Assembly (NCBI GenBank): GCA_963663225.1
Contig: OY760142.1
Location: 160,001 to 224,000 of the forward strand
Direction of reading: 5' to 3'
Origin: Nitrospirota bacterium
GTDB lineage: Bacteria > Nitrospirota > UBA9217
DNA: 64,000 nt
Shown here: positions 1-64,000 of the stretch, piece after piece
How positions within the stretch are numbered: the stretch's first letter is position 1
Layout of the letters: the number at the start of each line of letters is the position of its first letter
Translations under genes and position numbers: made by a program
The notes under the pieces: model-generated
What the model saw: the letters and a program-made list of their open reading frames with translations, nothing else
Databases searched by the model: none
What the model was told of the DNA's origin: nothing

Positions 1-618
1 CACCTGGCTCCCGCAGCCCTCGCCGTACACCAGATCTATCGCCTCGATAAAACCGGGGCTCAGGCTGCGGGAGCCCGGCTCTTTCCGTGCATTGCAGCTG
101 AATTGGAAAGCATCGCCGATCGCGGCCAGCACTTCGTTTCCATCCGAGAAGTGCAAGGGCCAGAGCAGGCAGACCTTCGGCTTCACAAGCTGCAACGGCA
201 GGTTGAGCGTCATTGCAACAGTATGCAGCGAGCAGTGCGTCCGGTTATTGGACCAGTACGCAAAGACGCACAGACCATCCTCATTCGTATCAAGGGAATA
301 CAGTCCGGGCTCTTCTTCTTCAAAGACATTGTCATATCCGCCGACGGTCAGAAGATGCGGGCACAGCTTCGCGGCTTCGGGCAAGACCTTGATGATCCGT
401 TTCATTTCCGCGGCGGTAACGCAAACCTCATAGGACGCGCAGCAGCACTTCTCGCCCCTGACACAGCCGTTGCAGCGGTTTTCAAGCTGCAGAATCGATT
501 CCACGTCAACATCAATACTGCTGCGCTGATACCGGGGCGTTTGTTTAGTACTGCGGTTTTTATGATTGTTCGGTTTCACGAATGAATAATTTTTCTGCTT
601 CGTACTTTTTCCCTGCAT
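1..618 (-). CDS. Cys-rich DUF3109/YkgJ-like (putative Zn/Fe-S binding) protein, partial (3' end beyond the window edge)
   Basis: Manually translated open frame from ATG at 618 to the edge. It is absent from the ORF track because it has no stop in the window. Sequence: MQGKSTKQ...CNGCVRGEKCCCASYEVCVT...GLCVFAY...HCSLH...KPKVCLLWP. Pattern CxxC..CC / CVF / CxLH / KPxxCxLxP. Confidence 0.7.
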   Translation of the reverse strand, partial: MQGKSTKQKNYSFVKPNNHKNRSTKQTPRYQRSSIDVDVESILQLENRCNGCVRGEKCCCASYEVCVTAAEMKRIIKVLPEAAKLCPHLLTVGGYDNVFEEEEPGLYSLDTNEDGLCVFAYWSNNRTHCSLHTVAMTLNLPLQLVKPKVCLLWPLHFSDGNEVLAAIGDAFQFSCNARKEPGSRSLSPGFIEAIDLVYGEGCGSQV

Positions 619-625
619 GCAATTG

Positions 626-1246
626 CTATTGGCATCTTTCTTCGGCAGCAATGCGGACTTCCCGAAACATCCTGCTGAGTTCAGGAAGTTGATAACTCGC
701 ATTCAAACCGCTGGGATTCGGCAGAATCCAGAGCCGCGACGTGCCGATGTATTCTTCTCGGATGCCGAAACCAGCTTTCGGCTGTCCAAAGGCGACGCGA
801 AAAGCTGTGAGGCCGAGCACTGCCACAATGCGCGGACGATGTCGCTTTATTTTTGCCGCAAGCCGCCGTCCACCCGCTTTCAGCTCTTTGGTGTCAAGTT
901 CCGCAGCGGATGCGGTCGACCTGTTCACAATATTTGTAATACCATACCCGCTCTTCAGCAGTTCACGCTCCTCTGCAGGGAGAAGCAGCCGTTCAGTGAA
1001 CCCAGCCTTGTATAGTACAGGCCAAAACCGGTTTCCCGGCCTGGCAAAATGGTGTCCGACAGCTCCGGAATACAGGCCCGGATTGATGCCTACAAACAAG
1101 ATCTTCAGCCGGGGCGCAATGACATCCGGCACTGTCTTGCCGTATGCCGCTAGCAGGTCGGATTTTGTCGGTTTCCGGATTATATCTTCCGCAGGGACTC
1201 GACTCTTTTCGTACCATTGGTGTTTTTTTAATTTTTTTCTGTTCAC
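626..1246 (-). CDS. mug: G/U mismatch-specific DNA glycosylase (UDG family 2)
   Basis: Motifs FVGINPG, HHFARPGNRFW and LPNPSGLNA. Confidence 0.92.
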   Translation of the reverse strand: MNRKKLKKHQWYEKSRVPAEDIIRKPTKSDLLAAYGKTVPDVIAPRLKILFVGINPGLYSGAVGHHFARPGNRFWPVLYKAGFTERLLLPAEERELLKSGYGITNIVNRSTASAAELDTKELKAGGRRLAAKIKRHRPRIVAVLGLTAFRVAFGQPKAGFGIREEYIGTSRLWILPNPSGLNASYQLPELSRMFREVRIAAEERCQ

Positions 1247-1312
1247 GATTTTGAAAAATTACGAAAACCTCAGGCGGATTCGAAGGGAGAATCATGGTGC
1301 TTTGAACTGACA

Positions 1313-4120
1313 TTAGCGCCAATTCGCATCAAGATTTTCCCGGACTTTTTTCAGCAGCACAGACGGAGCAAGGGGCTTCATAAGAAAACTGACTCCCGGT
1401 TCAAGCATTCCTTCCCAGTTGATGATGTTTTCCGCGTAGCCGCTTATAAATATTACCTTGATACCGGGATTCATTTTTCGTATTTCCAAATACGCCTCTT
1501 TTCCGTTTTTCCTCGGCATGATGCCGTCGAGCAAAAGCAGCTGCACCAGATCGCGGTTGGCAACGAATTGAGCCACGGCGTCTTCTCCGTCTCCTGCCTC
1601 AATCACGGTGTAGCCGTGGCTGCGCAGTATCGTCGCGGTGAGTGTTCTGACGGTCGAGTCGTCTTCCGCAACCAGTATTGTTTCCAGCCCTCCCTGCGGC
1701 TGCACAGGCTCCACTTCCCAACGCTCCTCGGCAACTCCCTCTTTCGAAAGCGGCAGATAGACCGAGAAAGTAGACCCCCTGCCCGGCTCGCTCCTGACGT
1801 CGATATAACCGTTGTGCTGCTTCACAATGCCATACACCATCGAAAGTCCGAGGCCGGTTCCCTTCCCTTGCTCCTTGGTCGTGAAAAACGGGGCGAAAAT
1901 CCTTGCCTGCGTGGCCGCGTCCATGCCCGCCCCGGTGTCGGAAACAGCGATGCGCGCGTACTCGCCCGTTGCTCCATATCCATGCGACTTGACGAAATCC
2001 ATGTCCATGAACACCGTCCCAGTCCGGATCGTTATGGCTCCGCCGTCCGGCATCGCGTCCCGTGCGTTCGTGATCAGGTTCATCAGCACCTGCTCGAGCT
2101 GCGCAGCGTCAGCAAGGACGGTCAATGCATGGTCCGTGCAGACAGTCTTGAGTTCGATGTCTTCCCTGATCAGTCTGAACAGAAGATTTTCAGCTCTCCG
2201 CACAATGTCGTTCAAATCGCAGAAATTCAGGGCGATGACCTGCTTTCGACTGAAGGACAGGAGCCTCCGGATGAGTGTGGCTGCCCGTTCCGAGGCATGC
2301 AGTATCTGCTCGATGTTTCTGCTGTTAGGATCGCCGTCCGCCAACTGCATCTGCATCAGCGTCGCGTATCCGATAATCGCCGAGAGGATATTGTTGAAAT
2401 CATGGGCAACCCCTCCGGCCAGCTTGCCGATCGCTTCCAGTTTCTGAGACTGCTGGAGCTGCTCATCTATTTTCTTCCGTTCCGTGATGTCGCGGCAAAG
2501 CGTCAGAATCTGGCGGCCATTTTTCGTGTCCACGACCTTTGCGTTTATTTCAACGGACGTTATTCTTCCTTGTTTATCAACATAGTCTACCTCGTAGTCT
2601 CTGATCCCTCCGCGCGCGAAGCATTTGAGGACCGCGTCAGCATTTCTTTCCTTCATGGAATCCGCAGTCCAGTCCGCCACCGGCCTGTTGACGATCTCCG
2701 ACAGACGACCATGGCCGGTCAAACGAACATATTCCGCATTCGCATCAAAAACCAATCCATCCTTGTCAAGAATGACGAAGCCGGTGTGCGTTGTTTCTAT
2801 CAGGGCGCGGTATTTCCTCATACTCTCGCGGAAAGCATCTTCGATGTATCTCTGGTCGGTCAGATCGAAATTAACACCGAGTATACCGAGCATCTGCTGG
2901 TCAGCGCTCCAAATTGGCATGACCATTTCCAAAAAATGGTGGTTTTCACCGCGGATGACATATTCTGTCTCCTGTTTGATCATTTCGCCGTTAAAAGCCC
3001 TTCGGTTGTTTTCCAGCCATTGCGTCTGATCGGGAAAATGCAGGATGATTTCATCGGGACGTTTGCCGATAACATTGCCCCAGCGCCGTACCGACGCATT
3101 GTTCTGCATGAAATATCGGCCTTCCATGTCGATCGCATAGAAGTCATACGGAAGACTCTCGATGATTGCTTTCAGAAGGGCTTCATTCGCACCAAGTTTC
3201 ACCAGCGCCGTCCGCAGTTCTGATGTCTGCGCCGACACCCGTTTTCTGAGCATTGTATTCCACAGCACCAGCAACGCCATGATAAGAACGACGCCTAAAG
3301 CCGAATACAAACCATACCGGACAAGAGAGGAAGAAGAGTGCAGTGCCAATCCCATCCATTTCCGTTCTATCATCCTGCGCTCATCATCACTGATCAGGGA
3401 GAACCCCTGTTCGACTTTGTCCAGAAGCTCCGTGCGCCCCTTCAAAACAGCGCGGTGAAATTGTCCAGTGAACAGCGGTTGCGTATGCCGGAACCTGGCT
3501 TCAAGATCTTTTTTATACAGGTAATAAAGCGCCGGAGGTTTGTCCATGCAATACACCTTGATCGTCCCGTCAGCCGCCGCCTGTATGATTTCCTCATAAT
3601 TCTGATATTCCAGAAGGGTTGTGACGCCGCTTTTTTTCAAAACATCGACGCAGGTGTCCCCCGTCTTGACACCGATGGTAAAACCGCGCAGAGATGCAAG
3701 GCCGCTGATACCGCTGATGTCCTTGTTGAAAAAAATGGGCACTTCCAGTGTGGCATACGGTTTTGAAAAATCAAGGACCGCAGCCCGCTCTGCAGTAAAA
3801 AAAATGGTATCGATAACATCCGCTTTGCCGTCTGTCAGAAATTCTTTTGCTTTCCACCAGTCCATGCCGAACAGTTGGACAGGGATGCCTGTTTTTTTCT
3901 CCCAAAGGCTCCATTCGTCAACAAGAATACCCTGTAATTTTCCGTCCGCACTACGGAATATATAGGGTGGATAATTGTCGTCAGCTACTACCGTGATTGA
4001 TTTGATTTTATGGGTGGAAGATGTCGGCAGCGCGAAGCAGTTTGCCGGGTCACAAAAAACGACATAGAGAAGGAAGGGAAAAAAGAACAACCTAGAAAAA
4101 ATCAATATCCATTTATTCAT
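1313..4120 (-). CDS. Hybrid sensor histidine kinase (periplasmic amino-acid-binding SBP domain, TM, PAS x2, HisKA/HATPase, REC)
   Basis: SBP family 3 motif DDNYPPY; TM segment; H-box AHDFNNIL; N-box NLITNARDAM; G2 box GTGLGL; C-terminal REC with LLLLD. Start moved to MNKWIL (ORF track starts at 4213). Confidence 0.9.
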   Translation of the reverse strand: MNKWILIFSRLFFFPFLLYVVFCDPANCFALPTSSTHKIKSITVVADDNYPPYIFRSADGKLQGILVDEWSLWEKKTGIPVQLFGMDWWKAKEFLTDGKADVIDTIFFTAERAAVLDFSKPYATLEVPIFFNKDISGISGLASLRGFTIGVKTGDTCVDVLKKSGVTTLLEYQNYEEIIQAAADGTIKVYCMDKPPALYYLYKKDLEARFRHTQPLFTGQFHRAVLKGRTELLDKVEQGFSLISDDERRMIERKWMGLALHSSSSLVRYGLYSALGVVLIMALLVLWNTMLRKRVSAQTSELRTALVKLGANEALLKAIIESLPYDFYAIDMEGRYFMQNNASVRRWGNVIGKRPDEIILHFPDQTQWLENNRRAFNGEMIKQETEYVIRGENHHFLEMVMPIWSADQQMLGILGVNFDLTDQRYIEDAFRESMRKYRALIETTHTGFVILDKDGLVFDANAEYVRLTGHGRLSEIVNRPVADWTADSMKERNADAVLKCFARGGIRDYEVDYVDKQGRITSVEINAKVVDTKNGRQILTLCRDITERKKIDEQLQQSQKLEAIGKLAGGVAHDFNNILSAIIGYATLMQMQLADGDPNSRNIEQILHASERAATLIRRLLSFSRKQVIALNFCDLNDIVRRAENLLFRLIREDIELKTVCTDHALTVLADAAQLEQVLMNLITNARDAMPDGGAITIRTGTVFMDMDFVKSHGYGATGEYARIAVSDTGAGMDAATQARIFAPFFTTKEQGKGTGLGLSMVYGIVKQHNGYIDVRSEPGRGSTFSVYLPLSKEGVAEERWEVEPVQPQGGLETILVAEDDSTVRTLTATILRSHGYTVIEAGDGEDAVAQFVANRDLVQLLLLDGIMPRKNGKEAYLEIRKMNPGIKVIFISGYAENIINWEGMLEPGVSFLMKPLAPSVLLKKVRENLDANWR

Positions 4121-4340
4121 AGTATCCCCAAAAAGACACGGTCCCTCCAAAAGCAGCAACAGAATTATCCTATACTTCGGTGCGGGGAAAACAGGCAGAC
4201 AAAACAACAGCAATACATCTTAACACTTTGAGAATACTATAGTTTTAAGTAATTGGCAAGTTTTTTTTGTTTGCGAACAAGAATCAAAAGCTAAAAAAGA
4301 ACAACCTCTTAAAACAATACCTTATTGCCGCCCTGATTCA

Positions 4341-4349
4341 TGATATAAT
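4341..4349 (+). promoter_or_regulatory. Putative extended -10 promoter element upstream of the amide hydrolase gene
   Basis: TGaTATAAT about 70 bp upstream of ATG 4419. Confidence 0.4.
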
Positions 4350-4418
4350 GCAAACGCTTCACCAGCAAACATATATTAAGTCAGGGCATCTCAATCTTGA
4401 ACAGGAAAGGACATTACA

Positions 4419-5483
4419 ATGCAAAGAAGAAATATGTACTGTTTAGGGTTTATCATTGTTACGGTGCTCTTCATCTCAGGATTATATTTTAGCGCTCAGG
4501 CATGCTCCCGCGCTTTATGGGATTGTGATGGAAAAGCGATTGTCGTCGGAAGGAACATGGACTGGAGCGATCCCATGCCGGTCAATCTCTGGCTTCTGCC
4601 AAGAGGGATTAAGAGAGACGGCATGACGGGAGATAACACTCTGCGGTGGACCGCGAAATACGGCAGCCTGGTGGCAGCTGATACGGCCGCGTCGGACGGG
4701 ATGAATGAAAAGGGGTTCGCAGCGCACGTCCTTTGGTTGTCCGAATCGAACTATGGAACCCGGGATGCAAAACTGCCCGGACTGAGCGTAGGATTGTGGT
4801 TACAGTATTATCTCGATAACTTCGCCACGGTTAAGGAAGCTGTCGCGTTTACACTCAAAACGCCATTTCAAATCATCTCAGGAAGTATGCCGCAGGGACA
4901 GAAAATCACCCTTCACCTGATCTTTGAGGACGCCACCGGAGACTCCGCCGTCATCGAATATACCAATGGCAAACCCAAGGTTTTTCATAGCAAAGAATAC
5001 CGGGTAGCAACCAACTCCCCGACATTCGATTTGCAACTGAGTCAGCTTCATCAGTATACGGGTTTTGGCGGTAACAGACCCCTTCCGGGAACAACCCAGG
5101 CTGCAGATCGTTTTGTCCGCGCTGCCTATTATCTGAAAAATCTGCCGTCGCCAGCTGATTACCGGCAATGCGTTGCCGGAATATTGAGCGTGATGAGGAA
5201 CGTTGCCCAACCGTTCGGTATTGCCGATCCTGCGCGGCCATACATCAGTGCAACCCGATGGCGCACTGTCGCCGATTTGACGAATCTGGTTTACTATTTC
5301 GAGTCAACCACGAGCCCAAATATCGTCTGGGTCACGATGCAGTCGTCGGACTTTACGGAGGGCGCCCCGGTTAAAAAACTGGACCTGATAAAAAATCCTG
5401 ACCGGGTAGGAGATTGTTCCAAAGAGTTCGAACCTGCGGAGCCATTCGTCATTCCGCCGCCGTCCGACCGAATGGGAGTATAA
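4419..5483 (+). CDS. Exported linear amide C-N hydrolase (choloylglycine hydrolase / penicillin V acylase family, Ntn hydrolase)
   Basis: Signal peptide ending AQA, followed by the catalytic Cys (CSRALW); motifs GRNMDW, DGMNEKG, ATNSP and ADRFVRA. Confidence 0.9.
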   Translation: MQRRNMYCLGFIIVTVLFISGLYFSAQACSRALWDCDGKAIVVGRNMDWSDPMPVNLWLLPRGIKRDGMTGDNTLRWTAKYGSLVAADTAASDGMNEKGFAAHVLWLSESNYGTRDAKLPGLSVGLWLQYYLDNFATVKEAVAFTLKTPFQIISGSMPQGQKITLHLIFEDATGDSAVIEYTNGKPKVFHSKEYRVATNSPTFDLQLSQLHQYTGFGGNRPLPGTTQAADRFVRAAYYLKNLPSPADYRQCVAGILSVMRNVAQPFGIADPARPYISATRWRTVADLTNLVYYFESTTSPNIVWVTMQSSDFTEGAPVKKLDLIKNPDRVGDCSKEFEPAEPFVIPPPSDRMGV

Positions 5484-5528
5484 TCGTTACTGTTAATAAC
5501 GCATGCCGGACAACCGATAAAAATAAAC

Positions 5529-5588
5529 AAGGCCACTTCTGAGATTACCGATGCTGTTGAAGGTATGAGAAGTGGCCTTTGCTTTTAC
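5529..5588. terminator. Probable (possibly bidirectional) terminator hairpin
   Basis: Perfect 12-bp inverted repeat AAGGCCACTTCT (5529-5540) / AGAAGTGGCCTT (5568-5579), with a T-rich tail and an A-rich leader, between convergent genes. Confidence 0.55.
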
Positions 5589-5757
5589 TGAAATTTATTT
5601 ATCGAGTAATCTGAATAGTACGCCCACGGTGAAAGCGCGACCGCAAAAAAAATTCAGCATGAGTTTTTTGACATGATCGATACTTATAGAAGCAAAAACA
5701 TTGTTCTATATAACGAAAAACAATACGATGTTCGTTCAACAGCTACCTCGAAAACGC

Positions 5758-5982
5758 CTATCGCATTTTCCAGTCCATTTTAGCAATCTCGCCATTCTTA
5801 AAATGAAACTTCTTGCTCCAGTCCGACTGGCTGCCGCCGACAATGACCGTGCAGTCCACGGAAAGTATGCCGTTGCCGCTTTCTCCAACGGAATTGTCCG
5901 TCACATCCATGCTGACAGTATCCTCACCGTAATTGCTTTTCAAATATAGCTTTGCTTTCGAAATCATCTGTTTTTCATCCAT
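5758..5982 (-). CDS. Small hypothetical protein (about 74 aa)
   Basis: MDEKQMISKAKLYLKSNYGEDTV..., preceded by a GAGGTG RBS; natural-looking composition. Confidence 0.7.
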   Translation of the reverse strand: MDEKQMISKAKLYLKSNYGEDTVSMDVTDNSVGESGNGILSVDCTVIVGGSQSDWSKKFHFKNGEIAKMDWKMR

Positions 5983-6220
5983 GCCAAACACACCTCACTT
6001 GCAGTGCAGGGTTATGCGACATAAACCATTGATAAGATATTATAAAACTACTTAAAAGTAAAGTGTCACAGTCACAATAAAGACGAAACAGTGATAATTT
6101 GCAGCTGCTGCAACGTGACCCAAAATTTTGCATAACGTCAGACAAGTATTAAAGTTTTCTAAAATTCTGCCGAAAAGTTTATTGGCAGATGCCTTGATAC
6201 CGTTTCATTAAATAGCCCGT

Positions 6221-9200
6221 GTGAGTATACTTTCTATGCGCTCTTTATTGTCCCTAGCGATCCGCACACAGATACTCCTCATTGCCATGATCATGGCTGT
6301 CCCCACGGCCGGCACCATCATCTATTCCAGCAACCATATACAAAAAGAAGAAATAAACAAAGCCGTTATCGATACGCAAAGGCTTACGACTGCCATTGCC
6401 GCAGAGCAGCAGAACATAATCGCCGTCGCACAACAGGTCATCAGCATGCTTGCCATGCTGCCCGATGTTAAGAATCAGAATGCGAAAAAAGTTCAGCCGA
6501 TCCTTCGCGACGCTTTGAAACTGGAGCCCCATTTTTCGAACATATTTATAGCCTCACGAAAAGGCATTGTCTGGGCAACCGCGGTTCCCGGTGTTACAAA
6601 CGTAGCAGACCGCCGTTATTTCAAAAGCGCCCTGGAAAACGACAGATTGGCTTCCGGCGAATATGTCATCAGCAGAGCAATCTCCATGCCTGTCATCAAT
6701 ATCGCGGCCCCGATAAAAAACGCCGGTGGCGCTACAATTGGTGTCATTAGTGTGGGATTGAAAATCGACGTATATCAGCAGGTGCTTGAACGCGCCATGC
6801 TTCCGTCGGGCGCGCACATTACCTTGCTCGATCACAAAGGAGTAATTCTGTATCGTTCCCTTGACACCGCCGAACTCATCGGGAAAAAATTCGATGAAAC
6901 GCTGTTTAAAACCATGCAAAAAGGTCCTGACACGGCAACATTCGACAACATGAGAGCCATGCAGGGAGATAATCGCGTTCTGACCTATCGCAAGCTTTGG
7001 CTTCCCGGCGAACAGTCGCCGTATATGTACATCCGGGCGGGGATTCCGGTTTCAACGGTGCTCGAGAACGCAAGAAAGGCGTTGATTCAAAATCTTCTCA
7101 TTCTGATCCTGTTTCTCGTCGCAGCGATCCTGCTGGCTCTATATATCGGAAAACGCTCGATTATAGACCGTGTCACCCTGCTGGAAAAAGCAACGCGGGC
7201 CGTAACAGACGGTAATTTGAAAGTCAGGGTCACCGACCTTGTTGCAGGAGGCGAACTCGGCAGGCTTGGCCAAACTTTTGATGAGATGGCCTCCCAACTC
7301 GCGCTGCGTGAACAGGCGCTTGTCAAAAGCGAAAAGAACTATCGAGAAATTTTTAACGCGACAAAGGACGGCATTTTCGTGCACGATGCTGAATCCGGAG
7401 GCATCCTCGACGTCAATAATGCCGTGGAGACCATGTACGGATATTCGCGCACGGAAATGCTGCACCAGGAAGGACGCCCGCTCGGGTTTGCGCCGCCGCC
7501 CTATTCCCTGAAGGAAGCAATTCAATGGATCCAAAAAACCGTGCAGGAAGGCCCCCAGTCCTTCGAATGGCTGGCCCGGAGGAAAAACGGTGAACTGTTC
7601 TGGACCGAAATAGTCCTGTCTGCAACGAACATCGGCGGTTCCGGACGGGTGCTTGCGGTCGTGCGGGACATTGCAGCACGCAAAAAAGCTGAAGAGGACC
7701 GGCAGAAACTAGTCTCGGTGATAGAGATGAGCCGCGATTTCATCGGAATAGCGGATTTGAACGGCCGGGTCCTTTACCTTAACGCGGCTGCCCTCAATCT
7801 CGTCGGTCTCGATGACATTGAAAAAGTACGGGGGAAATTTATCAACACCCTCCACATGAAAGCCGACCATCAGCAACTCGAAACGGAAATTCTGCCGGCC
7901 GCCTTCCGCATGGGAAGCTGGGTCGGGGAACTGAGCTTGAGACACTTTGAAACCGGGTTGCCGATTCCCGTTGATATGAATGTGTTCAGCATCAGTGACT
8001 CAAAAACCGAAAGGCCGATCGCGCTTGCCTGCATTGGACGCGATATCACCGAACGCAAACATGCCGAGGAGGAAAAAGCAAAGCTTCAGTCCCAGGTAAT
8101 GCACATTCAGAAAATGGAGTCCATCGGCCAGCTTTCCGGCGGCATTGCGCATGATTTCAACAATATCCTCACGGCAATCATCGGATATGGCAATCTCATG
8201 CGGATGACGCTGGGCAAAACCGACCCGGGACAAACACATTTAGACCATATTCTCACTTCGGCGGAGCGTGCGACCAAACTTACCGGCAGCCTGCTCGCCT
8301 TCAGCCGCAAGCAGACAATAAATCCCAGGATCGTTAATCTAAACGATGTCATCCATGAAATCGAGCGGTTTCTCTCGCGCATCATCAGTGAAGACATCAC
8401 CCTGTGCACGACATTGAGCTCGACAGCATTATCTGTATTCGTCGATCCCATGCAGGTGGAACAAATACTGATGAACCTGTCCACAAACGCAAGGGACGCG
8501 ATGCCAAACGGAGGGAGGCTCCTCATTCAGACATCCAGAATGAAAATCAAAGAAGATAATGCAGCCGCACCGGCTTTCATCAAAAGAGGCACATACGCCG
8601 TTCTGACGGTGACGGACAACGGCACCGGCATCGATGCAGCATTAAAAGAAAAAATATTTGACCCGTTCTACACCACCAAAGCGGTCGGCAAAGGAACCGG
8701 ACTCGGACTTTCCATTGTTTACGGCATCGTGAAGCAGAACAACGGTTATATCACGGTTCAGAGCGAGCTGAATGCAGGCGCTCAGTTCACGATCTATCTT
8801 CCCCTAATCAATGCGTGTCAGGATACTACTTCCCTCGGCACCAGCGTGCTCGCTGAAACTCCTTCCCGAGGTGGTTGTGAAACCATTCTTCTGGCGGAAG
8901 ACAATGACCCGGTTAGGAAGCTCACTCAGACAATTCTCCACCAGCACGGATACGATGTGGTCGAGGCTGTCGATGGGGTAGATGCGCTTACAAAATTCAG
9001 AGAGAATAAAGACCGGATTCATTTAATGATGATTGACGTCATTATGCCCGGTAAGAACGGCAGACAGGTTTATGATGAAGTTCGGGCGATGAAGCCCGAC
9101 ATGAAAGTAATATTCACCAGCGGGTATCCGGCAGACTTGATTCAGAAGGAAGGCGTGCTTGAAAAAGGGTTCCAGTTTCTCCCGAAACCGTCAAAACCGC

Positions 9201-9241
9201 GCGATATTATAAATAAAGTCCGATCCGTGCTTGATGCATAA
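6221..9241 (+). CDS. Hybrid sensor histidine kinase (dCache, HAMP, PAS x2, HisKA/HATPase, REC)
   Basis: Two TMs around a Cache domain (VADRRYF); HAMP (ELGRLGQTFDEM); H-box AHDFNNIL; GTGLGL; REC LMMID. Confidence 0.9.
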   Translation: MSILSMRSLLSLAIRTQILLIAMIMAVPTAGTIIYSSNHIQKEEINKAVIDTQRLTTAIAAEQQNIIAVAQQVISMLAMLPDVKNQNAKKVQPILRDALKLEPHFSNIFIASRKGIVWATAVPGVTNVADRRYFKSALENDRLASGEYVISRAISMPVINIAAPIKNAGGATIGVISVGLKIDVYQQVLERAMLPSGAHITLLDHKGVILYRSLDTAELIGKKFDETLFKTMQKGPDTATFDNMRAMQGDNRVLTYRKLWLPGEQSPYMYIRAGIPVSTVLENARKALIQNLLILILFLVAAILLALYIGKRSIIDRVTLLEKATRAVTDGNLKVRVTDLVAGGELGRLGQTFDEMASQLALREQALVKSEKNYREIFNATKDGIFVHDAESGGILDVNNAVETMYGYSRTEMLHQEGRPLGFAPPPYSLKEAIQWIQKTVQEGPQSFEWLARRKNGELFWTEIVLSATNIGGSGRVLAVVRDIAARKKAEEDRQKLVSVIEMSRDFIGIADLNGRVLYLNAAALNLVGLDDIEKVRGKFINTLHMKADHQQLETEILPAAFRMGSWVGELSLRHFETGLPIPVDMNVFSISDSKTERPIALACIGRDITERKHAEEEKAKLQSQVMHIQKMESIGQLSGGIAHDFNNILTAIIGYGNLMRMTLGKTDPGQTHLDHILTSAERATKLTGSLLAFSRKQTINPRIVNLNDVIHEIERFLSRIISEDITLCTTLSSTALSVFVDPMQVEQILMNLSTNARDAMPNGGRLLIQTSRMKIKEDNAAAPAFIKRGTYAVLTVTDNGTGIDAALKEKIFDPFYTTKAVGKGTGLGLSIVYGIVKQNNGYITVQSELNAGAQFTIYLPLINACQDTTSLGTSVLAETPSRGGCETILLAEDNDPVRKLTQTILHQHGYDVVEAVDGVDALTKFRENKDRIHLMMIDVIMPGKNGRQVYDEVRAMKPDMKVIFTSGYPADLIQKEGVLEKGFQFLPKPSKPRDIINKVRSVLDA

Positions 9242-9279
9242 GTAGAGGTGTGCTGGTTGCATGTTACAGCAGCAACTTC

Positions 9280-9777
9280 TCACGATTCTTCCGTCATCAG
9301 TTGATGGAAAAGGCTCGATTCCCGTTTATAGAACCCCTCGGTATGGTAGGAATCCGGCAGTCGGTACAGATGATAATCCAGATGATGGCAGAACTCATGC
9401 AGGAGCGTGCGCAGAAAAGAACGAAAAGCTACGACACGCTTGTGTTTTGCCGTGCGCATCCAGAGGGTGACGACTGCGGCCCGCCCTTCCTCCAGTTCAT
9501 ACAACCCGTGCAGTTCTCCTCCTGCGGTGCTCGGCCGTACTGCAAGCACCCGGAGTCTGATTCGCGGAACACTGAGACGTTCCACCAAGCCCGTTAACAA
9601 TGCCTTGCAGATTTCCTCGACCTTAATTCTATCTTCCTGCTCCAATGCCGACGCCAGACAAGGGATGAGCGGGTGCAATATCGCGACATCGGACAGCAGC
9701 ACGGTATGGATCCCATCGCTTTTCTGATACACGCGTTTCCGGGCTGCAGACAGTTTGCTATAGTATGAGAAAACCAT
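9280..9777 (-). CDS. Hypothetical zinc-metallopeptidase-like protein (SprT/WLM-type HEXXH)
   Basis: Motif TLLHEFCHHLD followed by DSYHTEGF; start moved to MVFSYY. Confidence 0.65.
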   Translation of the reverse strand: MVFSYYSKLSAARKRVYQKSDGIHTVLLSDVAILHPLIPCLASALEQEDRIKVEEICKALLTGLVERLSVPRIRLRVLAVRPSTAGGELHGLYELEEGRAAVVTLWMRTAKHKRVVAFRSFLRTLLHEFCHHLDYHLYRLPDSYHTEGFYKRESSLFHQLMTEES

Positions 9778-9802
9778 ATTCGAAAAAAAGAAGCGACACC
9801 GT

Positions 9803-10249
9803 CTATGTGCGTTCCGATTTCCGGTACCGGAGAACAATCCAGTAAAATGCAAAATAAGAGAGGATACCGGCGGCAGTGCTCACCGCAAGTGTGCCCGCCA
9901 GATAGGACCAGAGATAGGGTTTCAAAACGGCATACGCTGACGTCAGTGTAAGGTCATTCCATGCGATATCGGGAACTGTACCGTGAGTGCCGGTAATCTT
10001 GAGGCCGATCCAGATACAGAATGCGTACATGGGCACAATGGTCCAGGGGTTATTCACGAACGACGCAGTAAGAACGACGAATTTGCTCACGCGAAAAAGC
10101 CAGGCAAAAAAGAAACAGGAAATGATGTGAAGACCGAGCCAGGGGCTGAAAGCAATAAAGATGCCGACTGCAAAAGCAAGAGCGAGCTTGTGCGGGGGGT
10201 CGTCGAGTTTCATGATGGAACGGAATCGTTCGCGAATATATTTTTTCAT
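9803..10249 (-). CDS. DUF2062 family membrane protein
   Basis: DDPPHKLALAFAVGIFIAFSP and NNPWT...P motifs; hydrophobic. Confidence 0.8.
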   Translation of the reverse strand: MKKYIRERFRSIMKLDDPPHKLALAFAVGIFIAFSPWLGLHIISCFFFAWLFRVSKFVVLTASFVNNPWTIVPMYAFCIWIGLKITGTHGTVPDIAWNDLTLTSAYAVLKPYLWSYLAGTLAVSTAAGILSYFAFYWIVLRYRKSERT

Positions 10250-10285
10250 ATCAGACCGGTGGACAACCTGACGAGACAGTGAAGA

Positions 10286-11317
10286 TTATGAAGCGGCATG
10301 GATAAAATGATTATACCCTGTGGGCTTGAGCTGTTTTTTTCTGCTGTCGGCATCGATAAGAGTCATTCCCTTGCTGCGGGTGATTTCTCCGATTTCAACG
10401 GCCGGAATTTTGAGGGCACGCAGCCTCGGTATTTTTGCAGGCGGGACAGTGAACAGGAGTTCATAGTCCTCTCCTCCGGACAGGGCATAATGAAGAAGCG
10501 GTTTGTTTAACGCCGCTGCCGCGTTCCGGAGTCCGTCAGACAAAGGGATTTTGTCTGCGTAGAGGGCCGCTCCCACCCTGCTCTGCTCACAGATATGCCC
10601 CAGATCTGACGAAATGCCGTCGCTTACGTCGATCATGGCGCTCGCGCAACCGGCGCTGGCGATTTTCCTGCCCCATTCCGCGCGTGGAACAGGACGGAGA
10701 TGACGCTCGATCAGGCGCGAACGAGCAGGTCCTGGAACATGCAGTCTCCGTTTTTCATTCCGATTCCCGTGCTTAGCATCCAGCAGAATTTCCAGTCCTG
10801 CGGCCGAATCTCCCAGTGTTCCGGTGACAAAAATTTTATCTCCGGCATTTGCCCCCGCCCTGGTCAGAGCACGTTTTTTTTCCACCTCGCCGAGAAGCGT
10901 TACGCTGATGATCAGGTCGTCCCGGGAAGAACAGGTGTCCCCGCCGACAAGAGCCGTTTTATATGCAGCAAGAACAGCATTGAACCCCCGGTAGAACTCA
11001 GAGATATGCTCCACAGAGATGCCGGAAGTGATGCCGAGGGAGGTAAGACAAAAACGGGAAACACCACCCATGGCGGCGATGTCGCTCACATTCACCGCGG
11101 CTGACTTCCACCCGAGAGAGTAAAAATCGGTGCATAACAGATCGAAATGCACCCGTTCGATCAGCATATCGGTTGTGGTGAGCAGGAGCATGCCGGGCGA
11201 AACAGCAAGGGCGGCTGCATCGTCGCCGATGCCCAAATGAACGGCGGGCGACGTGCGGGAAGATTGTTTTTGAATTTTTTTGATCAGACCAAATTCGCCC
11301 AGCGTTGACAATTTCAT
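10286..11317 (-). CDS. thiL: Thiamine-monophosphate kinase
   Basis: GEFGLI, GIGDDAA, NVSDIAAMGG, DVSDG and GGEDYELLF motifs. Confidence 0.95.
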   Translation of the reverse strand: MKLSTLGEFGLIKKIQKQSSRTSPAVHLGIGDDAAALAVSPGMLLLTTTDMLIERVHFDLLCTDFYSLGWKSAAVNVSDIAAMGGVSRFCLTSLGITSGISVEHISEFYRGFNAVLAAYKTALVGGDTCSSRDDLIISVTLLGEVEKKRALTRAGANAGDKIFVTGTLGDSAAGLEILLDAKHGNRNEKRRLHVPGPARSRLIERHLRPVPRAEWGRKIASAGCASAMIDVSDGISSDLGHICEQSRVGAALYADKIPLSDGLRNAAAALNKPLLHYALSGGEDYELLFTVPPAKIPRLRALKIPAVEIGEITRSKGMTLIDADSRKKQLKPTGYNHFIHAAS

Positions 11318-11352
11318 GCTTCTGAATTCCTTTGCTTTCGGGTGCCTTTCTC

Positions 11353-13764
11353 TCAATGTGTTGCCATGGACCTGCCGGGCGTTTTCTTTCGCGCGACACG
11401 CCGGACTTTTTTTCCGGTGAGCGCTGTGGATATCACATCATCCATGGTAGAGGCAAAAATGAACTTCATGTCCTTTCGGAGATATTTCGGAATATCGTCG
11501 AGGTCTTTTTCATTTTCCTTCGGAATAATCATGGTCTTGATTCCTGCCCTGCGCGCGGCCAACGTCTTTTCCTTCAGACCGCCGATGGGGAGCACCCTGC
11601 CTCTGAGAGTCACTTCGCCAGTCATGGCCAGGTCTTTTTTTACGGACGCGTTGGTGAACACCGATGCAAGGGCAGTTGCCATCGTAACGCCGGCAGAAGG
11701 ACCGTCTTTCGGAATGGCGCCGGCGGGAACATGGATATGAACGTCCGTTTTCCCGAAGACTTCAGGCTGGATGCCGAGCACGCCCGCGCGCGACCGCACA
11801 TACGTGAGCGCTGCATGGGCGGATTCTTTCATGACGTCCCCCAGGTGTCCGGTCAACGTAAGATTCCCCTTCCCCCGCATCGTTGTCGCTTCGATGTACA
11901 GAATATCGCCGCCTGTTTCGGTCCAGGCAAGTCCGGTTACGACTCCGACCTCGTCCTTTTCCCGTTCGACTTCAGGCAGAAATTTAGGGACCCCCAGATA
12001 GGTGTGAAGGTTCTGCGTGGTTATCGTGAAGAGGCCCGTTTCGCCTTCCGCCACCTTGCGCGCCACCTTGCGGCAAAGATGACCAATCTCCCGTTCAAGG
12101 TTTCTGACGCCCGCTTCGCGGGTATACTGCGCGATGACTTGCAATACAGTTTTGTCGGGAATGCTGATGTCCTTTTCCGAAATTCCGTGCTCAGTCATCT
12201 GGCGGGGGATCAGATAGCTCTTTGCAATCCCCAGCTTTTCCTGCTCCGTGTATCCTGAGAGATGGATGATCTCCATCCTGTCCTTGAGAGGTCCCGGAAT
12301 GGGATCGGTCATGTTCGCCGTAGTAATGAACATCACGTGCGACAGGTCAAAGGGCAGGCCGATATAATGGTCGCTGAATGAATTGTTCTGCTCCGGGTCG
12401 AGCACTTCAAGCAGAGCCGCGGACGGATCGCCCCGGAAATCGGCGCCGATCTTGTCAATTTCGTCCAGCATGAACACCGGATTGTTGTAGCCGGCGGTCT
12501 TGATCCCCTGGATGATCCTGCCGGGGAGGGCTCCGACATAGGTCCGGCGGTGTCCGCGGATTTCGGCCTCGTCCCGCACGCCACCAAGGGATATTCGGAC
12601 AAACTCGCGTCCCAGCGCGCGCGCGATGGACTTGCCGAGGGACGTTTTACCCACGCCGGGAGGACCTACAAAGCACAGTATCGGCCCTTTCATTTTCTCT
12701 TTCAGCTTGCGGACGGACAGATACTCGAGAATTCGTTCCTTCACTTTTTCCAGGTCATAATGGTCTTCTTCCAGGACCTTGTGCGCTGCTTTCAGATCGA
12801 GATTGTCTTTTGTGGATTTGCTCCAGGGAATCTCCACCAGCCATTCGATATAGGTACGGGTCATGGACGCCTCCGCCGCGTCCGGATGCATCCGCTCAAG
12901 ACGGCGCAGCTGTTTTTCAGCCTCCTTGGCCGCTTTCTCAGGCATGTTGGCTTCCTTGATTTTATCGCGAAGTTCCCGGATGTCCTCGGACCGGTCGTCC
13001 GTCTCCCCCAGTTCTCGCTGGATCGCCTTCAACTGTTCCCGAAGGAAATACTCGCGCTGCGTCTTGTCGATTTCACCGCGAACATCCGCCTGGATTTTCT
13101 GCTGCATGGAAAGAAGTTCTATTTCTTTGCCGAGCGCCTCGTTGATGCGCTTGATCCGCTGCACCGGGTCCGTAATTTCAAGGATCTCCTGGGCCTGCTC
13201 CACTTTCATGCCCATGTTGGCGACCGCGAGATCAGCGAGCTTTCCGGGGTCGTCCACGTTCTCGATGACAACCATGATGTCCGGAAGGATCACCTTGCCG
13301 AACGATACCAGCTTTTCGATTTGTTCCTTTACGTTTCTCATCAGCGCCTCGGTCTCGAGGTCTACCGACGCCGGAACATCAGGAAAGGTCTTTATCTCCA
13401 CTTGGTAAAACGGCTCTTTCTGCAGAAACTTTACGGTTTTTGCTCGGGAGACTCCCTGAACCAGGATTTTGATGCGCCCGTCTGGAAGCTTCAGCATCCG
13501 CATGATCAAGCCGACAGTACCGACGGAATAGAGATCAGACGGAGAAGGATTTTCGATATTGATGTCCTTCTGCGAAGTAAGAAAGATCATCCGGTTCCCT
13601 TCCAGGGCCACCTCAATAGCTTTGATGGACATCTCTCTGCCCACAAAAAGCGGAAGAACCATGTGTGGAAATACGACAATATCTCGAATCGGCAGCAGCG
13701 GTATTTTCTTGGGTATCTCGATGGCCTGCTGGAAATCCGTGTCTTTTGCTTCGCTTTTCGCCAA
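11353..13764 (-). CDS. lon: ATP-dependent Lon protease
   Basis: LON N-domain ([12 protein letters not shown]); Walker [10 protein letters not shown]; catalytic PKDGPSAG and [10 protein letters not shown] start at 13764 follows AAGGAGG. Confidence 0.97.
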
Positions 13765-13823
13765 CCTGTCCTCCTTGGTCGTCAGAACCAATAACCGACC
13801 GTTCTCCCCGGCATCGCGGGGAT

Positions 13824-14693
13824 TTATAGTTTTAGTTTCTGCAAATACCGCCGGAATTCTTCGCCGAATTCCTTGTTTTTCAGGCCGAATTCAACCGTCG
13901 CCTTCAGAAAACCCAGTTTATCACCAGCGTCGTGACGCACTCCCCGAAACTCATAGGCATAAATCGGTTGTTCCCGCATGAGGATTTTAAGTCCGTCAGT
14001 CAGTTGGATTTCCCCGCCCTTGCCTGGTTTCGTATGCTCCAAGGCGGAAAAAATTTCCGGCATGAGAATATAGCGGCCGATAATCGCGAGATCGGAAGGC
14101 GCTTCGTCCGGTGAAGGCTTTTCAACCATATCTTTGACCAGGTAAACACCATCCTCGATTTTTTTGGCGTCAATGATCCCGTAGTGCTGCGTCTGCGACT
14201 TCGGCACTTTCTGAATTGCCAGAATGGTCGCAGGATATTTTTTATACACCTGTATCATCTGTTTTAAAACCGGCACGTCGGCATCGATTATGTCATCGCC
14301 CAGCAGAACGGCAAACGGGTCATTGCTTACGATGCGTTTTGTCGTCAGCACGGCGTGTCCGAGCCCCAGGGCCTTTTTCTGTCTGATATAGCAGAATGTC
14401 ACCAAATCTGCAATGCGCTGGACTTCCGACAACAGCTTGTGTTTGCCCTTCGCTTTCAGATCTTCTTCAAGCTCGAATGCCACATCGAAATGGTCCTCAA
14501 TGGACCGTTTTCCTCTGCCGGTGACCAGCACCACCTCTTCTATGCCTGATGACACCGCCTCCTCAACCACATACTGTATAAGCGGCTTGTCAACGAGTGG
14601 GAGCATTTCTTTGGGTGAGACCTTGGTCGCCGGCAAAAAGCGCGTTCCCAGACCGGCAGCCGGAAAAACTGCTTTTGTAATTGGCCTATGCAC
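13824..14693 (-). CDS. galU: UTP-glucose-1-phosphate uridylyltransferase
   Basis: [30 protein letters not shown] and GEIQLTD motifs. Confidence 0.95.
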
Positions 14694-14775
14694 AGACAAC
14701 TCCTTGCTTCATATTAGGAAACACCTCCGCAAAAGTCAAGAACCGGCGGATGACCTGAGGCATGCAGGCATTCTG

Positions 14776-16179
14776 CTATCTGACCGGCACGCTCCCGAGC
14801 AGATATTTCAAATCATCATCGTCGAACCGAAGTCCGATGCCGATAAACGGCGCTTTCCTCTTGCTGTTCAGGAAATTATCATATCCGGCATTCACAAAAA
14901 GGTTTTTGAAAGGCTGATAAGTCGCCGTTGCCTTCAGATGTGCGTTTTTATTTCCCTCTTCCTTGCTGCTGAAGTTCCAGGCATCAAAACTGAATTTCAG
15001 ACGGTCATCAAAGGCAAAATAATCAACACCAGCGCCGCCTGATGACTCTATGAGTCCGAGTCGGGCGGCAAGGTTTCCCCATCGCTTTGCGAAAAGCAGG
15101 GTGAATTCGTAGCTGTCGGAATAGCTTTCGGACACAACCTCGCCCCCGGGCGTCAACTGCACGGTACGGTGGTATTTTCCGAAGGGATCGTTGGTGACTT
15201 CCAGAATATAATATTGATCAGGCCGCGGTTTGATTTCGAGCGTGGCGTAGCTTTTGGCTTCCGGGAACAGGTATTCCGACCTGAACGCCAGTGTCGTCTT
15301 GAGCCGTTCAGCGCGGGAAACATAGTCGCTCAACCCTTTGGCGGCAGTGTCGATGTTTTTATACATGCTGTCGTCGTTCACAAGCTTGCCGATGGTTCCT
15401 TCTCCGCGTTCGATTTTCTGGGTCACGTTCTCTATGGAGGTAAGCGCCTGCTCCGCTTTCTTCGAGGCGACGCGGACATTTTCCATCGTCACCTTGAGAT
15501 TATCGCGGTTTTCCGTCACAACACTATTGAGGCTTGCGACCAGTTCGTTCAGCCTCACGACCAGCTCCCCTCCGTCACTCCGGAGGGTGCGGGAGAAATC
15601 CTTGACGTTTGCCATGGTCTGGCGGAGGTCGCCGAGGATGTCCTCCATGGAGCGCGTTCCCTGCTCGGTCCCGAAAACCTTCCGGAGGGAAGCCGTCACC
15701 TGCTTGATATCGTCGGCTATGGCTGAAAGCTGATTGACAAGCTTGTCCACATCGCTCGGTGATATTGTCGCCTGCACACGGTCTCCTGCCTGATAATAGG
15801 GGGAGCGCTCTGCGGAAGCAGGCTGTTGAGCAACGCTTTTCTGGGGGACGAACTCTACATACTTCTCTCCCAGGAGGCCCATTGTTTTGATCATCGCTTC
15901 GGATCCACGCTGTATCTGCACATCAGGGTCGATCCGCATGATTACTTTTGCCCTGCTGTTTTCAAGCTCAATTTTTTCCACGACACCGATTTTAACACCC
16001 GCCATCCGCACCGCAGACTTTGCATCAAGACCGGCAACGGAATCAAAGGTCGCCTGCAAAAGATAGCCTTTTTTTGCTCCAAACTGGTATTTGCCAACAG
16101 CAAAGGTCATGACCAGAAGGATGACGGAACCGACAATGACCAGCAATCCCACTTTTGCTTCCGGACTTAGTTTCTGCAT
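14776..16179 (-). CDS. mlaD: MCE/MlaD family lipid-transport protein with long helical extension and C-terminal beta-rich domain
   Basis: N-terminal TM; MCE motifs AGL...VRMAGVKIGVV and GLLGEKYV; GEGTIGKLVND; adjacent to mlaF and mlaE. Confidence 0.85.
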   Translation of the reverse strand: MQKLSPEAKVGLLVIVGSVILLVMTFAVGKYQFGAKKGYLLQATFDSVAGLDAKSAVRMAGVKIGVVEKIELENSRAKVIMRIDPDVQIQRGSEAMIKTMGLLGEKYVEFVPQKSVAQQPASAERSPYYQAGDRVQATISPSDVDKLVNQLSAIADDIKQVTASLRKVFGTEQGTRSMEDILGDLRQTMANVKDFSRTLRSDGGELVVRLNELVASLNSVVTENRDNLKVTMENVRVASKKAEQALTSIENVTQKIERGEGTIGKLVNDDSMYKNIDTAAKGLSDYVSRAERLKTTLAFRSEYLFPEAKSYATLEIKPRPDQYYILEVTNDPFGKYHRTVQLTPGGEVVSESYSDSYEFTLLFAKRWGNLAARLGLIESSGGAGVDYFAFDDRLKFSFDAWNFSSKEEGNKNAHLKATATYQPFKNLFVNAGYDNFLNSKRKAPFIGIGLRFDDDDLKYLLGSVPVR

Positions 16180-16283
16180 GCAGGCTCCTGTTTTCTGATG
16201 GAATCCGGACGTGGAAACAAGCTGCCCGATTCAACAACATTCCAAAGCAGCCGCCTAATCCGCATTTCCGTGACGAAATGAAT

Positions 16284-17036
16284 TTATTCCGCCGTTATCG
16301 GTCCCACCGCGCTGCCGCTGATAAACTGGCGCACAATGGGATTGGTCGTATTCCTGATCTCCGCAGGGGTCCCGATTTCCTGAATCTCGCCCTTATACAA
16401 CATGGCGATTCGGTCGGATATCTTATACGCGCTCTGCATATCATGGGTAATGGCAACCGAAGTTACGCCGAGCTTTTTCCTGAGATCGATGATCAAATCG
16501 TTGATCGAATCCGCACTGATAGGATCAAGTCCCGTCGTAGGCTCGTCGTACAAAATAATCTCAGCATTCATGGCGATTGCTCGGGCAAGCCCCACCCTTT
16601 TTTTCATGCCGCCGGACAAGTCCGACGGCATTTTGTCTTCAATGTCCTTCAGCCCCACAAGTGCAAGCTTCTCCGTTGCTATTTTCCGTATCTCCGCATC
16701 GGACAGTTTGGTGTGCTGTTTTATGGAAAAACCGACGTTTTCCCATACAGTCAGGGAGTCAAACAGCGCCGCGCCCTGAAACAGCATGCCGAATTTTTTC
16801 CGCAGTTCATTCAGACCGTATTCATCAAGTTTGTTCAATTCCTGACCGGCAACAAGCACCCGCCCCCTGTCGGGAAACAACAGGCCGATGATATGCTTCA
16901 GCAACACACTCTTGCCGCTGCCGCTGCCGCCGATGACCGTCATGCTCTCGCCCTTCTCCACCGAAAGGCTCAGCCCCCGGAGCACCTGGAGATCGCCGAA
17001 GCGTTTATGCACGTCAATAATCTCAATCATCGGCAT
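16284..17036 (-). CDS. mlaF: MlaF-type ABC transporter ATPase
   Basis: Walker A GGSGSGKS; signature LSGGMKKRVGLARA; YDEPTTGLDP. Confidence 0.92.
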   Translation of the reverse strand: MPMIEIIDVHKRFGDLQVLRGLSLSVEKGESMTVIGGSGSGKSVLLKHIIGLLFPDRGRVLVAGQELNKLDEYGLNELRKKFGMLFQGAALFDSLTVWENVGFSIKQHTKLSDAEIRKIATEKLALVGLKDIEDKMPSDLSGGMKKRVGLARAIAMNAEIILYDEPTTGLDPISADSINDLIIDLRKKLGVTSVAITHDMQSAYKISDRIAMLYKGEIQEIGTPAEIRNTTNPIVRQFISGSAVGPITAE

Positions 17037-17040
17037 GGCA

Positions 17041-17880
17041 TCACCACAAGAGGGCGGACAGGAAGTAGTCCAGGATCAGGATAAGCATGCAGGAGACGAC
17101 CACGGCTCCCGTCGTTGCCTTGCCCACCCCTTCCGCTCCCCCCTGGGTCGTAAATCCTTTATAACAGCCGATGATCCCGACCACAGCGCCGAATACCAGC
17201 GACTTGACCAGACCGTACCAGATGTCGGAAACCATCGTATAGTCGATGCTGTTGTTGATATACGTGACCGGGTTTGTACCGAGCACCTTTACACCCACGA
17301 AATACCCTCCGGTAATGCCGATAACCATGCCGAGAACAGCCAGGAAGAACATCATGATCGTGCTCGCTATAAAGCGTGGCACTACCAGATATTTCATGGG
17401 GTTCGTGGCAAGCGTGGAAAGCGCATCGATCTGCTCCGTCACCCGCATGGTGCCCAGTTCCGCAGCCATGGCCGCGCCCGCCCTGCCTGCCACCATAAGA
17501 CCGGTGAGCACGGGGCCGAGTTCCCGGGTCATGGACAATGAAACAACCGTGCCGATCAGTGTTTCCGCGCCGAATCGTTTAAAGCCAGTATAGCTCTGCA
17601 AGGCAAGCACCATGCCCGTCGACAGCGCCGTGGTCAGAACCACGGGAATGGAATTGACGCCGATCTGCTCCATCTGCTTCAGGACGTTTTTGAAATAGAA
17701 CGGCCTGCTGAAGGTCCAGCGGAGCGTGTGCCAGAAGAAAATAAGAACTTTGCCGACATCCGCGACAAAGTGAGATGTCTTGCGGCCCACTGTCTCAAAC
17801 AGGTTAAGAATATATCCGGGGGACCCGGTCGCTGATGCCACACAGCACCTCATACGCAATAGTTCCGGTTTTGGCAGCAA
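17041..17880 (-). CDS. mlaE: MlaE-type ABC permease (true start uncertain, probably near the alr stop at about 17810)
   Basis: RELGPVLTGLMVAGRAGAAMAAELGTMRVTEQIDAL and GAEGVGKATT motifs. Confidence 0.92.
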   Translation of the reverse strand: MLPKPELLRMRCCVASATGSPGYILNLFETVGRKTSHFVADVGKVLIFFWHTLRWTFSRPFYFKNVLKQMEQIGVNSIPVVLTTALSTGMVLALQSYTGFKRFGAETLIGTVVSLSMTRELGPVLTGLMVAGRAGAAMAAELGTMRVTEQIDALSTLATNPMKYLVVPRFIASTIMMFFLAVLGMVIGITGGYFVGVKVLGTNPVTYINNSIDYTMVSDIWYGLVKSLVFGAVVGIIGCYKGFTTQGGAEGVGKATTGAVVVSCMLILILDYFLSALLW

Positions 17881-18976
17881 TATCGTCCGCCGTTATTCGT
17901 TCGTTGCCCTGACTTCCGATGAGCACCACATCGTCGCCTTCACGAACGCCGGGAACCTCGGTCACATCCAGCATGCACATGTCCATGCACACACGGCCCA
18001 CAAGGGGGACGCGGGTGCCCCGGACGATGGCCTCCCCTTTATTCGACAGAGCGCGGCTGTATCCGTCCGCATAGCCGATCGGTATCGTCGCAATGACGCT
18101 TTGCCTGCGCGTCACAAACGTTCTGCCGTAACTGATCGAAGTACCGGATGGAACGGTCTTAAGAAAGGCAATACGCGTCATCAGCGACAGAACAGGACGC
18201 AAATCCATGCCTGCCGCGTGCTTTTCCAGCGGATTATATCCGTACAGTATCAGACCCGGCCGTGCCATCGTCAAAAGCGACTGCCCGTAATCAAGCACTG
18301 CCGCGCTGTTTGCCGCGTGGCGGAGGGGGACATGCACTCCTTCCGCCAGGAGAGTTTTGATCAGCGTTTCAAAGCGAACCAGCTGCAGATCAGCATACCG
18401 TTTGTCGCACAGATCGGCGTCGGCAAAATGAGTCATCAGCCCTTCGACCTTCAGATTGCCGAGTGCTTTCAACTCCGCAATCAAGGCCGGTGCGTCCTCG
18501 GGCGGGATGCCTATTCTTCCCATGCCGGTGTCTATTTTTACATGAACCGGAACTGTCTTGCCATGCTTTTTTGCCGCGGTAGAAATCGCACGCGCAACCG
18601 AGCCCGTAAAAACAACCGGAGTAAGATCCGCCGCGACAACAGCGTCTGCCTGCTCCGGAAAAAGCACTCCCATCACCAAAATCGGGGCGGTAATTCCCCC
18701 TTCCCGCAAATCGTAGCCCTCTTCGACCAGCGCTACGCCGAGCATATCCGCACCAAGACTCAGAAGCCGCCGGGAAACCTCCACAGCTCCATGACCGTAG
18801 GCTTCTGCCTTGACCACTGCAAGTATTTTACTGCCGCCGGCACGGCGCACGATCTCCTGATAATTATGAGCGAGGGAGTTCAGATCAACGACCACCCGTG
18901 TCGGCCTGTGAAAAGCAGCCCGGAGCGGCGGCGATGAGGGGCAGTCTGTATGGACGTCAGTGTATGGTGCTCTCAT
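17804..18976 (-). CDS. alr: Alanine racemase
   Basis: PLP-Lys motif AVVKAEAYGHG; KIDTGMGRIG; HAANSA; GRVCMD. Confidence 0.96.
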   Translation of the reverse strand: MRAPYTDVHTDCPSSPPLRAAFHRPTRVVVDLNSLAHNYQEIVRRAGGSKILAVVKAEAYGHGAVEVSRRLLSLGADMLGVALVEEGYDLREGGITAPILVMGVLFPEQADAVVAADLTPVVFTGSVARAISTAAKKHGKTVPVHVKIDTGMGRIGIPPEDAPALIAELKALGNLKVEGLMTHFADADLCDKRYADLQLVRFETLIKTLLAEGVHVPLRHAANSAAVLDYGQSLLTMARPGLILYGYNPLEKHAAGMDLRPVLSLMTRIAFLKTVPSGTSISYGRTFVTRRQSVIATIPIGYADGYSRALSNKGEAIVRGTRVPLVGRVCMDMCMLDVTEVPGVREGDDVVLIGSQGNERITADDIAAKTGTIAYEVLCGISDRVPRIYS

Positions 18977-19151
18977 TGATTTTTTCGAACGAGTTCGATG
19001 TCGGCAGTATTTCTATTTTGTCAAACGACTGTGCACAGTCAAGGCATTCCCAGTGATGTATCGTCCAGTATTCGAAATCCATCTCAAGACTGTAGTCATC
19101 TTCCTGAAAAAGGTTCGTACCGCCGCAAAATGGGCACATGTTTGGTTCCAT
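18957..19151 (-). CDS. Small acidic zinc-ribbon protein (64 aa)
   Basis: CPFCGG...WECLDC; GGAGG RBS before ATG 19151; overlaps the alr start. Confidence 0.65.
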   Translation of the reverse strand: MEPNMCPFCGGTNLFQEDDYSLEMDFEYWTIHHWECLDCAQSFDKIEILPTSNSFEKINESTIH

Positions 19152-19698
19152 TGCGACTCCTCCGAGATTCATTTCCGCTGCAATGCACTTCTTTTGACGC
19201 GAAAAAAAACCACTGCATCAGGCTATGTGCGCATCACAAAATAACCGGTCGTATGATCGAAAAACAACCGACGCACGGCATTACCTGTAAAAAAAGCTAT
19301 ATTTTCATATGGTTTAATTGTACTCTATCATAGAGATGGTTTTTTTGCAAAAGATTTTTTGTTTTTATGACACAGTTGCATCCTCCTTTTCATATCTGGG
19401 CAAAAAGGATCCAGACATTGAAACGATTCGATAAGGCAACCGGTACTATATAAGAAACTTCTTCGATTCCGTATGGCCCTCTGACAGCGGCAGACTTCTT
19501 GACTACAGCACGAAACAATGCTAGCATAAACAAACGGAATAAGAGACATCTTTCCTCCAATAGCGATGATTCAAATGCCTAAGGTATTACAGCTTTCATT
19601 TTATGGCTGATGAAAGCTGCCTTTTGGTTTTTTCAGCAACAAAAAAATTTAGCACTGCTCAATGCCGGCATCACCTAACAAGACGGAGTGTACATCCC

Positions 19699-20460
19699 GT
19701 GGTCGAACCGATGACTCAGGATTCAGACAGCAAGACGCCTGACCAGAAAACAAAGTTTGCGCTTCTCGTCGATGGCTACGCAAAAGACCTCTTTACGACA
19801 GGCTTGATACTACAGCGTCTTGGTTATGATATCTATATTGCCAATACGGCTGAAGATGCGCTGAAAATCATTGACGTTGCCATGCCTGCGCTCATCATAA
19901 GCGAACTGGTCTTGCCAAACATGTCCGGCCTTGAACTGCTTGTGCGAATAAAACACAGCACTGAAAGCAAATCCATTCCTTTCATAATTCATACTGCTCT
20001 GGATGACCCAAAACGGGAGGAACTGTGCAGGGCATCGGGATGTTCGGCCATCTTGAAAAAGCCGGCAAACCCAAGCGCACTCTATAGTGCGATCCAGCAG
20101 GCAACAGAGCAGACGCCGCGAAGACATATACGGCTGCGGACGCTGCTCCCGGTCAGGATTGGCGGGACACCTGTAAACGAGACCGTTGGAACAGAATTCG
20201 TATCAGCACTCTCTGAAGATGGAATTTTTGTACGCACACTGAGTCCCCGCCCCGTCGGATCAATACTGCCGGTCACCATAATGATTCATTCTATCCCCGT
20301 CAAGCTGAAAGCAACCGTCCTGCGCAGCATCACCATAAATCCCGGAGTATTCAAAGAACCGGGAATGGCCATGAAATTCGCCGATATATCGGCCACCGAC
20401 AGAGAACTGCTCAGAAATTTTATCTTAGGACAGATCATGAAGGATGTCCCCTCACAATAA
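19699..20460 (+). CDS. Pseudo-receiver + PilZ domain protein
   Basis: REC fold with Glu at the phosphoacceptor position (LIISELVLP) and KP; PilZ motif RRHIR...LSEDG; GMAMKF strand. Start uncertain (19699 or 19711). Confidence 0.8.
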   Translation: MVEPMTQDSDSKTPDQKTKFALLVDGYAKDLFTTGLILQRLGYDIYIANTAEDALKIIDVAMPALIISELVLPNMSGLELLVRIKHSTESKSIPFIIHTALDDPKREELCRASGCSAILKKPANPSALYSAIQQATEQTPRRHIRLRTLLPVRIGGTPVNETVGTEFVSALSEDGIFVRTLSPRPVGSILPVTIMIHSIPVKLKATVLRSITINPGVFKEPGMAMKFADISATDRELLRNFILGQIMKDVPSQ

Positions 20461-20662
20461 AACATCCATACCCGATCACCGTTTTCCTGCTCCTCCTACA
20501 TTCCTTGACAAGCAATTACAATATAAATGCCGCAGAGAACCGAAAACTAAATTCTGTGGGAAGAATGCGTTTAACTATCCGATATATTAAGGCTTTTTCT
20601 TTAGTTTTTAAATAATTTCCACAACACACCGTTTTTTTTTCGCAAACCACCGTTTATCGGTA

Positions 20663-20691
20663 TGGACAACAGTATACCGTTGCAGTATAAT
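20663..20691 (+). promoter_or_regulatory. Sigma-70-type promoter for the kinase/NtrC/GAF operon
   Basis: TGGACA-N17-TATAAT; the near-palindrome CAACAGTATACCGTTG (20667-20682) overlaps the -35 element and spacer. Confidence 0.6.
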
Positions 20692-20806
20692 TAACTCTCC
20701 TGTATAATAAAAGTGTTTGTACCTGTTTTCAACGCGTTAAGAGGATATTTACTGCACGAGAACGTGATTTTCGGACTGCCGGCACAATGAATATGAATAA
20801 ACAGGT

Positions 20807-21835
20807 GTGATGCCCAGCATGGAAAAACTTTTTTTTTGTACTGATAAACAATTGCGCATTTGCACCTGGGAGCAGGAGATTGCCGAGTTCACCGGTCGGC
20901 CAGCGTCTTCTATTCTCGGCAATAAGTACTATGATGTTTTCCCACGGATTACCATCAAGAACAAAGACGCCCTTTCCCGGGTCATTCGAGAAGGAAAATC
21001 GCTCGCCCTCAAAAACTATTCTTTTCATTGTCTGTACGGCAACCTGAAATCCGACATAAGAATTAAACTGCTTACGGCCACCGCTGGAAAACCCACCCGT
21101 CTGAAAGTAACCATACAGCCTCATTCGACATGCGGAGTGGCGAAAAAGCTGCGCCAATCCAAAAAACTTATCGATATCGGAAAAATTGCCTCCACACTTG
21201 CTCACGGAGTGCGCAACCCGTTAAATGCCATAAAGGGTGCCGTCGTTTATCTGAGAGAAAAGTATTCAGGAGAGGACACTCTCGTTGAATTTACAAAAAT
21301 CATGGAAGAGGAGATTTCACGTCTCGAAATCTTTATTTCAAAATTTCTCAGTTCCTCCGTGTCTGAAACGGAAGTCATTGAAACAGACATTAATGCACTG
21401 CTGAAGAAAATTGAGGTATTTACCTCTCTGCAGATATACACGAGGAATATTCAGTCGAACTACGAGTTTGGCAGTGTCCCTCCCATAACCATCAACTCCT
21501 TTCATCTGGAGCAGGCTATCCTGAATGTCATTAACAATGCAATCGAAGCAATGAAGGGTGGAGGCCAGCTTTCCGTAAAAACGTTTACGGCAGAGCGCAG
21601 TAAAAAATACTATGTCGTGATATCCATAAGCGATACCGGCCCCGGGATATCCGACAAAAAGCTGGATGAGCTCAATTCAGAAGGCACCAATAACGGAAAA
21701 GGATTCGGCCTGTTCATTACGTACGAAATTCTCAGACACTATGGCGGCCACATAGAAATAGACAGCAAAAAGAATATCGGCACGACAATTACCCTCTTTG
21801 TTCCCTGTCAGCATGTGGCAAAGGAACTGCCGTGA
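20807..21835 (+). CDS. Cytoplasmic PAS-histidine kinase (NtrB-like) with atypical H-box
   Basis: PAS-like N-terminus; H-box AHGVRNPLN; N-box NVINNAIEAM; G1 DTGPGI; G2 GKGFGL. Confidence 0.85.
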   Translation: MMPSMEKLFFCTDKQLRICTWEQEIAEFTGRPASSILGNKYYDVFPRITIKNKDALSRVIREGKSLALKNYSFHCLYGNLKSDIRIKLLTATAGKPTRLKVTIQPHSTCGVAKKLRQSKKLIDIGKIASTLAHGVRNPLNAIKGAVVYLREKYSGEDTLVEFTKIMEEEISRLEIFISKFLSSSVSETEVIETDINALLKKIEVFTSLQIYTRNIQSNYEFGSVPPITINSFHLEQAILNVINNAIEAMKGGGQLSVKTFTAERSKKYYVVISISDTGPGISDKKLDELNSEGTNNGKGFGLFITYEILRHYGGHIEIDSKKNIGTTITLFVPCQHVAKELP

Positions 21836-23172
21836 AAGACAGCAAAAAAGTGCTGATTGTTGATGACGAACCGAATGCCGTACGGGTCCTCTCCATGATT
21901 TTGAAAGAGGAAAACTATCAGGTCTTCGGCGCGTCAGACGTGGACAGCGCACTGGCCATTATCCGCAACCAGGACGTGGATGCGGTCATTACTGATTTGA
22001 AAATGCCTTCCAAGGATGGGTTCCAGCTTTTCGAGTACGTTTCCGCGCACTATCCCGATATGCCGGTGATGTTTCTAACGGCGTACGGCACCGTTGAATC
22101 AGCAGTGGATGCCATGCGAAGCGGCGCCTATCATTATTTCATCAAACCTCCCGATTATGCTCAGCTCAAAAGCGTTCTTGCGCGTGCCGTAGAGCAGCAC
22201 GCGGTAAAGAAAGAATTTGCGCTCCTGAAAAAAAATTCCGCGCAAAGCGATAAAATATACTCCATTATCGGGAAAACGCCCCCTATCATCGAGATCATTA
22301 AAACCATCGACACGGTCAAAGATACGGAAAGCAGCGTCCTCATCCAGGGTGAAACAGGAACGGGAAAAGAAGTGATTGCCGCTAATCTTCATTATCTCGG
22401 CAAACGCGCGCAGAAACCGTTTGTCGCGTTGAACTGCGCCGCAATACCCAAGGATCTCATGGAGTCAGAGCTTTTTGGATTTGAGAAGGGTGCGTTTACG
22501 GGGGCGTCCATGGCACGCGCCGGCAAATTTGAAGAGGCAGCGGAAGGGACGATTTTTCTCGACGAAATAGGCGAGTTGGAGCTCTCCGTCCAGGCGAAGC
22601 TGCTGCGGGTGTTGCAGGAACGGGAAGTGGAGCGGCTCGGCGCAAACAAGAAATTCAAAGTCAATTTCAGACTCATATCCTCCACGAACAGAGACCTGAA
22701 AAAAGAAGTCCGTGAAGGACGTTTCAGAGAAGATCTGTACTACCGGATCAACGTAATTCAGATAGAAGTACCGCCGCTTCGTGACCGAAAGCAGGATATT
22801 CCCCTGTTGGCGACCGAATTCCTGAACAGCTTCTCTCTGCGGGAAGACAGACCGTTCGTGCTCGATGATGATGTAAAAAAAGTTTTTCTGAATTATGATT
22901 GGCCGGGAAATGTTCGGCAACTCAAAAATGTTATTGAACGGGCAGTCGTTCTAGCACAAAGCGACCGCATAACGCTGCATGAACTGCCTGAGGAGTTCCT
23001 TATCCATTGCAACAAACCAAAGACTCCTGAAACGACAAAGACGCTCAAGGTTATCGAGCACCAGGCCATAAAAGACGCATTGCTTATGTGCAGCGGCAAT
23101 ATCTCTAAAGCGGCACGTCAACTCGGGATTTCTCGGAAGACGTTCTATAAAAGGCTGAAAGAAATCGAATAA
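21832..23172 (+). CDS. Sigma-54-dependent response regulator (NtrC/AtoC family)
   Basis: REC (VITDLKMP); Walker A GETGTGKE; ESELFG..KGAFTGA; WPGNVRQL; Fis-type HTH. Confidence 0.95.
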   Translation: MKDSKKVLIVDDEPNAVRVLSMILKEENYQVFGASDVDSALAIIRNQDVDAVITDLKMPSKDGFQLFEYVSAHYPDMPVMFLTAYGTVESAVDAMRSGAYHYFIKPPDYAQLKSVLARAVEQHAVKKEFALLKKNSAQSDKIYSIIGKTPPIIEIIKTIDTVKDTESSVLIQGETGTGKEVIAANLHYLGKRAQKPFVALNCAAIPKDLMESELFGFEKGAFTGASMARAGKFEEAAEGTIFLDEIGELELSVQAKLLRVLQEREVERLGANKKFKVNFRLISSTNRDLKKEVREGRFREDLYYRINVIQIEVPPLRDRKQDIPLLATEFLNSFSLREDRPFVLDDDVKKVFLNYDWPGNVRQLKNVIERAVVLAQSDRITLHELPEEFLIHCNKPKTPETTKTLKVIEHQAIKDALLMCSGNISKAARQLGISRKTFYKRLKEIE

Positions 23173-23240
23173 GTACTTACCGAACCGCGCGTTCCCGTTC
23201 GGAACAAGTGCAAGTCAGGCTTGCAGCGGAGTAACCATAC

Positions 23241-25091
23241 GTGGAAAAAACCGATATATATAAGAAAAAATTTTCAATCCTCCAGGATCTTTCCAGCGCC
23301 ATTGTTATTTCAGATAATATCAACACGATAGCAAATCTCCTGCTTGATTTCGCCCTCAACTATACCAATGCAGAAAAAGGATCCCTTCTTCTGATAGCCG
23401 AACAGGACGAGCTGTCCATTCTTGCATCACGGGGAATGGATGACCGGATCGATACCAGCCGCAAAGTAAAAATCGGCACCGGAATCGCCGGCATGATAGC
23501 CAAAAACAAAACTCCTGTGCTGGTAGAGAACATCGAGAAAGAAAATAAATTTATACACTTTCGGCGCAATCGATACAAAACGAACTCCTTCATTTCCTGC
23601 CCTCTGGTCATCAACAACAAACTGCTCGGGCTGCTGAATATCAATGACAAGAAAGACGGGACCCCGTTCAACGTCGACGAATTCGAACTTTTGAAAACCC
23701 TTGCAAACCACGCTGCAATCGCCCTGGAAAACGTTTTTTTGCTGAATCAGCTGAAAGCAAAAGCGGCGGAGCTCGAAGAAGTAAACAAAAAACTTGTTGC
23801 AACCGATATTTTAAAAACCGAATTTCTCACACGAGTCTCTCACGAGCTGCGGACTCCTTTGAACTCCCTGAAAGGGGCAATTTATTTCCTGCAACACAGC
23901 GGAGCCATCGAAAAAAATGAGCAGCAGGAATTTCACGAAATCATCTCGGTGGAGACAAATAAACTTGTATCTATTGTGGAAAATCTCCTAAACTTCCTTC
24001 GTCTGGAAGATGAAACCAGAATAACCAAAAAAACGGTACTCGATCTCGGTGATATTTTCAAAGAGGTGCAGGAAACGAAATCGCTGACGACCCTCCTCTC
24101 GCGCAAGGATGTTCGGCTCACCATGGACGTGCACGGCAACCGCATCGATCTCATCGGCGACAGGATAAAAGTGATCCAATTCTTTACGAATTTAATCGCC
24201 GGAGTCTGTCCCTATCTCGAACGTGGCGACGCTGTTGAAATCATGGCGGCGGAAAACGGGCATATCACCATCTCTGTTTCTATTACCCGTCCGCTGCCGA
24301 AAGACGTCCTTTCCATTCTTGGAGACAGACGGTATGTTTTCCAGATTGAGCACCCCGAGGACCGCCTGAAGCTTTATCTTGCACGAAACATCATCGAAAC
24401 ACACCGATGGAATCTGTCCGCCGTCAACTCGGACTCGCTGTGCCAGATAACGCTTTCTATTCCGAAAAGCGTTCAACAGACAATCGATATTTATGTTGAT
24501 CAAAGTATGAATTCTTTTGTGGAGCTCATTTCCGAGCTGCTTGACATTAATATTTGCTCAGTTATGCTCAGCGATGATCTGACCAACGAATTGACGGTAA
24601 AAAGCGCGGTCGGCCTTGATGAAGACATCATTAAAAGCACACGAATAAAACTCGGTGACAAGATCGCCGGCTGGGTGGCTCTGGAAGGAAAGCCATTGTT
24701 TATTGAGAACATAGAAAATGACGCCCGTTTTGCGAAAACGAACGTCGCGCAATATACCACGAAGTCGCTGATGACGCTCCCGCTGAAAATAGGAGATCGC
24801 GTCATCGGTGTGTTGAACATGAACAATAAAAAGACGGCGGAAACGTTTTCAAAACATGATTATGACCTTGCTTCGCAACTGAGCCAGCAGATATCACGTT
24901 TCATTGAGTTGTTGCACTCGGACCGCCACAGCGAGGATGACTTTAAAAAATTCATATCCTCACTCGGAAGACTCCTTGATTCCGATCAATCCTATGCCGA
25001 AAAAAAGGCGCTTTTTACCGATTTTGCGGACAAAATTTTAAAAAGCTCCGCACCCATCATCAAACTTAAAAAATCCGGCCCGATTGCGTAA
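23241..25091 (+). CDS. GAF-HisKA-(degenerate HATPase)-GAF protein, probable pseudokinase
   Basis: Two GAF domains with NKK motifs; intact H-box SHELRTPLN; N, G1 and G2 boxes degenerate. Confidence 0.8.
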   Translation: MEKTDIYKKKFSILQDLSSAIVISDNINTIANLLLDFALNYTNAEKGSLLLIAEQDELSILASRGMDDRIDTSRKVKIGTGIAGMIAKNKTPVLVENIEKENKFIHFRRNRYKTNSFISCPLVINNKLLGLLNINDKKDGTPFNVDEFELLKTLANHAAIALENVFLLNQLKAKAAELEEVNKKLVATDILKTEFLTRVSHELRTPLNSLKGAIYFLQHSGAIEKNEQQEFHEIISVETNKLVSIVENLLNFLRLEDETRITKKTVLDLGDIFKEVQETKSLTTLLSRKDVRLTMDVHGNRIDLIGDRIKVIQFFTNLIAGVCPYLERGDAVEIMAAENGHITISVSITRPLPKDVLSILGDRRYVFQIEHPEDRLKLYLARNIIETHRWNLSAVNSDSLCQITLSIPKSVQQTIDIYVDQSMNSFVELISELLDINICSVMLSDDLTNELTVKSAVGLDEDIIKSTRIKLGDKIAGWVALEGKPLFIENIENDARFAKTNVAQYTTKSLMTLPLKIGDRVIGVLNMNNKKTAETFSKHDYDLASQLSQQISRFIELLHSDRHSEDDFKKFISSLGRLLDSDQSYAEKKALFTDFADKILKSSAPIIKLKKSGPIA

Positions 25092-25201
25092 ACCACACTC
25101 TCTCTATCTTCTTCTTTACTCCATTGCAGAAAATCGGCAAAAAAAAGGAGCGTACATTGTACGCCCCTGACTATTTTTCTACCACTTATGAGCCGAATGT
25201 C

Positions 25202-26509
25202 TTATGCCCGCACTACATTGCCCTTATTCTTGATTTTGCTCGTCGCGTTTCTGGCATCTACAATCAGTGCGGAGTTTTGGACAAGGAATTCATAATCATA
25301 GGAAGAATGGTCTGTGGAAATCAGAACGCAGTCATATTGTTTTAGGGACTCCTTTGTCAAGGGAACTGAGTTCTTTTTAAGGTCATACATGCGCATCTTG
25401 TGCGTCTGCGGGACATAGGGGTCATTATAATCAACATCTGCTCCATGTTCCATAAGAAGCTCTATCAATTTCAAGGACGGCGATTCACGGACATCATCGA
25501 TATCTTTTTTGTATGCAAGCCCCAGAAGCAAAATCTTTGATGCTTTGATGCTTTTACCTCTTTCATTCAGCGCATGAATGACTTTTCCGATGACATAATA
25601 CGGCATGGACGTATTTATTTCACCGGCCAGTTCTATGAATTTCGTGTTGAAATCATATTCGCGCGCCTTCCAAGTGAGGTAAAATGGATCGATAGGAATA
25701 CAATGGCCGCCAAGCCCGGGTCCCGGGTAGAAAGCTTGAAAGCCGAATGGCTTGGTTTTTGCCGCTTCAATGACTTCACACACGTCGATCCCCATTCTGT
25801 CGAACAGGATTTTCAACTCGTTCACCAGCGCGATATTTACCGCCCGGTATATGTTTTCAAGCAGCTTTGCCGATTCCGCCACCTTGGTGGATGATACCGG
25901 CACGGTTTTTTCAACAATCGCACTGTATAATGCGTTCGCGTACTTCAGGCAATCTGCAGTATATCCACCGACCACCTTGGGTATCGTGCTGGTGGTAAAG
26001 TCCTTGTTATTCGGATCTTCACGCTCAGGTGAGAACGCTAGATAAAAGTCCTTTCCTGCTTTCATGCCTGTTTTTTCGAGTATGGCCCGCATGTCTTCAT
26101 CGGTTGTGCCGGGATATGTTGTCGATTCCAGGGAAATAAGCTGTCCTTTTTGCAAATATTGCGCTATGGTTGTTGTCGTATTGAATACATAGGAAAGATC
26201 CGGTTCACGCTGTTTGTTCAGCGGCGTAGGAACGCAGATGATAATGCAATCCACATCACGAAGCACGGAGAAATCCGTTGTTGCGTGAAAACGGTTGTTT
26301 TTTCTCAAAGCCGCCGTATGCTCGGAAGGAATGTGTTTTATATAAGACTTGCCTTCATTCAGCGACAATACTTTCTTTTCATCAAGATCAAATCCTATTA
26401 CATTGAACCCCTGCTTCTCGAACGCCATCACAAGAGGCAATCCTACATACCCCAGACCGATGACCCCCACCTTCGCTGTTTTTTCTTCAATTTTTTTTCC
26501 TAAATCCAT
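25202..26509 (-). CDS. UDP-N-acetylhexosamine 6-dehydrogenase (WbpA/WbpO-like nucleotide-sugar dehydrogenase)
   Basis: GLGYVGLP, CVPTPL, ESTTYPGTT, GLGGHCIPIDP and GLAYKKDIDDVRESP motifs. Confidence 0.92.
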   Translation of the reverse strand: MDLGKKIEEKTAKVGVIGLGYVGLPLVMAFEKQGFNVIGFDLDEKKVLSLNEGKSYIKHIPSEHTAALRKNNRFHATTDFSVLRDVDCIIICVPTPLNKQREPDLSYVFNTTTTIAQYLQKGQLISLESTTYPGTTDEDMRAILEKTGMKAGKDFYLAFSPEREDPNNKDFTTSTIPKVVGGYTADCLKYANALYSAIVEKTVPVSSTKVAESAKLLENIYRAVNIALVNELKILFDRMGIDVCEVIEAAKTKPFGFQAFYPGPGLGGHCIPIDPFYLTWKAREYDFNTKFIELAGEINTSMPYYVIGKVIHALNERGKSIKASKILLLGLAYKKDIDDVRESPSLKLIELLMEHGADVDYNDPYVPQTHKMRMYDLKKNSVPLTKESLKQYDCVLISTDHSSYDYEFLVQNSALIVDARNATSKIKNKGNVVRA

Positions 26510-26659
26510 GGATAGTACTCCTTTCCTTAATAACATCCGATTTGCCGGCATTCTGTTTGCCGAATGAATATCTATGATTCACGTACTCGCGCCTTGTCGG
26601 TAGTATGTGCAAAAGTTTTCAGTTTGATGACGCATTGTGTGAGGTATTTTGGTGAGTCG

Positions 26660-28120
26660 TTACCGTAAGCTGGATACAATGGAGCTTACCTGCTTCTCCA
26701 TCGAGCTTTTAATGGATTCCAAAGCTTCGGGGTCGCTTGCTTCGAAACGCATGACCAGAACCGGCTGCGTGTTTGAAGCCCGGATCAACCCCCATCCCTT
26801 GTCGAAAACGGCCCGCACGCCGTCGACCGTAATAACATCTTTGGGTTTCAGGGAAATATGCTGTCCATGGGAGAATATATCTTTTGCTTTTTCTACAACC
26901 TGGAATTTAATGGCATCAGAACAATCAAAGCGGATCTCCGGAGTATTATATGTCTTCGGCAAATCAGCTATCAAAGAACTGAGTGATGCCGTATCACCTC
27001 CAGCGGATTTCAGTTTCTTAACAATTTCCACCAGGCGGCAAGCAGCGTAAATTGCATCATCGTAGCCGAAATACCGGTCGGCGAAAAAGAGATGGCCGCT
27101 CATTTCACCGGCAAGCGCCGCATGCACTTCTTTCATTTTTGATTTGATCAGGGAGTGGCCCGTCTTCCACATGATGGCATTCCCGCCATGGGCGCGGATG
27201 TCATCATACATTGTCTGGGAGCATTTTACTTCGGACACAAAAACAGCACCCGGTCGGTCAAGCAGAATTGCGCGCGAAAAAATGACCATCAGTTGATCGC
27301 CCCACAGGATGCTTCCCGTTTCATCCACCACGCCGATTCTGTCGGAGTCACCGTCAAAGGCGATGCCCATATCAGCTTTCTCTCTGAGGACGGTGTCGAT
27401 CAACGTAGTGAGATTGTGTGGAATCGTGGGATCAGGATGATGGTTTGGAAATCTGCCGTCCGGTTCTGAAAATAACTCGATCACGTCACAGTTCATGCTG
27501 TGAATAAGTTCAGGAGCTGCAAGCCCGGCAGTTCCGTTCCCGGAATCAAGGACAATCTTCAGTCGTCTGCCCTGAATAGCGCTGAATTTATTTTTAAGAC
27601 AAGCGATATAATCCTGCAAAATAGGATGGTGCGATACCGTTCCCGCTTTTGGATTTCCATCGGTTGAACCGTTCGTCGACATTTGGCCGTCTTTTTTTGA
27701 GCGCCGAATATCGTCGGCATCTGTTTCCATAATCCTTCTCAGGTTCTGTATCTCTTCACCATAAATAGTATCCCTGCCAACACAGAGCTTGAACCCGTTG
27801 AATTCCGCTGGATTATGGCTTCCGGTAATCATGATGCCTGCGCCCGGGTTGAGATGATACAGTGAAAAATAAAGCGCAGGGGTTGGACAAAGGCCAAGAA
27901 CCGTGGCGTGCATTCCGGCCGCCGTGATTCCCCGGACAAGATCATCGCACAGCCTTGGAGAACTGGTACGGGCATCATATCCCACCGTAACCTCATTCAC
28001 GTTACGAGGTCTGAGATAAGCAGCAAACCCTCTTCCCAGAGATTCAATAACCGGAGAAGTCAGATCATGATCTGCAATCCCCCGGATGTCGTATTCCCTA
28101 AAAATATCGGTGTTAATCAT
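26660..28120 (-). CDS. Phosphomannomutase/phosphoglucomutase (AlgC-like)
   Basis: FREYDIRG; phospho-Ser motif TGSHNP; metal loop FDGDSDR; GEMSGH; RASNTQP. Confidence 0.95.
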   Translation of the reverse strand: MINTDIFREYDIRGIADHDLTSPVIESLGRGFAAYLRPRNVNEVTVGYDARTSSPRLCDDLVRGITAAGMHATVLGLCPTPALYFSLYHLNPGAGIMITGSHNPAEFNGFKLCVGRDTIYGEEIQNLRRIMETDADDIRRSKKDGQMSTNGSTDGNPKAGTVSHHPILQDYIACLKNKFSAIQGRRLKIVLDSGNGTAGLAAPELIHSMNCDVIELFSEPDGRFPNHHPDPTIPHNLTTLIDTVLREKADMGIAFDGDSDRIGVVDETGSILWGDQLMVIFSRAILLDRPGAVFVSEVKCSQTMYDDIRAHGGNAIMWKTGHSLIKSKMKEVHAALAGEMSGHLFFADRYFGYDDAIYAACRLVEIVKKLKSAGGDTASLSSLIADLPKTYNTPEIRFDCSDAIKFQVVEKAKDIFSHGQHISLKPKDVITVDGVRAVFDKGWGLIRASNTQPVLVMRFEASDPEALESIKSSMEKQVSSIVSSLR

Positions 28121-28148
28121 CGTGCGTTTACGAATCCTTTAGTAAAAG

Positions 28149-29630
28149 TTATTCGGCGGCGGGAAGCTCGGGAAGGGAATTTCTCTTCTTGGCATCATGT
28201 CTGTTGTAGTCATCGTCAAAGCGGACAATATCGTCTTCTTCAAGATACTCTCCATTCTGGACTTCAATGATCTGGAGGGGTATTTTACCTTGGTTTTCGA
28301 GACGGTGTTTCGTGGAAATAGGAATATAGGTGCTTTCATTGGGGTGCACATCATAGACTTTATCCCCATTGGTGACCCGTGCCGTACCGGCGACAACAAC
28401 CCAATGCTCGCTCCGATGATGATGGAGCTGATAGGAAAGTTTCGCCCCCGGATAAATTTCTATGCGTTTTATTTTATACCGGTCGCCGCCTTCTAAAACC
28501 GTGTAGGAACCCCACGGCCGTTGAACAGTCCGGTGCACCAAGTGTTCATCCGCTTTGCGTTTTTTAAGTTCATCTACAACTTTTTTAACGTCCTGGGCCT
28601 TCTCCTTGCTGCACACGAGGGTCGCGTCCGGGGTGTCTACAACAACAGTATCCTTTAAACCAATGGTAGCAACCAGCCGTTTGTCAGCGTAGAGAATCGA
28701 ATTGCTGCTTCCGATATCGATGACATTGCCGGTCATAATATTTCCCGAGCGGTCTCTCTCGGAAACATCATCAAGGGCCGTCCAGCTACCCACGTCTGAC
28801 CAACCGATATCCGCTGGGATGACGGCCGCGTTATCTGTCTTTTCCATGACTGCGTAATCAATGGAAATAGCGTTTATTTTTTTGAACACTTCTGCTATAA
28901 CTTCCGACTCTTTGTCAGTGCCGATGTTTCTTTTGATTTCCATCAAGCCCTGGTAGAGATCCTTCTGGTACTTTTCGATTTCCTTAAGGAATGTTCTGAC
29001 TTTCCAAATAAAAATACCGCTGTTCCAGAAATAGCGTCCGCTTTTTAGATACTCCCGAGCAGTATCGATGTCCGGTTTCTCAACAAAGGCCTCAACCCTG
29101 TTGACATTAGCAGGCATCTGGTTTCCCGGCGATGCAGAAGACACACTGGTTCCCGCTTTAATATAACCGTACCCAGTCTCCGGCCGGTCAGGTTTGATGC
29201 CGAGCGTTACCAGAAAGTCCTGTTTAGCAGCCTCAGATGCTGTTTTGAGCAGATCCAGAAAAAGATCCGATTTGCTGATAATATGATCCGCAGCAAGAAC
29301 AACTATTATGGCGTTAGGATCTATGCGCTCCAGGTGAAGCGCTGCAAGACCCAGCGCTGGCGCCGTATTTTTTGCTTCCGGCTCAAGAATAAAATTGCCA
29401 TTCCAGGTACGGTTGAACTTTGTAGAAAGTTGCTGGTTAATGGAGTCCGCAAGTGAATGATTTGTTACTATAAAAACGTCCTCAATGCGAACCATCGGAA
29501 GAACGCGGCTTACTGTTTGGAGAATAAGGGAATCCTCACCACCGATCTTTAAAAGCTGCTTCGGCGTCTTCTCTCGTGAAAGAGGCCAGAAGCGTGTTCC
29601 AGAACCACCTGCCATAATGACAGCATACAT
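28149..29630 (-). CDS. manC: Mannose-1-phosphate guanylyltransferase / mannose-6-phosphate isomerase
   Basis: IMAGGSGTRFWPLSR..PKQ; WNSGIF; WSDVGSW; cupin motifs RPWG and HHHRSEHW. Confidence 0.94.
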   Translation of the reverse strand: MYAVIMAGGSGTRFWPLSREKTPKQLLKIGGEDSLILQTVSRVLPMVRIEDVFIVTNHSLADSINQQLSTKFNRTWNGNFILEPEAKNTAPALGLAALHLERIDPNAIIVVLAADHIISKSDLFLDLLKTASEAAKQDFLVTLGIKPDRPETGYGYIKAGTSVSSASPGNQMPANVNRVEAFVEKPDIDTAREYLKSGRYFWNSGIFIWKVRTFLKEIEKYQKDLYQGLMEIKRNIGTDKESEVIAEVFKKINAISIDYAVMEKTDNAAVIPADIGWSDVGSWTALDDVSERDRSGNIMTGNVIDIGSSNSILYADKRLVATIGLKDTVVVDTPDATLVCSKEKAQDVKKVVDELKKRKADEHLVHRTVQRPWGSYTVLEGGDRYKIKRIEIYPGAKLSYQLHHHRSEHWVVVAGTARVTNGDKVYDVHPNESTYIPISTKHRLENQGKIPLQIIEVQNGEYLEEDDIVRFDDDYNRHDAKKRNSLPELPAAE

Positions 29631-29724
29631 TAACCGAACCATCCTTTTATTTTTTAATGAATTGCGAATTATCTCACAGGGGCATACGGCAGTCAATGCA
29701 ATTCAACAAACGAAGCCGCTGAGC

Positions 29725-30411
29725 TTAGAAGGAGATTGATTCAAATTCCGGTTTAAGCAAAATATGTTTATCTTTTAAAATCTGAATTTCACCGTTCCGC
29801 TGCCACTTATCAAGCACCCGGGTGACCGTTTCACGCGAAAGTCCGGTCATGTCCGCGATGTCCTGATGAATGAGTTTCACCTTCAAGACGACACCAATTG
29901 CATTCTTTTCCCCGTAGTTTTCAGACAGCATGAGAAAGAGCATCTTGATTCGTTGTGCGGCATTATTAAAGTTCAACATTTGTATTTTTTTGAGTGACTC
30001 ACGAAGCCGTGCACATAAAATATTCAGGAGATTATCGAGCACTCTGGACCTGCCATAGAGCAGCGAGTAGAAATCGCGCTTCGAAATAAGCGCAACAGCG
30101 GAGTTCTTTGTTGCATATATGGTCGCAGGAGCCGTTTTTCCATCAATCAGCGACAATTCTCCGAAAAAATCGCCCTGCTGATGCATTGTCACCAGTATTT
30201 CTTTTCCCTTTTCTGTCGTTTGAATCGCCTTTCCTTCGCCGTCAAGAATGATGTACATAAATTCATTGGTATTCTCTTCGCGTAAAATTATTTCATTCTT
30301 CCTGAAATTTTTAACAATAATCTTTTCCTGAACCAGGTGGAAATCCTCCGGAGTCAGCGAGTGAAAAAGCGGATTTTTTTTTAAAAAATCTATTCGATCG
30401 TATTTTCTCAA
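29725..30411 (-). CDS. Crp/Fnr family transcriptional regulator
   Basis: cNMP-binding fold (GDFFGELSLIDG); HTH IADMTGLSRETVTR. Confidence 0.9.
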   Translation of the reverse strand: MRKYDRIDFLKKNPLFHSLTPEDFHLVQEKIIVKNFRKNEIILREENTNEFMYIILDGEGKAIQTTEKGKEILVTMHQQGDFFGELSLIDGKTAPATIYATKNSAVALISKRDFYSLLYGRSRVLDNLLNILCARLRESLKKIQMLNFNNAAQRIKMLFLMLSENYGEKNAIGVVLKVKLIHQDIADMTGLSRETVTRVLDKWQRNGEIQILKDKHILLKPEFESISF

Positions 30412-30633
30412 GTGGCACCCTACGGGAGAAAATTCATCAATCCAGCATAAGAAACCTCACTGGATTGCAGCTTTTTTAATTAACTGTAGCTTGTTGTTTT
30501 CTTAATTATATCGGGATTTTAATCTGATTGATACTTTTATTTTGCTTACTGCGAATATTAAAGCTTTACTTACTATACGTAGTTTGTATTAAGGCTGCTA
30601 CCACTTTTGAACGCTGAATAATATTTTCAAAGA

Positions 30634-30676
30634 CGTGATAAAAATCACAGTTTTTTTTGTGCGTTTTGGGTATATT
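30634..30676 (+). promoter_or_regulatory. CRP-type box and -10 element (class II Crp-activated promoter geometry)
   Basis: CGTGA-TAAAAA-TCACA (30634-30649) is one mismatch from TGTGA-N6-TCACA. TATATT at 30671-30676 places the box centre at about -41.5. Confidence 0.6.
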
Positions 30677-30724
30677 TAAGTTACTATATAATATATATTT
30701 AATTAAAATCTAGCGTCTTTTTCT

Positions 30725-30816
30725 TCTCTGCTCAGAGCAAACCAAGGGAAACCTTGGGACGCAAAGCAACGGGACTAATGATTTATAGACTTTCATGTCC
30801 GCCGAGCCGCCAGAGA
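30725..30816 (+). ncRNA. GEMM-I cyclic-dinucleotide riboswitch aptamer, A20 (GEMM-Ib / c-AMP-GMP-type) variant
   Basis: P1 TCTCTG/CAGAGA; AGCAAACC; P2 CCAAGG-GAAA-CCTTGG; GACGCAAAGC junction; receptor CTAATG/CATG; 3' GCCGAGCCGCC. Register matches the c-di-GMP-I consensus. Confidence 0.9.
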
Positions 30817-30836
30817 TTTTTCTGGTGGCTTTTTCT
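30805..30836 (+). terminator. Intrinsic terminator forming the riboswitch expression platform
   Basis: AGCCGCCAGA (30805-30814) pairs with TCTGGTGGCT (30821-30830), followed by TTTTCT. The 5' arm overlaps the aptamer P1 3' strand. Confidence 0.85.
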
Positions 30837-30857
30837 ATGAAACAAGGAGGTTGTCGC

Positions 30858-31232
30858 ATGCTAAATAAAACAATACTCACTCTTCTGGCGCTGATACTGG
30901 TAGCGACCCTACAAGCTGGATGTGGCGGAAGCAGCGGACCGACCTATTCGACATCCAGCTATGGAGCTGCAACATTATCTTGGAGCCGCGCGACAACCTA
31001 TACTGATGGTTCTACGCTCACTCCTGCGGGTTACAAAATCTACTACGGCACTGCTTCAGGAACATATTCACAATATAAGCAAATTCCCCTTGGAAGTCTG
31101 GGCAATCCAAACTCACCGAGCTACACTCTCAGCCTCCCGAGGGGCGCTACTTACTACTTTGCAATTGCGGTATACGATGCGTCAAATGTTGAAAGTTCTT
31201 TATCTGCCGAAGTAAGCAAAACTGTTCGATAA
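30858..31232 (+). CDS. Lipoprotein with a fibronectin type III-like domain
   Basis: AAGGAGG RBS; signal peptide with lipobox LQAGC; FnIII strands ATLSW, GYKIYYG, TYYFAIAVYD and ESSLSAEVS. Confidence 0.8.
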   Translation: MLNKTILTLLALILVATLQAGCGGSSGPTYSTSSYGAATLSWSRATTYTDGSTLTPAGYKIYYGTASGTYSQYKQIPLGSLGNPNSPSYTLSLPRGATYYFAIAVYDASNVESSLSAEVSKTVR

Positions 31233-31303
31233 TCTGAAATCTGATAGCCGGTTTTTACACATGAATATAGGACACGCGGAATAATACTTGAGGAGACAGT
31301 ATT

Positions 31304-33844
31304 ATGAAAAAAATCACAAAAAATAAACTAATCTGCTACTTTTTATTAGCAGTAGTCCTCACCATCACTTCAATCATCGTTCTCTGCAACTCCGCCCAAG
31401 CTGATCCGGTTTTGCTTTTTTCCGACCTCAACTGGGGTCCAAAATCCGGTTGGGAAGGATCTACAACCAAAGGCGCGGCAGTCACCATCTGGGGAAAAAA
31501 TTTCAGCAGTTCCCGAGGCTCCAGCTATGTCACCATTAACGGAGCGCAGCTCACAAGCGCTTCTGACTATGCTGAATGGGGCGCTACCGGTCCTGCAAGG
31601 GGTCTTGAAAGAATAACGTTCTGGATCCCCAGTACCGCATCAAACGGCGACGGTCAAATTACCGTAACCGTGGGCGGCGTCACATCGAATTCACTCGCTT
31701 TCACCGTGATGACGGGATCAATCTACTTTATATCCGTGAATGATGGAAACAACAGTTACAATGGATTATACTCAACCCGTACCGGCCACACAGGTAGTGA
31801 TGGTCCATTCAAGGACATCGACATGTTTAATCCCAACTATAACCCGCAAGGGAGCACCGGTTCATATATTATCTATGTGCGAGGTGGGACCTATACCACA
31901 ACAGACCGTGTCAATGATCCAAATGCCTTTGTTGCCTTGAGAGGACCCTGCGGTTCATCGTCAAGCAGACACGCGCTGATCGGTTATCCGGCTGAGACTC
32001 CTTTATTGAATACAACAAGTGCCGAAGGCATAAATTGGAATGCCGATTACAGCCCTTATGGCAGGAACTCATATTTTACTTTCGCAAAATTATCTGGCTA
32101 CGGGGGCAAAACGGCCTTTGATTCATTAGGCGACTACAACAGATTTATCGGCAACACACTCCAGGAATATCTTGCAGAAGCATGGTCAGGCGTCATATGG
32201 GCAACCGCATCACAGCAGGTATCCATTTACGGCAATTACTTCAGTCATATAGGCTATGATTCCTACAAGCACAATATTTATCTTAAAGCACAAGCAGGAT
32301 ATACCGGCGACCGCAGCGTTCAATACGTCAACATCGGATATAATGAATTCAATAACCCCGTAGCCGGCACCGACAGCAGAGGTGGGGCGATCTTTATAAG
32401 CCGCAACAGTGACGCCGGATCATATACGACAAATAATATTTATGTCTTTGACAATTATTTTCACGACGGGAATATGGAATTTATTTATATAGGCGACAAT
32501 GTCAATATAGGAGATGTTTACATCTACAACAATATTTTCAAGGGAGGGACAAACACAAACGGCGGCGCTATTTCCTTTGCAGGAGGCACCAACAACGTCT
32601 ATCTGTATAATAATGTGTTTTATCAGACCGGATCGGGCGCGGGCGCTTTGCTCTCTGGTTTTGACACGGGAGGTCCCCTTACCTCAAGGGTATATTCCCG
32701 CAATAATGTCTTTTATTCTAACTCTTCATCCATAAGCTATCTTTACTGGGATGGGGCGAGCAAAGGCGCGCAGTTTAATTCAGATCACGATCTTTTCTAT
32801 AATGGCGGCAGCCTTCCATCCGGAAGCGGCATCACCGTAACGAATTCGCTTACAGGCAATCCTCTCTTTTCTGCACCGTCAAGCGGGGATTTTACACTGC
32901 AAACCGGCAGCCCGGCACTCAACAGCGGAACATCTTCTGTCAGCTCCGTTGTCGCGAGTGATTATGTCGGTACTTCGCGACCACAGGATTCCGCCTATGA
33001 TATAGGCGTTTATGAAACCATCGGCAGCGGAAGTACAACTCCAGCCACCTATACCGTTGGAGGTTCAATAACCGGTCTCAATGGTACGCTGGTCTTACAG
33101 AATAACGGAAGTGATACGCTGACCGTATCGACAAACGGCTCATTCTCTTTCGGGACTGCCCTGACTAATAATGCCTCGTACGACGTACGAGTATTAACGC
33201 AACCCACCGGACAGACTTGCACCGTCACGAACGGATCCGGTAATATCCCGAATGCTGATGTTACGAGTATTGGCATTACCTGTGCGAATAATCCCGGACT
33301 TACCTATACTCTCGGCGGCCAGATCAGTGGTTTGAATGGAACGGTAGTTATTCAGAATAACGGTGGAAACGATTTATCCATAACCGCCAACGGTACCTTT
33401 ACATTTTCCAGCGCACTAAGTGACGGCGCGACGTATGCGGTAAGCGTTCTCACCCAACCCTCCGCTCAGCAGTGCACGGTATCAAACGGAACGGGAACTA
33501 TATCCGGCGCGAACGTTACAAGTGTAAGAATAGTATGTGTGAACACTTACACGATCGGAGGTTCCATCAGCGGTCTGAACGGCGGCACCGTAACGCTCCG
33601 AAACAATTCCAGCGATATCGTAGCCCGGAATGTAAATGGCTCCTTCACCTTCTCCACAGCACTCTTAAACGGAGCTACCTATTCTGTTGTCGTCACTAAT
33701 AATCCTACTGGCCAAACGTGCACAGTATCAAACGGTTCAGGAACCGTTTCCAGCGCAAACGTGACAACTGTAAGTATAGCCTGTGTTGCCAACTCAACGC
33801 CGACAAAAGTCCCTTCAACAGTAACCGGCGTCACGATAAGATAA
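31304..33844 (+). CDS. Large secreted Ser/Thr/Gly/Asn-rich protein: IPT/TIG-like domain, parallel beta-helix, choice-of-anchor-Q-like motif, three Cys-pair repeats
   Basis: Signal peptide ending AQA; VTIWGKNF..VTVGGVTSN; Asn-ladder repeats (IYNNIF, LYNNVF, SRNNVF); DFTLQTGSPALNSG..DYVGTSRP..YDIGVYE. Confidence 0.8.
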   Translation: MKKITKNKLICYFLLAVVLTITSIIVLCNSAQADPVLLFSDLNWGPKSGWEGSTTKGAAVTIWGKNFSSSRGSSYVTINGAQLTSASDYAEWGATGPARGLERITFWIPSTASNGDGQITVTVGGVTSNSLAFTVMTGSIYFISVNDGNNSYNGLYSTRTGHTGSDGPFKDIDMFNPNYNPQGSTGSYIIYVRGGTYTTTDRVNDPNAFVALRGPCGSSSSRHALIGYPAETPLLNTTSAEGINWNADYSPYGRNSYFTFAKLSGYGGKTAFDSLGDYNRFIGNTLQEYLAEAWSGVIWATASQQVSIYGNYFSHIGYDSYKHNIYLKAQAGYTGDRSVQYVNIGYNEFNNPVAGTDSRGGAIFISRNSDAGSYTTNNIYVFDNYFHDGNMEFIYIGDNVNIGDVYIYNNIFKGGTNTNGGAISFAGGTNNVYLYNNVFYQTGSGAGALLSGFDTGGPLTSRVYSRNNVFYSNSSSISYLYWDGASKGAQFNSDHDLFYNGGSLPSGSGITVTNSLTGNPLFSAPSSGDFTLQTGSPALNSGTSSVSSVVASDYVGTSRPQDSAYDIGVYETIGSGSTTPATYTVGGSITGLNGTLVLQNNGSDTLTVSTNGSFSFGTALTNNASYDVRVLTQPTGQTCTVTNGSGNIPNADVTSIGITCANNPGLTYTLGGQISGLNGTVVIQNNGGNDLSITANGTFTFSSALSDGATYAVSVLTQPSAQQCTVSNGTGTISGANVTSVRIVCVNTYTIGGSISGLNGGTVTLRNNSSDIVARNVNGSFTFSTALLNGATYSVVVTNNPTGQTCTVSNGSGTVSSANVTTVSIACVANSTPTKVPSTVTGVTIR
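33047..33790 (+). repeat. Three tandem coding repeats of about 81-85 aa
   Basis: Units start TYTVGGSITGLNG (33047), TYTLGGQISGLNG (33302) and TYTIGGSISGLNG (33545); each contains QxCTVxNGxG...NVTxVxIxC-like segments. Confidence 0.9.
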
Positions 33845-33866
33845 CTGAGACAACGGAAAAATATCC

Positions 33867-33899
33867 GGGTGGAAAGCAGCTTGCTTTTCACCCTTTTTT
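33867..33899 (+). terminator. Intrinsic terminator
   Basis: GGGTGGAAAGCA-gct-TGCTTTTCACCC followed by TTTTTT, between convergent genes. Confidence 0.8.
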
Positions 33900-35835
33900 A
33901 TGAAACTGAGTCATTCAAAGGATATGAGACTGCACTCGCATCCTTGATGGTGGACTCCGGCACAATTTCCTTCAACAACCCTATAATCCTGACGGTATCA
34001 TTCTGGTCTACATAAACATTTAGAAGGTCAACCTTCTCAAACAGACCCGAACAGGCACATCCATTCTGTTTCAGCATGGTAATCTTTTTATTGCTGGTCG
34101 GTACAATGCCTTCACCTTTCCAGTAGAGTTCCTCATACAGTTTTTCTCCCGGTCGAAGGCCTGAATACACAACATCTATATCTTTTCCAGGTTCCAGGCC
34201 CGAAAGACGCACCAATTCATGCGCAAGATCAACAATTTTGATTGGTTCGCCCATATCCAGCAGGAATATCTCCCCCCCTTTACCCATTGCGCCAGCAGTC
34301 ATAACCAGTTGAACAGCTTCTGGAATGGCCATAAAATAACGAGTAACATCAGGATGCGTAACCGTAATGGGGCCGCCTTTTGCAATTTGCTTTTTGAACA
34401 AGGGGATGACACTTCCGTTGCTGCCGATAACATTTCCGAACCGAACAGCAATAAATTTTGTTTTTTCAGTATTCAAGCTCTGTACGGACAGTTCGGCGAT
34501 GCGCTTCGTCGTTCCCATAATGTTCGCAGGATTAACGGCTTTGTCGGTGGATATCAGAACAAATTTACCCACGTTGTTCTTTACGGCAAGCTTTGCCAGA
34601 TTCATAGTTCCGAGTACATTGTTCCGGACGGCCTCGATCGGTTCGCGTTCCATTAAAGGGACATGCTTGTATGCCGCTGCATGATACACAAGCTCTATCT
34701 CATGCCGATGCAAAATGCCGTTTACTTTTTCAGTATCTAAAATGTCACCGATAACCGGGACAATGGCAAGACCTGGAAATTCTTTTTTGATATCAAGCTC
34801 AAGATCGTATAAAGTATTTTCATAGCGATCATACAGAACCAATACGCGCGGCTTGTATTCTGCAACTTGTCTGCAAAGTTCCGAACCTATCGAACCGCCT
34901 GCCCCGGTCACCAAAACAGCTTTTCCCTTGATTTCCGATTCCATGTGTTTGCGATCGGATTCGCGGCTGAATTTTATTATTTTTCTGCCAAGAAGATCAT
35001 CGTAAGCTACATCCTTTAGCTGGCTGGTGATTGCCTTCCCTTCTATCAGTTTCCCAAGATTGGGCAGTACCCGTATCTTGAGTTGCGCTTCCTGGGCTAT
35101 ATTCGTGATTCTGACAATATCTTTATAGCTTGAAGAGGGAATCGCAATGAAAACTTCATCGACGGAATATTTTTTTGCCAGTTGGGGAATGTCCAGCGTA
35201 TTGCCGAGAATCGGAGTTCCCTGAATATGAATTCCTTTTTTATACGGGTCATCATCGACAAAACCCACTGCATGAATACCAAGCTGGGTATTGTTTTTGA
35301 TTTCATTCAGAATCATAACACCTGCCTTGCCGGCACCGACAATTAATATGTACTTTAGTATTTTGGTTGTTTTTGTATTTCTTAATTCCGAATAGTACCG
35401 AATAATAAATCTGCTTCCACCAATAACCAGCAAGTTAATGAGACCTTCAAGTATAAAAATCGACCGTGGAAATTCTTCAATGCGGTATACAAAAACCATT
35501 ACCGTGAGAAAAAGCAAGGACCCCGAAAGAACAGCCTTGAACGTATCAATCAGGTCCTGCATGCTCACAAATCTCCAGGAACCGGCGTGAATCTTGAAAA
35601 AATAATACGTAACGATCCGGGAAATGAGCAGCAGAGGCAAACACTTGTATAAAATAGGAAGCTCTTTGCTCGGTATTGTAAAATCAAAGCGTATATTGTA
35701 CGCCGCAATATATGAAAAAGCTGAGAGCAGCAACTGTGTCAAAATAATAAGTGTATTTCGATTTTGCAAAAGCACATTATTTGTGGTTTCGCTTTCTCGA
35801 ATTTTTTTCAATAGTTCCTGGATTTTTGTATTCAT
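33898..35835 (-). CDS. Membrane-bound UDP-GlcNAc 4,6-dehydratase (PglF/WbpM/CapD family)
   Basis: N-terminal TMs; VTGAGGSIGSELCRQ; HAAAYKHVP; STDKAVNP.NIMG..K; VRFGNV.GS.GSV; GLRPGEKLYEEL. Confidence 0.93.
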   Translation of the reverse strand: MNTKIQELLKKIRESETTNNVLLQNRNTLIILTQLLLSAFSYIAAYNIRFDFTIPSKELPILYKCLPLLLISRIVTYYFFKIHAGSWRFVSMQDLIDTFKAVLSGSLLFLTVMVFVYRIEEFPRSIFILEGLINLLVIGGSRFIIRYYSELRNTKTTKILKYILIVGAGKAGVMILNEIKNNTQLGIHAVGFVDDDPYKKGIHIQGTPILGNTLDIPQLAKKYSVDEVFIAIPSSSYKDIVRITNIAQEAQLKIRVLPNLGKLIEGKAITSQLKDVAYDDLLGRKIIKFSRESDRKHMESEIKGKAVLVTGAGGSIGSELCRQVAEYKPRVLVLYDRYENTLYDLELDIKKEFPGLAIVPVIGDILDTEKVNGILHRHEIELVYHAAAYKHVPLMEREPIEAVRNNVLGTMNLAKLAVKNNVGKFVLISTDKAVNPANIMGTTKRIAELSVQSLNTEKTKFIAVRFGNVIGSNGSVIPLFKKQIAKGGPITVTHPDVTRYFMAIPEAVQLVMTAGAMGKGGEIFLLDMGEPIKIVDLAHELVRLSGLEPGKDIDVVYSGLRPGEKLYEELYWKGEGIVPTSNKKITMLKQNGCACSGLFEKVDLLNVYVDQNDTVRIIGLLKEIVPESTIKDASAVSYPLNDSVS

Positions 35836-35914
35836 ACTATCCTCCTGTATCAAGCACGCGATGCATTCTTTTATCGTCGGGCAATATATTGCTTGCCCGA
35901 CGGCTGGTTTTTAC

Positions 35915-36952
35915 TTAAGTGCTGTTTTTATCGACCAACTCGTACAAATCAAGGATTTTCCGTGCATTCGATTTCCAGTTAAACTCGCGCTCTGCATACG
36001 CACGGGCTTTCTCTCCCATGTCTTGTATATCCATGGAGAACAGTCGGTCAATTGCTTTTCTGAGTTCCTGAGTGTCCTTCGTCGGCACAAGGATGCCGGT
36101 ATCGGAATTTATGATATCTTTTATTCCACCAATAGCGGTGCTGATCACGGGTTTTGAGAATGCATAAGCGAGCGGGATTACACCTGACGTGGTGATATCG
36201 GTATACGGAAGCACAACAATATCACAGGCATTGAAATAGTACTGTATTTCATCGTTGCCAATCCACTTGGCGAAAAGACGCAGCTGGGGCATGGTTTTCG
36301 CGTGCTCAGTAAGCATTTTGCATACATTCGCATCTTGCAGTTTGCCAGCAACGATGACGATTGTGTTTTTTCTATCTTTTACGGCATCAAGCAGATATTC
36401 ATATCCCCTGTTTTCCCGTATAAAGCCAAAGCATAGTATCACGTTGATGTTCTCAGGTATCTTTAAGAAAGCACGGGCCTCTTGCTTCGTGACAGTATTT
36501 GGATATGACTCATTAAAATTGCCGTGAGGAATAACAATATGAGCTTTTTTTGTTTTTGTATCAAACGTATCTTCTGCGCGTTCGATATCATGTCGGCTGT
36601 GGAATATGATCGCGTCAGACTTTTCATAAAACCATGCTGAAGATAATTTATCTCGTTCCGTATAACCATGCGGAAGAATATTATGCATTTCCCAGATGAT
36701 TTTTATTCCGAGGAGCTTGCAGAGATAATAAAAACCCTTCATGATGAAGCTGAATGGGAAAATATACAACCAATGGACATGGATGATTCTATAATCTTGC
36801 AGCCTGAAATAAAGCATTTTAATAAGATTCGTGAAGGAGGAATAATGAAAGGGCTTTAAAACAACGACCTGCACACCTTCAGCTTCAAGATGATGCTTCA
36901 ATTGGTTGATATATTCGTGATTTTTGGGAATGATAAAAATGTTTTTTTTCAT
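35915..36952 (-). CDS. Glycosyltransferase family 4
   Basis: IPHGNF, FGFIRENRG, DIVVLPY and KPVISTAIGG motifs. Confidence 0.85.
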   Translation of the reverse strand: MKKNIFIIPKNHEYINQLKHHLEAEGVQVVVLKPFHYSSFTNLIKMLYFRLQDYRIIHVHWLYIFPFSFIMKGFYYLCKLLGIKIIWEMHNILPHGYTERDKLSSAWFYEKSDAIIFHSRHDIERAEDTFDTKTKKAHIVIPHGNFNESYPNTVTKQEARAFLKIPENINVILCFGFIRENRGYEYLLDAVKDRKNTIVIVAGKLQDANVCKMLTEHAKTMPQLRLFAKWIGNDEIQYYFNACDIVVLPYTDITTSGVIPLAYAFSKPVISTAIGGIKDIINSDTGILVPTKDTQELRKAIDRLFSMDIQDMGEKARAYAEREFNWKSNARKILDLYELVDKNST

Positions 36953-36965
36953 TTGTTTTCCGGAA

Positions 36966-37760
36966 TCATGCTCTATATTTAAAAAACGCGGACCAGATGC
37001 GATAGTACAGTTTGCTTCCCAGTGCTTTTTTAGCAACTGCCTTCGCGCTATACACAAGTTTTTCCTTTGCAGCATAGGAGGAATCGGCGCCTACAATCTG
37101 CCGAAAGCAGCTTATCGGCATGGATCGTGTGATTACGAACCGGTTAAAAACGGTACTGCTTCCAGTACTTGTTGTTTTATTCAAACCAGGGCAGGATGTT
37201 GCCACTCCTTTATAGCCGGCCTCCTGCGCCGCACGTAAAACGTTCCGGGAGCAAAACCCGCCTGGCAGAGAAATAAAATCAACAGGCAGAGAAAGTTCTT
37301 TTTGCAGCTGTTGCTTGGATTCCTGCAATTCATGCATCAAAGCTTTTTTGTCAAGGTCTGAAAGAAATACATGATTAAAGCTATGGGACTGAATCGACAT
37401 GTTTTCTTTGGCCATTTCCCTGAGATGCGTCCAATCAACATAACCGGGGGAACCAACCCGACTTACCGTAATAAAGAAGGTTGCTTTCATACCATATCGT
37501 TTCAGAATTGGAAGGGCTGCTGCATAGTCGCTGTAATTGCCGTCATCAAAAGAAATGATGACGTACTTCCCATTTTGATCAAGCAACCGGCTATCCAGCA
37601 AGTTTCCTAAATCAGCGCTGGAAAATCCATTCTTCGATAGATATTGAATATGCTGTTCAAAAATGTCAGTAGAAATAGCATAATTTTCCGTATTATCAGT
37701 TCCCTCAAACAGCGCATGATAAAGGAGTACAGGCACACGTAAAGTATTATTCGTCGGCAT
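36966..37760 (-). CDS. Polysaccharide deacetylase (CE4)
   Basis: VLLYH, SFDDG, SHSFNH and LPGG motifs. Confidence 0.88.
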   Translation of the reverse strand: MPTNNTLRVPVLLYHALFEGTDNTENYAISTDIFEQHIQYLSKNGFSSADLGNLLDSRLLDQNGKYVIISFDDGNYSDYAAALPILKRYGMKATFFITVSRVGSPGYVDWTHLREMAKENMSIQSHSFNHVFLSDLDKKALMHELQESKQQLQKELSLPVDFISLPGGFCSRNVLRAAQEAGYKGVATSCPGLNKTTSTGSSTVFNRFVITRSMPISCFRQIVGADSSYAAKEKLVYSAKAVAKKALGSKLYYRIWSAFFKYRA

Positions 37761-37763
37761 GTT

Positions 37764-38915
37764 CTATACCATTACTTCCTTGTAAAGCGCAAGGTACCGG
37801 GCAGACATACGGTCAGACGAATAGTTTGCCCGGACTGTTTCATATCCACCTTCAGCATAACGTCTTCGCTTGCCGTCATCTGCAAGCAGTGAAGAAAGTG
37901 CATCTTCCAGCCCCTGAACATCTCCAGGAGCAACAAGAATGCCGTTTTCTTCCTGGATGATATTCGGAATAGCACCTACGCTCGTGGCTATGACCGGCTT
38001 CTGCGCCGCCATGGCTTCCAGTAATACCATGGGAAGCCCTTCTTTAATTGAAGGAAGGACGAATATATCCATAATGGACAGGAGTTCCGGGATGTCCGTC
38101 CGGAAACCGGTGAAAATTACATTTTTATTCAAGCCGTACTGCTCAGTTTCCTGCTTCAAAAAATCGAGAAGAGGGCCTTCTCCCACGATAAGCATCTTGA
38201 CAGCTCTGCCGGAGGCAAAAATATTTCTGGCGGCCTGCAAAAGATACGTATGTCCTTTTTCCACACCGAGATTCCCTATAGTGCCGACCACGAGCTCATT
38301 GAGCGAAATCCCCAGTTCACGTTTAAGTTTTTCCACCGGATGATGGTTCTGAAATCTTGTCAGATCAATCCCATTGTCTATAACACTGATCTTTTCCGCC
38401 GGTACGCCTGAATTCAACATGTCACTTCTTACACCTTCCGATACGGCGACAATTTTATTAAAAAAACGAATCAGCAGACTGTCAATCCGTCGGTATATGC
38501 GTAGTTTCCAGTGAGACGTAAGCCAGTTATGGTTTGTCGCTACGAGCGGCATGCCTTTTTTTCTGGCCAGCAAGGCATAGAAATTTGACTTATATCCGTG
38601 GCAATGAATGATATCAATGTCTTTTTCGCGGACAAATGTCCGTATCGCTTCAACCGCTTTGCTGTCGAATTTTGCCTTGCATGAAAAAACAACCGCAGCA
38701 ATAGAATTTTTTCCGGCTTCCTCCACGACTTCCTTGTGGGGATTATAGGTATTCATGATGACGCCGATAACAGGTTCGCACCGTTGCCGCTTCAGACTGC
38801 TGCATAGTTCGATCGCAACCCGTTCTGCTCCATACAGTCCTCTGCTGCTGATCAAGTGCAAAACTTTCAGGGGTCGCGCAGTATTTGCTGGGTGAGAGGA
38901 TGTCAACTCTTGCAC
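37764..38915 (-). CDS. Glycosyltransferase family 4
   Basis: YGAER; EKGH; EGLPMVLLEAMA (EX7E motif). Confidence 0.9.
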   Translation of the reverse strand: MQELTSSHPANTARPLKVLHLISSRGLYGAERVAIELCSSLKRQRCEPVIGVIMNTYNPHKEVVEEAGKNSIAAVVFSCKAKFDSKAVEAIRTFVREKDIDIIHCHGYKSNFYALLARKKGMPLVATNHNWLTSHWKLRIYRRIDSLLIRFFNKIVAVSEGVRSDMLNSGVPAEKISVIDNGIDLTRFQNHHPVEKLKRELGISLNELVVGTIGNLGVEKGHTYLLQAARNIFASGRAVKMLIVGEGPLLDFLKQETEQYGLNKNVIFTGFRTDIPELLSIMDIFVLPSIKEGLPMVLLEAMAAQKPVIATSVGAIPNIIQEENGILVAPGDVQGLEDALSSLLADDGKRRRYAEGGYETVRANYSSDRMSARYLALYKEVMV

Positions 38916-39559
38916 GTATCATCTCCGCACTTTTTGGCATTTGGCATAATGTCCTGTTTTTGCGCAGGGGCCAAAATCCGGTAGAAAGTCAGAAAAATTA
39001 GTTTCATATCATAGAAAAATGAACGATGCAGTATGTATTCCTTTGCCATCCGCATTTTTTCCGGGAGAAGCACGGTCAGATAAAAATGTTCCGGGTTGTC
39101 CTGTCCTTTCAGAACGCTTTCTTCATCCCTGAATGTCAGAGATGAAATATCCGTAATGCCCGGGCGCACGCTCAGAATGGTTTCATATTCCTGTTTGTAA
39201 TACTCGACGTATTTCTTTACTTCCGGCCGTGGTCCCACTATGCTCATATCGCCTGTTACAACATTGATAAGCTGCGGCAGTTCATCAATTTTTGTTTTTC
39301 TCAATATCCGTCCAATCGCAGTAACACGTGCGTCGCCGCCCGCAGTAATCTGCAATCCGCTTTTCTGAGCATCACGCACCATGGTCCTGAATTTGTAAAT
39401 AAAAAACGGTTTGAACCTCCGGCCCATCCGTTCCTGTTTGAAGAAAACAGGACCATCGCTGCCGAATCTGACTAGAAAAGCGACGACGATAAAGAGCGGC
39501 AATAGGACCAGAAGTCCGATCAAAGCACTGAAAAAATCAAAAAGGCGTTTTATCATCAT
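38903..39559 (-). CDS. Polyprenyl-phosphate phosphoglycosyltransferase (initiating sugar transferase, PglC-like)
   Basis: KRLFD, YKFRTM, KIDELPQLINV..GDMSIVGPRP and RPGIT motifs. Confidence 0.9.
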   Translation of the reverse strand: MMIKRLFDFFSALIGLLVLLPLFIVVAFLVRFGSDGPVFFKQERMGRRFKPFFIYKFRTMVRDAQKSGLQITAGGDARVTAIGRILRKTKIDELPQLINVVTGDMSIVGPRPEVKKYVEYYKQEYETILSVRPGITDISSLTFRDEESVLKGQDNPEHFYLTVLLPEKMRMAKEYILHRSFFYDMKLIFLTFYRILAPAQKQDIMPNAKKCGDDTCKS

Positions 39560-39601
39560 AGCATGTAAGCATAAATAGCGGTGCGGCGCGTGCACGCGTC
39601 G

Positions 39602-40825
39602 TTACTTCTTATAGAGCGTGATAATTTCCGTGACAGTCCGAATCACCCGGTCGATATCACTCTCGGTCATTTTCGGATAGATTGGCAGGGAGATTATCCT
39701 CTTGTAGGTTTCGAATGCCACAGGATACTGTTCAGGTTTGTATCCGAAGGTATCCCGGTAATACGGATGGATATGCAACGGAATAAAGTGAACGGAGGTC
39801 CCGATTCCCCGCTGCCTCAGTTCCTCGATGAATCGGTTCCGGTCGATGTTTAGGGTCTCCAGATTCAGTTTGAGCACATACAGATGCCAGCCGTGCTTAT
39901 ATTGCTGGGCACCACCCGTTAACTCCGAAGAATTGCTCCCGTCCATCTCCGGAAGTTCAACTGCCGAAAGCTTCGAAAATGCCTGGCTGTATCTTTCGGC
40001 GATATATTTTCTCCGCTTCCATAATTCATCGGCTTTTTTCAGCTGAACAATGCCCAGAGCAGCCGCTGTATCCGTGAGATTGTACTTATAACCCGGCGCT
40101 ATAATTTCATAATACCAGCTTCCTTCCGCCGTATATCTTTTCCAGGCATCCTTGCTGATTCCGTGCAGGCTCATAATCCTCATCCGATCGGCCCACTCGT
40201 CGTTGTTCGTTGTTATCATTCCGCCTTCACCGGTAGAAATATTTTTTGTTGCGTAAAAGCTAAAGCAGGTAATGTCGCCGATTGTTCCGATAATGTCCTT
40301 GCCATATACTGCAGGAAATGCATGCGCCGCATCCTCAATGACCATCAACCCGAATTTTCTGGCGATGGCCATGATCGCCTCCATGGCACAGGGACGACCG
40401 GCGTAATGAACGGGAATGATGGCTTTCGGCAGAGCAGAGCCGCGCTCAGCGCATGAAGACAGATACGCTTCTATGCCGGCGGGGGCAATGTTCATCGTCA
40501 CCGGGTCAATATCAACAAAAACCGGTACTGCTTTGAAGTAACGGATCACTTCGGCGGTGGCAGCAAACGTCATGGGGGTTGTAAGAACCGAATCGCCCTC
40601 CTTGATGCCGATGGCCTCCAGCGCGAGGTGAAGGGCGGCTGTGCATGAGTTTACCGCGATAGCGTGCTTGCATCCGATGTATTTTGCGAAATCGCTTTCA
40701 AATTGTTTTGTACGAGGACCGGTTGTTATCCACCCGCTTTTAAGGGTATCTACAACAGCCTGAATTTCCTCGTCTCCGATCAACGGAAGTGAGAAAGGAA
40801 GAAAATCATTTTTATTTGCACTCAT
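39602..40825 (-). CDS. DegT/DnrJ/EryC1/StrS sugar aminotransferase
   Basis: SGWITTGP, NSCTAALHL, IEDAAHA and SFYATKN.STGEGG motifs. Confidence 0.93.
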   Translation of the reverse strand: MSANKNDFLPFSLPLIGDEEIQAVVDTLKSGWITTGPRTKQFESDFAKYIGCKHAIAVNSCTAALHLALEAIGIKEGDSVLTTPMTFAATAEVIRYFKAVPVFVDIDPVTMNIAPAGIEAYLSSCAERGSALPKAIIPVHYAGRPCAMEAIMAIARKFGLMVIEDAAHAFPAVYGKDIIGTIGDITCFSFYATKNISTGEGGMITTNNDEWADRMRIMSLHGISKDAWKRYTAEGSWYYEIIAPGYKYNLTDTAAALGIVQLKKADELWKRRKYIAERYSQAFSKLSAVELPEMDGSNSSELTGGAQQYKHGWHLYVLKLNLETLNIDRNRFIEELRQRGIGTSVHFIPLHIHPYYRDTFGYKPEQYPVAFETYKRIISLPIYPKMTESDIDRVIRTVTEIITLYKK

Positions 40826-40842
40826 CTGACGCTCCTTAACAG

Positions 40843-41622
40843 TTATCTGAATTTTCTGCCGCGGCTCAGGAAACGCTTCACATCTTCCCTGTCCGGCCAA
40901 CCGTAGTAATTTCCCTTAGTCATATCGAGCGAACGGGTTGCAACATCGTTCCTGACAATTTTTTCTATGCCTTCAAGCACCATTTCCGCACCAATCTGTT
41001 TGGAATGCCGGATAAAGGAATCCAGGGTGTCATGCTCACGGATTAGGAATTGCCTCTGGACCAGCACATCGCCCGCGTCGATTTTTTCGTTTACAAAAAA
41101 CAGCGTGCTCCCCGCTTCCTTTTCGCCATTTGCAAGGACCCAAAACGACGGCATTACGCCCCGGTAATCAGGCAGCAGCGAACCGTGAAGGTTCAGGCAG
41201 CCTTTCGGTGCCAGCTGGATCAAGTCCTTTTTAAATATCTGCGGACATGATATGGATACGATAAGCTCCGTGTCCCAATCTTTTAAGAGTTGCCGGGTCT
41301 CCGGGCTGTTTACATCAAGAGCCTGCACATAAGGAATACCGTACGCCGCCAGCACCGACTTAAGCGAATAATATTTTCCTGTTTTGCCGCCAAAACGATC
41401 CATCACCTTGTGTGACAGAACCTGAACGGAAAGCATCCCGGCTTCCCAGAAACCGAACGTTTTTGCATAGCGCAACGCAAGCCCCAGCGTTGTTGTTTTT
41501 TTGTAAAGCGGCGGAACAACGATAACTTTAACCTCATGCCGGCCTTTCAGATTTTCAAGAACAAACTGGTAGAATTCCGGCAAATACAGCGGTTCATCCG
41601 GCGTTAAAAAAACAATGCGCAT
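40843..41622 (-). CDS. N10-formyl-THF-dependent formyltransferase family protein
   Basis: CLNLHGSLLPDYRG and IDAGD motifs. Confidence 0.85.
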   Translation of the reverse strand: MRIVFLTPDEPLYLPEFYQFVLENLKGRHEVKVIVVPPLYKKTTTLGLALRYAKTFGFWEAGMLSVQVLSHKVMDRFGGKTGKYYSLKSVLAAYGIPYVQALDVNSPETRQLLKDWDTELIVSISCPQIFKKDLIQLAPKGCLNLHGSLLPDYRGVMPSFWVLANGEKEAGSTLFFVNEKIDAGDVLVQRQFLIREHDTLDSFIRHSKQIGAEMVLEGIEKIVRNDVATRSLDMTKGNYYGWPDREDVKRFLSRGRKFR

Positions 41623-41623
41623 G

Positions 41624-42484
41624 CTATATTCCTGCCTTTTCGCGGTGTTTTTGCAAAATGTCCGTTATTGTCCCGAACCTGCTCAACTGCAGAAGTCCGG
41701 CCACTTTTTCCTCAAATCCGGCACGTCCGATTCCCTGATGCAGTCTGCGAGTGACGGGAACATGCTTCATCATCTCTTGCCATTCCAGCGGGTTAAATTC
41801 ATACGGATGGCAGTAAATAACAAAGGGCATATTTTCTTCTTCAATCCGTTTCAGACATCGCTTCAAAAACCAGGCCGGAAACAAACGAAAATATCCGCCT
41901 CCTCCTATCGGGATACGAAGACCTGCGGGCCGCTTCAACTGGAGGACAGTGACCGGCAGTTCTTCCAGAGGTCCTTCCGGAGTCTCAATCCTGCTGTATC
42001 CCCGTGCAAAACCTTCTATGCCGTAGCGAGGGGTTTTTAAAGGGAAAATGGACGAATCAAATTTAATACCGCACTCAACCATGACATCAAACGCCCAGAA
42101 GTTATCCTTGTCGATAGAAAAATCAGGAGCACGGAATCCGGTTACCGGTTTTCCGATAATGTCTTCAATCAGTTTGCCTGTCTCCGTTAATTCCTGTTTA
42201 AATGCTTTCGGCGTAAGACTGTAGACCGGTCGATGAGAATACCCGTGCGACTGGACTTCATGGCCGTTCGTACAAATCTCTTTGATCAACTCTGGATACT
42301 GTTTCGCAACCATCCCCTGGACGAAAAATGTGCCCTTTACATTCAAACGTTCAAGAAAGCCAAGAACATGCCGTGTGTTCCGGACGCAAAGTTCACTGAT
42401 GGGCGCGTCAAAGTTGTAAGAAGACTGGTACCAGTCTTCAACATCCACAGAAAAGGCGTGAATACTATTGTTTGCCATATTCAT
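41624..42484 (-). CDS. Polysaccharide deacetylase (DUF3473 / exosortase-A-system-associated type)
   Basis: FSVDVEDW, GHEVQSHGYSH, GFRAP, GGGGYFRL and YCHPYEF motifs. Confidence 0.88.
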   Translation of the reverse strand: MNMANNSIHAFSVDVEDWYQSSYNFDAPISELCVRNTRHVLGFLERLNVKGTFFVQGMVAKQYPELIKEICTNGHEVQSHGYSHRPVYSLTPKAFKQELTETGKLIEDIIGKPVTGFRAPDFSIDKDNFWAFDVMVECGIKFDSSIFPLKTPRYGIEGFARGYSRIETPEGPLEELPVTVLQLKRPAGLRIPIGGGGYFRLFPAWFLKRCLKRIEEENMPFVIYCHPYEFNPLEWQEMMKHVPVTRRLHQGIGRAGFEEKVAGLLQLSRFGTITDILQKHREKAGI

Positions 42485-43521
42485 TATCTGCTGAGTGATT
42501 CGAACCAGCTTGATTTGAAATTGAGGAATCGGTTAGCCAACCCAAACAGAAAGCCTGTTCCGAAACCCGTATGAATGCAGAAGATGGAGGCGGCAATGCC
42601 GGACCAAAATTTCATCTCGTGTTTCAGGGCGATTCTCAGGGCTTCCGCTGCAAGTGCAACCAGATAACCGCCTGTGTACAGAAAAAAGCATGCGGCCGCA
42701 TAGTTGCTGAACAGTCCAACACACCCCAGTACGCCGAATCCGGCTACAAGCAGCGCTGGCATGTAATGGCGCCATGAGGCCTGCCGGGGATGCTTTTCCA
42801 ACACAAATACTTTCCAATAACCGTATTGCAAAAACTGTTTGAACAGCTGTTTGAACGTTTTTCTAGGAAAATACTGGATCTTGATTCTGCCTGATTGAAT
42901 GACTTTGCCTCCATTCTTTCTCAAACGGAACGATAACTCATCATCCTGATTCCTGATCATGCGTTCGTCATACAAGCCGACTTCAATGAGGCGGCTTTTT
43001 TTGAAACAGCCGCCGTATACCGCATCGGTCTCGCCGATGAAATCTCCCCGATCACGCAAGGCGCCTCCCATGGCTATGGGACTTTTATATGCAAGCGCAA
43101 TGCTTTGCTGCGTGTAGGTAACGCCTGCCGGCACCAGCACACCACCGGCATTATCGGCACCGGTCTGCTCCATGAGGCCAATCAGTTCCGTTAAATAGTT
43201 TTTCGGATGAACGCACCGTACGTCTGCGCGCACAATATATTCCCCCCGAGCCTGCATGATTCCGAGATTCATGCCGTGTGGAACCGTTTTCTGCGGGTTG
43301 TCCAGAACGGTCAGCCCAGGGTATTTAGTCTGAAGCGTTGTATACATATCCCTGGTTCCATCCGTGCTCATGCCGTCAATGACAATAACTTCAAAACCGT
43401 CGGCTGGTGCGTCAAAACCATAAATGTTATCCAGACAGCTTTCAATATGTCCGGCTTCGTTCCTGCAGGGAATCAGGACTGAAGCTTTCAATTTTTGTCC
43501 GACGCTGTTTTTCATGTTCAT
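42484..43521 (-). CDS. Glycosyltransferase family 2 (ExoA-like)
   Basis: IPCRNE, IDGMSTDGT, RNQDDEL and QFLQYGYW motifs; C-terminal TMs. Confidence 0.9.
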   Translation of the reverse strand: MNMKNSVGQKLKASVLIPCRNEAGHIESCLDNIYGFDAPADGFEVIVIDGMSTDGTRDMYTTLQTKYPGLTVLDNPQKTVPHGMNLGIMQARGEYIVRADVRCVHPKNYLTELIGLMEQTGADNAGGVLVPAGVTYTQQSIALAYKSPIAMGGALRDRGDFIGETDAVYGGCFKKSRLIEVGLYDERMIRNQDDELSFRLRKNGGKVIQSGRIKIQYFPRKTFKQLFKQFLQYGYWKVFVLEKHPRQASWRHYMPALLVAGFGVLGCVGLFSNYAAACFFLYTGGYLVALAAEALRIALKHEMKFWSGIAASIFCIHTGFGTGFLFGLANRFLNFKSSWFESLSR

Positions 43522-43555
43522 AGCCTGTTCATTCGTCCGTGATACAGCTTGCCGC

Positions 43556-44815
43556 TTAATGGAACTCGTATGCTCCCATATCGAAACCAGTTCCTTGAGG
43601 CCGCTTCACGCCGTCTTTATCCGTCATAACATCCGGCAACGCTACACCTTTATTGATCGCTGCGGAATTCTGCTGAAGGTGGAAATTTTCCTGCCGCGGG
43701 TTTATAAACCGCGGATCGCCGGTCACCGGAGACGTATCCGTCAATTTCAGCAGTTTTACCGGCTTGGGCCAGTACAGGTTGTTCGCGATCCTGATAGTCG
43801 AATTTCCTTTTTCGTTTTTTACATGCTGCGTACTCGCTGTCGAGCCGTCAGCGTTCGACAAGTCGAATATATTATTCTGCACGACGACGTTGTTTATATC
43901 CCGTTCGGTTCCATAAATCGACAGCGCCGCCCCTCCATTGCCGAAAATAGTATTATTGAAAATTTTTACGTTTGACACAACACCCGGAACATAGATGCCG
44001 CTGTGGGGATTGTTAAAAAGGATATTGTTTCTGATAATAACGTTTTCAATTCTTGCGTGATCATATGCCGCAAGGATGATTCCCGACCGCTGCAGAGAAT
44101 TGGCGACAATATTCCCTTCTATCACAACATCTTTTATCAGCCGCTCAAAACCCGGCTTGTCGCCACCGCGCCGCTGGTCAAAGACATGAATTCCATAGCC
44201 GCTCATTCCGCGAGCTGTGTTGTTTTTTATTTTAATGTTTGTACCGTGGCTGATATAGTAGCAATGACCCTGGGTTCCTACGCTGCTTGCTTTGATATCG
44301 CAGACATTCCCTTCAAGAAGAATATTATTGCCGCTCACACCGATCGCATCCCATGAATATCCGGCTCCTGAAAAATTATTATTTACCAGCTGTATCGTGG
44401 TACGGTTGATCCCGCCCGCACCGATTGACTTTCCGTTTTTAAAATGCAGCCCTTCAATACGGATATAGTCGCATTCGATGATAAAGGGCCTTTGACTGTT
44501 CACAAAAACAGGCGTCTCGTGCGGATACGCTTTTATCGTCACCAACTTTCCGGGTGCGCCGCAGTGGCCGTATTCCGCCCGAAGCCATACTTCACTTTCC
44601 TGATAGGTTCCGCCGCGAACAAGCACGGTGTCTCCCGGCCGCGCTTTTCGCGCCGCGTATTCCACGCTGCCCCAGGGACTGCTCTGAGACCCGCTGTTTC
44701 TGTCAGATCCGCTTGATGATACATAATAGGTGTCTCCCGCGCCGATTGCGGAGACAGGAATCATGGTCAGAATGAGTATAAAAAGAAAAAAACAATATAA
44801 GACGGGTTTATACAC
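43556..44815 (-). CDS. Secreted parallel beta-helix protein (DUF1565-like N-terminus, choice-of-anchor-Q-like C-terminus); possible polysaccharide lyase or modifier
   Basis: GTG start after AAGGAGG; signal peptide; TYYVS..GSD.N.GS..SPW; PGDTVLVRGGTY; NFHLQQNSAAINKG..DKDGVKRP..DMGAYE. Confidence 0.8.
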   Translation of the reverse strand: MYKPVLYCFFLFILILTMIPVSAIGAGDTYYVSSSGSDRNSGSQSSPWGSVEYAARKARPGDTVLVRGGTYQESEVWLRAEYGHCGAPGKLVTIKAYPHETPVFVNSQRPFIIECDYIRIEGLHFKNGKSIGAGGINRTTIQLVNNNFSGAGYSWDAIGVSGNNILLEGNVCDIKASSVGTQGHCYYISHGTNIKIKNNTARGMSGYGIHVFDQRRGGDKPGFERLIKDVVIEGNIVANSLQRSGIILAAYDHARIENVIIRNNILFNNPHSGIYVPGVVSNVKIFNNTIFGNGGAALSIYGTERDINNVVVQNNIFDLSNADGSTASTQHVKNEKGNSTIRIANNLYWPKPVKLLKLTDTSPVTGDPRFINPRQENFHLQQNSAAINKGVALPDVMTDKDGVKRPQGTGFDMGAYEFH

Positions 44816-46178
44816 GTTTCCTCCTTGGGATCTCAAGCATCGCTTTGCCGGTGACAACAGGAACTGAATTTTCGACCTGAGTGGCTTGCTGTTTCGCAGA
44901 TTTCATTAACAGAATTCCTCTGTCGGTCAGTCCCCAAAAAACCCAAAAATACGTCCCCATTTCATAATAGGAAAAGCGATCGCCAAAAACATTTGTAATA
45001 GCATGCGCTATAGCGCACCCGATAAAACCGAGCCCGAGACCGCGTTGAAATTGGCTTGTGCCGCCTCTGAACAACTTCCAGCCGCTTCTGAGCGCACCCA
45101 AGAAAATGAGCAGCAATAAGAACGTGCCGATAAGGCCTTGCTCGCACAGAGTCTTTAAATAGAAGTTATGCGTGTCGGACCAGTGTTCGCTGATATGCGC
45201 CACGGTAAAGCCTTTGAACCCGCTCCCGAAAATCGGATATTCATGGAACATGTCCATTGCTGAGTTCCAGAGCATCAGACGTGCCGCTGCGGAAGACTCC
45301 AGCTCACCGGTTCCGCTTTCGGTCATCTGTATACGTTCAACGACTGAAGTCGGCAACACGACCTGCCACAGCAGAACAAGAATCACTACCGCGACTAAGA
45401 GACGCCTGTCCTTCAGAAGGCCATAAACCGCCAACACGCTAAAAGCAGCAAGGTATGCTCCTCGGGAAAACGTAAAAAAGAGCGGATGGAGTGAAAAAAT
45501 CAATGCCGCCAGATACAGCCATTTTCTTTTCCGATCCTTGTCCAGAAGGAAAAGGCCCAGAATAAATGAAAAACAATAGGCGATAAACGCGCCGTAGTGG
45601 TTCGAGCCGAGCCCGGCTACCCAGAAAGGACCCGCGTCCCTGCTTTCATCGACAAAAGACGCGCCTGCAGTAAAATTCCTGAAGCTTTTTACAGCGACGT
45701 ACAAGACCACCAGGGTCATGATGACAACCAGTTGTTTCTGTTGTTTTTCGTCCTTGATTGCGCTCACGGTCAGAAAGTAGGTGAAGATCATTACGCAATA
45801 ACTTTTCCAGATCACGAGAACCTGGCTTTCCCGCGTTATGGGTGTGGGAAGGCCGAAATTCAGGCTGACATTCCATACCGAAATATAGCTGACGATAAGG
45901 AAAATCAGCACGATAACGGAATTATCGGATTTTGAAAAACCTTTTTTATTCACGAAAATGCCGATAAATACTGCAATGATCAGCATGTCGATGAAATCCT
46001 TGCCGTACGGAAAGCTATACAGCTTGTGGTACACGTTCGGCTGCGGTATCAGGGCGACTGCCAGATACAGCGCCCATTCCGCTTTTTTTGCGATGCTGAT
46101 AATCGCGGTGATAATTCCGCCGAAATAAAGCGTGTTGACTAATATCCAACTGATGATTGGTCGTAAAAAAGCTATCAT
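44808..46178 (-). CDS. O-antigen ligase / Wzy polymerase family membrane protein
   Basis: Multiple TMs; TFSRGAY; SAAARLMLW; PIFGSG; DTHNFYL..L.EQGLIG. Confidence 0.85.
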   Translation of the reverse strand: MIAFLRPIISWILVNTLYFGGIITAIISIAKKAEWALYLAVALIPQPNVYHKLYSFPYGKDFIDMLIIAVFIGIFVNKKGFSKSDNSVIVLIFLIVSYISVWNVSLNFGLPTPITRESQVLVIWKSYCVMIFTYFLTVSAIKDEKQQKQLVVIMTLVVLYVAVKSFRNFTAGASFVDESRDAGPFWVAGLGSNHYGAFIAYCFSFILGLFLLDKDRKRKWLYLAALIFSLHPLFFTFSRGAYLAAFSVLAVYGLLKDRRLLVAVVILVLLWQVVLPTSVVERIQMTESGTGELESSAAARLMLWNSAMDMFHEYPIFGSGFKGFTVAHISEHWSDTHNFYLKTLCEQGLIGTFLLLLIFLGALRSGWKLFRGGTSQFQRGLGLGFIGCAIAHAITNVFGDRFSYYEMGTYFWVFWGLTDRGILLMKSAKQQATQVENSVPVVTGKAMLEIPRRKRV

Positions 46179-46236
46179 ATATTATGCCTGTTGTTTGCCT
46201 TGAGCATATAGCACCGGTAAATACCGATTGCCGGAA

Positions 46237-47697
46237 TCAAGCCCAGTTTAAACTTCTTTTCAATTTTTCTCTTAGTTCATTTTCTTTATACAACGTTCCG
46301 ATGCAAATAATGATGACTCCTGCAAGGACCTTGACGATAAGGCTTATCCAGACAGTTGCGATGTGGATTTGCAGAACGATAAGGAACATGACGCTTGACA
46401 GAGCGAGGTAATAAATTAATTTATTAAACTCCAGATTGATGCGCAGATATTTCCTCGACTGAAATGCTCCGAGGAATGTCGCGAGCGAACATGCCGTCAA
46501 ATTTGCAATAGCGGCGCCGGTGGTACCGTAGGAGGGAAGCAGCAGTATATTCATGGTAATATTGACGGCAACGGCAAACAGCATAATGCCGAGCATGGTC
46601 ATTGTTCGTTTTGCCAAATAGAGGCCGGCGTTGAACAGGCTCCCCATCGCAAATATCATGTAGCCGACAAGGATAACCGGTGAAAAGAAAGCCGCAGCTG
46701 CGTATTTTTCAGAAGCCAGCGTGATAAACAGGTCTTTGGAAACCGCAATATATCCGAAGCAAATGGGTATAAAAGCTATCAGAAGATAATGCATGCTCTT
46801 CTGTAAAAAAACCTCTGTCTTTTCCTTGCCCTCCTTATTGTAAACCTCCAGATAAATCGGGACAATCGCATAGGATATGGAAAACGTAATAATGTTTGCT
46901 ATATACATGGCAAGATTATATCCAACGGCATACAGGCCGAGCATGGCCTCTCCGTGATAAGCAACAATAAGATAACGGTCGGCATAGGACAATGCCAGAA
47001 AAGCGCATTCGCTGAAGAGCAGCGGAAGTCCGAATTTTATCAATCTTTTTGCGAGGTCGCCGGATACCCTTCCCAACTGTACGGGAAACGTTCTAAAAAA
47101 CCAGGTGAATAAGACAACGCCGGCCACAAACTCAGAGATTACCACACCGATGAAATATCCGTATAATTCATGAACGACGAACAACAAGAGAAAAAGCGAG
47201 AGACCTATGGACAGCGCTTTTTCGCATACATTAAGCGCGTTCATGAAAATTGTCTTGCCTTTAACTCGCATGAAATTCATCGCTATAATGTTTAGCGGGC
47301 GGATAAACAGATAAGCAGCCATAACGCCAAAACAGGTAAGATATGTGGTGTCAATATTGATAAAATGTCTAAGAACGGGAAGAGTCAGCAGATACAGCAC
47401 GACTGTGACGACTGCGAACACAAGGCCTCTGATAAGGACCGTCGTGGAGAATACCGTTAAAGTCTCGGTATCTGAGCTGTTTTCTCCATACAATCTGATA
47501 ATCCCGTCTGACAAGCCGGCTTTGCTGACGGCCACGGCAATAAGCATCGTTGTGGTCACCAATCCCAGAATCCCGTACTGTTCTTTCGTAAGCACCCTTG
47601 TTAATATAGGAAACGAGATGAAACTGAGCAGCTGTGCCATGCCCATACCGGTAATAAAGTGACTGAATTGTGTAAAAAATTTTCTGACAGCTGACAT
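46237..47697 (-). CDS. wzx: Wzx oligosaccharide flippase
   Basis: About 12-14 TMs; PILTRVL..EQYG; DRYLI...GLYAVGY. Confidence 0.88.
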   Translation of the reverse strand: MSAVRKFFTQFSHFITGMGMAQLLSFISFPILTRVLTKEQYGILGLVTTTMLIAVAVSKAGLSDGIIRLYGENSSDTETLTVFSTTVLIRGLVFAVVTVVLYLLTLPVLRHFINIDTTYLTCFGVMAAYLFIRPLNIIAMNFMRVKGKTIFMNALNVCEKALSIGLSLFLLLFVVHELYGYFIGVVISEFVAGVVLFTWFFRTFPVQLGRVSGDLAKRLIKFGLPLLFSECAFLALSYADRYLIVAYHGEAMLGLYAVGYNLAMYIANIITFSISYAIVPIYLEVYNKEGKEKTEVFLQKSMHYLLIAFIPICFGYIAVSKDLFITLASEKYAAAAFFSPVILVGYMIFAMGSLFNAGLYLAKRTMTMLGIMLFAVAVNITMNILLLPSYGTTGAAIANLTACSLATFLGAFQSRKYLRINLEFNKLIYYLALSSVMFLIVLQIHIATVWISLIVKVLAGVIIICIGTLYKENELREKLKRSLNWA

Positions 47698-47752
47698 AAT
47701 AAAATAATGTTTTGCAGAGCCAATCAGGCAATTCTGCGTCGGAAGCCTGTAT

Positions 47753-48790
47753 TTAAAAACCGGTCAACTTTAGTGCAAAGTACCCTTTTGAGAATCCTCC
47801 ATGAAGAGACAAGCTCGAGGCTTCCCACATATTAATCCTTTTTAATGAAAAAGTATCCGAAAGATCATTGACACCTATTTCCGTTGTAACGGCGTATTCA
47901 TATCCTGCTTCCTGAACCGCCTTCTTGAGCGCAGAATCGATATTTCCGCATGGATACGAAAAGCTGTTTACCTGCTGCCGGGTGTTCTCTTCTATAATCT
48001 GTTTTGAATCATACAGTTCATGTTTCAACTGTATTTTGTCTATCATGGTCGGGTTGTCATGACTGCAGGTGTGAGAGCCGAATTGACCATGATCATGCAT
48101 CGACGCGATCTGATTCCAGCTCATTATAGGATTGCTACTTTTTAATTTTTCGTGGTCTGTCTGCAACTTTTCGTGGAGTATTTTGAGAAGTGAATCTACT
48201 TTTTTTGAATCCCACTCATTAACTCTGGCAAAGAAACCAGACGGGTTTTTCTCAAATTCCTCGAACAACATTGCTACTTCAGAGTTTGTCCGCTGTATAA
48301 GTGTCTCTTTGCTGCCCCATTGCTGCATCTGAATAAGGTAATAATACAATTGATCCCACCAGAACGGATTCTCATCTTTGCTACCGATTTTATCGGCAGT
48401 GAGAAAGAATGTCGCGGTCAAATCCAGTTTTTTAAGCACTGGGTAGGCATTCCGATAGTTATCTTCATAACCGTCGTCAAAGGTAATAATCAGCGAGTTG
48501 GAAGGTAACTTATTGCCGGGATAATTTTTTTTTAAATCCTGGAACGAAAGAACAGTATACCATTTCTTAATAAAGCGTAGTTGATTCTCAAAACTCTCTA
48601 CTGTTGTAAACAGATATGGCAGCGACGCGTCAAGTTTACTGAGCGATTGGCCAGTCACCCTGTGATAGGTTATGATGGTAAGCCGATTACCGGCAATATT
48701 GTTCAGAAAACGGACAAAATGAAATAATCCGGTGTATAGATATAGCAAACCAACGGCTCTTCGAACAGTTTGTTTTATTTTAGTAACCAC
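47753..48790 (-). CDS. Polysaccharide deacetylase (CE4, with helical insert)
   Basis: TYHRV, ITFDDGYEDN, GSHTCSH and FSYPCG motifs. Confidence 0.88.
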   Translation of the reverse strand: MVTKIKQTVRRAVGLLYLYTGLFHFVRFLNNIAGNRLTIITYHRVTGQSLSKLDASLPYLFTTVESFENQLRFIKKWYTVLSFQDLKKNYPGNKLPSNSLIITFDDGYEDNYRNAYPVLKKLDLTATFFLTADKIGSKDENPFWWDQLYYYLIQMQQWGSKETLIQRTNSEVAMLFEEFEKNPSGFFARVNEWDSKKVDSLLKILHEKLQTDHEKLKSSNPIMSWNQIASMHDHGQFGSHTCSHDNPTMIDKIQLKHELYDSKQIIEENTRQQVNSFSYPCGNIDSALKKAVQEAGYEYAVTTEIGVNDLSDTFSLKRINMWEASSLSLHGGFSKGYFALKLTGF

Positions 48791-48831
48791 GAATGCTTCC
48801 TTTTCCGTGATAAAACTGAGCGTATGACTAC

Positions 48832-49908
48832 TTAATGATTTCCCCAGGATAACAACATTCTTTTTAATGAGACAAGCATTTTTATCGCATTAAAAGGAAA
48901 CACTGAGCACAAGCGGTAAAACCAGAAGGTGTTATCACAGTACGGATTGTTTATCGATTTAATCACCTTCCAGATTGCTTCCGCTTCATACCGCATGCCT
49001 TTTTTTAGATACTCTTTGTATAAAAGCACAAGCAACCTTTTGTATTCTCTTTCAATCTCTTCTATTGCGGGTCTGTTCGGACTTTGCGATGGGAAATATA
49101 TTTTTTTACAAATATCGATATGATACCGCAATTTTGTAAGATATTCGACCTGCGTAAGACGATTACCGGCATGACTTCTGTTGCCCGCTGTGGCAATATC
49201 CATAAAAATAAGATCACAATCCTGCGTCAAATGGGCCATAAGCCAGTAATCTTCCCATGTCAAATAACCTTCCGAAAATCGAATCTTCTTCTCAAAACAT
49301 TCTCTTTTTGCCAGAAGTGTCCAAGCACTAATATAGTTATTTTTTAATTCTGCAGAAAATAGATTTCCTGCATATATGTCAAAAGAATCGTTATTATAGG
49401 TTATCCCAAAATCCCTAGAGCTGTATTGTTTCGAATATACATCTGACCAAGTGCGAATACTTCCTTTTTCCCCCATACCCACCCAGGTATGCAAACCATT
49501 ATTCGAAATAATCCCCGTCTTATCAAATATGTAAAAATCTGAATGCACCGCTTTATAGGTAGGAAAAGCCCGCAACACGTTAAATTGCAATGACAGCTTA
49601 AATGGCATCCATATATCGTCAGAATCTAAAAAGGCGAGCCATTCGTTCTGCGCCTCCTGGATTCCACGGTTTCTTGCTGCGCCTGCACCGGCATTTTGCT
49701 GGCAAATATATTTTATTTTACTGCCGAAGCCCAGCACAACTTCCCGCGTATTGTCTGTTGATCCATCATCAACAACAATAATTTCAATATCGCAATTGTG
49801 GATATCCTGATCGAGCACGCTTCGGATTGACTCGGCGATTAAACCAGCACGATTAAAAGTAGGAATTATTACAGATACAGACGGGAACTCAGTCATATTA
49901 TTAACCAT
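48832..49908 (-). CDS. Glycosyltransferase family 2
   Basis: VSVIIPTFNR, VVDDGSTD, ARNRG and FLDSDD motifs. Confidence 0.9.
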   Translation of the reverse strand: MVNNMTEFPSVSVIIPTFNRAGLIAESIRSVLDQDIHNCDIEIIVVDDGSTDNTREVVLGFGSKIKYICQQNAGAGAARNRGIQEAQNEWLAFLDSDDIWMPFKLSLQFNVLRAFPTYKAVHSDFYIFDKTGIISNNGLHTWVGMGEKGSIRTWSDVYSKQYSSRDFGITYNNDSFDIYAGNLFSAELKNNYISAWTLLAKRECFEKKIRFSEGYLTWEDYWLMAHLTQDCDLIFMDIATAGNRSHAGNRLTQVEYLTKLRYHIDICKKIYFPSQSPNRPAIEEIEREYKRLLVLLYKEYLKKGMRYEAEAIWKVIKSINNPYCDNTFWFYRLCSVFPFNAIKMLVSLKRMLLSWGNH

Positions 49909-51028
49909 GGGTGGTCAACTTAAACAATTTTTTCGCGAAATCTTTTATACTGAAAATAGACTGTAATAATTGTCCTTTATAACTTTTATTAAATGCACAT
50001 ACTATGACATGTTTTCTCTCGTTTTCCTTCGCCCATATTCGCTTCCATGTCATGGAGGGTCCGAGAAAATCAAATTCAGTTATGTTACGCTTGAAGACGG
50101 CATCAAATTGCATCCATTTAAGCGTGTTGCCTACTCCGAATTCATGGTATGTTTCGTCAAATTCAGTTTTTAAATCATACAAGGTGTTTTCATACAGCAG
50201 ACAAAAGTCAAAAACAACGGGTGTATTTCCGGCATAAAGAATATAAAGCTCCAACCATGCTTCCCGTGCAGCGGTATACGCCAAGTCACGGTAAAAAGAT
50301 TTTAGTAATGGTGTCGAAGAAAGAGCCGTGCCCTCCCTGGCTTTCCAGCTTTTTGCAGCAATTGTGAATACATCATCAAGTGCTTTATCCAACTCAGATG
50401 AGTCCTTATAGGAGATAAGTTTTACAGGACCGTTTTCCTCTAGTTTTTTAAACCTGCTGTTCAAACCTCTCTTAAATCGTGGCTGAAGGTTCTTAATATA
50501 GTCATCCCAGCAGTTCGTTATGGGTATATACGGCGTCGACATTTGAAAATACTGTTTGCAGGAAATGTCTTTTTTCTTCAAAGACGCTAAAAAGTGCTTT
50601 TTAGCAGGTGAATCGTCGTAAAAATACTCAAGATTCAGTAAATCCCATGTTTCGCCATATTCATTCAGCAAGCATGAGACTATAACATCGCATGCTTGTT
50701 CTGGCTTATCACTTAATATTAGATCTGCTCTGTTTGAATGAACATTTGCTATAAATTCAATTTTGTTTGCGTTCAGTGTTGTGTTTGTTTTGCCAATGAC
50801 AGTATATGGTCCTTGGTTGAACATAAAAGGAGCTATCGCAATAAGTTCGTTTTTATCATATACAAGTATGATAAAGAGCTTATTTTCGGACCGGAAGGCT
50901 CTCCACCATGCATCCATCCATTCGTGAGTTAGAAAAACAAAGGGGTGAAGACTTCGTTTTAGCAAGTTGTTCCAAGCATTCTTAATCTCCAAAAAATCTT
51001 CATATGTATTTATGACGTGAACCTTCAT
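49901..51028 (-). CDS. GNAT acyltransferase (CelD/BcsL, Acetyltransf_6-like) #1
   Basis: FLTHEWMDAWW, LIAIAPF, GVGNTL and EFDFLG motifs. Confidence 0.82.
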   Translation of the reverse strand: MKVHVINTYEDFLEIKNAWNNLLKRSLHPFVFLTHEWMDAWWRAFRSENKLFIILVYDKNELIAIAPFMFNQGPYTVIGKTNTTLNANKIEFIANVHSNRADLILSDKPEQACDVIVSCLLNEYGETWDLLNLEYFYDDSPAKKHFLASLKKKDISCKQYFQMSTPYIPITNCWDDYIKNLQPRFKRGLNSRFKKLEENGPVKLISYKDSSELDKALDDVFTIAAKSWKAREGTALSSTPLLKSFYRDLAYTAAREAWLELYILYAGNTPVVFDFCLLYENTLYDLKTEFDETYHEFGVGNTLKWMQFDAVFKRNITEFDFLGPSMTWKRIWAKENERKHVIVCAFNKSYKGQLLQSIFSIKDFAKKLFKLTTHG

Positions 51029-51039
51029 TTCATGGTATT

Positions 51040-52185
51040 TCAGGATTTTTTGGCGATATATGCAGTCTGGCTGGGCAAACCGGCACTTCTAAATAGTTTT
51101 TTTGCTGAGCATTTTATACGATATAAAATATTCGAGAGCGTACCATTTATTGTTTTGTTATAAAGAGTAACCGTAAACAAAGGACGGCCATCTTTGGTCC
51201 AGCCGCTTTTATATTCCTCGCTTCCCTGTAAGAAGTTATACTCTGTATTGCCGTTTTGAAAGGCTTCTTTGATTGCCTCAAATACAATAGCTTTGCCCGG
51301 TCCAAACCGCTCCCATTTTACGTCCATTCCCTTCTGATAGGAAAATATGCGTCCTTGATAGTTAAAATTATAAGAAGCGGCAATGACGTCTTTTTTGTTT
51401 CGCAAAAACCTCATGGAAATCCAACCGGAGTTGTTTATGCGTTTTGACAAAGCCTTGTGGAATTCGAGAATCGCGGCATCATTAAAGGTGCTGCGGATTT
51501 TTTTTCTACTGGATCTGCTCGCATGAATAGCAAACAAGGTATCAAATGCTTCAGGTTCGGCCAGCGGGTCACACGATTCATATGAGAAGCCCTGCGCTTC
51601 CAGTTTCTTTTTTCTGCTTTTCAGGTTGTATCTTTGTTTGGAATCAAGGGTATTTACAAAATCTTCAAAGCTGCCGTGCAACGGAATAAAGTAAGCGTAG
51701 GAATCCTGCCGGATATTGTAACAGAGGCCGTTCCTGTAATCAGCGCGGTCCTGTTTAGTCCATGAAATAAAGTTGCTGCCCTCAGCAAACAGTCGCAAAT
51801 CAAGAACGTCCCATTCTCTATATTCAGAATACAGGAAATTACAGAGTGCTTCGATGCATGCTTTCGCGTTTTCTTTTGATGCAATAACATCAAGATGGTC
51901 AGGATACAGCTCCCTGCAGCCGCAATAGGTTAATACACGGCCGACAGTACATTCTCTGTTCAAACAAATATTATACGAAGCAAGCGGGAGTATGCCTTTA
52001 AGTTCGGAATCCTCATACACAAATAAAATGAGAGGCATATAGCTTTCACCAAACTGTTCCCACCAGGTATATATCCATTCCCAGGTGCAGAAGATTGATG
52101 GAATCGGCATCGAAGCCGCCAAACAGTTCCAGGCGTCCCTGCTGTTTTCGAATTCCTTCTCAGTTGCGATCTTTACTGTATACAT
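51040..52185 (-). CDS. GNAT acyltransferase (CelD/BcsL-like) #2
   Basis: FCTWEWIYTWW, PDHLD, FGPGK and YNFLQGSEEYK motifs. Confidence 0.85.
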   Translation of the reverse strand: MYTVKIATEKEFENSRDAWNCLAASMPIPSIFCTWEWIYTWWEQFGESYMPLILFVYEDSELKGILPLASYNICLNRECTVGRVLTYCGCRELYPDHLDVIASKENAKACIEALCNFLYSEYREWDVLDLRLFAEGSNFISWTKQDRADYRNGLCYNIRQDSYAYFIPLHGSFEDFVNTLDSKQRYNLKSRKKKLEAQGFSYESCDPLAEPEAFDTLFAIHASRSSRKKIRSTFNDAAILEFHKALSKRINNSGWISMRFLRNKKDVIAASYNFNYQGRIFSYQKGMDVKWERFGPGKAIVFEAIKEAFQNGNTEYNFLQGSEEYKSGWTKDGRPLFTVTLYNKTINGTLSNILYRIKCSAKKLFRSAGLPSQTAYIAKKS

Positions 52186-53326
52186 TTTTTATCAGTTTCT
52201 TGCCCGGTTTAATGACCCGTTGTGACAGGTAATGTACCGCCCTATTGGAGACGTTATTTTTCTTAATAAAAAGCGAGAAATTAAACCGAGTATTGTTTGC
52301 CCAGAAGTATTTATATTTTTCATCGCCCCGGAGAAAATCAAACTCAGAACATCTCTCGGAAAAAGCTTTTTCGATCATCAGGGATAACAGAACCGTGCCC
52401 GCACTTTTTTCTTCCCCGTGCGCGGACAGTCCTGTTTGGTAATAGTAGTATTTGTTGTTGTACTTTATACAATAATAAAAAGCCTGATAAACCGACTCCT
52501 TCAGGAGAAAGGCAATAATTATTTTGTTTTCATTCAGTAAGTAGCCAACCAAGGATTCGTGGAAACTATAGACCTTGTCTCCTCTGAAGGCAGTCGGATA
52601 ATTTTTTCTTTTTGCACGTTCCGCATGAAGCAAGAATAAAGTCTTCAGGTAGTGCTGCAGATTACCGGATTGGCTGTCCAGAATGCGGCATTTCCAGTTT
52701 TCCTTTTCCAGCAGATTTTTTTTCTTGCGCAGAAGTGTATTGCGTGTTTTTCCTGAAAAAGAACCGAGAAAGTCCTCAAAAGTTTTATCGATAGTCAGAT
52801 AGGGGCAACGAGAGTCCGCGTTGCATTCAATGAGTAATTTTAGGAGCCCGTTTCGATGATCCGAAAGATACTTTTTTATGCAGGAGTTTTCATGCACGCC
52901 TTCCAGTGTTATTTCATCCCATTCCATCTCATGCGTCTGTAGATAATCAAATACCAGCTTCGGGAAAAGGTGTTCAACTCTTCTATCGCAAAGAATGTCG
53001 AGATGATCGGGAGCAGTCTCGGAAGAGGAGCAGAATTTGACTGTATTGCGTCGGACACCGAAATATCTTTTTTTCTCGATATAAAACGGCGCAATCCCGA
53101 CTAGTTGCCCTTGTGTGTCATAACCACAGACAATAAGTAGTTCTTTCTTTTCGTTTTTAAACGTATTCCACCAGGAAAACATCCACTCCCAAGACAAAAA
53201 GAATTCATTCGTAACGCTTCTGTTCAGGAGTTCGTTCCATTGTTCCCGCAGAAAAGTAAAATCTTTTTCCGAGAGCCGTTTTATAAAAAGAGATTTCACT
53301 TCTATGTCTGACTTCGTTGTTATCAT
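52160..53326 (-). CDS. GNAT acyltransferase (CelD/BcsL-like) #3
   Basis: FLSWEWMFSWW, PDHLD, SAGTVL and FDFLRGDEKYK motifs. Confidence 0.85.
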   Translation of the reverse strand: MITTKSDIEVKSLFIKRLSEKDFTFLREQWNELLNRSVTNEFFLSWEWMFSWWNTFKNEKKELLIVCGYDTQGQLVGIAPFYIEKKRYFGVRRNTVKFCSSSETAPDHLDILCDRRVEHLFPKLVFDYLQTHEMEWDEITLEGVHENSCIKKYLSDHRNGLLKLLIECNADSRCPYLTIDKTFEDFLGSFSGKTRNTLLRKKKNLLEKENWKCRILDSQSGNLQHYLKTLFLLHAERAKRKNYPTAFRGDKVYSFHESLVGYLLNENKIIIAFLLKESVYQAFYYCIKYNNKYYYYQTGLSAHGEEKSAGTVLLSLMIEKAFSERCSEFDFLRGDEKYKYFWANNTRFNFSLFIKKNNVSNRAVHYLSQRVIKPGKKLIKNVYSKDRN

Positions 53327-53366
53327 GAGAATATCGCTATCGCCGCCTCTTTTGCGCTGTTGACGG

Positions 53367-54521
53367 TCAGTTTTCTCTGGTGAGAATTACCTGTTTAAAG
53401 ATTGTCTCATAATTTTCTATCATATGTTCCAGGCTGAATTTTTCTTCCACCCTTTTTTTTGCGGCCGTGCTGAACTGTTGCGCCGTTATCGGATCATCCA
53501 AGATGGACCAGATGGCTTCCGCCAGCGCGTGGGAATCTCCGGGCGGGACCAAAAAACCCGTCTCACCCTGGACAACTGCTTCGGCATTGCCGCCGACCGT
53601 TGTTGCCACTACCGGCTTGGAAGAAGCCATGTATTCCAAAATCGTGTTTGAAAAACCTTCACTTAATGAAGCCACAACGGCAACATCGAATATGGAAATT
53701 ATTTCCGGAACATCTCTGCGCCTTCCCAGAAAATGCACATTCCGGGAAACACCAAGTTTTTCGGCCATTGTCTGCATACTGCTGATTGAATAACCCATGT
53801 CAGTTGTATCACTGCCGGCGATGAGAAACTCAACATCGGATCTTCTTTTGCAAATACGCGAAGCGGCCTCAATGAGATACGTAATGCCTTTTATGCGGCG
53901 AAGATTTGCGACGAGTCCCACTACCGGATGAGCAGGGTCAATACCGATTTCTTTTTTAATATCTGAGCACGTTCTGCGGCACGTATTGTATTCCCGCAAA
54001 TCAACTCCATTGTAAATCGAAACTATCCGTTTTTCAGGAAACCAGCCTTGTTTAACTATCTCCTGTTTGACTGCATCGCATACGGTTATCTCCCGATCAA
54101 AAAAACCACCGATAAGTTTGTACGCCATCTTATGATGCGAGCGCGTTTTGAAGCCCATGTCTCTTCTGCTTGAAATAACCGGAATATTGCATGCTTTAGC
54201 AAGGATTAAGCCGTAAAAATCTGAAGTTTCGTGATACGTTACGATGAGCGAAATATTCTTATTTTTAATCAACCTGCGCAGAAAAAAGATATTTTTTATC
54301 CCATTGACAGTATAGATCCCACCCCGCAAAAGGTCAAAGACTGAGTGGCCTTCTTCGCGCATTTCCTGAGCAAGCTGGCCGGAATAGATGCAAGCCATGT
54401 AAAGATTAAATTTCTCTTTATCAATACCTTTTAGCAGCTGTGTAATATTGCGTTCAGATCCCGCCATTCCCATGAACGTGTCAGTCAGGATCAGCACATT
54501 ATATTTATTTGTCATTTCCAT
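53367..54521 (-). CDS. Glycosyltransferase family 4
   Basis: AGSER; IKG; EGFSNTILEYMA (EX7E motif). Confidence 0.9.
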   Translation of the reverse strand: MEMTNKYNVLILTDTFMGMAGSERNITQLLKGIDKEKFNLYMACIYSGQLAQEMREEGHSVFDLLRGGIYTVNGIKNIFFLRRLIKNKNISLIVTYHETSDFYGLILAKACNIPVISSRRDMGFKTRSHHKMAYKLIGGFFDREITVCDAVKQEIVKQGWFPEKRIVSIYNGVDLREYNTCRRTCSDIKKEIGIDPAHPVVGLVANLRRIKGITYLIEAASRICKRRSDVEFLIAGSDTTDMGYSISSMQTMAEKLGVSRNVHFLGRRRDVPEIISIFDVAVVASLSEGFSNTILEYMASSKPVVATTVGGNAEAVVQGETGFLVPPGDSHALAEAIWSILDDPITAQQFSTAAKKRVEEKFSLEHMIENYETIFKQVILTREN

Positions 54522-54545
54522 AATTTCAACACATTTTTAGCAAAA

Positions 54546-55244
54546 TTACTTTTCTTCTTGTTTTTTGTCTATGGTGTCTGGTTTTGTGCCAGATGATTCT
54601 TGGTTCGGTTTCGAGAAATCGACGGAAAGCAAATGACATTTTAAATCTTTTCTGAATGTTTTCGAGGCCATGATATCCTGCACTTCGAATTTATTCTTAC
54701 CTTTAAATAAATAGTCAAACTTCGTCAGGCCCTGTCGCTCCCATTCCATGAGGCATTTTTGCTTATATTTTTCTACTGTTGAAACACGTATTGCGGGATT
54801 TCCTATCATGATACTGCCCGGTTTTACATCGTTGATAACCGTAGCATAGGGGCCGATGATTGAATTTTTTCCAATTCTAACTCCGGCGGATATAGTAGCA
54901 TGAGCTCCTATAAAGCAATTATCTTCTATGATGACTTTTCCAAAAAAACGTAAATGCGGGAGCTCGTCTCTGAAAATTACGCTCGCGCCGTCATGCGTCA
55001 TGAGATCCACGCCATACGCTATGGAAACACTATCGCCGATTTCAACCAGATAAGGTTCTGAACTCAAGCTTCTAATTTGAAGAAAACAATTTTTCCCGAC
55101 TATTGCGCCCTGTTTTCTGAATTTTTCTGCAATCGTAACGTCATTGTAGCGGAATCGTTCGTAAATTCTGTGAAGAATGTAAGCAACCATGTACAAGGGT
55201 GCGAGCAAAATTCTTAGCTTTTTACAGTACATAGACACCTGCAA
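54546..55244 (-). CDS. Hexapeptide-repeat (left-handed beta-helix) acyltransferase
   Basis: SEPYLVEIGD, THDG, IEDNCFIG, GVRIGKNSIIG and GNPA motifs. Confidence 0.88.
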   Translation of the reverse strand: MQVSMYCKKLRILLAPLYMVAYILHRIYERFRYNDVTIAEKFRKQGAIVGKNCFLQIRSLSSEPYLVEIGDSVSIAYGVDLMTHDGASVIFRDELPHLRFFGKVIIEDNCFIGAHATISAGVRIGKNSIIGPYATVINDVKPGSIMIGNPAIRVSTVEKYKQKCLMEWERQGLTKFDYLFKGKNKFEVQDIMASKTFRKDLKCHLLSVDFSKPNQESSGTKPDTIDKKQEEK

Positions 55245-55273
55245 TATCCATTAAATTTTTTACCGCAAACGCA

Positions 55274-56371
55274 CTATTTAACGTCGCAACGGAAATTTCC
55301 CGAATAATCCACGCTACCATTTTTGGCGAGTACCACGAGGTTCATTTTTCTAAAACTCGGCACTAAACCCAGCGGTGCATAATCTTCAAAATTCAGATAT
55401 GTTGCATTTTCAAATACTACTCCCTTCGCGTTCATCTCTTCCGCACGTTTTACGGCTTCATACAGGAGTGCTGCTATATGCGGCATGCTGCATTCTTTAA
55501 AAGGATTTACAATCAGGAAGTCGACAACAATAAAAAATTGTGTTTTGCTTTCCTTGATCGTTTCTAACGGATAAAAATTTATAAAAGCGTTTATTTCACC
55601 ATCGCGTTCTACTACAAAAGTTCTGTGCGTGGGATGGCCAAAACAGTAGTGTTTGAGCTGATCTTCCGCCATGGTCAGCATAAAATGCGGTGCATCGGGA
55701 ATTTTATTAAACAATTGCGTCAACTGTCCGGCATCAGCTTCTTCTGCAATTCTTATTCTGGCAGAACCGGGCAACGGAGAATTGTCTTGCAGGTATTTTT
55801 TCAAACGTGCGGGCATGACTACACACTGGTTGAATGTTGAATAAGTTTTTCGCTTCACCTGAAAATATTTTGCCGACAGTTTATCACCTATGCTTTTTAA
55901 TGGCTTTCCTTCTTCAATATAGGCAAATGTCGCGCTGCAGTCGGGCTCATAGAAATCTGCATCAGGGTGAAATAAATGAGTATGTTCGGCCAACTGCATT
56001 ACACAATCCATCCTGTGGCGTAAATCAAGCCGGGGAGAAACTGCAAGGTGGGTGTTTAAATATGAATTCATTACATTCCCATTACAGATCATTTTTCTAG
56101 GGAGAAAACTCTGAAAGGCCACTAATTCATCATCAAGGAACGCTCCAAGAAGTATGTTTTTGTCAGTATTGGGTCCTCCATACAACCACAGTAAATAGTC
56201 CTGGGGAAATACCGGGCTTCCTGTTTTGCCGTACAATTGGCTCCAGATAGAATTCAAAAATGTGCCTATTTTCTGCATTTCTTGCAATGAAAGACGCGAA
56301 AATTTCAGCAATCGTTCATGCCGCAGCAATTTTATAAAAGAAGTAAGTGGTTGTCCGTTTTTAATTTGCAT
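55274..56371 (-). CDS. Tandem-GNAT acyltransferase resembling glycylpeptide N-myristoyltransferase (NMT)
   Basis: Colinear NMT-like segments FPQDYLLWLYGGP, LVAFQSFLP, THLAVSPRL, RIAEEADAGQLTQLF, MAEDQLKHY and TFVVERDGEINAFINFY (compared from memory). Confidence 0.6.
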   Translation of the reverse strand: MQIKNGQPLTSFIKLLRHERLLKFSRLSLQEMQKIGTFLNSIWSQLYGKTGSPVFPQDYLLWLYGGPNTDKNILLGAFLDDELVAFQSFLPRKMICNGNVMNSYLNTHLAVSPRLDLRHRMDCVMQLAEHTHLFHPDADFYEPDCSATFAYIEEGKPLKSIGDKLSAKYFQVKRKTYSTFNQCVVMPARLKKYLQDNSPLPGSARIRIAEEADAGQLTQLFNKIPDAPHFMLTMAEDQLKHYCFGHPTHRTFVVERDGEINAFINFYPLETIKESKTQFFIVVDFLIVNPFKECSMPHIAALLYEAVKRAEEMNAKGVVFENATYLNFEDYAPLGLVPSFRKMNLVVLAKNGSVDYSGNFRCDVK

Positions 56372-56421
56372 GTATTATGTCCAAGATGTCGCCATGGTCG
56401 CTCAAGGTGAATTATTTCGGT

Positions 56422-58050
56422 CTATTTGTCCGACGTTCCGTAAACGCTGCTGAGCAGCGCTCTGTCTATTTTCTTGCTTTTATTTTTGGGAAGCTGTTCG
56501 AGTCTGACAAGATGCTGCGGGATCATATATCGGGGCAGGCTCTTTTTCAGGTTGTGGTGAATCTCTTCATGGCAGTCCGCGGCCGCCTCGTAAACAAGTT
56601 TGAGTGACTTAATTTCACCGTTTTCCCGGACCGGGATGACAACATTACCCGTCACTGAATCAACTTTTGAAACAACTCTCTCGATTTCCTGCAAATTGAT
56701 TCGATATCCGAAAAATTTGATCTGACTGTCCTTGCGGCCATGGATGCAGTAGCCGACCCCGGGAATAAAAGACGCGACATCCCCGGTCCTGTAAAACGGC
56801 ACCCCGTGCTCATCCCTTCCAAAAACCTTGTTCGTTTTGTCAGGATCATTCCAATATCCGATAGACAAATGAGGAGAATGGACGATGAGCTCTCCTCGCT
56901 CTTCATTTTCCGGGAAGTCGGTTTTGTCAAGCGTGAAACGGATTCCCATGATCGGGAAACCGATGGGAACGGCGCCTCCGTCCTCGCCCTTGTAATCGTT
57001 CAGCGAGAAAACAGCCATCAGTGACGATTCAGTAGATCCATAGCCGTTGATAAACTTTGCGTTGGGCAGCATGGCCATCACAGTTGCCAAAATATTCCGG
57101 TTGGCGGGTTCTCCGCCGAGCAAAACAGTTTTTAGCCCCTGAAGATGCTCCGGCTTGATCAGACCGCTGTTTACGAGAGCGTTCAGCGTCGAGGTGACCA
57201 GCAGCGTTCTGGTGACTTTGTACGTATATGTAAGGTCCAGAATGTCCTTCGGAAAAATTACTTCTTCTGGGTAAACAGCAAGTGTTCCACCTGAACACAG
57301 CGGTGGAAATATGTCAGCGGTTGAGGCGGAGAATGCGGTTGCATTCAGCCCACTGGTCACGTCATCCACGTTATAACCCAGGGTATCGATCACCCACTGG
57401 ACATTCTTGAAAATATTGCCGTGGGGAATCATGACGCCTTTCGGCTCGCCGGTGGAGCCTGACGTGAAATAAATCATCGCCAGATCATTCGGCAAAAGGT
57501 CTACTTTTTGTGGATCATCCCGCCGCGCGCTTCCGAACGGCAATTTGACGAAATCGCGTTCTTCGCCATCGTCAAGCAGAACGGCCTGAAAACGCCCTGG
57601 AGATAGTTCCGCACATTTTCTGAACAGGTCAGCTGAAAAGCGGTCGGCAAAAACGCGAAGCGGCGATATTTCAATCAATAAATCAGTCAGTCTGGCCGGC
57701 GGTGTTTTGGTGTCCAGAGGAACAACGACTCCTCCCGCTCTTATGATGCCGATCATGGCGGCATACAGATAGATTGACCTGTTCATCATGAGTGCGACAC
57801 GATCGCCTTTTTTCAGACCACTCTCCTGCAGATACTGTGAAACATCGAGAGTCAGTTCGCGCAGTTCATGATAGGTCCATGCTTTGTCATACAGCCGTAT
57901 CGCGGCTTTTGATGCGTGCAAAGCAAACATCTTATCGAGCAGATCCATGATGGTAGAAACGGCTGATTGATTTTCTGCTTGTTTCTGGTTTATCGCGGTG
58001 TTTTTTTCCATGGGATTCTTTTTGACAATTGCATTGTCCTGAAGTTCCAT
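56422..58050 (-). CDS. Stand-alone adenylation-domain (DltA/NRPS-like) carrier-protein ligase
   Basis: A3 YFTSGSTGEPKGV; A5 NGYGSTE; A7 YRTGD; A8 GRKDSQIK..GYRI; A10 KIDR. Start moved to MELQD, just after the upstream stop. Confidence 0.88.
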   Translation of the reverse strand: MELQDNAIVKKNPMEKNTAINQKQAENQSAVSTIMDLLDKMFALHASKAAIRLYDKAWTYHELRELTLDVSQYLQESGLKKGDRVALMMNRSIYLYAAMIGIIRAGGVVVPLDTKTPPARLTDLLIEISPLRVFADRFSADLFRKCAELSPGRFQAVLLDDGEERDFVKLPFGSARRDDPQKVDLLPNDLAMIYFTSGSTGEPKGVMIPHGNIFKNVQWVIDTLGYNVDDVTSGLNATAFSASTADIFPPLCSGGTLAVYPEEVIFPKDILDLTYTYKVTRTLLVTSTLNALVNSGLIKPEHLQGLKTVLLGGEPANRNILATVMAMLPNAKFINGYGSTESSLMAVFSLNDYKGEDGGAVPIGFPIMGIRFTLDKTDFPENEERGELIVHSPHLSIGYWNDPDKTNKVFGRDEHGVPFYRTGDVASFIPGVGYCIHGRKDSQIKFFGYRINLQEIERVVSKVDSVTGNVVIPVRENGEIKSLKLVYEAAADCHEEIHHNLKKSLPRYMIPQHLVRLEQLPKNKSKKIDRALLSSVYGTSDK

Positions 58051-58054
58051 CGCT

Positions 58055-59266
58055 TTACACGACAATTTCAGCAGGCAGCGCGTGACTGAGAAAATGAAGC
58101 GGGCTTGCTGAAAAACCATATGCTCCTGAATTAAAGAAGAGGAGAACGTCGCCTTCCTCGATGTCGGCAGCCAGTTCAATATCAGTTGCCAATACATCGT
58201 CGGGAATGCAAAGGCTGCCGGTTATTGTGTACCTGATTTCAGCACCGGATTTTTCCTCTCCTGACAGTGTATCAATCTCGTAGTTACGCCGTATTACCTG
58301 TCCAATACCGCCGGCCGCCGCATAGTGTTGATGCATACCGCCGTCAACGACAAGAAATTCACGAGCGTAGCCCTTCTTGCGATACAACACGTGAACCGCG
58401 TAAAGCCCGCATTCCGCCACCAGAAAGCGGCCTGGCTCGATGATGAACGTGGTGTTTCTGAGCGGAGCCGTAAGCTCTTCATCGGCAAAAAGTCTGGAGA
58501 GACCTTCCCTAAGCGCCGCAAGATCGAGCGGGGGTTTTTTCCCGAACATATCTATCCCCCAGCCGCCGCCAAAGTTTATTTTTTCGATGACAATTCCGTA
58601 TTTGTTCGCAATTTCGACGCTTTTTTCGAGAATAAAGCGATAATTGCTCAAAATCTTGTCTGATTCCTGATATTGTGAACCAAGATGCAGGTGCAGGCCC
58701 CGGAAGCGGAGCATCTCCGGGTGGGATTTGATTACGGCAATGGCTTCCTCCAACTGGTCTTCAGGAATGCCGAACTGGGTATCTCCTCCCATCTTCATGG
58801 CTGAGGCCGCAGGACGCGTTTTGGGGTTTACCCTGATGCCCACGTTTCCGGCTTTCTTTTTTGCGCGGCAAAGTTTCGCTATCGTGTGTATTTCTGAAAC
58901 GCTTTCAGCATTTATGCAGGAAACACCGGCATCGATCGCCTGCGATAATTCATCAAGGGTTTTTCCGGGACCGGTGAATTCTATGCTATCTGACGAAAAT
59001 CCGGCAATCAGTGCCGCCGCGAGTTCCCCCCCCGAGGCCACGTCGGCACCCATGCCAAGTGCGTTCATTGTTCTTAAGATGTCATTATTGGGATTGGCCT
59101 TGAACGCATAATGGATTTTGAAATGCTCTGGCAGACAATCTGACAGGTCACGATACTTTTTTTCAATGACCTTTTTAAAATAACAAAAAACCGGAAGCTT
59201 TCTCCCATCAAGAAAAGCGAGAAGTTCCGATTTTGGTATCAGCTTGTAAAATTCTTGCTTGTTCAT
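58055..59266 (-). CDS. Fold-type III PLP-dependent decarboxylase (BtrK-like / exosortase-A-system-associated type)
   Basis: HYAFKANP, DVASGGE, FTGPGK, HLGSQ, EPGRFLV, GSLCIPDD and GAYG motifs. Confidence 0.88.
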   Translation of the reverse strand: MNKQEFYKLIPKSELLAFLDGRKLPVFCYFKKVIEKKYRDLSDCLPEHFKIHYAFKANPNNDILRTMNALGMGADVASGGELAAALIAGFSSDSIEFTGPGKTLDELSQAIDAGVSCINAESVSEIHTIAKLCRAKKKAGNVGIRVNPKTRPAASAMKMGGDTQFGIPEDQLEEAIAVIKSHPEMLRFRGLHLHLGSQYQESDKILSNYRFILEKSVEIANKYGIVIEKINFGGGWGIDMFGKKPPLDLAALREGLSRLFADEELTAPLRNTTFIIEPGRFLVAECGLYAVHVLYRKKGYAREFLVVDGGMHQHYAAAGGIGQVIRRNYEIDTLSGEEKSGAEIRYTITGSLCIPDDVLATDIELAADIEEGDVLLFFNSGAYGFSASPLHFLSHALPAEIVV

Positions 59267-60863
59267 ATTTGTTTTTTATTTCCGCGTATCGAACTTTGCC
59301 GTTTTCAGCCAGGGGCAGACTTTTCACAATGTTGATGTTGTCAGGCACCATATACGACGGCAGGCGTTCCTTCATATGTTTGATAAGGTCTTCTTTTTTT
59401 AGACCGTCACAGGAAATGATTTCCGCTATTATGTTGTGGCCTTTCCGATCATCCGGAATTCCCACTACCGCGCAGTGTGTCACTCCAGGATGTTCCAGAA
59501 TGCAGCTTTCCACTTCTTTGGGATAAATTCTGAATCCTGAGCTCTTGATCATTCCATCTTCACGTCCCAAAACATACAGAAAACCATCGCGGTCGATTTT
59601 TCCACGGTCACCGGTAAAAACCACCTTGCCCGCAGAGATCGTTGGCTTTAAACACGCGGGTATCTCTGCAAGTTTTTTCTGCGAACCAGCAACTTCATTG
59701 ATATACCCAAGCATGGTGCCAGCACCGTAATGAATTATTTCTCCTTCTTCGTCCGGGGATGCGATTTGGGTATTGTCTTTCAAAATAAAAATGCGAGTCC
59801 CCTTAACCGGACGGCCTACCGATGTCATTTTACCATCATAGTCGTTCGCTTTTAATATGCCGCTTCTGAACGTTTCACTCTGCCCGTATGTTTTTATTAT
59901 TTTCGTCCTCGGGAAATAATGCTTCAACTGTTCCAAATATTTTCGTGCGAGGTCTCCTCCGGAAACAGTGATGTATCGCAATGTTTTCGTATCTTCCGGG
60001 AAGCCGTCTTCTCGGGGAACAGAAAGCATATCGGCCCAGATGGTAGGCACTGCGGAAATCCCTGAGATATTAAATCGTTTGATTGCCGTTGCAATATCCC
60101 GTGGAAACCAGGAATTCAAAATAATAAGATGGGCGCCCGATAAAATGCTCGAAAAGAGCTGATTCAGTCCGACATCAAACGAAAAAGGCAGCAGGCTGAG
60201 CAAACAATCTTCCCTGTTAATTTCAAAATCTTCAATTTCTGTGGTGACTCTGACGTACAGATCGTCGCGATCGATTAACACACCCTTTTGCTCACCTGTC
60301 GATCCTGAAGTAAATAAGCAGTATCCGCGTTTTTTCTGGGAATTTGAGAATGGAGCATGTATCCGGGGATCGCCCATGCCGTCAATTGCTGCAGAAGCGC
60401 CGGATTGTTGAGATTCCTGGACCCTGCGAGCCGGGATAAAATTCAAAAACTCGATTCCATCGCTACAAAGAGCAAACCGCATATTCGATGTAATAGCATC
60501 TTCAGACGACATAATCTGCTTTACCGTGCTTCTGTTGAGAATGATAAATTTAGGTTTGGCAACTCTCGCCAATCTTATTACGTGAGGTGGCTTCAGCCTC
60601 GAATTCAATGAACAGGCGGCGCCGCCGGCCAAAATGGCACCAAGAATGGTTACTGCTGCATCGATGGACTTGTTCATGTAACTAGCAACCAGATCATTCG
60701 GCTGCATCCCCTCTCTGGTAAAGAAGTCTGCAACTTCTTTTACTTTTCGAGCCAGCATGCCATAGGTCAGGGTTTGGAGTGTTCCCCCGGGCAAACAGTG
60801 GGAAATCGCAGCTTTGTCATTGTGTCGCGCAAATGCCTGCTCTATGCGTCGGGAAAGAATCAA
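59208..60863 (-). CDS. AMP-forming acyl ligase (exosortase-A-system-associated type)
   Basis: FTSGSTGEQKG, LPFSFDVGLNQL, TYGQSETFRS, FTGD and GREDGMIKSSGFRI motifs. Confidence 0.9.
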   Translation of the reverse strand: MILSRRIEQAFARHNDKAAISHCLPGGTLQTLTYGMLARKVKEVADFFTREGMQPNDLVASYMNKSIDAAVTILGAILAGGAACSLNSRLKPPHVIRLARVAKPKFIILNRSTVKQIMSSEDAITSNMRFALCSDGIEFLNFIPARRVQESQQSGASAAIDGMGDPRIHAPFSNSQKKRGYCLFTSGSTGEQKGVLIDRDDLYVRVTTEIEDFEINREDCLLSLLPFSFDVGLNQLFSSILSGAHLIILNSWFPRDIATAIKRFNISGISAVPTIWADMLSVPREDGFPEDTKTLRYITVSGGDLARKYLEQLKHYFPRTKIIKTYGQSETFRSGILKANDYDGKMTSVGRPVKGTRIFILKDNTQIASPDEEGEIIHYGAGTMLGYINEVAGSQKKLAEIPACLKPTISAGKVVFTGDRGKIDRDGFLYVLGREDGMIKSSGFRIYPKEVESCILEHPGVTHCAVVGIPDDRKGHNIIAEIISCDGLKKEDLIKHMKERLPSYMVPDNINIVKSLPLAENGKVRYAEIKNKYEQARILQADTKIGTSRFS

Positions 60864-61132
60864 GCTTCATCTCCCGCCAATTTCTTTTCAATAAAATACG
60901 ATATTTTGCTTATGGAGTCGAAATTGTCCAAAGAAAGTTCCGCCGGATAAAAAATAACGTCAAATTTCTCTGAAAAAGCCTCAATAATCTGGATTGCTCC
61001 GAGAGAGTCGATTAGCCCGCTGTCGATCAGCGAATCCTCTTCACCAATACTAGTACCACTCCCATTGCCATCCTTTGCGGCAATCTCTGTTATTATTTGT
61101 TTAACCGCTCCTTTTATTTCTGCTAACTCCAT
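60860..61132 (-). CDS. Acyl/aminoacyl carrier protein
   Basis: Acidic 90-aa protein; phosphopantetheine site GLIDSLG; NFDSI tail (DltC-like). Confidence 0.9.
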   Translation of the reverse strand: MELAEIKGAVKQIITEIAAKDGNGSGTSIGEEDSLIDSGLIDSLGAIQIIEAFSEKFDVIFYPAELSLDNFDSISKISYFIEKKLAGDEA

Positions 61133-61194
61133 GCTGAATGCCCCCCATTCAACGATTATTTTTATAATGATGCAGCAATGTATATTTTTTTGAC

Positions 61195-61893
61195 TTACCT
61201 TTGCAGGAGATCCCGCAAGAGGTTATCCAGTATCTCATACGCTTTTTGGTTTAAGTGTGTTCCGTCTCCACTGTTTAACTCATCACGAAGAGAACGCTCG
61301 CGGTCGCTTTTCCGTAATGCAGCCTCGAGGTCAATCAGCGTGATTTTCTCTTTTTTGGCGTAATCCCGAATCCAGTCATTGTAGGCCAAAATGCCTTCTA
61401 TTTTGCCTTGCACAGCCTCCGCGCGTGCGCGTGTAACAGGGACAACGGTCGCCAATATCACCTCTACGCGCGCGTCACGAATCCGCTTGACCCATTTTTG
61501 CACCAGTTCCTGCTGAAGGGCGATGTCGCCTGGAAAATAGGACGAACATTCTTTAATAACAATAATGTTCGGCAACACGGGTGACGGCCGGAAAAAACCC
61601 TTTATGTATGACAGCGTAAAGTGAAACTTTCTTTTCGGACGCATCAGGATTTCATCGATTGCTTCCGTTTTATCAAACTGATACACCGCTATAAATTCGA
61701 CGCTATGAGCGCGGTCACCCGTCCGCTGGGAATACTCTGCAAGTTTCCATGCCTTCCCGATGGAAGCCCCGACAAACATCACGTTTTTTTTGGAGGCATC
61801 CGCTTTACCCTGATCCTGGATTTGCGTACAACCGGTCAGCACAAGCAAGCCTGCCGCTACAACGAAGAATATTTTTTTTACGGCCTTAATCAT
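61195..61893 (-). CDS. SGNH/GDSL-fold lipoprotein (esterase or periplasmic acyltransferase)
   Basis: Lipobox LTGC; block I FVGASIG; block V DGTH. Confidence 0.78.
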   Translation of the reverse strand: MIKAVKKIFFVVAAGLLVLTGCTQIQDQGKADASKKNVMFVGASIGKAWKLAEYSQRTGDRAHSVEFIAVYQFDKTEAIDEILMRPKRKFHFTLSYIKGFFRPSPVLPNIIVIKECSSYFPGDIALQQELVQKWVKRIRDARVEVILATVVPVTRARAEAVQGKIEGILAYNDWIRDYAKKEKITLIDLEAALRKSDRERSLRDELNSGDGTHLNQKAYEILDNLLRDLLQR

Positions 61894-61901
61894 AGAGAAC
61901 C

Positions 61902-62501
61902 TCACGCAAGGTCATCCTTGAACAATTTCAGCAAATGTTGTTTTAAATGTTGGCTATTTTGGCGTGCATATTTTGTGGACCACCAATTTTCGTCATTTTC
62001 CAGCTGTATGTCGGGTGGCTTTTGCATCTTCCATCGCTCAAGACATTTTTCCTTGTATTTCAATACAGAACCGAACGGCCGCGCAGGCACTCCCATAACA
62101 ATAGTATCAGGGGGAACATCCGCGATCACAACTGAACCGGCACCGACAATCGAATTTTTTCCGATTCTGATACCCGGAAACAGGATGGCGTTCTGACCGA
62201 TGATGCAATTATCTTCTATTACGATGGGACCGAATATCTGAAGGTCCGGCACCTCATGCCTGAAAACCCAGGCGCCTCCATCGTGAGTCATGAATTTCAC
62301 TCCCTGAGCAATACCGACGTGATTTCCGATTTTAATGAGATACGGTTCAGTGCCGAGCTGGGTTGGAATTATTCTGCAATGCTCTCCTATCTGGACCCCT
62401 TGTTTTCTGAAATATTCCGCGATAGTATCCGCATTATACTTTCGAAGTTCATACGCTTGCAGCAACCGGGCTACAACTTTTTTAAGCACCTTAAAAATCA
62501 T
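61902..62501 (-). CDS. Hexapeptide-repeat acyltransferase (paralogue of 54546-55244)
   Basis: TEPYLIKIG, THDG, IEDNCIIG, GIRIGKNSIVG and GVPA motifs. Confidence 0.88.
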   Translation of the reverse strand: MIFKVLKKVVARLLQAYELRKYNADTIAEYFRKQGVQIGEHCRIIPTQLGTEPYLIKIGNHVGIAQGVKFMTHDGGAWVFRHEVPDLQIFGPIVIEDNCIIGQNAILFPGIRIGKNSIVGAGSVVIADVPPDTIVMGVPARPFGSVLKYKEKCLERWKMQKPPDIQLENDENWWSTKYARQNSQHLKQHLLKLFKDDLA

Positions 62502-62527
62502 TGACCTGACTCCTTTTGTATTCCCGC

Positions 62528-64000
62528 CTAGTTTACAGCGTGTGCGTGAGCACGGTCGCTTTCGTCTGCCGTTAAAATGAGATCAACCAGCTCTTTTCTG
62601 GTTTCCTCAAAAAAATCTGGAGTCCATTCCGATTCTCCATCCTGACGACAGACTGGTTCTCCGGATTTGCCTCGGATTCTTGAGAAAAAGTCTTCATAAC
62701 GGGAAGTGTCTATTCCTTTCCGCTTCAATACAGAAACCCGCTTTACAAGCTGATACAGCAGCTTATGGTCATTAATCCCCTCGCGGATTGCTTCCCATTT
62801 GAGCGTCGGCACCGGACCGGACGGAGCTGGATAGGCCAGATACAGATCGTGCCCCGGTGTATCCGCCTTTTCCGGGAGGCCGCTTGCATTCTGCGTATTC
62901 TGAAATGTCCAGGATGACATTCCGTCAATGTTCTTCATCCACGTGTAATATCCGTACACATACCGTGCATAGGCGGGATTATCACATTGAGTAGTTATAT
63001 TATTATTGTATATCCAGTAACGTGAACCATTTTGATGGGCGGCCTGCATCTCGTGTTCATTCATTTCCGCAGAGCACAGATAATCAACCGGCGAGAACTG
63101 ATCGTATCGAAGAGACGTAAGCATTGTTTTTCCACCCGACTCTTTTACGGCCTTAAGCAGCACGGGCGTTACAGCATATCGTTTCTTCTGTAAATCCTGC
63201 TGTGAATCATCCGGTTCATCGATAGGTAAAAATATGACCGGTGGGCAGTGATTTTCTTTTGCAAATTCCGTAACTGTTCTGACAAGATGACGTAGACGCT
63301 CCTCGTGTACTTTTTGATCAAAACCTTTTATGTTTCCCGGATGCTTCGGTTTGGCAGTTTGGATAAGATGTCCCATATACCAGATGACAGGCTTTGTAAA
63401 TCCGGTGTCTCGTGCCGCGAGAAGAGCGGCGAAAACATCGTCCAGAACCAGGGTGCCGTCATCCCGGGTAAGAGCGACGAAGGGAGAATGGATTGAAAGC
63501 GTAGTCATGCCATGCTCTCTATAGTTTTTCAAAACTGCTCGCGCCGAGCGCCGGAGTTCGTTCTTCTCTTTCTCATTCCATGGAAAGACAAGCTCCGTAA
63601 ATTCGTACGTCATGAGCATGAAATAGTCTTTATCCGGGATATCTTCTGTAATAATGGGGAGAACCATAATCTGGAGCGGTATTGTTTTACTCTTCCCATA
63701 TTGCGGCAAAACCGTTATTGTTCCCGTGTACTTGCCCGGCAGAACGGATTGATCAATTTTTGCTGTTAGCCAGAAACGGCAATGACCTCCTTTTTTAACG
63801 GAAGTCTTGCTCTTAGATCTGATCAGGGCAGGGAGCCGCCTGAATTCTCCTGGCGGGAGGCCTGTCGAATCCTCTACTGATTCGACAACCCCGATTTTAA
63901 TTTTTTCTTTTGCGATGGTCCCCTGCGGGCCGTTCAAATCTTCAATTGCTAATTTTACCGTTCCGAGGTTCCTGCTAGAAAATAAGGAAATACTGATTGG
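62528..64000 (-). CDS. DUF4091/GH123-like glycoside hydrolase, partial (5' end beyond the window)
   Basis: Frame is open to the window edge; PGKYTGTITV; acidic pair IDEPD; C-terminal YP...GP.PTLKWEAIREGINDH. Confidence 0.6.
   Translation of the reverse strand, partial: PISISLFSSRNLGTVKLAIEDLNGPQGTIAKEKIKIGVVESVEDSTGLPPGEFRRLPALIRSKSKTSVKKGGHCRFWLTAKIDQSVLPGKYTGTITVLPQYGKSKTIPLQIMVLPIITEDIPDKDYFMLMTYEFTELVFPWNEKEKNELRRSARAVLKNYREHGMTTLSIHSPFVALTRDDGTLVLDDVFAALLAARDTGFTKPVIWYMGHLIQTAKPKHPGNIKGFDQKVHEERLRHLVRTVTEFAKENHCPPVIFLPIDEPDDSQQDLQKKRYAVTPVLLKAVKESGGKTMLTSLRYDQFSPVDYLCSAEMNEHEMQAAHQNGSRYWIYNNNITTQCDNPAYARYVYGYYTWMKNIDGMSSWTFQNTQNASGLPEKADTPGHDLYLAYPAPSGPVPTLKWEAIREGINDHKLLYQLVKRVSVLKRKGIDTSRYEDFFSRIRGKSGEPVCRQDGESEWTPDFFEETRKELVDLILTADESDRAHAHAVN

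Follow-up and report, generated by a model that had tools for sequence, protein, structure and literature searches.

The leader at 30,725-30,836 of this Nitrospirota DNA carries a cyclic dinucleotide riboswitch of a known fold with an unusual base in its binding pocket, which raises the question of which cyclic dinucleotide it reads and which genes it would place under that signal. An earlier note, made from the sequence alone, had called it an A20-variant GEMM-I riboswitch and a probable 3',3'-cGAMP ON switch controlling surface proteins. To answer the question, the fold and its alternative were compared among relatives, the switch and its target genes were followed through related genomes, and the GGDEF domains of the host were read for candidate synthases.

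An A20 aptamer of the GEMM-I family and its overlapping terminator

Screening of the 64,000-nt stretch of DNA analyzed here (the window) with cmscan against Rfam 15 returned c-di-GMP-I (RF01051) as the sole family above its gathering score, at 30726..30814 on the + strand (62.4 bits against a cut-off of 35, E 8.1e-10). The match spans the full model, positions 1-87 of 87, in line with the earlier claim of a complete aptamer, and the same locus was recovered with an E value of 9.8e-12 in a whole-genome search with RF01051. The aptamer is closed by P1, in which UCUCUG at 30725..30730 (+) pairs with CAGAGA at 30811..30816 (+) over six pairs, and contains the P1b hairpin CCAAGG/CCUUGG at 30742..30757 (+) with a GAAA tetraloop at 30748-30751. 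Covariation was scored in an alignment of 14 sequences with a short P3, all belonging to the group of switches defined below as class (a). P1 was 100% paired in these relatives with two pairs changed on both sides, and both-side changes were found in four of the six P1b pairs. Over the 24 pairs of the whole structure, 92.3% of cells were paired and nine pairs carried compensatory changes, a level reached by none of 500 shuffles, and slid controls were 33-42% paired. By this covariation, the two-hairpin GEMM-I fold closed by P1 is a genuine RNA switch fold.

The base that would read the alpha nucleobase of the ligand, at 30736 (+), is an A aligned to the conserved G at position 11 of the RF01051 model, which we take, by Vc2 numbering, to be the G20 site of the Vibrio cholerae Vc2 aptamer. 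In the Rfam alignment, A30736 is unpaired and lies just 5' of the G-C/C-G closing pairs formed by 30737-30738 and 30761-30762. The substitution had been read the same way before, and the earlier placements of A47 at 30763, G83 at 30801, and C92/C93 at 30810/30811 likewise agree with the Rfam consensus letters. Of the claimed register-for-register match with Vc2, the helices and the pocket stand, while the P3 loop does not follow it, the numbering offset shifting there by 2. The A at 30763 (+), presumably the A47 site and with it the intercalating pocket adenine, and the C at 30810 (+), presumably the C92 site that reads the beta guanine by Watson-Crick pairing, were both placed by the Rfam alignment and are invariant in the 14-sequence alignment; these labels, too, follow Vc2 numbering. 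Beside the pocket, at the base of P2, A30765 (+) stands opposite C30808 in the Rfam alignment, an A.C mismatch where the Rfam consensus is A-U and where a standard pair occurs in 0 of the 14 relatives (alignment pair 44/92). Compared with the canonical G20/A47/C92 pocket, the A47 and C92 sites are kept and the G20 site is replaced by A30736. As judged from the alignment, the element is inside the GEMM-I fold family and outside its canonical c-di-GMP-selective pocket type, and it answers to the sequence definition of the GEMM-Ib subtype, an A at the G20 site in a GEMM-I fold.

An intrinsic terminator, with a stem at 30804-30831 followed by a U-run (30804..30836, +), was identified by a terminator scan and by covariation. 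The scan stem has 12 pairs, six of them G-C, and a loop of 4, and two terminator-like sites were found in the scan versus 0.7 expected. Its 5' arm, 30806-30815, takes in the C92 site together with the 3' strands of P2 and P1 (the latter at 30811-30816), and since both structures need 30806-30815, the terminator and aptamer folds are mutually exclusive. A terminator sharing the P1 3' strand had been proposed before, and the scan stem bears this out, overlapping both P1 and the pocket. Folded without constraint, 30720-30840 adopts the terminator structure at -41.1 kcal/mol, against -26.1 kcal/mol with P1 forced, so that the terminator is favored by about 15 kcal/mol; nascent RNA that ends at 30818 forms P1, in a fold of -26.9 kcal/mol, and the terminator hairpin on its own reaches -19.5 kcal/mol. 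Across the 14 relatives, the terminator is 97.1% paired with three pairs changed on both sides, and P1 alternates between CUCUG/CAGAG and CUUUG/CAAAG with the terminator 3' arm tracking the change.

On this arrangement, the element is, as far as its sequence can tell, wired as a transcriptional ON riboswitch of the A20 (GEMM-Ib-like) subtype. RNA polymerase would make the aptamer (30725-30816) before the terminator. A bound cyclic dinucleotide would then lock P1 and the pocket, withhold 30806-30815, and block the terminator, allowing read-through into the two-gene operon downstream; with no ligand, the 3' arm at 30820-30829 would pair with 30806-30815 and transcription would end at the U-run. 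Ligand-dependent antitermination of this kind is predicted from the two competing folds, and the pilM cGAMP switch of Geobacter is likewise transcriptional and ON, with aptamer and terminator mutually exclusive (PMC9262584). A sigma-70 scan called no promoter in 30300-31000; a possible -10 box, TATAAT at 30687..30692 (+), about 35 nt upstream of the aptamer, was found by reading the sequence and is a weak lead.

Target genes and recurrence of the switch in related genomes

The terminator is followed by a ribosome-binding site, AAGGAGG at 30844..30850 (+), 7 nt ahead of the ATG of a gene for a 124-aa probable lipoprotein (30858..31232, +) with a signal peptide ending LQAGC. This protein matched no Pfam family at E 0.01 and nothing significant in NCBIfam; its closest Atlas clusters are fn3 (score 0.96), and its domain is called fn3-like here from that feature similarity alone. 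The second gene (31304..33844, +) encodes an 846-aa secreted protein with a signal peptide, a TIG-like N-terminal domain, and a right-handed beta-helix region. It matched DUF4369 and, weakly, DUF5123 in Pfam, as well as a choice-of-anchor Q domain (E 1.5e-9), and its Atlas clusters are disaggregatase-related/TIG/Beta_helix (score 0.94). The C-terminal third of this protein (33140-33800, +) consists of three tandem repeats of about 75 aa, each with a Cys-containing end motif, the last of which gives a weak DUF4369 match. The operon is read as two genes because the gene after that of the 846-aa protein is convergent. The unit is surrounded by genes for nucleotide sugars and glycosyltransferases and by a Polysacc_synt_2 gene, which form a large polysaccharide locus, and this agrees with the earlier description of an FnIII lipoprotein and beta-helix unit beside an EPS cluster. 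On the other side of the leader, beyond some 310 bp of AT-rich DNA, a divergent gene (29725..30411, -) encodes a Crp/Fnr-type regulator with a cNMP-binding domain (PF00027, 8.6e-20) and an HTH (PF13545).

Homologues of the 846-aa protein place the operon in a lineage other than Geobacter, as had been suspected: the loci at 94% and 83% identity are titled 'uncultured Nitrospiraceae bacterium', and more distant ones are titled Nitrospirota, Cytophagia, and Acidiferrobacterales. The switch was present at two of six loci with such homologues, both of the same genus and both ahead of the same operon. Two others (L051 and L053) showed no switch in 3 kb of upstream DNA each, and the upstream DNA of the remaining pair (L052 and L054) was too short to score. 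With only two same-genus loci among the six carrying the switch, its link to the beta-helix gene holds at the genus level only.

The host genome, a single contig of 3.255 Mb with 49.4% G+C, contains exactly two RF01051 matches, both with A at model position 11; looking for other A20 copies, as had been advised, yielded one beyond the locus studied here. This second copy (G000:C1:816972-817106, or L002:1501-1635, - strand; 48.5 bits) lies outside the window. Its G20 site is likewise an A, about 51 nt are inserted in P3, and it has an overlapping terminator of its own. Downstream of it are two lipoprotein ORFs, the first of them CarboxypepD_reg-like. Orthologues of this copy, ahead of a lipoprotein with the motif PKIYGT, were seen in many genera. 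No RF03167 match, no c-di-GMP-II (GEMM-II) riboswitch, and no G20-type GEMM-I was found above cut-off in the host genome.

Among 41 related genomes, 35 had a GEMM-I match. We read 150 listed matches, with 24 further ones lying outside that list, and among those 150 position 11 was G in 93, A in 56, and U in 1. A distinct group, class (a), accounts for 35 of the 150 listed matches in these 41 genomes and occurs in at least four families. Its 5' end has the form CUYUGCUCAGAGCAAAC, with a conserved 5' motif ending in CAGAGCAAAC, and its 3' end has the form GYCGRGCCGCCARA. All 35 listed members have A at the G20 site, and in all 35 the terminator 5' arm takes in the P1 3' strand. G-type GEMM-I copies share many genomes with these switches, and the retention of A in 35 of 35 alongside them argues that A is not a neutral stand-in for G; the A20 of class (a) is, on this pattern of conservation, under constraint. 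The genes behind the switches differ as well. Using a crude signal-peptide and lipobox pattern, an ORF of this kind was found within 230 nt downstream of 21 of the 35 class (a) matches, compared with 1 of 93 G-type and 3 of 21 other A-type matches among those listed. As far as this count of neighboring ORFs reaches, class (a) has its own gene class or regulon, mostly lipoproteins.

In a wider sample of the phylum, the 16-nt 5' signature of the class was present in 75 of 401 genomes, with 1 hit for a reversed control pattern. By family, it occurred in 47 of 63 genomes of f1, 6 of 6 of f2, 3 of 3 of f6, 5 of 11 of f8, 1 of 76 of f9, 0 of 28 of f10, and 0 of 35 of f11.

Several other GEMM-I arrangements were seen in the relatives. 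In the commonest type (L025, L028, L036, L126, and others), G is kept at the G20 site but the closing pair is flipped to C-G; this type scores best with RF03167, the c-di-GMP-I-GGC variant model. Up to 27 GEMM-I copies were found in one related genome. Four matches of 38-41 bits (L188, L189, and L196 in G023; L193 in G016) carry CU, and not GC, after an A at the G20 site, a 5' motif that appears to resemble that of Geobacter GEMM-Ib. At L088 (G015:C9:281531-282610), a G-type and a class (a) GEMM-I are separated by about 410 nt on one strand and could be a tandem or adjacent units, and at L034:2328-2525 (+) a cobalamin riboswitch (114.9 bits) and a tRNA adjoin an A-type GEMM-I.

Candidate cGAMP synthases

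The host genome has 17 GGDEF matches. In 13 of these domains an Asp is combined with a GG[D/E]EF motif, and c-di-GMP is expected in the host on that account; two others carry Ser at the site of GacA Ser348. A domain search of the genome found no SMODS-type cGAMP synthase. The first Ser-type enzyme is a GAF-GGDEF protein (G000:C1:1947302-1948504, or L012:847-2052, + strand) with a GGEEF motif. Its best PDB match is 6d9m, a Geobacter Hypr GGDEF domain, at 115 bits, with Ser aligned on Ser and the Tyr304-equivalent kept. Tyr, Ser, and GGEEF are all retained in 24 of 24 family orthologues (61-100% identity), as is a 2-residue insertion that turns the RxxD site ahead of the motif into RxxxxD. Compared with GacA (GSU1658/Gmet_1914), the host protein shares the Ser at the base-reading site, the GAF-GGDEF architecture, and the cross-dimer Tyr, and differs in its GGEEF motif, in the RxxxxD produced by the insertion, and in lacking a REC domain.

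Natural Ser/Thr enzymes are described as carrying GGDE[F/Y] exclusively, and GacA and WspR mutants that paired Ser with GGEEF showed no activity, the combination being said to be absent in nature (PMC6456294). Where GGDE[F/Y] would be expected of a Hypr enzyme, every one of the 24 orthologues has GGEEF. We do not file the GAF-GGDEF protein as a Hypr GGDEF; it is Hypr-like by its residues, and cGAMP synthesis is at most a prediction for it.

The second Ser-type enzyme is a transmembrane HAMP-GGDDF protein (G000:C1:2398238-2399635, or L016:1306-2706, - strand), with Ser at the base-reading site. Thirty loci related to it have Ser in 18 cases, Asn in 3, and Asp in 5, and are unreadable in 4. A host paralogue at G000:C1:2082211-2083569 has Asn at this site and a DGDDF motif. 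The HAMP-GGDDF protein resembles, by published description only, GSU1937, which also has a GGDDF motif and is reported to contribute to Geobacter cGAMP, with an activity known from a single fusion construct and from deletion phenotypes (PMC8835794). The search for Hypr-GGDEF enzymes advised in the earlier note yielded these two Ser-type GGDEFs, whose GGEEF and GGDDF motifs fall outside the published Hypr definition.

Canonical signatures were seen outside the host family. In three class (a) genomes of other families, all GGDEF domains were read (48 matches), and each genome had exactly one canonical Ser/GGDEF. Canonical, Hypr-signature Ser/GGDEF enzymes of GAF or REC-GAF type were found in ten genomes of other families of the phylum (L284:200-1618 in G029 and L278:1468-2544 in G031, both on the - strand, and eight further among L279-L287), and one out-family REC-GAF-GGDEF scored 177.5 bits to 6d9m versus 120 to PleD. 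A20 switches are lacking in some of these genomes, and the relatives that combine a Ser-type GGDEF with no A20 switch are G027, G028, G030, and G037, so that the co-occurrence of Ser-GGDEF and A20 is one-way only, among related genomes that are not independent.

Ligand of the switch and its meaning

The choice between cGAMP and c-di-GMP is not decided by sequence alone. We infer that the physiological ligand is most likely 3',3'-cGAMP, a reading to which we give about an even chance. The ligand would be read as A by A30736 and as G by C30810 and would be made by one of the two Ser-type GGDEF enzymes of the genome, with some response to c-di-GMP possible. In its favor are the invariance of A across class (a), the separate gene class behind these switches, and the presence of Ser-type GGDEFs, whereas the RxxxxD insertion of the GAF-GGDEF protein, the lack of a SMODS domain, and the one-way co-occurrence count against it. 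The reading is consistent with the Gs1761 aptamer, whose A20 pairs with the cGAMP adenine (PMC6140456), and with the broader likeness to the Geobacter GEMM-Ib switches (pilM, Gs1761/pgcA, and Gm0970), which share the GEMM-I fold, the A at the G20 site, a place ahead of surface or extracellular functions, and Ser-type (Hypr-like) GGDEFs in the genome or lineage. The differences from Geobacter are the Nitrospirota lineage, the 5' motif ending CAGAGCAAAC and the A.C mismatch at the P2 base of class (a), both compared by description, the targets, which are here lipoproteins and a beta-helix protein and not cytochromes and pili, and the host Ser-type enzymes, which carry GGEEF or GGDDF and not GGDEF.

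The pocket base by itself does not settle selectivity, and A20 has been called a selectivity factor and no hard filter (PMC9262584). Vc2 belongs to the same Rfam family and shares the helices and the A47 and C92 sites; the wild type differs from the present aptamer in having G20 and discriminates against cGAMP, whereas its G20A mutant has the same pocket change as A30736 and bound c-di-GMP at 53 nM and cGAMP at 120 nM (PMC6140456). Since that mutant is bispecific, A alone gives no selectivity. The Clostridium beijerinckii aptamer Cbe 1-2, likened here by description, is a natural A20 GEMM-I from outside Geobacter and bound c-di-GMP more tightly (30 nM) than cGAMP (463 nM) (PMC6140456). Taken together, published A20 aptamers span a range from more than 1000-fold cGAMP-selective to c-di-GMP-preferring (PMC6456294, PMC6140456). 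The caution in the earlier note that some A20 aptamers are promiscuous agrees with the affinities reported for Vc2 G20A and Cbe 1-2.

It is therefore quite plausible that the same fold and ON mechanism are driven in the cell by c-di-GMP, alone or as part of a bispecific sensor. The guanine would be bound through a protonated A20, and the operon would be an ordinary c-di-GMP-induced surface or matrix unit. Cbe 1-2 is a precedent, a protonated A20 gives tight c-di-GMP binding in Vc2 G20A, Gs1761, and Cbe 1-2, and bispecific binding is called widespread in the class by the same authors (PMC6140456). The Ser/GGEEF enzyme may, moreover, be inactive under the Goldilocks model (PMC6456294). Asp-type GGDEF domains are numerous in the host, and other c-di-GMP riboswitches are lacking; with neither a G20-type GEMM-I nor a GEMM-II, the host has no visible need to tell two signals apart. 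Surface proteins near exopolysaccharide loci are typical c-di-GMP targets, and the present operon, beside its exopolysaccharide locus, fits them. Against a c-di-GMP-driven switch stand the retention of A in 35 of 35 class (a) members despite G-type copies in the same genomes, the different kinds of genes that class (a) and G-type switches precede, and the strict conservation of Ser-type GGDEFs in the family.

Two further readings are far less favored. It is improbable that the pocket, retuned by the A.C mismatch, reads another dinucleotide, such as c-di-AMP, a linear dinucleotide, or a mixed product of variant GGDEFs. The A30765.C30808 mismatch, invariant in 14 of 14 sequences against an A-U consensus, would suit such a ligand, and the in vitro products of Hypr GGDEFs can include all three dinucleotides (PMC6456294), but the unchanged C92 and A47 sites mean that one guanine is still expected, and no precedent was found in the parts of the literature consulted. 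It is very improbable that the element is a degenerate remnant or a chance resemblance that regulates nothing, given its bit score and E value, the compensatory changes in both aptamer and terminator, the retention of the switch ahead of the same operon at two same-genus loci, and the excess of the 16-nt signature over its reversed control.

Returning to 3',3'-cGAMP as the preferred ligand, a broader proposal can be put forward tentatively, as a possibility we hold to be rather unlikely as a whole: class (a) may be a cGAMP-selective subclass of certain Nitrospirota families that governs a surface-lipoprotein regulon, with the signal in the host family coming from an unrecognized Hypr subtype marked by Ser348, Tyr304, GGEEF, and a disrupted RxxD.

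The element represents a known riboswitch type in a lineage for which the literature searched gave no report. Our search found none joining Nitrospirota with GEMM-I, with the proviso that the supplements of the founding studies may list Nitrospirota examples; by title or abstract, nothing on Nitrospirota together with cGAMP and GGDEF was on topic, and a 2026 dual-biosensor preprint gave nothing on pocket determinants.

If the ligand is c-di-GMP, the switch would be a further case against annotating cGAMP riboswitches by A20 alone, which matters for automated annotation. For GGDEF enzymes, the strictly conserved Ser/GGEEF family offers a direct natural test of the Goldilocks model: a combination described in the 2019 eLife paper as absent from nature (PMC6456294) is seen here in 24 of 24 orthologues, and if the enzyme makes cGAMP, the Goldilocks rule, which describes how GGDEF enzymes recognize their substrates, would have an exception in nature. 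Should the switch read cGAMP, Hypr-type signaling by this dinucleotide would reach beyond Geobacter, Myxococcus, and Bdellovibrio into anaerobic Nitrospirota, and the signal would be tied there to surface lipoproteins and a polysaccharide-active-looking beta-helix protein, and not to extracellular electron transfer.

Follow-up and report, generated by a model that had tools for sequence, protein, structure and literature searches.

A candidate carrier-protein-based side-chain pathway in an exopolysaccharide operon of a Nitrospirota bacterium

Layout and conservation of the cassette

We analysed a window of 64,000 nucleotides from a Nitrospirota bacterium (assembly GCA_963663225.1, contig OY760142.1, positions 160,001 to 224,000), in which positions 54,546 to 62,501 hold eight open reading frames, all on the minus strand and with the boundaries first given. 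Domain assignments compare Pfam bit scores with curated cut-offs, and family scores are those of NCBIfam. In the direction of transcription, the cassette and its flanking genes read as follows:

62528..64000, minus strand: 3' part of a ~694-aa protein before the cassette, running off the window (context); weak GH123_N matches only
61902..62501, minus strand: hexA, hexapeptide (left-handed beta-helix) acyltransferase, 199 aa; Hexapep_2 37.4 bits (cut-off 27)
61195..61905, minus strand: SGNH/GDSL-fold lipoprotein, 236 aa; Lipase_GDSL_2 37.0 bits (cut-off 32.9)
60860..61132, minus strand: ACP, dedicated acyl carrier protein, 90 aa; PP-binding 26.6 bits (cut-off 20.8)
59208..60863, minus strand: lig1, VinN-like adenylate-forming ligase, 551 aa; AMP-binding 193 and AMP-binding_C 67.5 bits
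58055..59266, minus strand: dec, BtrK-like fold-type III PLP decarboxylase, 403 aa; Orn_Arg_deC_N 151 and Orn_DAP_Arg_deC 53 bits
56422..58050, minus strand: lig2, stand-alone NRPS-type adenylation enzyme, ~529-542 aa; AMP-binding 228 bits
55274..56371, minus strand: NMTl, NMT-type double-GNAT N-acyltransferase, 365 aa; NMT_C 19.5 bits (cut-off 27.9)
54546..55244, minus strand: hexB, hexapeptide acyltransferase, 232 aa; Hexapep 41.9 bits
53367..54521, minus strand: GT4 glycosyltransferase (context); Glycos_transf_1 137 bits

The lig2 frame is open from 58197 (591 aa), with a start at 58050 or 58011 being more likely. The ORF coordinates bear out the original prediction of eight co-directional genes with overlapping or near-abutting junctions: hexA and the SGNH gene, and likewise ACP and lig1, overlap by 4 bases, the lig1 and dec reading frames overlap by 59 bases (35-59 bases across this and related loci), and the remaining junctions are gaps of 24 to 62 bases. 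Terminator-like sites are about as frequent as chance would give (12, against 12.1 expected). The same operon contains GT4, Wzx, Wzy and sugar aminotransferase/dehydratase genes, and both XrtA-type export genes and a second ACP-ligase pair lie upstream of the cassette.

A synteny survey showed that this is a more-than-chance gene set, as the gene order is identical in a Nitrospiraceae MAG (locus L003) and the core order ACP, lig1, dec, (lig2), NMTl, hexB recurs in most of 29 metagenome loci, 22 of which are informative for neighbours. Because these 29 loci were chosen via the NMT-like gene, their counts are silent on the ACP-lig1-dec trio without NMTl, the frequency of which cannot be read from them; such trios occur in an Acidobacteriota locus (L005) and in XrtA-type loci. 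ACP lies directly upstream of lig1 in eight of the nine loci that reach that far. Within the informative set, the upstream neighbour of NMTl is lig2 in 11 loci, a lig2 remnant in 2 and dec itself in 7, and the next gene after NMTl is hexB in 20 of the 22, at 60-70% identity; two further informative loci (L035 and L040) carry an NMT-like gene without the cassette. The conserved core consists of ACP, lig1, dec, NMTl and hexB, with lig2 being optional. The SGNH lipoprotein and hexA had originally been listed as members of the module, but they are accessory and fall outside this core: an SGNH homologue was found in only one of the 29 loci (L036) plus L003, and a hexA-like gene follows hexB in two (L039 and L041).

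Beyond the core, GT4 homologues of 46-57% identity are present in 12 of the 29 loci, directly after hexB in L024, L029, L038, L045 and L046 and after hexA in L039, and homologues of the ~694-aa protein occur upstream of the cassette at 56-58% identity in L023, L036 and L042 and at 92% in L003. Related loci additionally carry HMG-CoA synthase/MaoC, acyl-CoA dehydrogenase and PALP enzymes.

Carrier protein, ligase and decarboxylase

The carrier protein has its phosphopantetheine serine at Ser43, and Gly39, Asp42 and Ser43 are invariant in all 12 aligned carrier proteins. When the pocket region of lig1 was compared with all solved chains, only VinN (two distinct sequences) matched, with E values of 1e-5 or better. 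The pocket alignment runs ungapped through the beta13-beta14 loop, which thus has the same length in both enzymes, and an Asp, a Ser and an Arg of lig1 align with D230, S299 and R331 of VinN, whose roles are those given in the available text of PMC11253843. Moreover, ten pocket positions are identical in all seven lig1 orthologues, down to 40% overall identity. We propose that lig1 loads an acidic amino acid onto the ACP; as the pocket is VinN-like and the hallmark residues are kept, this one feature favours aspartate, bound through its side-chain carboxyl and giving beta-alanyl-ACP, as the most likely substrate.

Our comparison of dec with solved chains placed BtrK first (270 bits, E 2.3e-79, query residues 12-402), with the runner-up at 150 bits and no diaminopimelate decarboxylase above 142, and a canonical XrtA-type relative of dec displays the same pattern (298 versus 191 bits). 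This lead over all other chains, together with the resemblance of the trio to the Btr and Vin systems, strengthens the earlier suggestion of a BtrK-type enzyme, and we propose that dec acts on an ACP-tethered amino acid. According to the available text of PMC11350588, Glu or Asp is tethered to an ACP via its side chain and then decarboxylated by BtrK, CtaF or FlvO; since BtrK acts on glutamyl-ACP, the match of dec is unable to tell Asp from Glu. Against the lysA model dec scores 248-249 bits, under the cut-off of 298, and a true lysA elsewhere in the genome scores 518 bits, above it. Because of this separate gene, and because its best solved relative is BtrK, dec is judged by sequence comparison not to be the housekeeping LysA, a role that had been named as contrary to the original prediction.

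The trio shares features with several characterised systems. As in the Vin and Flv starter-unit sets (VinN-VinL-VinO-VinM-VinK, described in the accessible part of PMC11284099, and FlvN/L/O/M/K), an ANL-type ligase is encoded together with a stand-alone ACP, a PLP decarboxylase of the Orn/DAP type and a further adenylation enzyme that stands alone. The cassette differs from them in having no PKS and in lying within a polysaccharide operon, where it continues downstream with an NMT-type double GNAT and a hexapeptide transferase; Pfam revealed no VinK-type acyltransferase in the ORFs that were scanned, and the host is of Nitrospirota type, not an actinomycete. Similar to the butirosin AHBA side-chain pathway (BtrI as ACP, BtrJ, BtrK, BtrH, BtrG), the best solved relative of dec is BtrK over its full length, and the amino-acyl group is here proposed to end on an amino sugar; the proposed acceptor, however, is a polymer repeat unit and not an aminoglycoside, and the loader is an adenylate-forming ligase where BtrJ is an ATP-grasp enzyme (available text of PMC7183216). 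As in closthioamide biosynthesis by CtaD/CtaE/CtaF, beta-alanine would arise from carrier-bound aspartate, and the second ACP-ligase pair upstream recalls the two carrier-protein loading branches of that locus (with CtaH/CtaI/CtaG). In contrast, closthioamide assembly uses the iterative ATP-grasp enzyme CtaD and the cysteine-protease-fold transacylase CtaG (PMC7183216, in its available text), and neither family was seen here.

The nearest named families of lig1 and dec are TIGR03098 and TIGR03099, the 'exosortase A system-associated' ligase and decarboxylase (hypothetical equivalogs), although both proteins stay under the curated cut-offs (345 bits against 592 for lig1, 353 against 478 for dec). 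Canonical XrtA-type loci (family f17) share the ACP-ligase-decarboxylase order, and the operon studied here carries XrtA-system export families; those loci, however, are without lig2, NMTl and hexB, and a search of the present genome found no exosortase.

Second adenylation enzyme and candidate transferases

The lig2 protein scores 275 bits against TIGR01733 and has no special similarity to any single solved stand-alone enzyme. Its relatives display four different Asp-type pockets, whereas in lig2 of this genome and of L003 the amine-binding Asp is replaced by Ser, which makes a non-amino acid more likely as substrate here; lig2 of this genome gives weak matches to 4-coumarate ligases. For an Asp-type relative, the best pocket matches are the second LgrA A-domain and DltA, and most relatives are of the alpha-amino-acid type with pockets resembling those of small-amino-acid A-domains, like VinM, which activates Ala, Ser and Gly (PMC11284099, available text). 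In addition, lig2 is duplicated in two of the metagenome loci. By analogy, this optional, variable-pocket behaviour across loci supports a role for lig2 as a VinM-like extender for a variable second building block, in agreement with the extender function first suggested for the second A-domain.

For NMTl, the NMT_C score lies under its cut-off and the sequence call alone is therefore weak, and Pfam gave no match to the NMT N-domain. The predicted structure (AF2; pLDDT 86.2, pTM 0.85) was more informative: Foldseek retrieved NMT only among the matches listed (TM 0.64-0.68), and yeast NMT aligned up to the last residue of both proteins with a VIA Z score of 26.6, compared with 21.8 for the next tandem GNAT. 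The family profile also finds true NMTs (E 3.8e-13), the identity being 13-16%, and all 35 family members end at the same conserved motif. NMTl is a true remote NMT homologue, and the original label 'NMT-like' was well chosen. The C-terminal carboxylate of NMT is the catalytic base, and bacterial 'NMT-type' double-GNAT structures have been reported (PMC12219266). While NMTl shares with the eukaryotic enzyme a double-GNAT fold that aligns end to end and an invariant C-terminus, its genomic setting suggests a short aminoacyl group as donor and a sugar amine as acceptor, in place of myristoyl-CoA and a protein. We propose that NMTl installs, or caps, a carrier-borne acyl group on a primary amine; the use of acyl-CoA and not acyl-ACP by NMT and most GNATs counts against such a donor.

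The closest solved relatives of hexB are Maa/LacA/QdtC-type enzymes (~40 bits), and hexA is its paralogue (51% identical). Since these relatives are plain O-acetyltransferases, hexB may merely acetylate a sugar. A different precedent is found in lipid A biosynthesis, where a hexosamine is de-N-acetylated by LpxC and then N-acylated from acyl-ACP by LpxD, a hexapeptide-repeat enzyme. In a similar way, a CE4 deacetylase, ACP and hexB travel together: a deacetylase homologue of 44-45% identity accompanies the cassette in L024, L039 and L045, with weaker ones (24-26%) in L023, L032, L033 and L038. However, hexB is nearer to the Maa/LacA/QdtC type than to LpxA/LpxD, and the deacetylase belongs to CE4 and not to the LpxC family.

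Proposed pathway and competing explanations

Taken as a whole, we consider it moderately likely that the core encodes a thiotemplated (carrier-protein-based) side-chain pathway inside the exopolysaccharide operon that would proceed in four steps. First, lig1 would adenylate an acidic amino acid, most likely L-aspartate through its side-chain carboxyl ('as a beta-amino acid'), and load it on the dedicated ACP. Second, dec would strip the free alpha-carboxyl of the ACP-held substrate to leave an omega-aminoacyl thioester, namely beta-alanyl-ACP or, less likely, gamma-aminobutyryl-ACP from glutamate. Third, lig2, where present, would activate a second small acid and add it to the new amino group as VinM does, this being an alpha-amino acid in most relatives and more likely a non-amino acid in this genome. 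Fourth, NMTl or hexB would take the acyl group off the phosphopantetheine arm and attach it to a primary amine in the repeat unit, on a 4-amino sugar or a de-N-acetylated hexosamine, and the other enzyme would cap or acetylate; the two roles may be swapped. Homology and synteny support the first two steps well, analogy and the pattern of variation support the third, and for the fourth we infer both the installing enzyme and the acceptor. The originally envisaged ACP-based assembly line thus keeps its trio, its optional lig2 and its NMT fold, and loses the SGNH protein, hexA and the comparison with Dlt/Pat/Alg systems. If the model is right, an assembly line of the type known from antibiotic pathways would decorate an exopolysaccharide, probably via a bacterial cousin of N-myristoyltransferase.

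Alternatively, the cassette could yield a small molecule of its own, for instance a lipo-amino acid or a non-canonical thiotemplated metabolite, with the polysaccharide operon being only the place where it is located. All characterised relatives (Btr, Vin/Flv, Cta) make secondary metabolites, the carrier proteins weakly match ornithine-lipid and cispentacin ACP families, and the extra HMG-CoA synthase/MaoC, acyl-CoA dehydrogenase and PALP enzymes of related loci would fit such a product. However, the cassette lies in the middle of the operon, with glycosyltransferase and export genes around it, all on one strand and separated by at most 62 bases; in metagenome loci its neighbours are again GT4, Fem-like, Wzx, Wzy and deacetylase genes, and the scanned ORFs showed no PKS/NRPS module, no thioesterase and no different type of exporter. 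We regard this explanation as unlikely.

Very unlikely, in our view, is a protein acceptor, in which NMTl would transfer the acyl group from the carrier to the N-terminus of a protein, such as a surface or export protein, and not to a sugar. NMT itself acylates the N-terminal amines of proteins (PMC12219266) and has the fold and conserved C-terminus seen in NMTl, and secreted or lipoprotein genes lie nearby; yet the NMTl gene is surrounded in every case by genes for sugar modification, no candidate substrate protein is conserved alongside it, and other double-GNATs among its structural matches use amino sugars as acceptors (glucosamine N-acetyltransferases, MshD).

We give still less credence to a Dlt/Pat/Alg-like route, in which a cytoplasmic aminoacyl-ACP would feed a membrane acyltransferase and the SGNH lipoprotein would esterify the finished polymer outside the cell. 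That protein has a lipobox ending at Cys26 and an intact Ser48, Asp214 and His217 triad, invariant in all three homologues, with only weak GDSL matches among solved structures; lig2 scores 216 bits to DltA, DltC is the best NCBIfam match of the ACP (27.6 bits), and an MBOAT gene adjoins the trio in the Acidobacteriota locus. These Dlt scores, however, are far below the cut-offs of 476 (DltA) and 68 (DltC), and Pfam and NCBIfam scans gave no DltD-family match. As the SGNH gene and hexA are non-core and no MBOAT was found in the 98.99%-complete single-contig genome, the route is unsupported, and the analogy first drawn for the SGNH protein is left without its membrane component.

Equally improbable is that dec decarboxylates free diaminopimelate, ornithine or aspartate to supply an amine, with the ligases being ordinary acyl-CoA synthetases and no carrier-bound chemistry: the lysA-model score of dec and the 247 bits of lig1 to the long-chain acyl-CoA ligase model agree with it, but the genome has its separate lysA, BtrK leads every other solved chain by at least 120 bits, the characterised relative CtaF is inactive on free substrate (available text of PMC7183216), and the ACP, ligase and decarboxylase genes are contiguous, with overlapping ligase and decarboxylase frames in related loci as well.

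Cassette and operon setting

The eight genes of the original prediction are real, the ORF listing and Pfam searches agreeing with the predicted boundaries and domains and placing all of them on the minus strand.

Genes of the cassette in transcription order, and the Fem-like genes beyond it (positions in the window)
62501-61902, minus strand: hexA, hexapeptide transferase
61905-61195, minus strand: SGNH/GDSL protein, with a lipobox ending at Cys26 in the translation
61132-60860, minus strand: ACP, carrier protein
60863-59208, minus strand: lig1, adenylate-forming enzyme
59266-58055, minus strand: dec, PLP decarboxylase of the Orn/DAP/Arg type
58197/58050-56422, minus strand: lig2, adenylate-forming enzyme
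56371-55274, minus strand: NMTl, NMT-like protein of 365 aa, whose only sequence match is a sub-threshold one to NMT_C
55244-54546, minus strand: hexB, hexapeptide transferase
49901-53326, downstream of the cassette: three Fem-like genes (Pfam Acetyltransf_6)

The close packing that had been described also holds, with 4-base overlaps between hexA and the SGNH gene and between the ACP gene and lig1, a 59-base overlap between lig1 and dec, and other gaps of at most 62 bases. The start of lig2 is uncertain: its ORF opens at 58197, within dec, and Met codons at 58050 and 58011 better fit the orthologue in L003, a locus from a Nitrospiraceae metagenome-assembled genome (MAG). The Ser48/Asp214/His217 triad of the SGNH protein is kept in all three homologues, and the serine of the ACP is invariant across 12 of 12 aligned carrier proteins. 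Our promoter and terminator scan ran at chance level, terminator-like sites being no commoner than in shuffled sequences.

The host genome (G000) is a single contig of 3.26 Mb, of which the window covers C1:160001-224000, and its closest public relatives are Nitrospiraceae MAGs. The cassette sits midway in one long minus-strand polysaccharide operon. On its downstream side lie a GT4 gene, the Fem-like genes, a GT2 gene, CE4 deacetylases, Wzx and Wzy, together with genes for an initiating transferase (PglC-like), a sugar aminotransferase (PseC-like), a formyltransferase and a dehydratase (PglF-like). Upstream, outside the window (L010), lie a third hexapeptide gene, genes for amidotransferases of the WbuX-like and AsnB-like types and for a HemK-like methyltransferase, a second ligase-ACP pair and an XrtA/PEP-CTERM-type export set (TIGR03016, 03018, 03007, 03027 and 03015). 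Although the operon is built of XrtA/PEP-CTERM-system families, an exosortase was not found in G000 with TIGR03109 or PF09721, and for this genome we therefore dropped the idea that an amine side chain serves as the nucleophile for PEP-CTERM anchoring, as Fem-built pentaglycine does for sortase. The PEP-CTERM model itself matched neither G000 nor the control genomes and carries no weight here. The second pair, lig0 and ACP0 (120 aa; L010:3232-5144, equivalent to G000:C1:227232-229144), belongs to the same operon, has no decarboxylase and neighbors the HemK-like and WbuX-like genes. Directly preceding the cassette, a protein of about 694 aa (window 62528-64000 plus L010:1-612) shows weak matches to the GH123 N-domain, and homologues with 56-58% identity precede the cassette in the metagenome loci L023, L036 and L042.

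Locus L003 holds the whole arrangement from the upstream ACP0 through the Fem-like genes, most of its proteins being 86-98% identical to ours and its NMTl 70%. A further 29 metagenome loci were retrieved by means of their NMT-like family members, so counts among them are conditional on the NMT-like gene. The gene is directly followed by hexB in 20 of the 22 loci with downstream DNA (exceptions L035 and L051) and preceded by lig2 or dec in 20 of 22; seven loci carry a tandem NMT-like pair. All 15 related loci holding any lig1 sequence have dec after it, and the ACP gene lies directly before lig1 in eight of the nine that reach that far (exception L036). The order dec, lig2 (where present), NMTl, hexB recurs, but an SGNH homologue is present in only one of the 29 loci (L036, there away from the ACP) and hexA-like genes in two. 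Two candidates were discarded here: a 238-aa gene before the ACP in four related loci, considered as an SGNH homologue, turned out to be a GNAT, and a 102-aa ORF of L036 was ruled out as an ACP.

The surroundings recur as well. A GT4 homologue (46-57% identity) is found in 12 loci, and the CE4 deacetylase of 47753-48790 has homologues in L024, L039 and L045 (44-45% identity) and, at greater distance, in four others; those of L024 and L045 come just after the hexB-GT4 pair. The window's CE4 protein has a hydrophobic N-terminus without a clear signal peptide. In some related loci the cassette also adjoins acyl-building or acyl-trimming genes, namely those for an HMG-CoA synthase with a pair of MaoC-type dehydratases, an acyl-CoA dehydrogenase, a PALP-fold enzyme encoded immediately behind hexB, and an M28 peptidase (L038:13143-16101, L045, L024:2289-4760, L023:11929-12936 and L026:9934-10773).

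The trio of ACP, lig1 and dec also occurs in other company. Five genomes of another Nitrospirota family carry a canonical XrtA-type ACP-TIGR03098-TIGR03099 set without the lig2, NMTl and hexB partners, next to DegT-like, GT4-like and Wzy-like genes. In an Acidobacteriota MAG (L005:6638-11215) the trio, with a dec 46% identical to ours, directly follows an MBOAT gene and is itself followed by a small GNAT gene and a Fem-like one, so that the donor-making genes are here paired in another, Dlt-like way. Of the 401 Nitrospirota genomes searched, 8 (its own included) have a match to dec at E 1e-60 or better, and they belong to 3 of 162 genera; this is a patchy accessory module.

Proposed loading and decarboxylation on the carrier protein

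Thiotemplated decarboxylation of Asp or Glu is already established in secondary metabolism. In these pathways an ACP binds Glu or Asp through the side-chain carboxyl, and BtrK, CtaF or FlvO then removes the alpha-carboxyl to leave GABA or beta-alanine (PMC11350588); VinO is described as active only after thioester formation (PMC11284099), and CtaF as not accepting the free substrate (PMC7183216). The ligase and decarboxylase families of our locus are catalogued in NCBIfam as "exosortase A system-associated" hypothetical equivalogs, and a full-text literature search found no functional study of this set. The earlier description of the pair as known from exosortase-A/EPS loci but functionally uncharacterised is in line with this, the catalogue names having been given by association.

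Several comparisons place dec with the carrier-dependent enzymes. It has both Pfam domains of fold-type III Orn/DAP/Arg decarboxylases and is nearer to BtrK than to diaminopimelate decarboxylases: BtrK, the L-glutamyl-[BtrI ACP] decarboxylase, is the best match among all solved structures (E 2.3e-79, 270 bits, residues 12-402), followed by a chain at 150 bits, and the best named diaminopimelate decarboxylase reaches 142 bits. Its top family is TIGR03099 (PLP decarboxylase, exosortase A system-associated) at 353.4 bits, below the cut-off of 478.45 but ahead of lysA at 248.1. A canonical TIGR03099 member from another Nitrospirota genome likewise matches BtrK best (298 versus 191 bits), so the resemblance extends to the wider family. 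A housekeeping role on free diaminopimelate or ornithine, raised in the original prediction as the contrary possibility, is not borne out: dec scores 248-249 bits against the LysA model TIGR01048, below its cut-off of 297.9, and a separate true lysA at G000:C1:990880-992103 scores 518.1. A dedicated carrier is at hand as well, ACP, lig1 and dec being contiguous in the window. Together these comparisons support dec as an ACP-dependent enzyme of the BtrK/VinO/FlvO/CtaF kind, predicted to act on a carrier-tethered amino acid.

The nearest family of lig1 is TIGR03098 (acyl-CoA ligase, exosortase A system-associated), at 345.2 bits against a cut-off of 592.35; lig2 (173.6) and lig0 (492.4) also fall below this value, and ligases of the canonical XrtA-type loci (family f17) score 598.9 and 635.9. 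When the specificity-pocket region alone (131 residues) was searched against all solved chains, only two VinN sequences (3wv4/3wv5 and 3wvn) matched at E 1e-5 or better. A review (PMC11253843) attributes the ability of VinN to bind 3-methylaspartate or aspartate "as a beta-amino acid" to a shortened beta13-beta14 loop with K330/R331, to bulkier side chains at positions 231 and 299 and to D230, which is placed on the beta-amino group. From this review we took the marks of a VinN-type enzyme: an Asp equivalent to D230, a bulky next residue, Ser at 299 and a shortened beta13-beta14 loop with Lys or Arg (PMC11253843). By sequence alignment, lig1 fits this type and is predicted to share its side-chain/beta-amino-acid mode. 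In the printed VinN alignment, on which our reading of the loop is based, lig1 is ungapped across beta13-beta14, and its Asp, Ser and Arg fall on VinN D230, S299 and R331; it differs in a Val at the F231 position and a Phe at the K330 position. All seven orthologues, including the Acidobacteriota one with 40% overall identity, share the same residue at each of ten pocket positions located through motif anchors. The pocket loop of lig0 carries the same Lys-Arg pair as VinN.

We suggest that lig1 would charge the ACP with an acidic amino acid and that dec would convert this, still on the carrier, to an omega-aminoacyl thioester, two steps supported by homology plus conserved gene order. The pocket favours aspartate loaded through its side chain, and the product of decarboxylation would therefore be beta-alanyl-ACP; a route from glutamate to GABA is less likely.

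The variable second ligase

The second ligase is an NRPS-type stand-alone A enzyme (275 bits to TIGR01733, 216 bits to DltA) with the A10 lysine in place (Lys517), and it resembles no single solved stand-alone enzyme in particular. Within the module it is the component that varies. Of the 22 loci whose sequence extends upstream past the NMT-like gene, 11 have a complete lig2, two (L032 and L033) have a two-fragment remnant and seven lack it, dec there directly adjoining the NMT-like gene; the remaining two (L035 and L040) have neither lig2 nor dec before that gene. The remnants, at L032:3343-3745 and L033:2036-2438 between dec and the NMT-like gene, keep query residues 31-123 and 489-538 and look like a decayed copy. 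Conversely, L027 and L042 carry two full copies that differ in their pockets.

Relatives of lig2 keep the amine-binding Asp and show four different pocket combinations. For the pocket region of one such Asp-type relative, the top matches are the second LgrA A-domain (62 bits) and DltA (50 bits), which activate Gly and D-Ala. In the window and in L003, Ser replaces this Asp, and the window's pocket region gives weak matches to solved enzymes, headed by 4-coumarate ligases at 33 bits. The acid used in G000 is thus probably not an alpha-amino acid. We propose that lig2 would add a second unit. Analogy and the observed variation support this step, the latter fitting a VinM-like enzyme that attaches another small acid, specific to the lineage, to the amino group exposed when the carboxyl is lost. 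The variable pocket and varying copy number suggest a natural system that diversifies polysaccharide side chains.

The NMT-like protein and its putative acceptor

Pfam alone would not place NMTl among N-myristoyltransferases, as it scores 19.5 bits against NMT_C (PF02799; threshold 27.9) and does not match PF01233. A word-indexed search of 5.8 billion clusters returned 36 relatives, none with a functional name, and a profile search of 1.84 billion representatives gave 134 matches at E 0.001 or better, 36 of them at E 1e-30 or better. The family profile reaches true NMTs (protein P0209, E 3.8e-13, with 152 bits to Pfam NMT and 162 bits to NMT_C), and its weaker matches include proteins of bacterial length with an above-threshold NMT N-domain. 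Structure prediction agrees with this placement. For the AlphaFold model (35 sequences; pLDDT 86.2, pTM 0.85), all Foldseek matches listed up to rank 50 are NMTs (E about 1e-17, TM 0.64-0.68), and an independent structure search gives yeast NMT a Z of 26.6 (rmsd 3.2, 315 residues), ahead of the next tandem GNAT (Z 21.8), with model residues 7-365 pairing with yeast NMT 67-455 to the last residue of both. The "NMT-like" label given to this protein is therefore upheld. It was also considered as a FemABX aminoacyl-tRNA transferase and rejected, with no Pfam match to FemAB, FemAB_like or Acetyltransf_6 and with FemX and FemA at Z 13.8-14.3 versus 26.6 for NMT. A protein-atlas look-up returned generic bacterial double-GNAT clusters, some with NMT matches, which we treat as leads only.

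In NMT the catalytic base is the C-terminal carboxylate, which enters the active site, according to a 2025 report that also lists NMT-type predicted structures from bacteria and archaea without a function (PMC12219266). The C-terminal end of NMTl is the same conserved short motif in 35 of 35 family members, and we infer from the model (mean pLDDT 65 over the final five residues) that it may be placed in the active site as in NMT. A complex prediction for NMTl and the ACP scored 0.00 and, run without controls, speaks neither for nor against binding.

Compared with the systems known from secondary metabolism, our locus adds a second adenylation enzyme of Vin-like type, whose pocket diversifies, and the tight pairing of a genuine NMT homologue, invariant at its C-terminus, with a dedicated hexapeptide transferase. 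NMTl and hexB would complete the acyl group and attach it to a primary amino group in the repeat unit, for which the operon offers two routes, a 4-amino sugar pathway and the CE4 deacetylases. CoA thioesters are the normal donors of NMT-type and GNAT enzymes. Among hexapeptide enzymes, those like LpxA and LpxD take acyl-ACP, but the nearer relatives of hexB are of the Maa/LacA/QdtC type. A capping role is plausible for either NMTl or hexB, because the Vin and Btr pathways protect the free amine of the omega-aminoacyl thioester (PMC11284099; PMC7183216). Our tentative proposal for NMTl is more specific: among bacterial NMT-type enzymes it may be the first to which a job can be assigned, using its free C-terminal carboxylate as base to N-acylate a repeat-unit sugar amine, the carrier protein itself donating the beta-alanyl or X-beta-alanyl group.

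Other uses of the cassette appear less probable. It might make a separate small-molecule product, which we consider unlikely given that its polysaccharide context is constant. That NMTl acts on a protein acceptor is more doubtful still, no neighboring gene supporting it. A Dlt-like extracytoplasmic route through the SGNH protein is highly improbable: that gene is not syntenic with the cassette, and PF03062 (MBOAT) had no match in G000, which is 98.99% complete, whereas control genomes were matched. Action of dec on a free substrate is just as improbable, being contradicted by the separate lysA and the BtrK match.

If transfer of the carrier-bound group to a sugar amine is correct, Vin/Btr-style "load, decarboxylate, extend" chemistry would have been recruited for exopolysaccharide decoration across uncultured anaerobes, and the "exosortase A-associated" ligase and decarboxylase families, now about 20 years old, would serve to equip surface polymers with amine-bearing side chains. 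These NCBIfam families, named by association, would thereby receive a concrete chemistry, from Asp to beta-alanyl-ACP, an optional second acyl unit and N-acylation of a sugar amine. Bacterial NMT-type proteins gain a genomic context and a candidate substrate class, and eukaryotic NMT would descend from glycan- or small-amine-acylating enzymes. The predicted outcome is an unusual zwitterionic or amine-bearing exopolysaccharide substituent in Nitrospirota-type and other sediment or sludge bacteria, which would alter charge, adhesion and floc behaviour.

In two other trio loci, L022 and L005, the 371-aa and 337-aa neighbors showed no relation to the NMT-like family in a single-sequence profile comparison of low power. 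NMTl itself (55274-56371) is 70% identical to its counterpart at L003:12881-13993, whereas the flanking genes are 86-96% identical, a difference that could reflect faster evolution or allele replacement.
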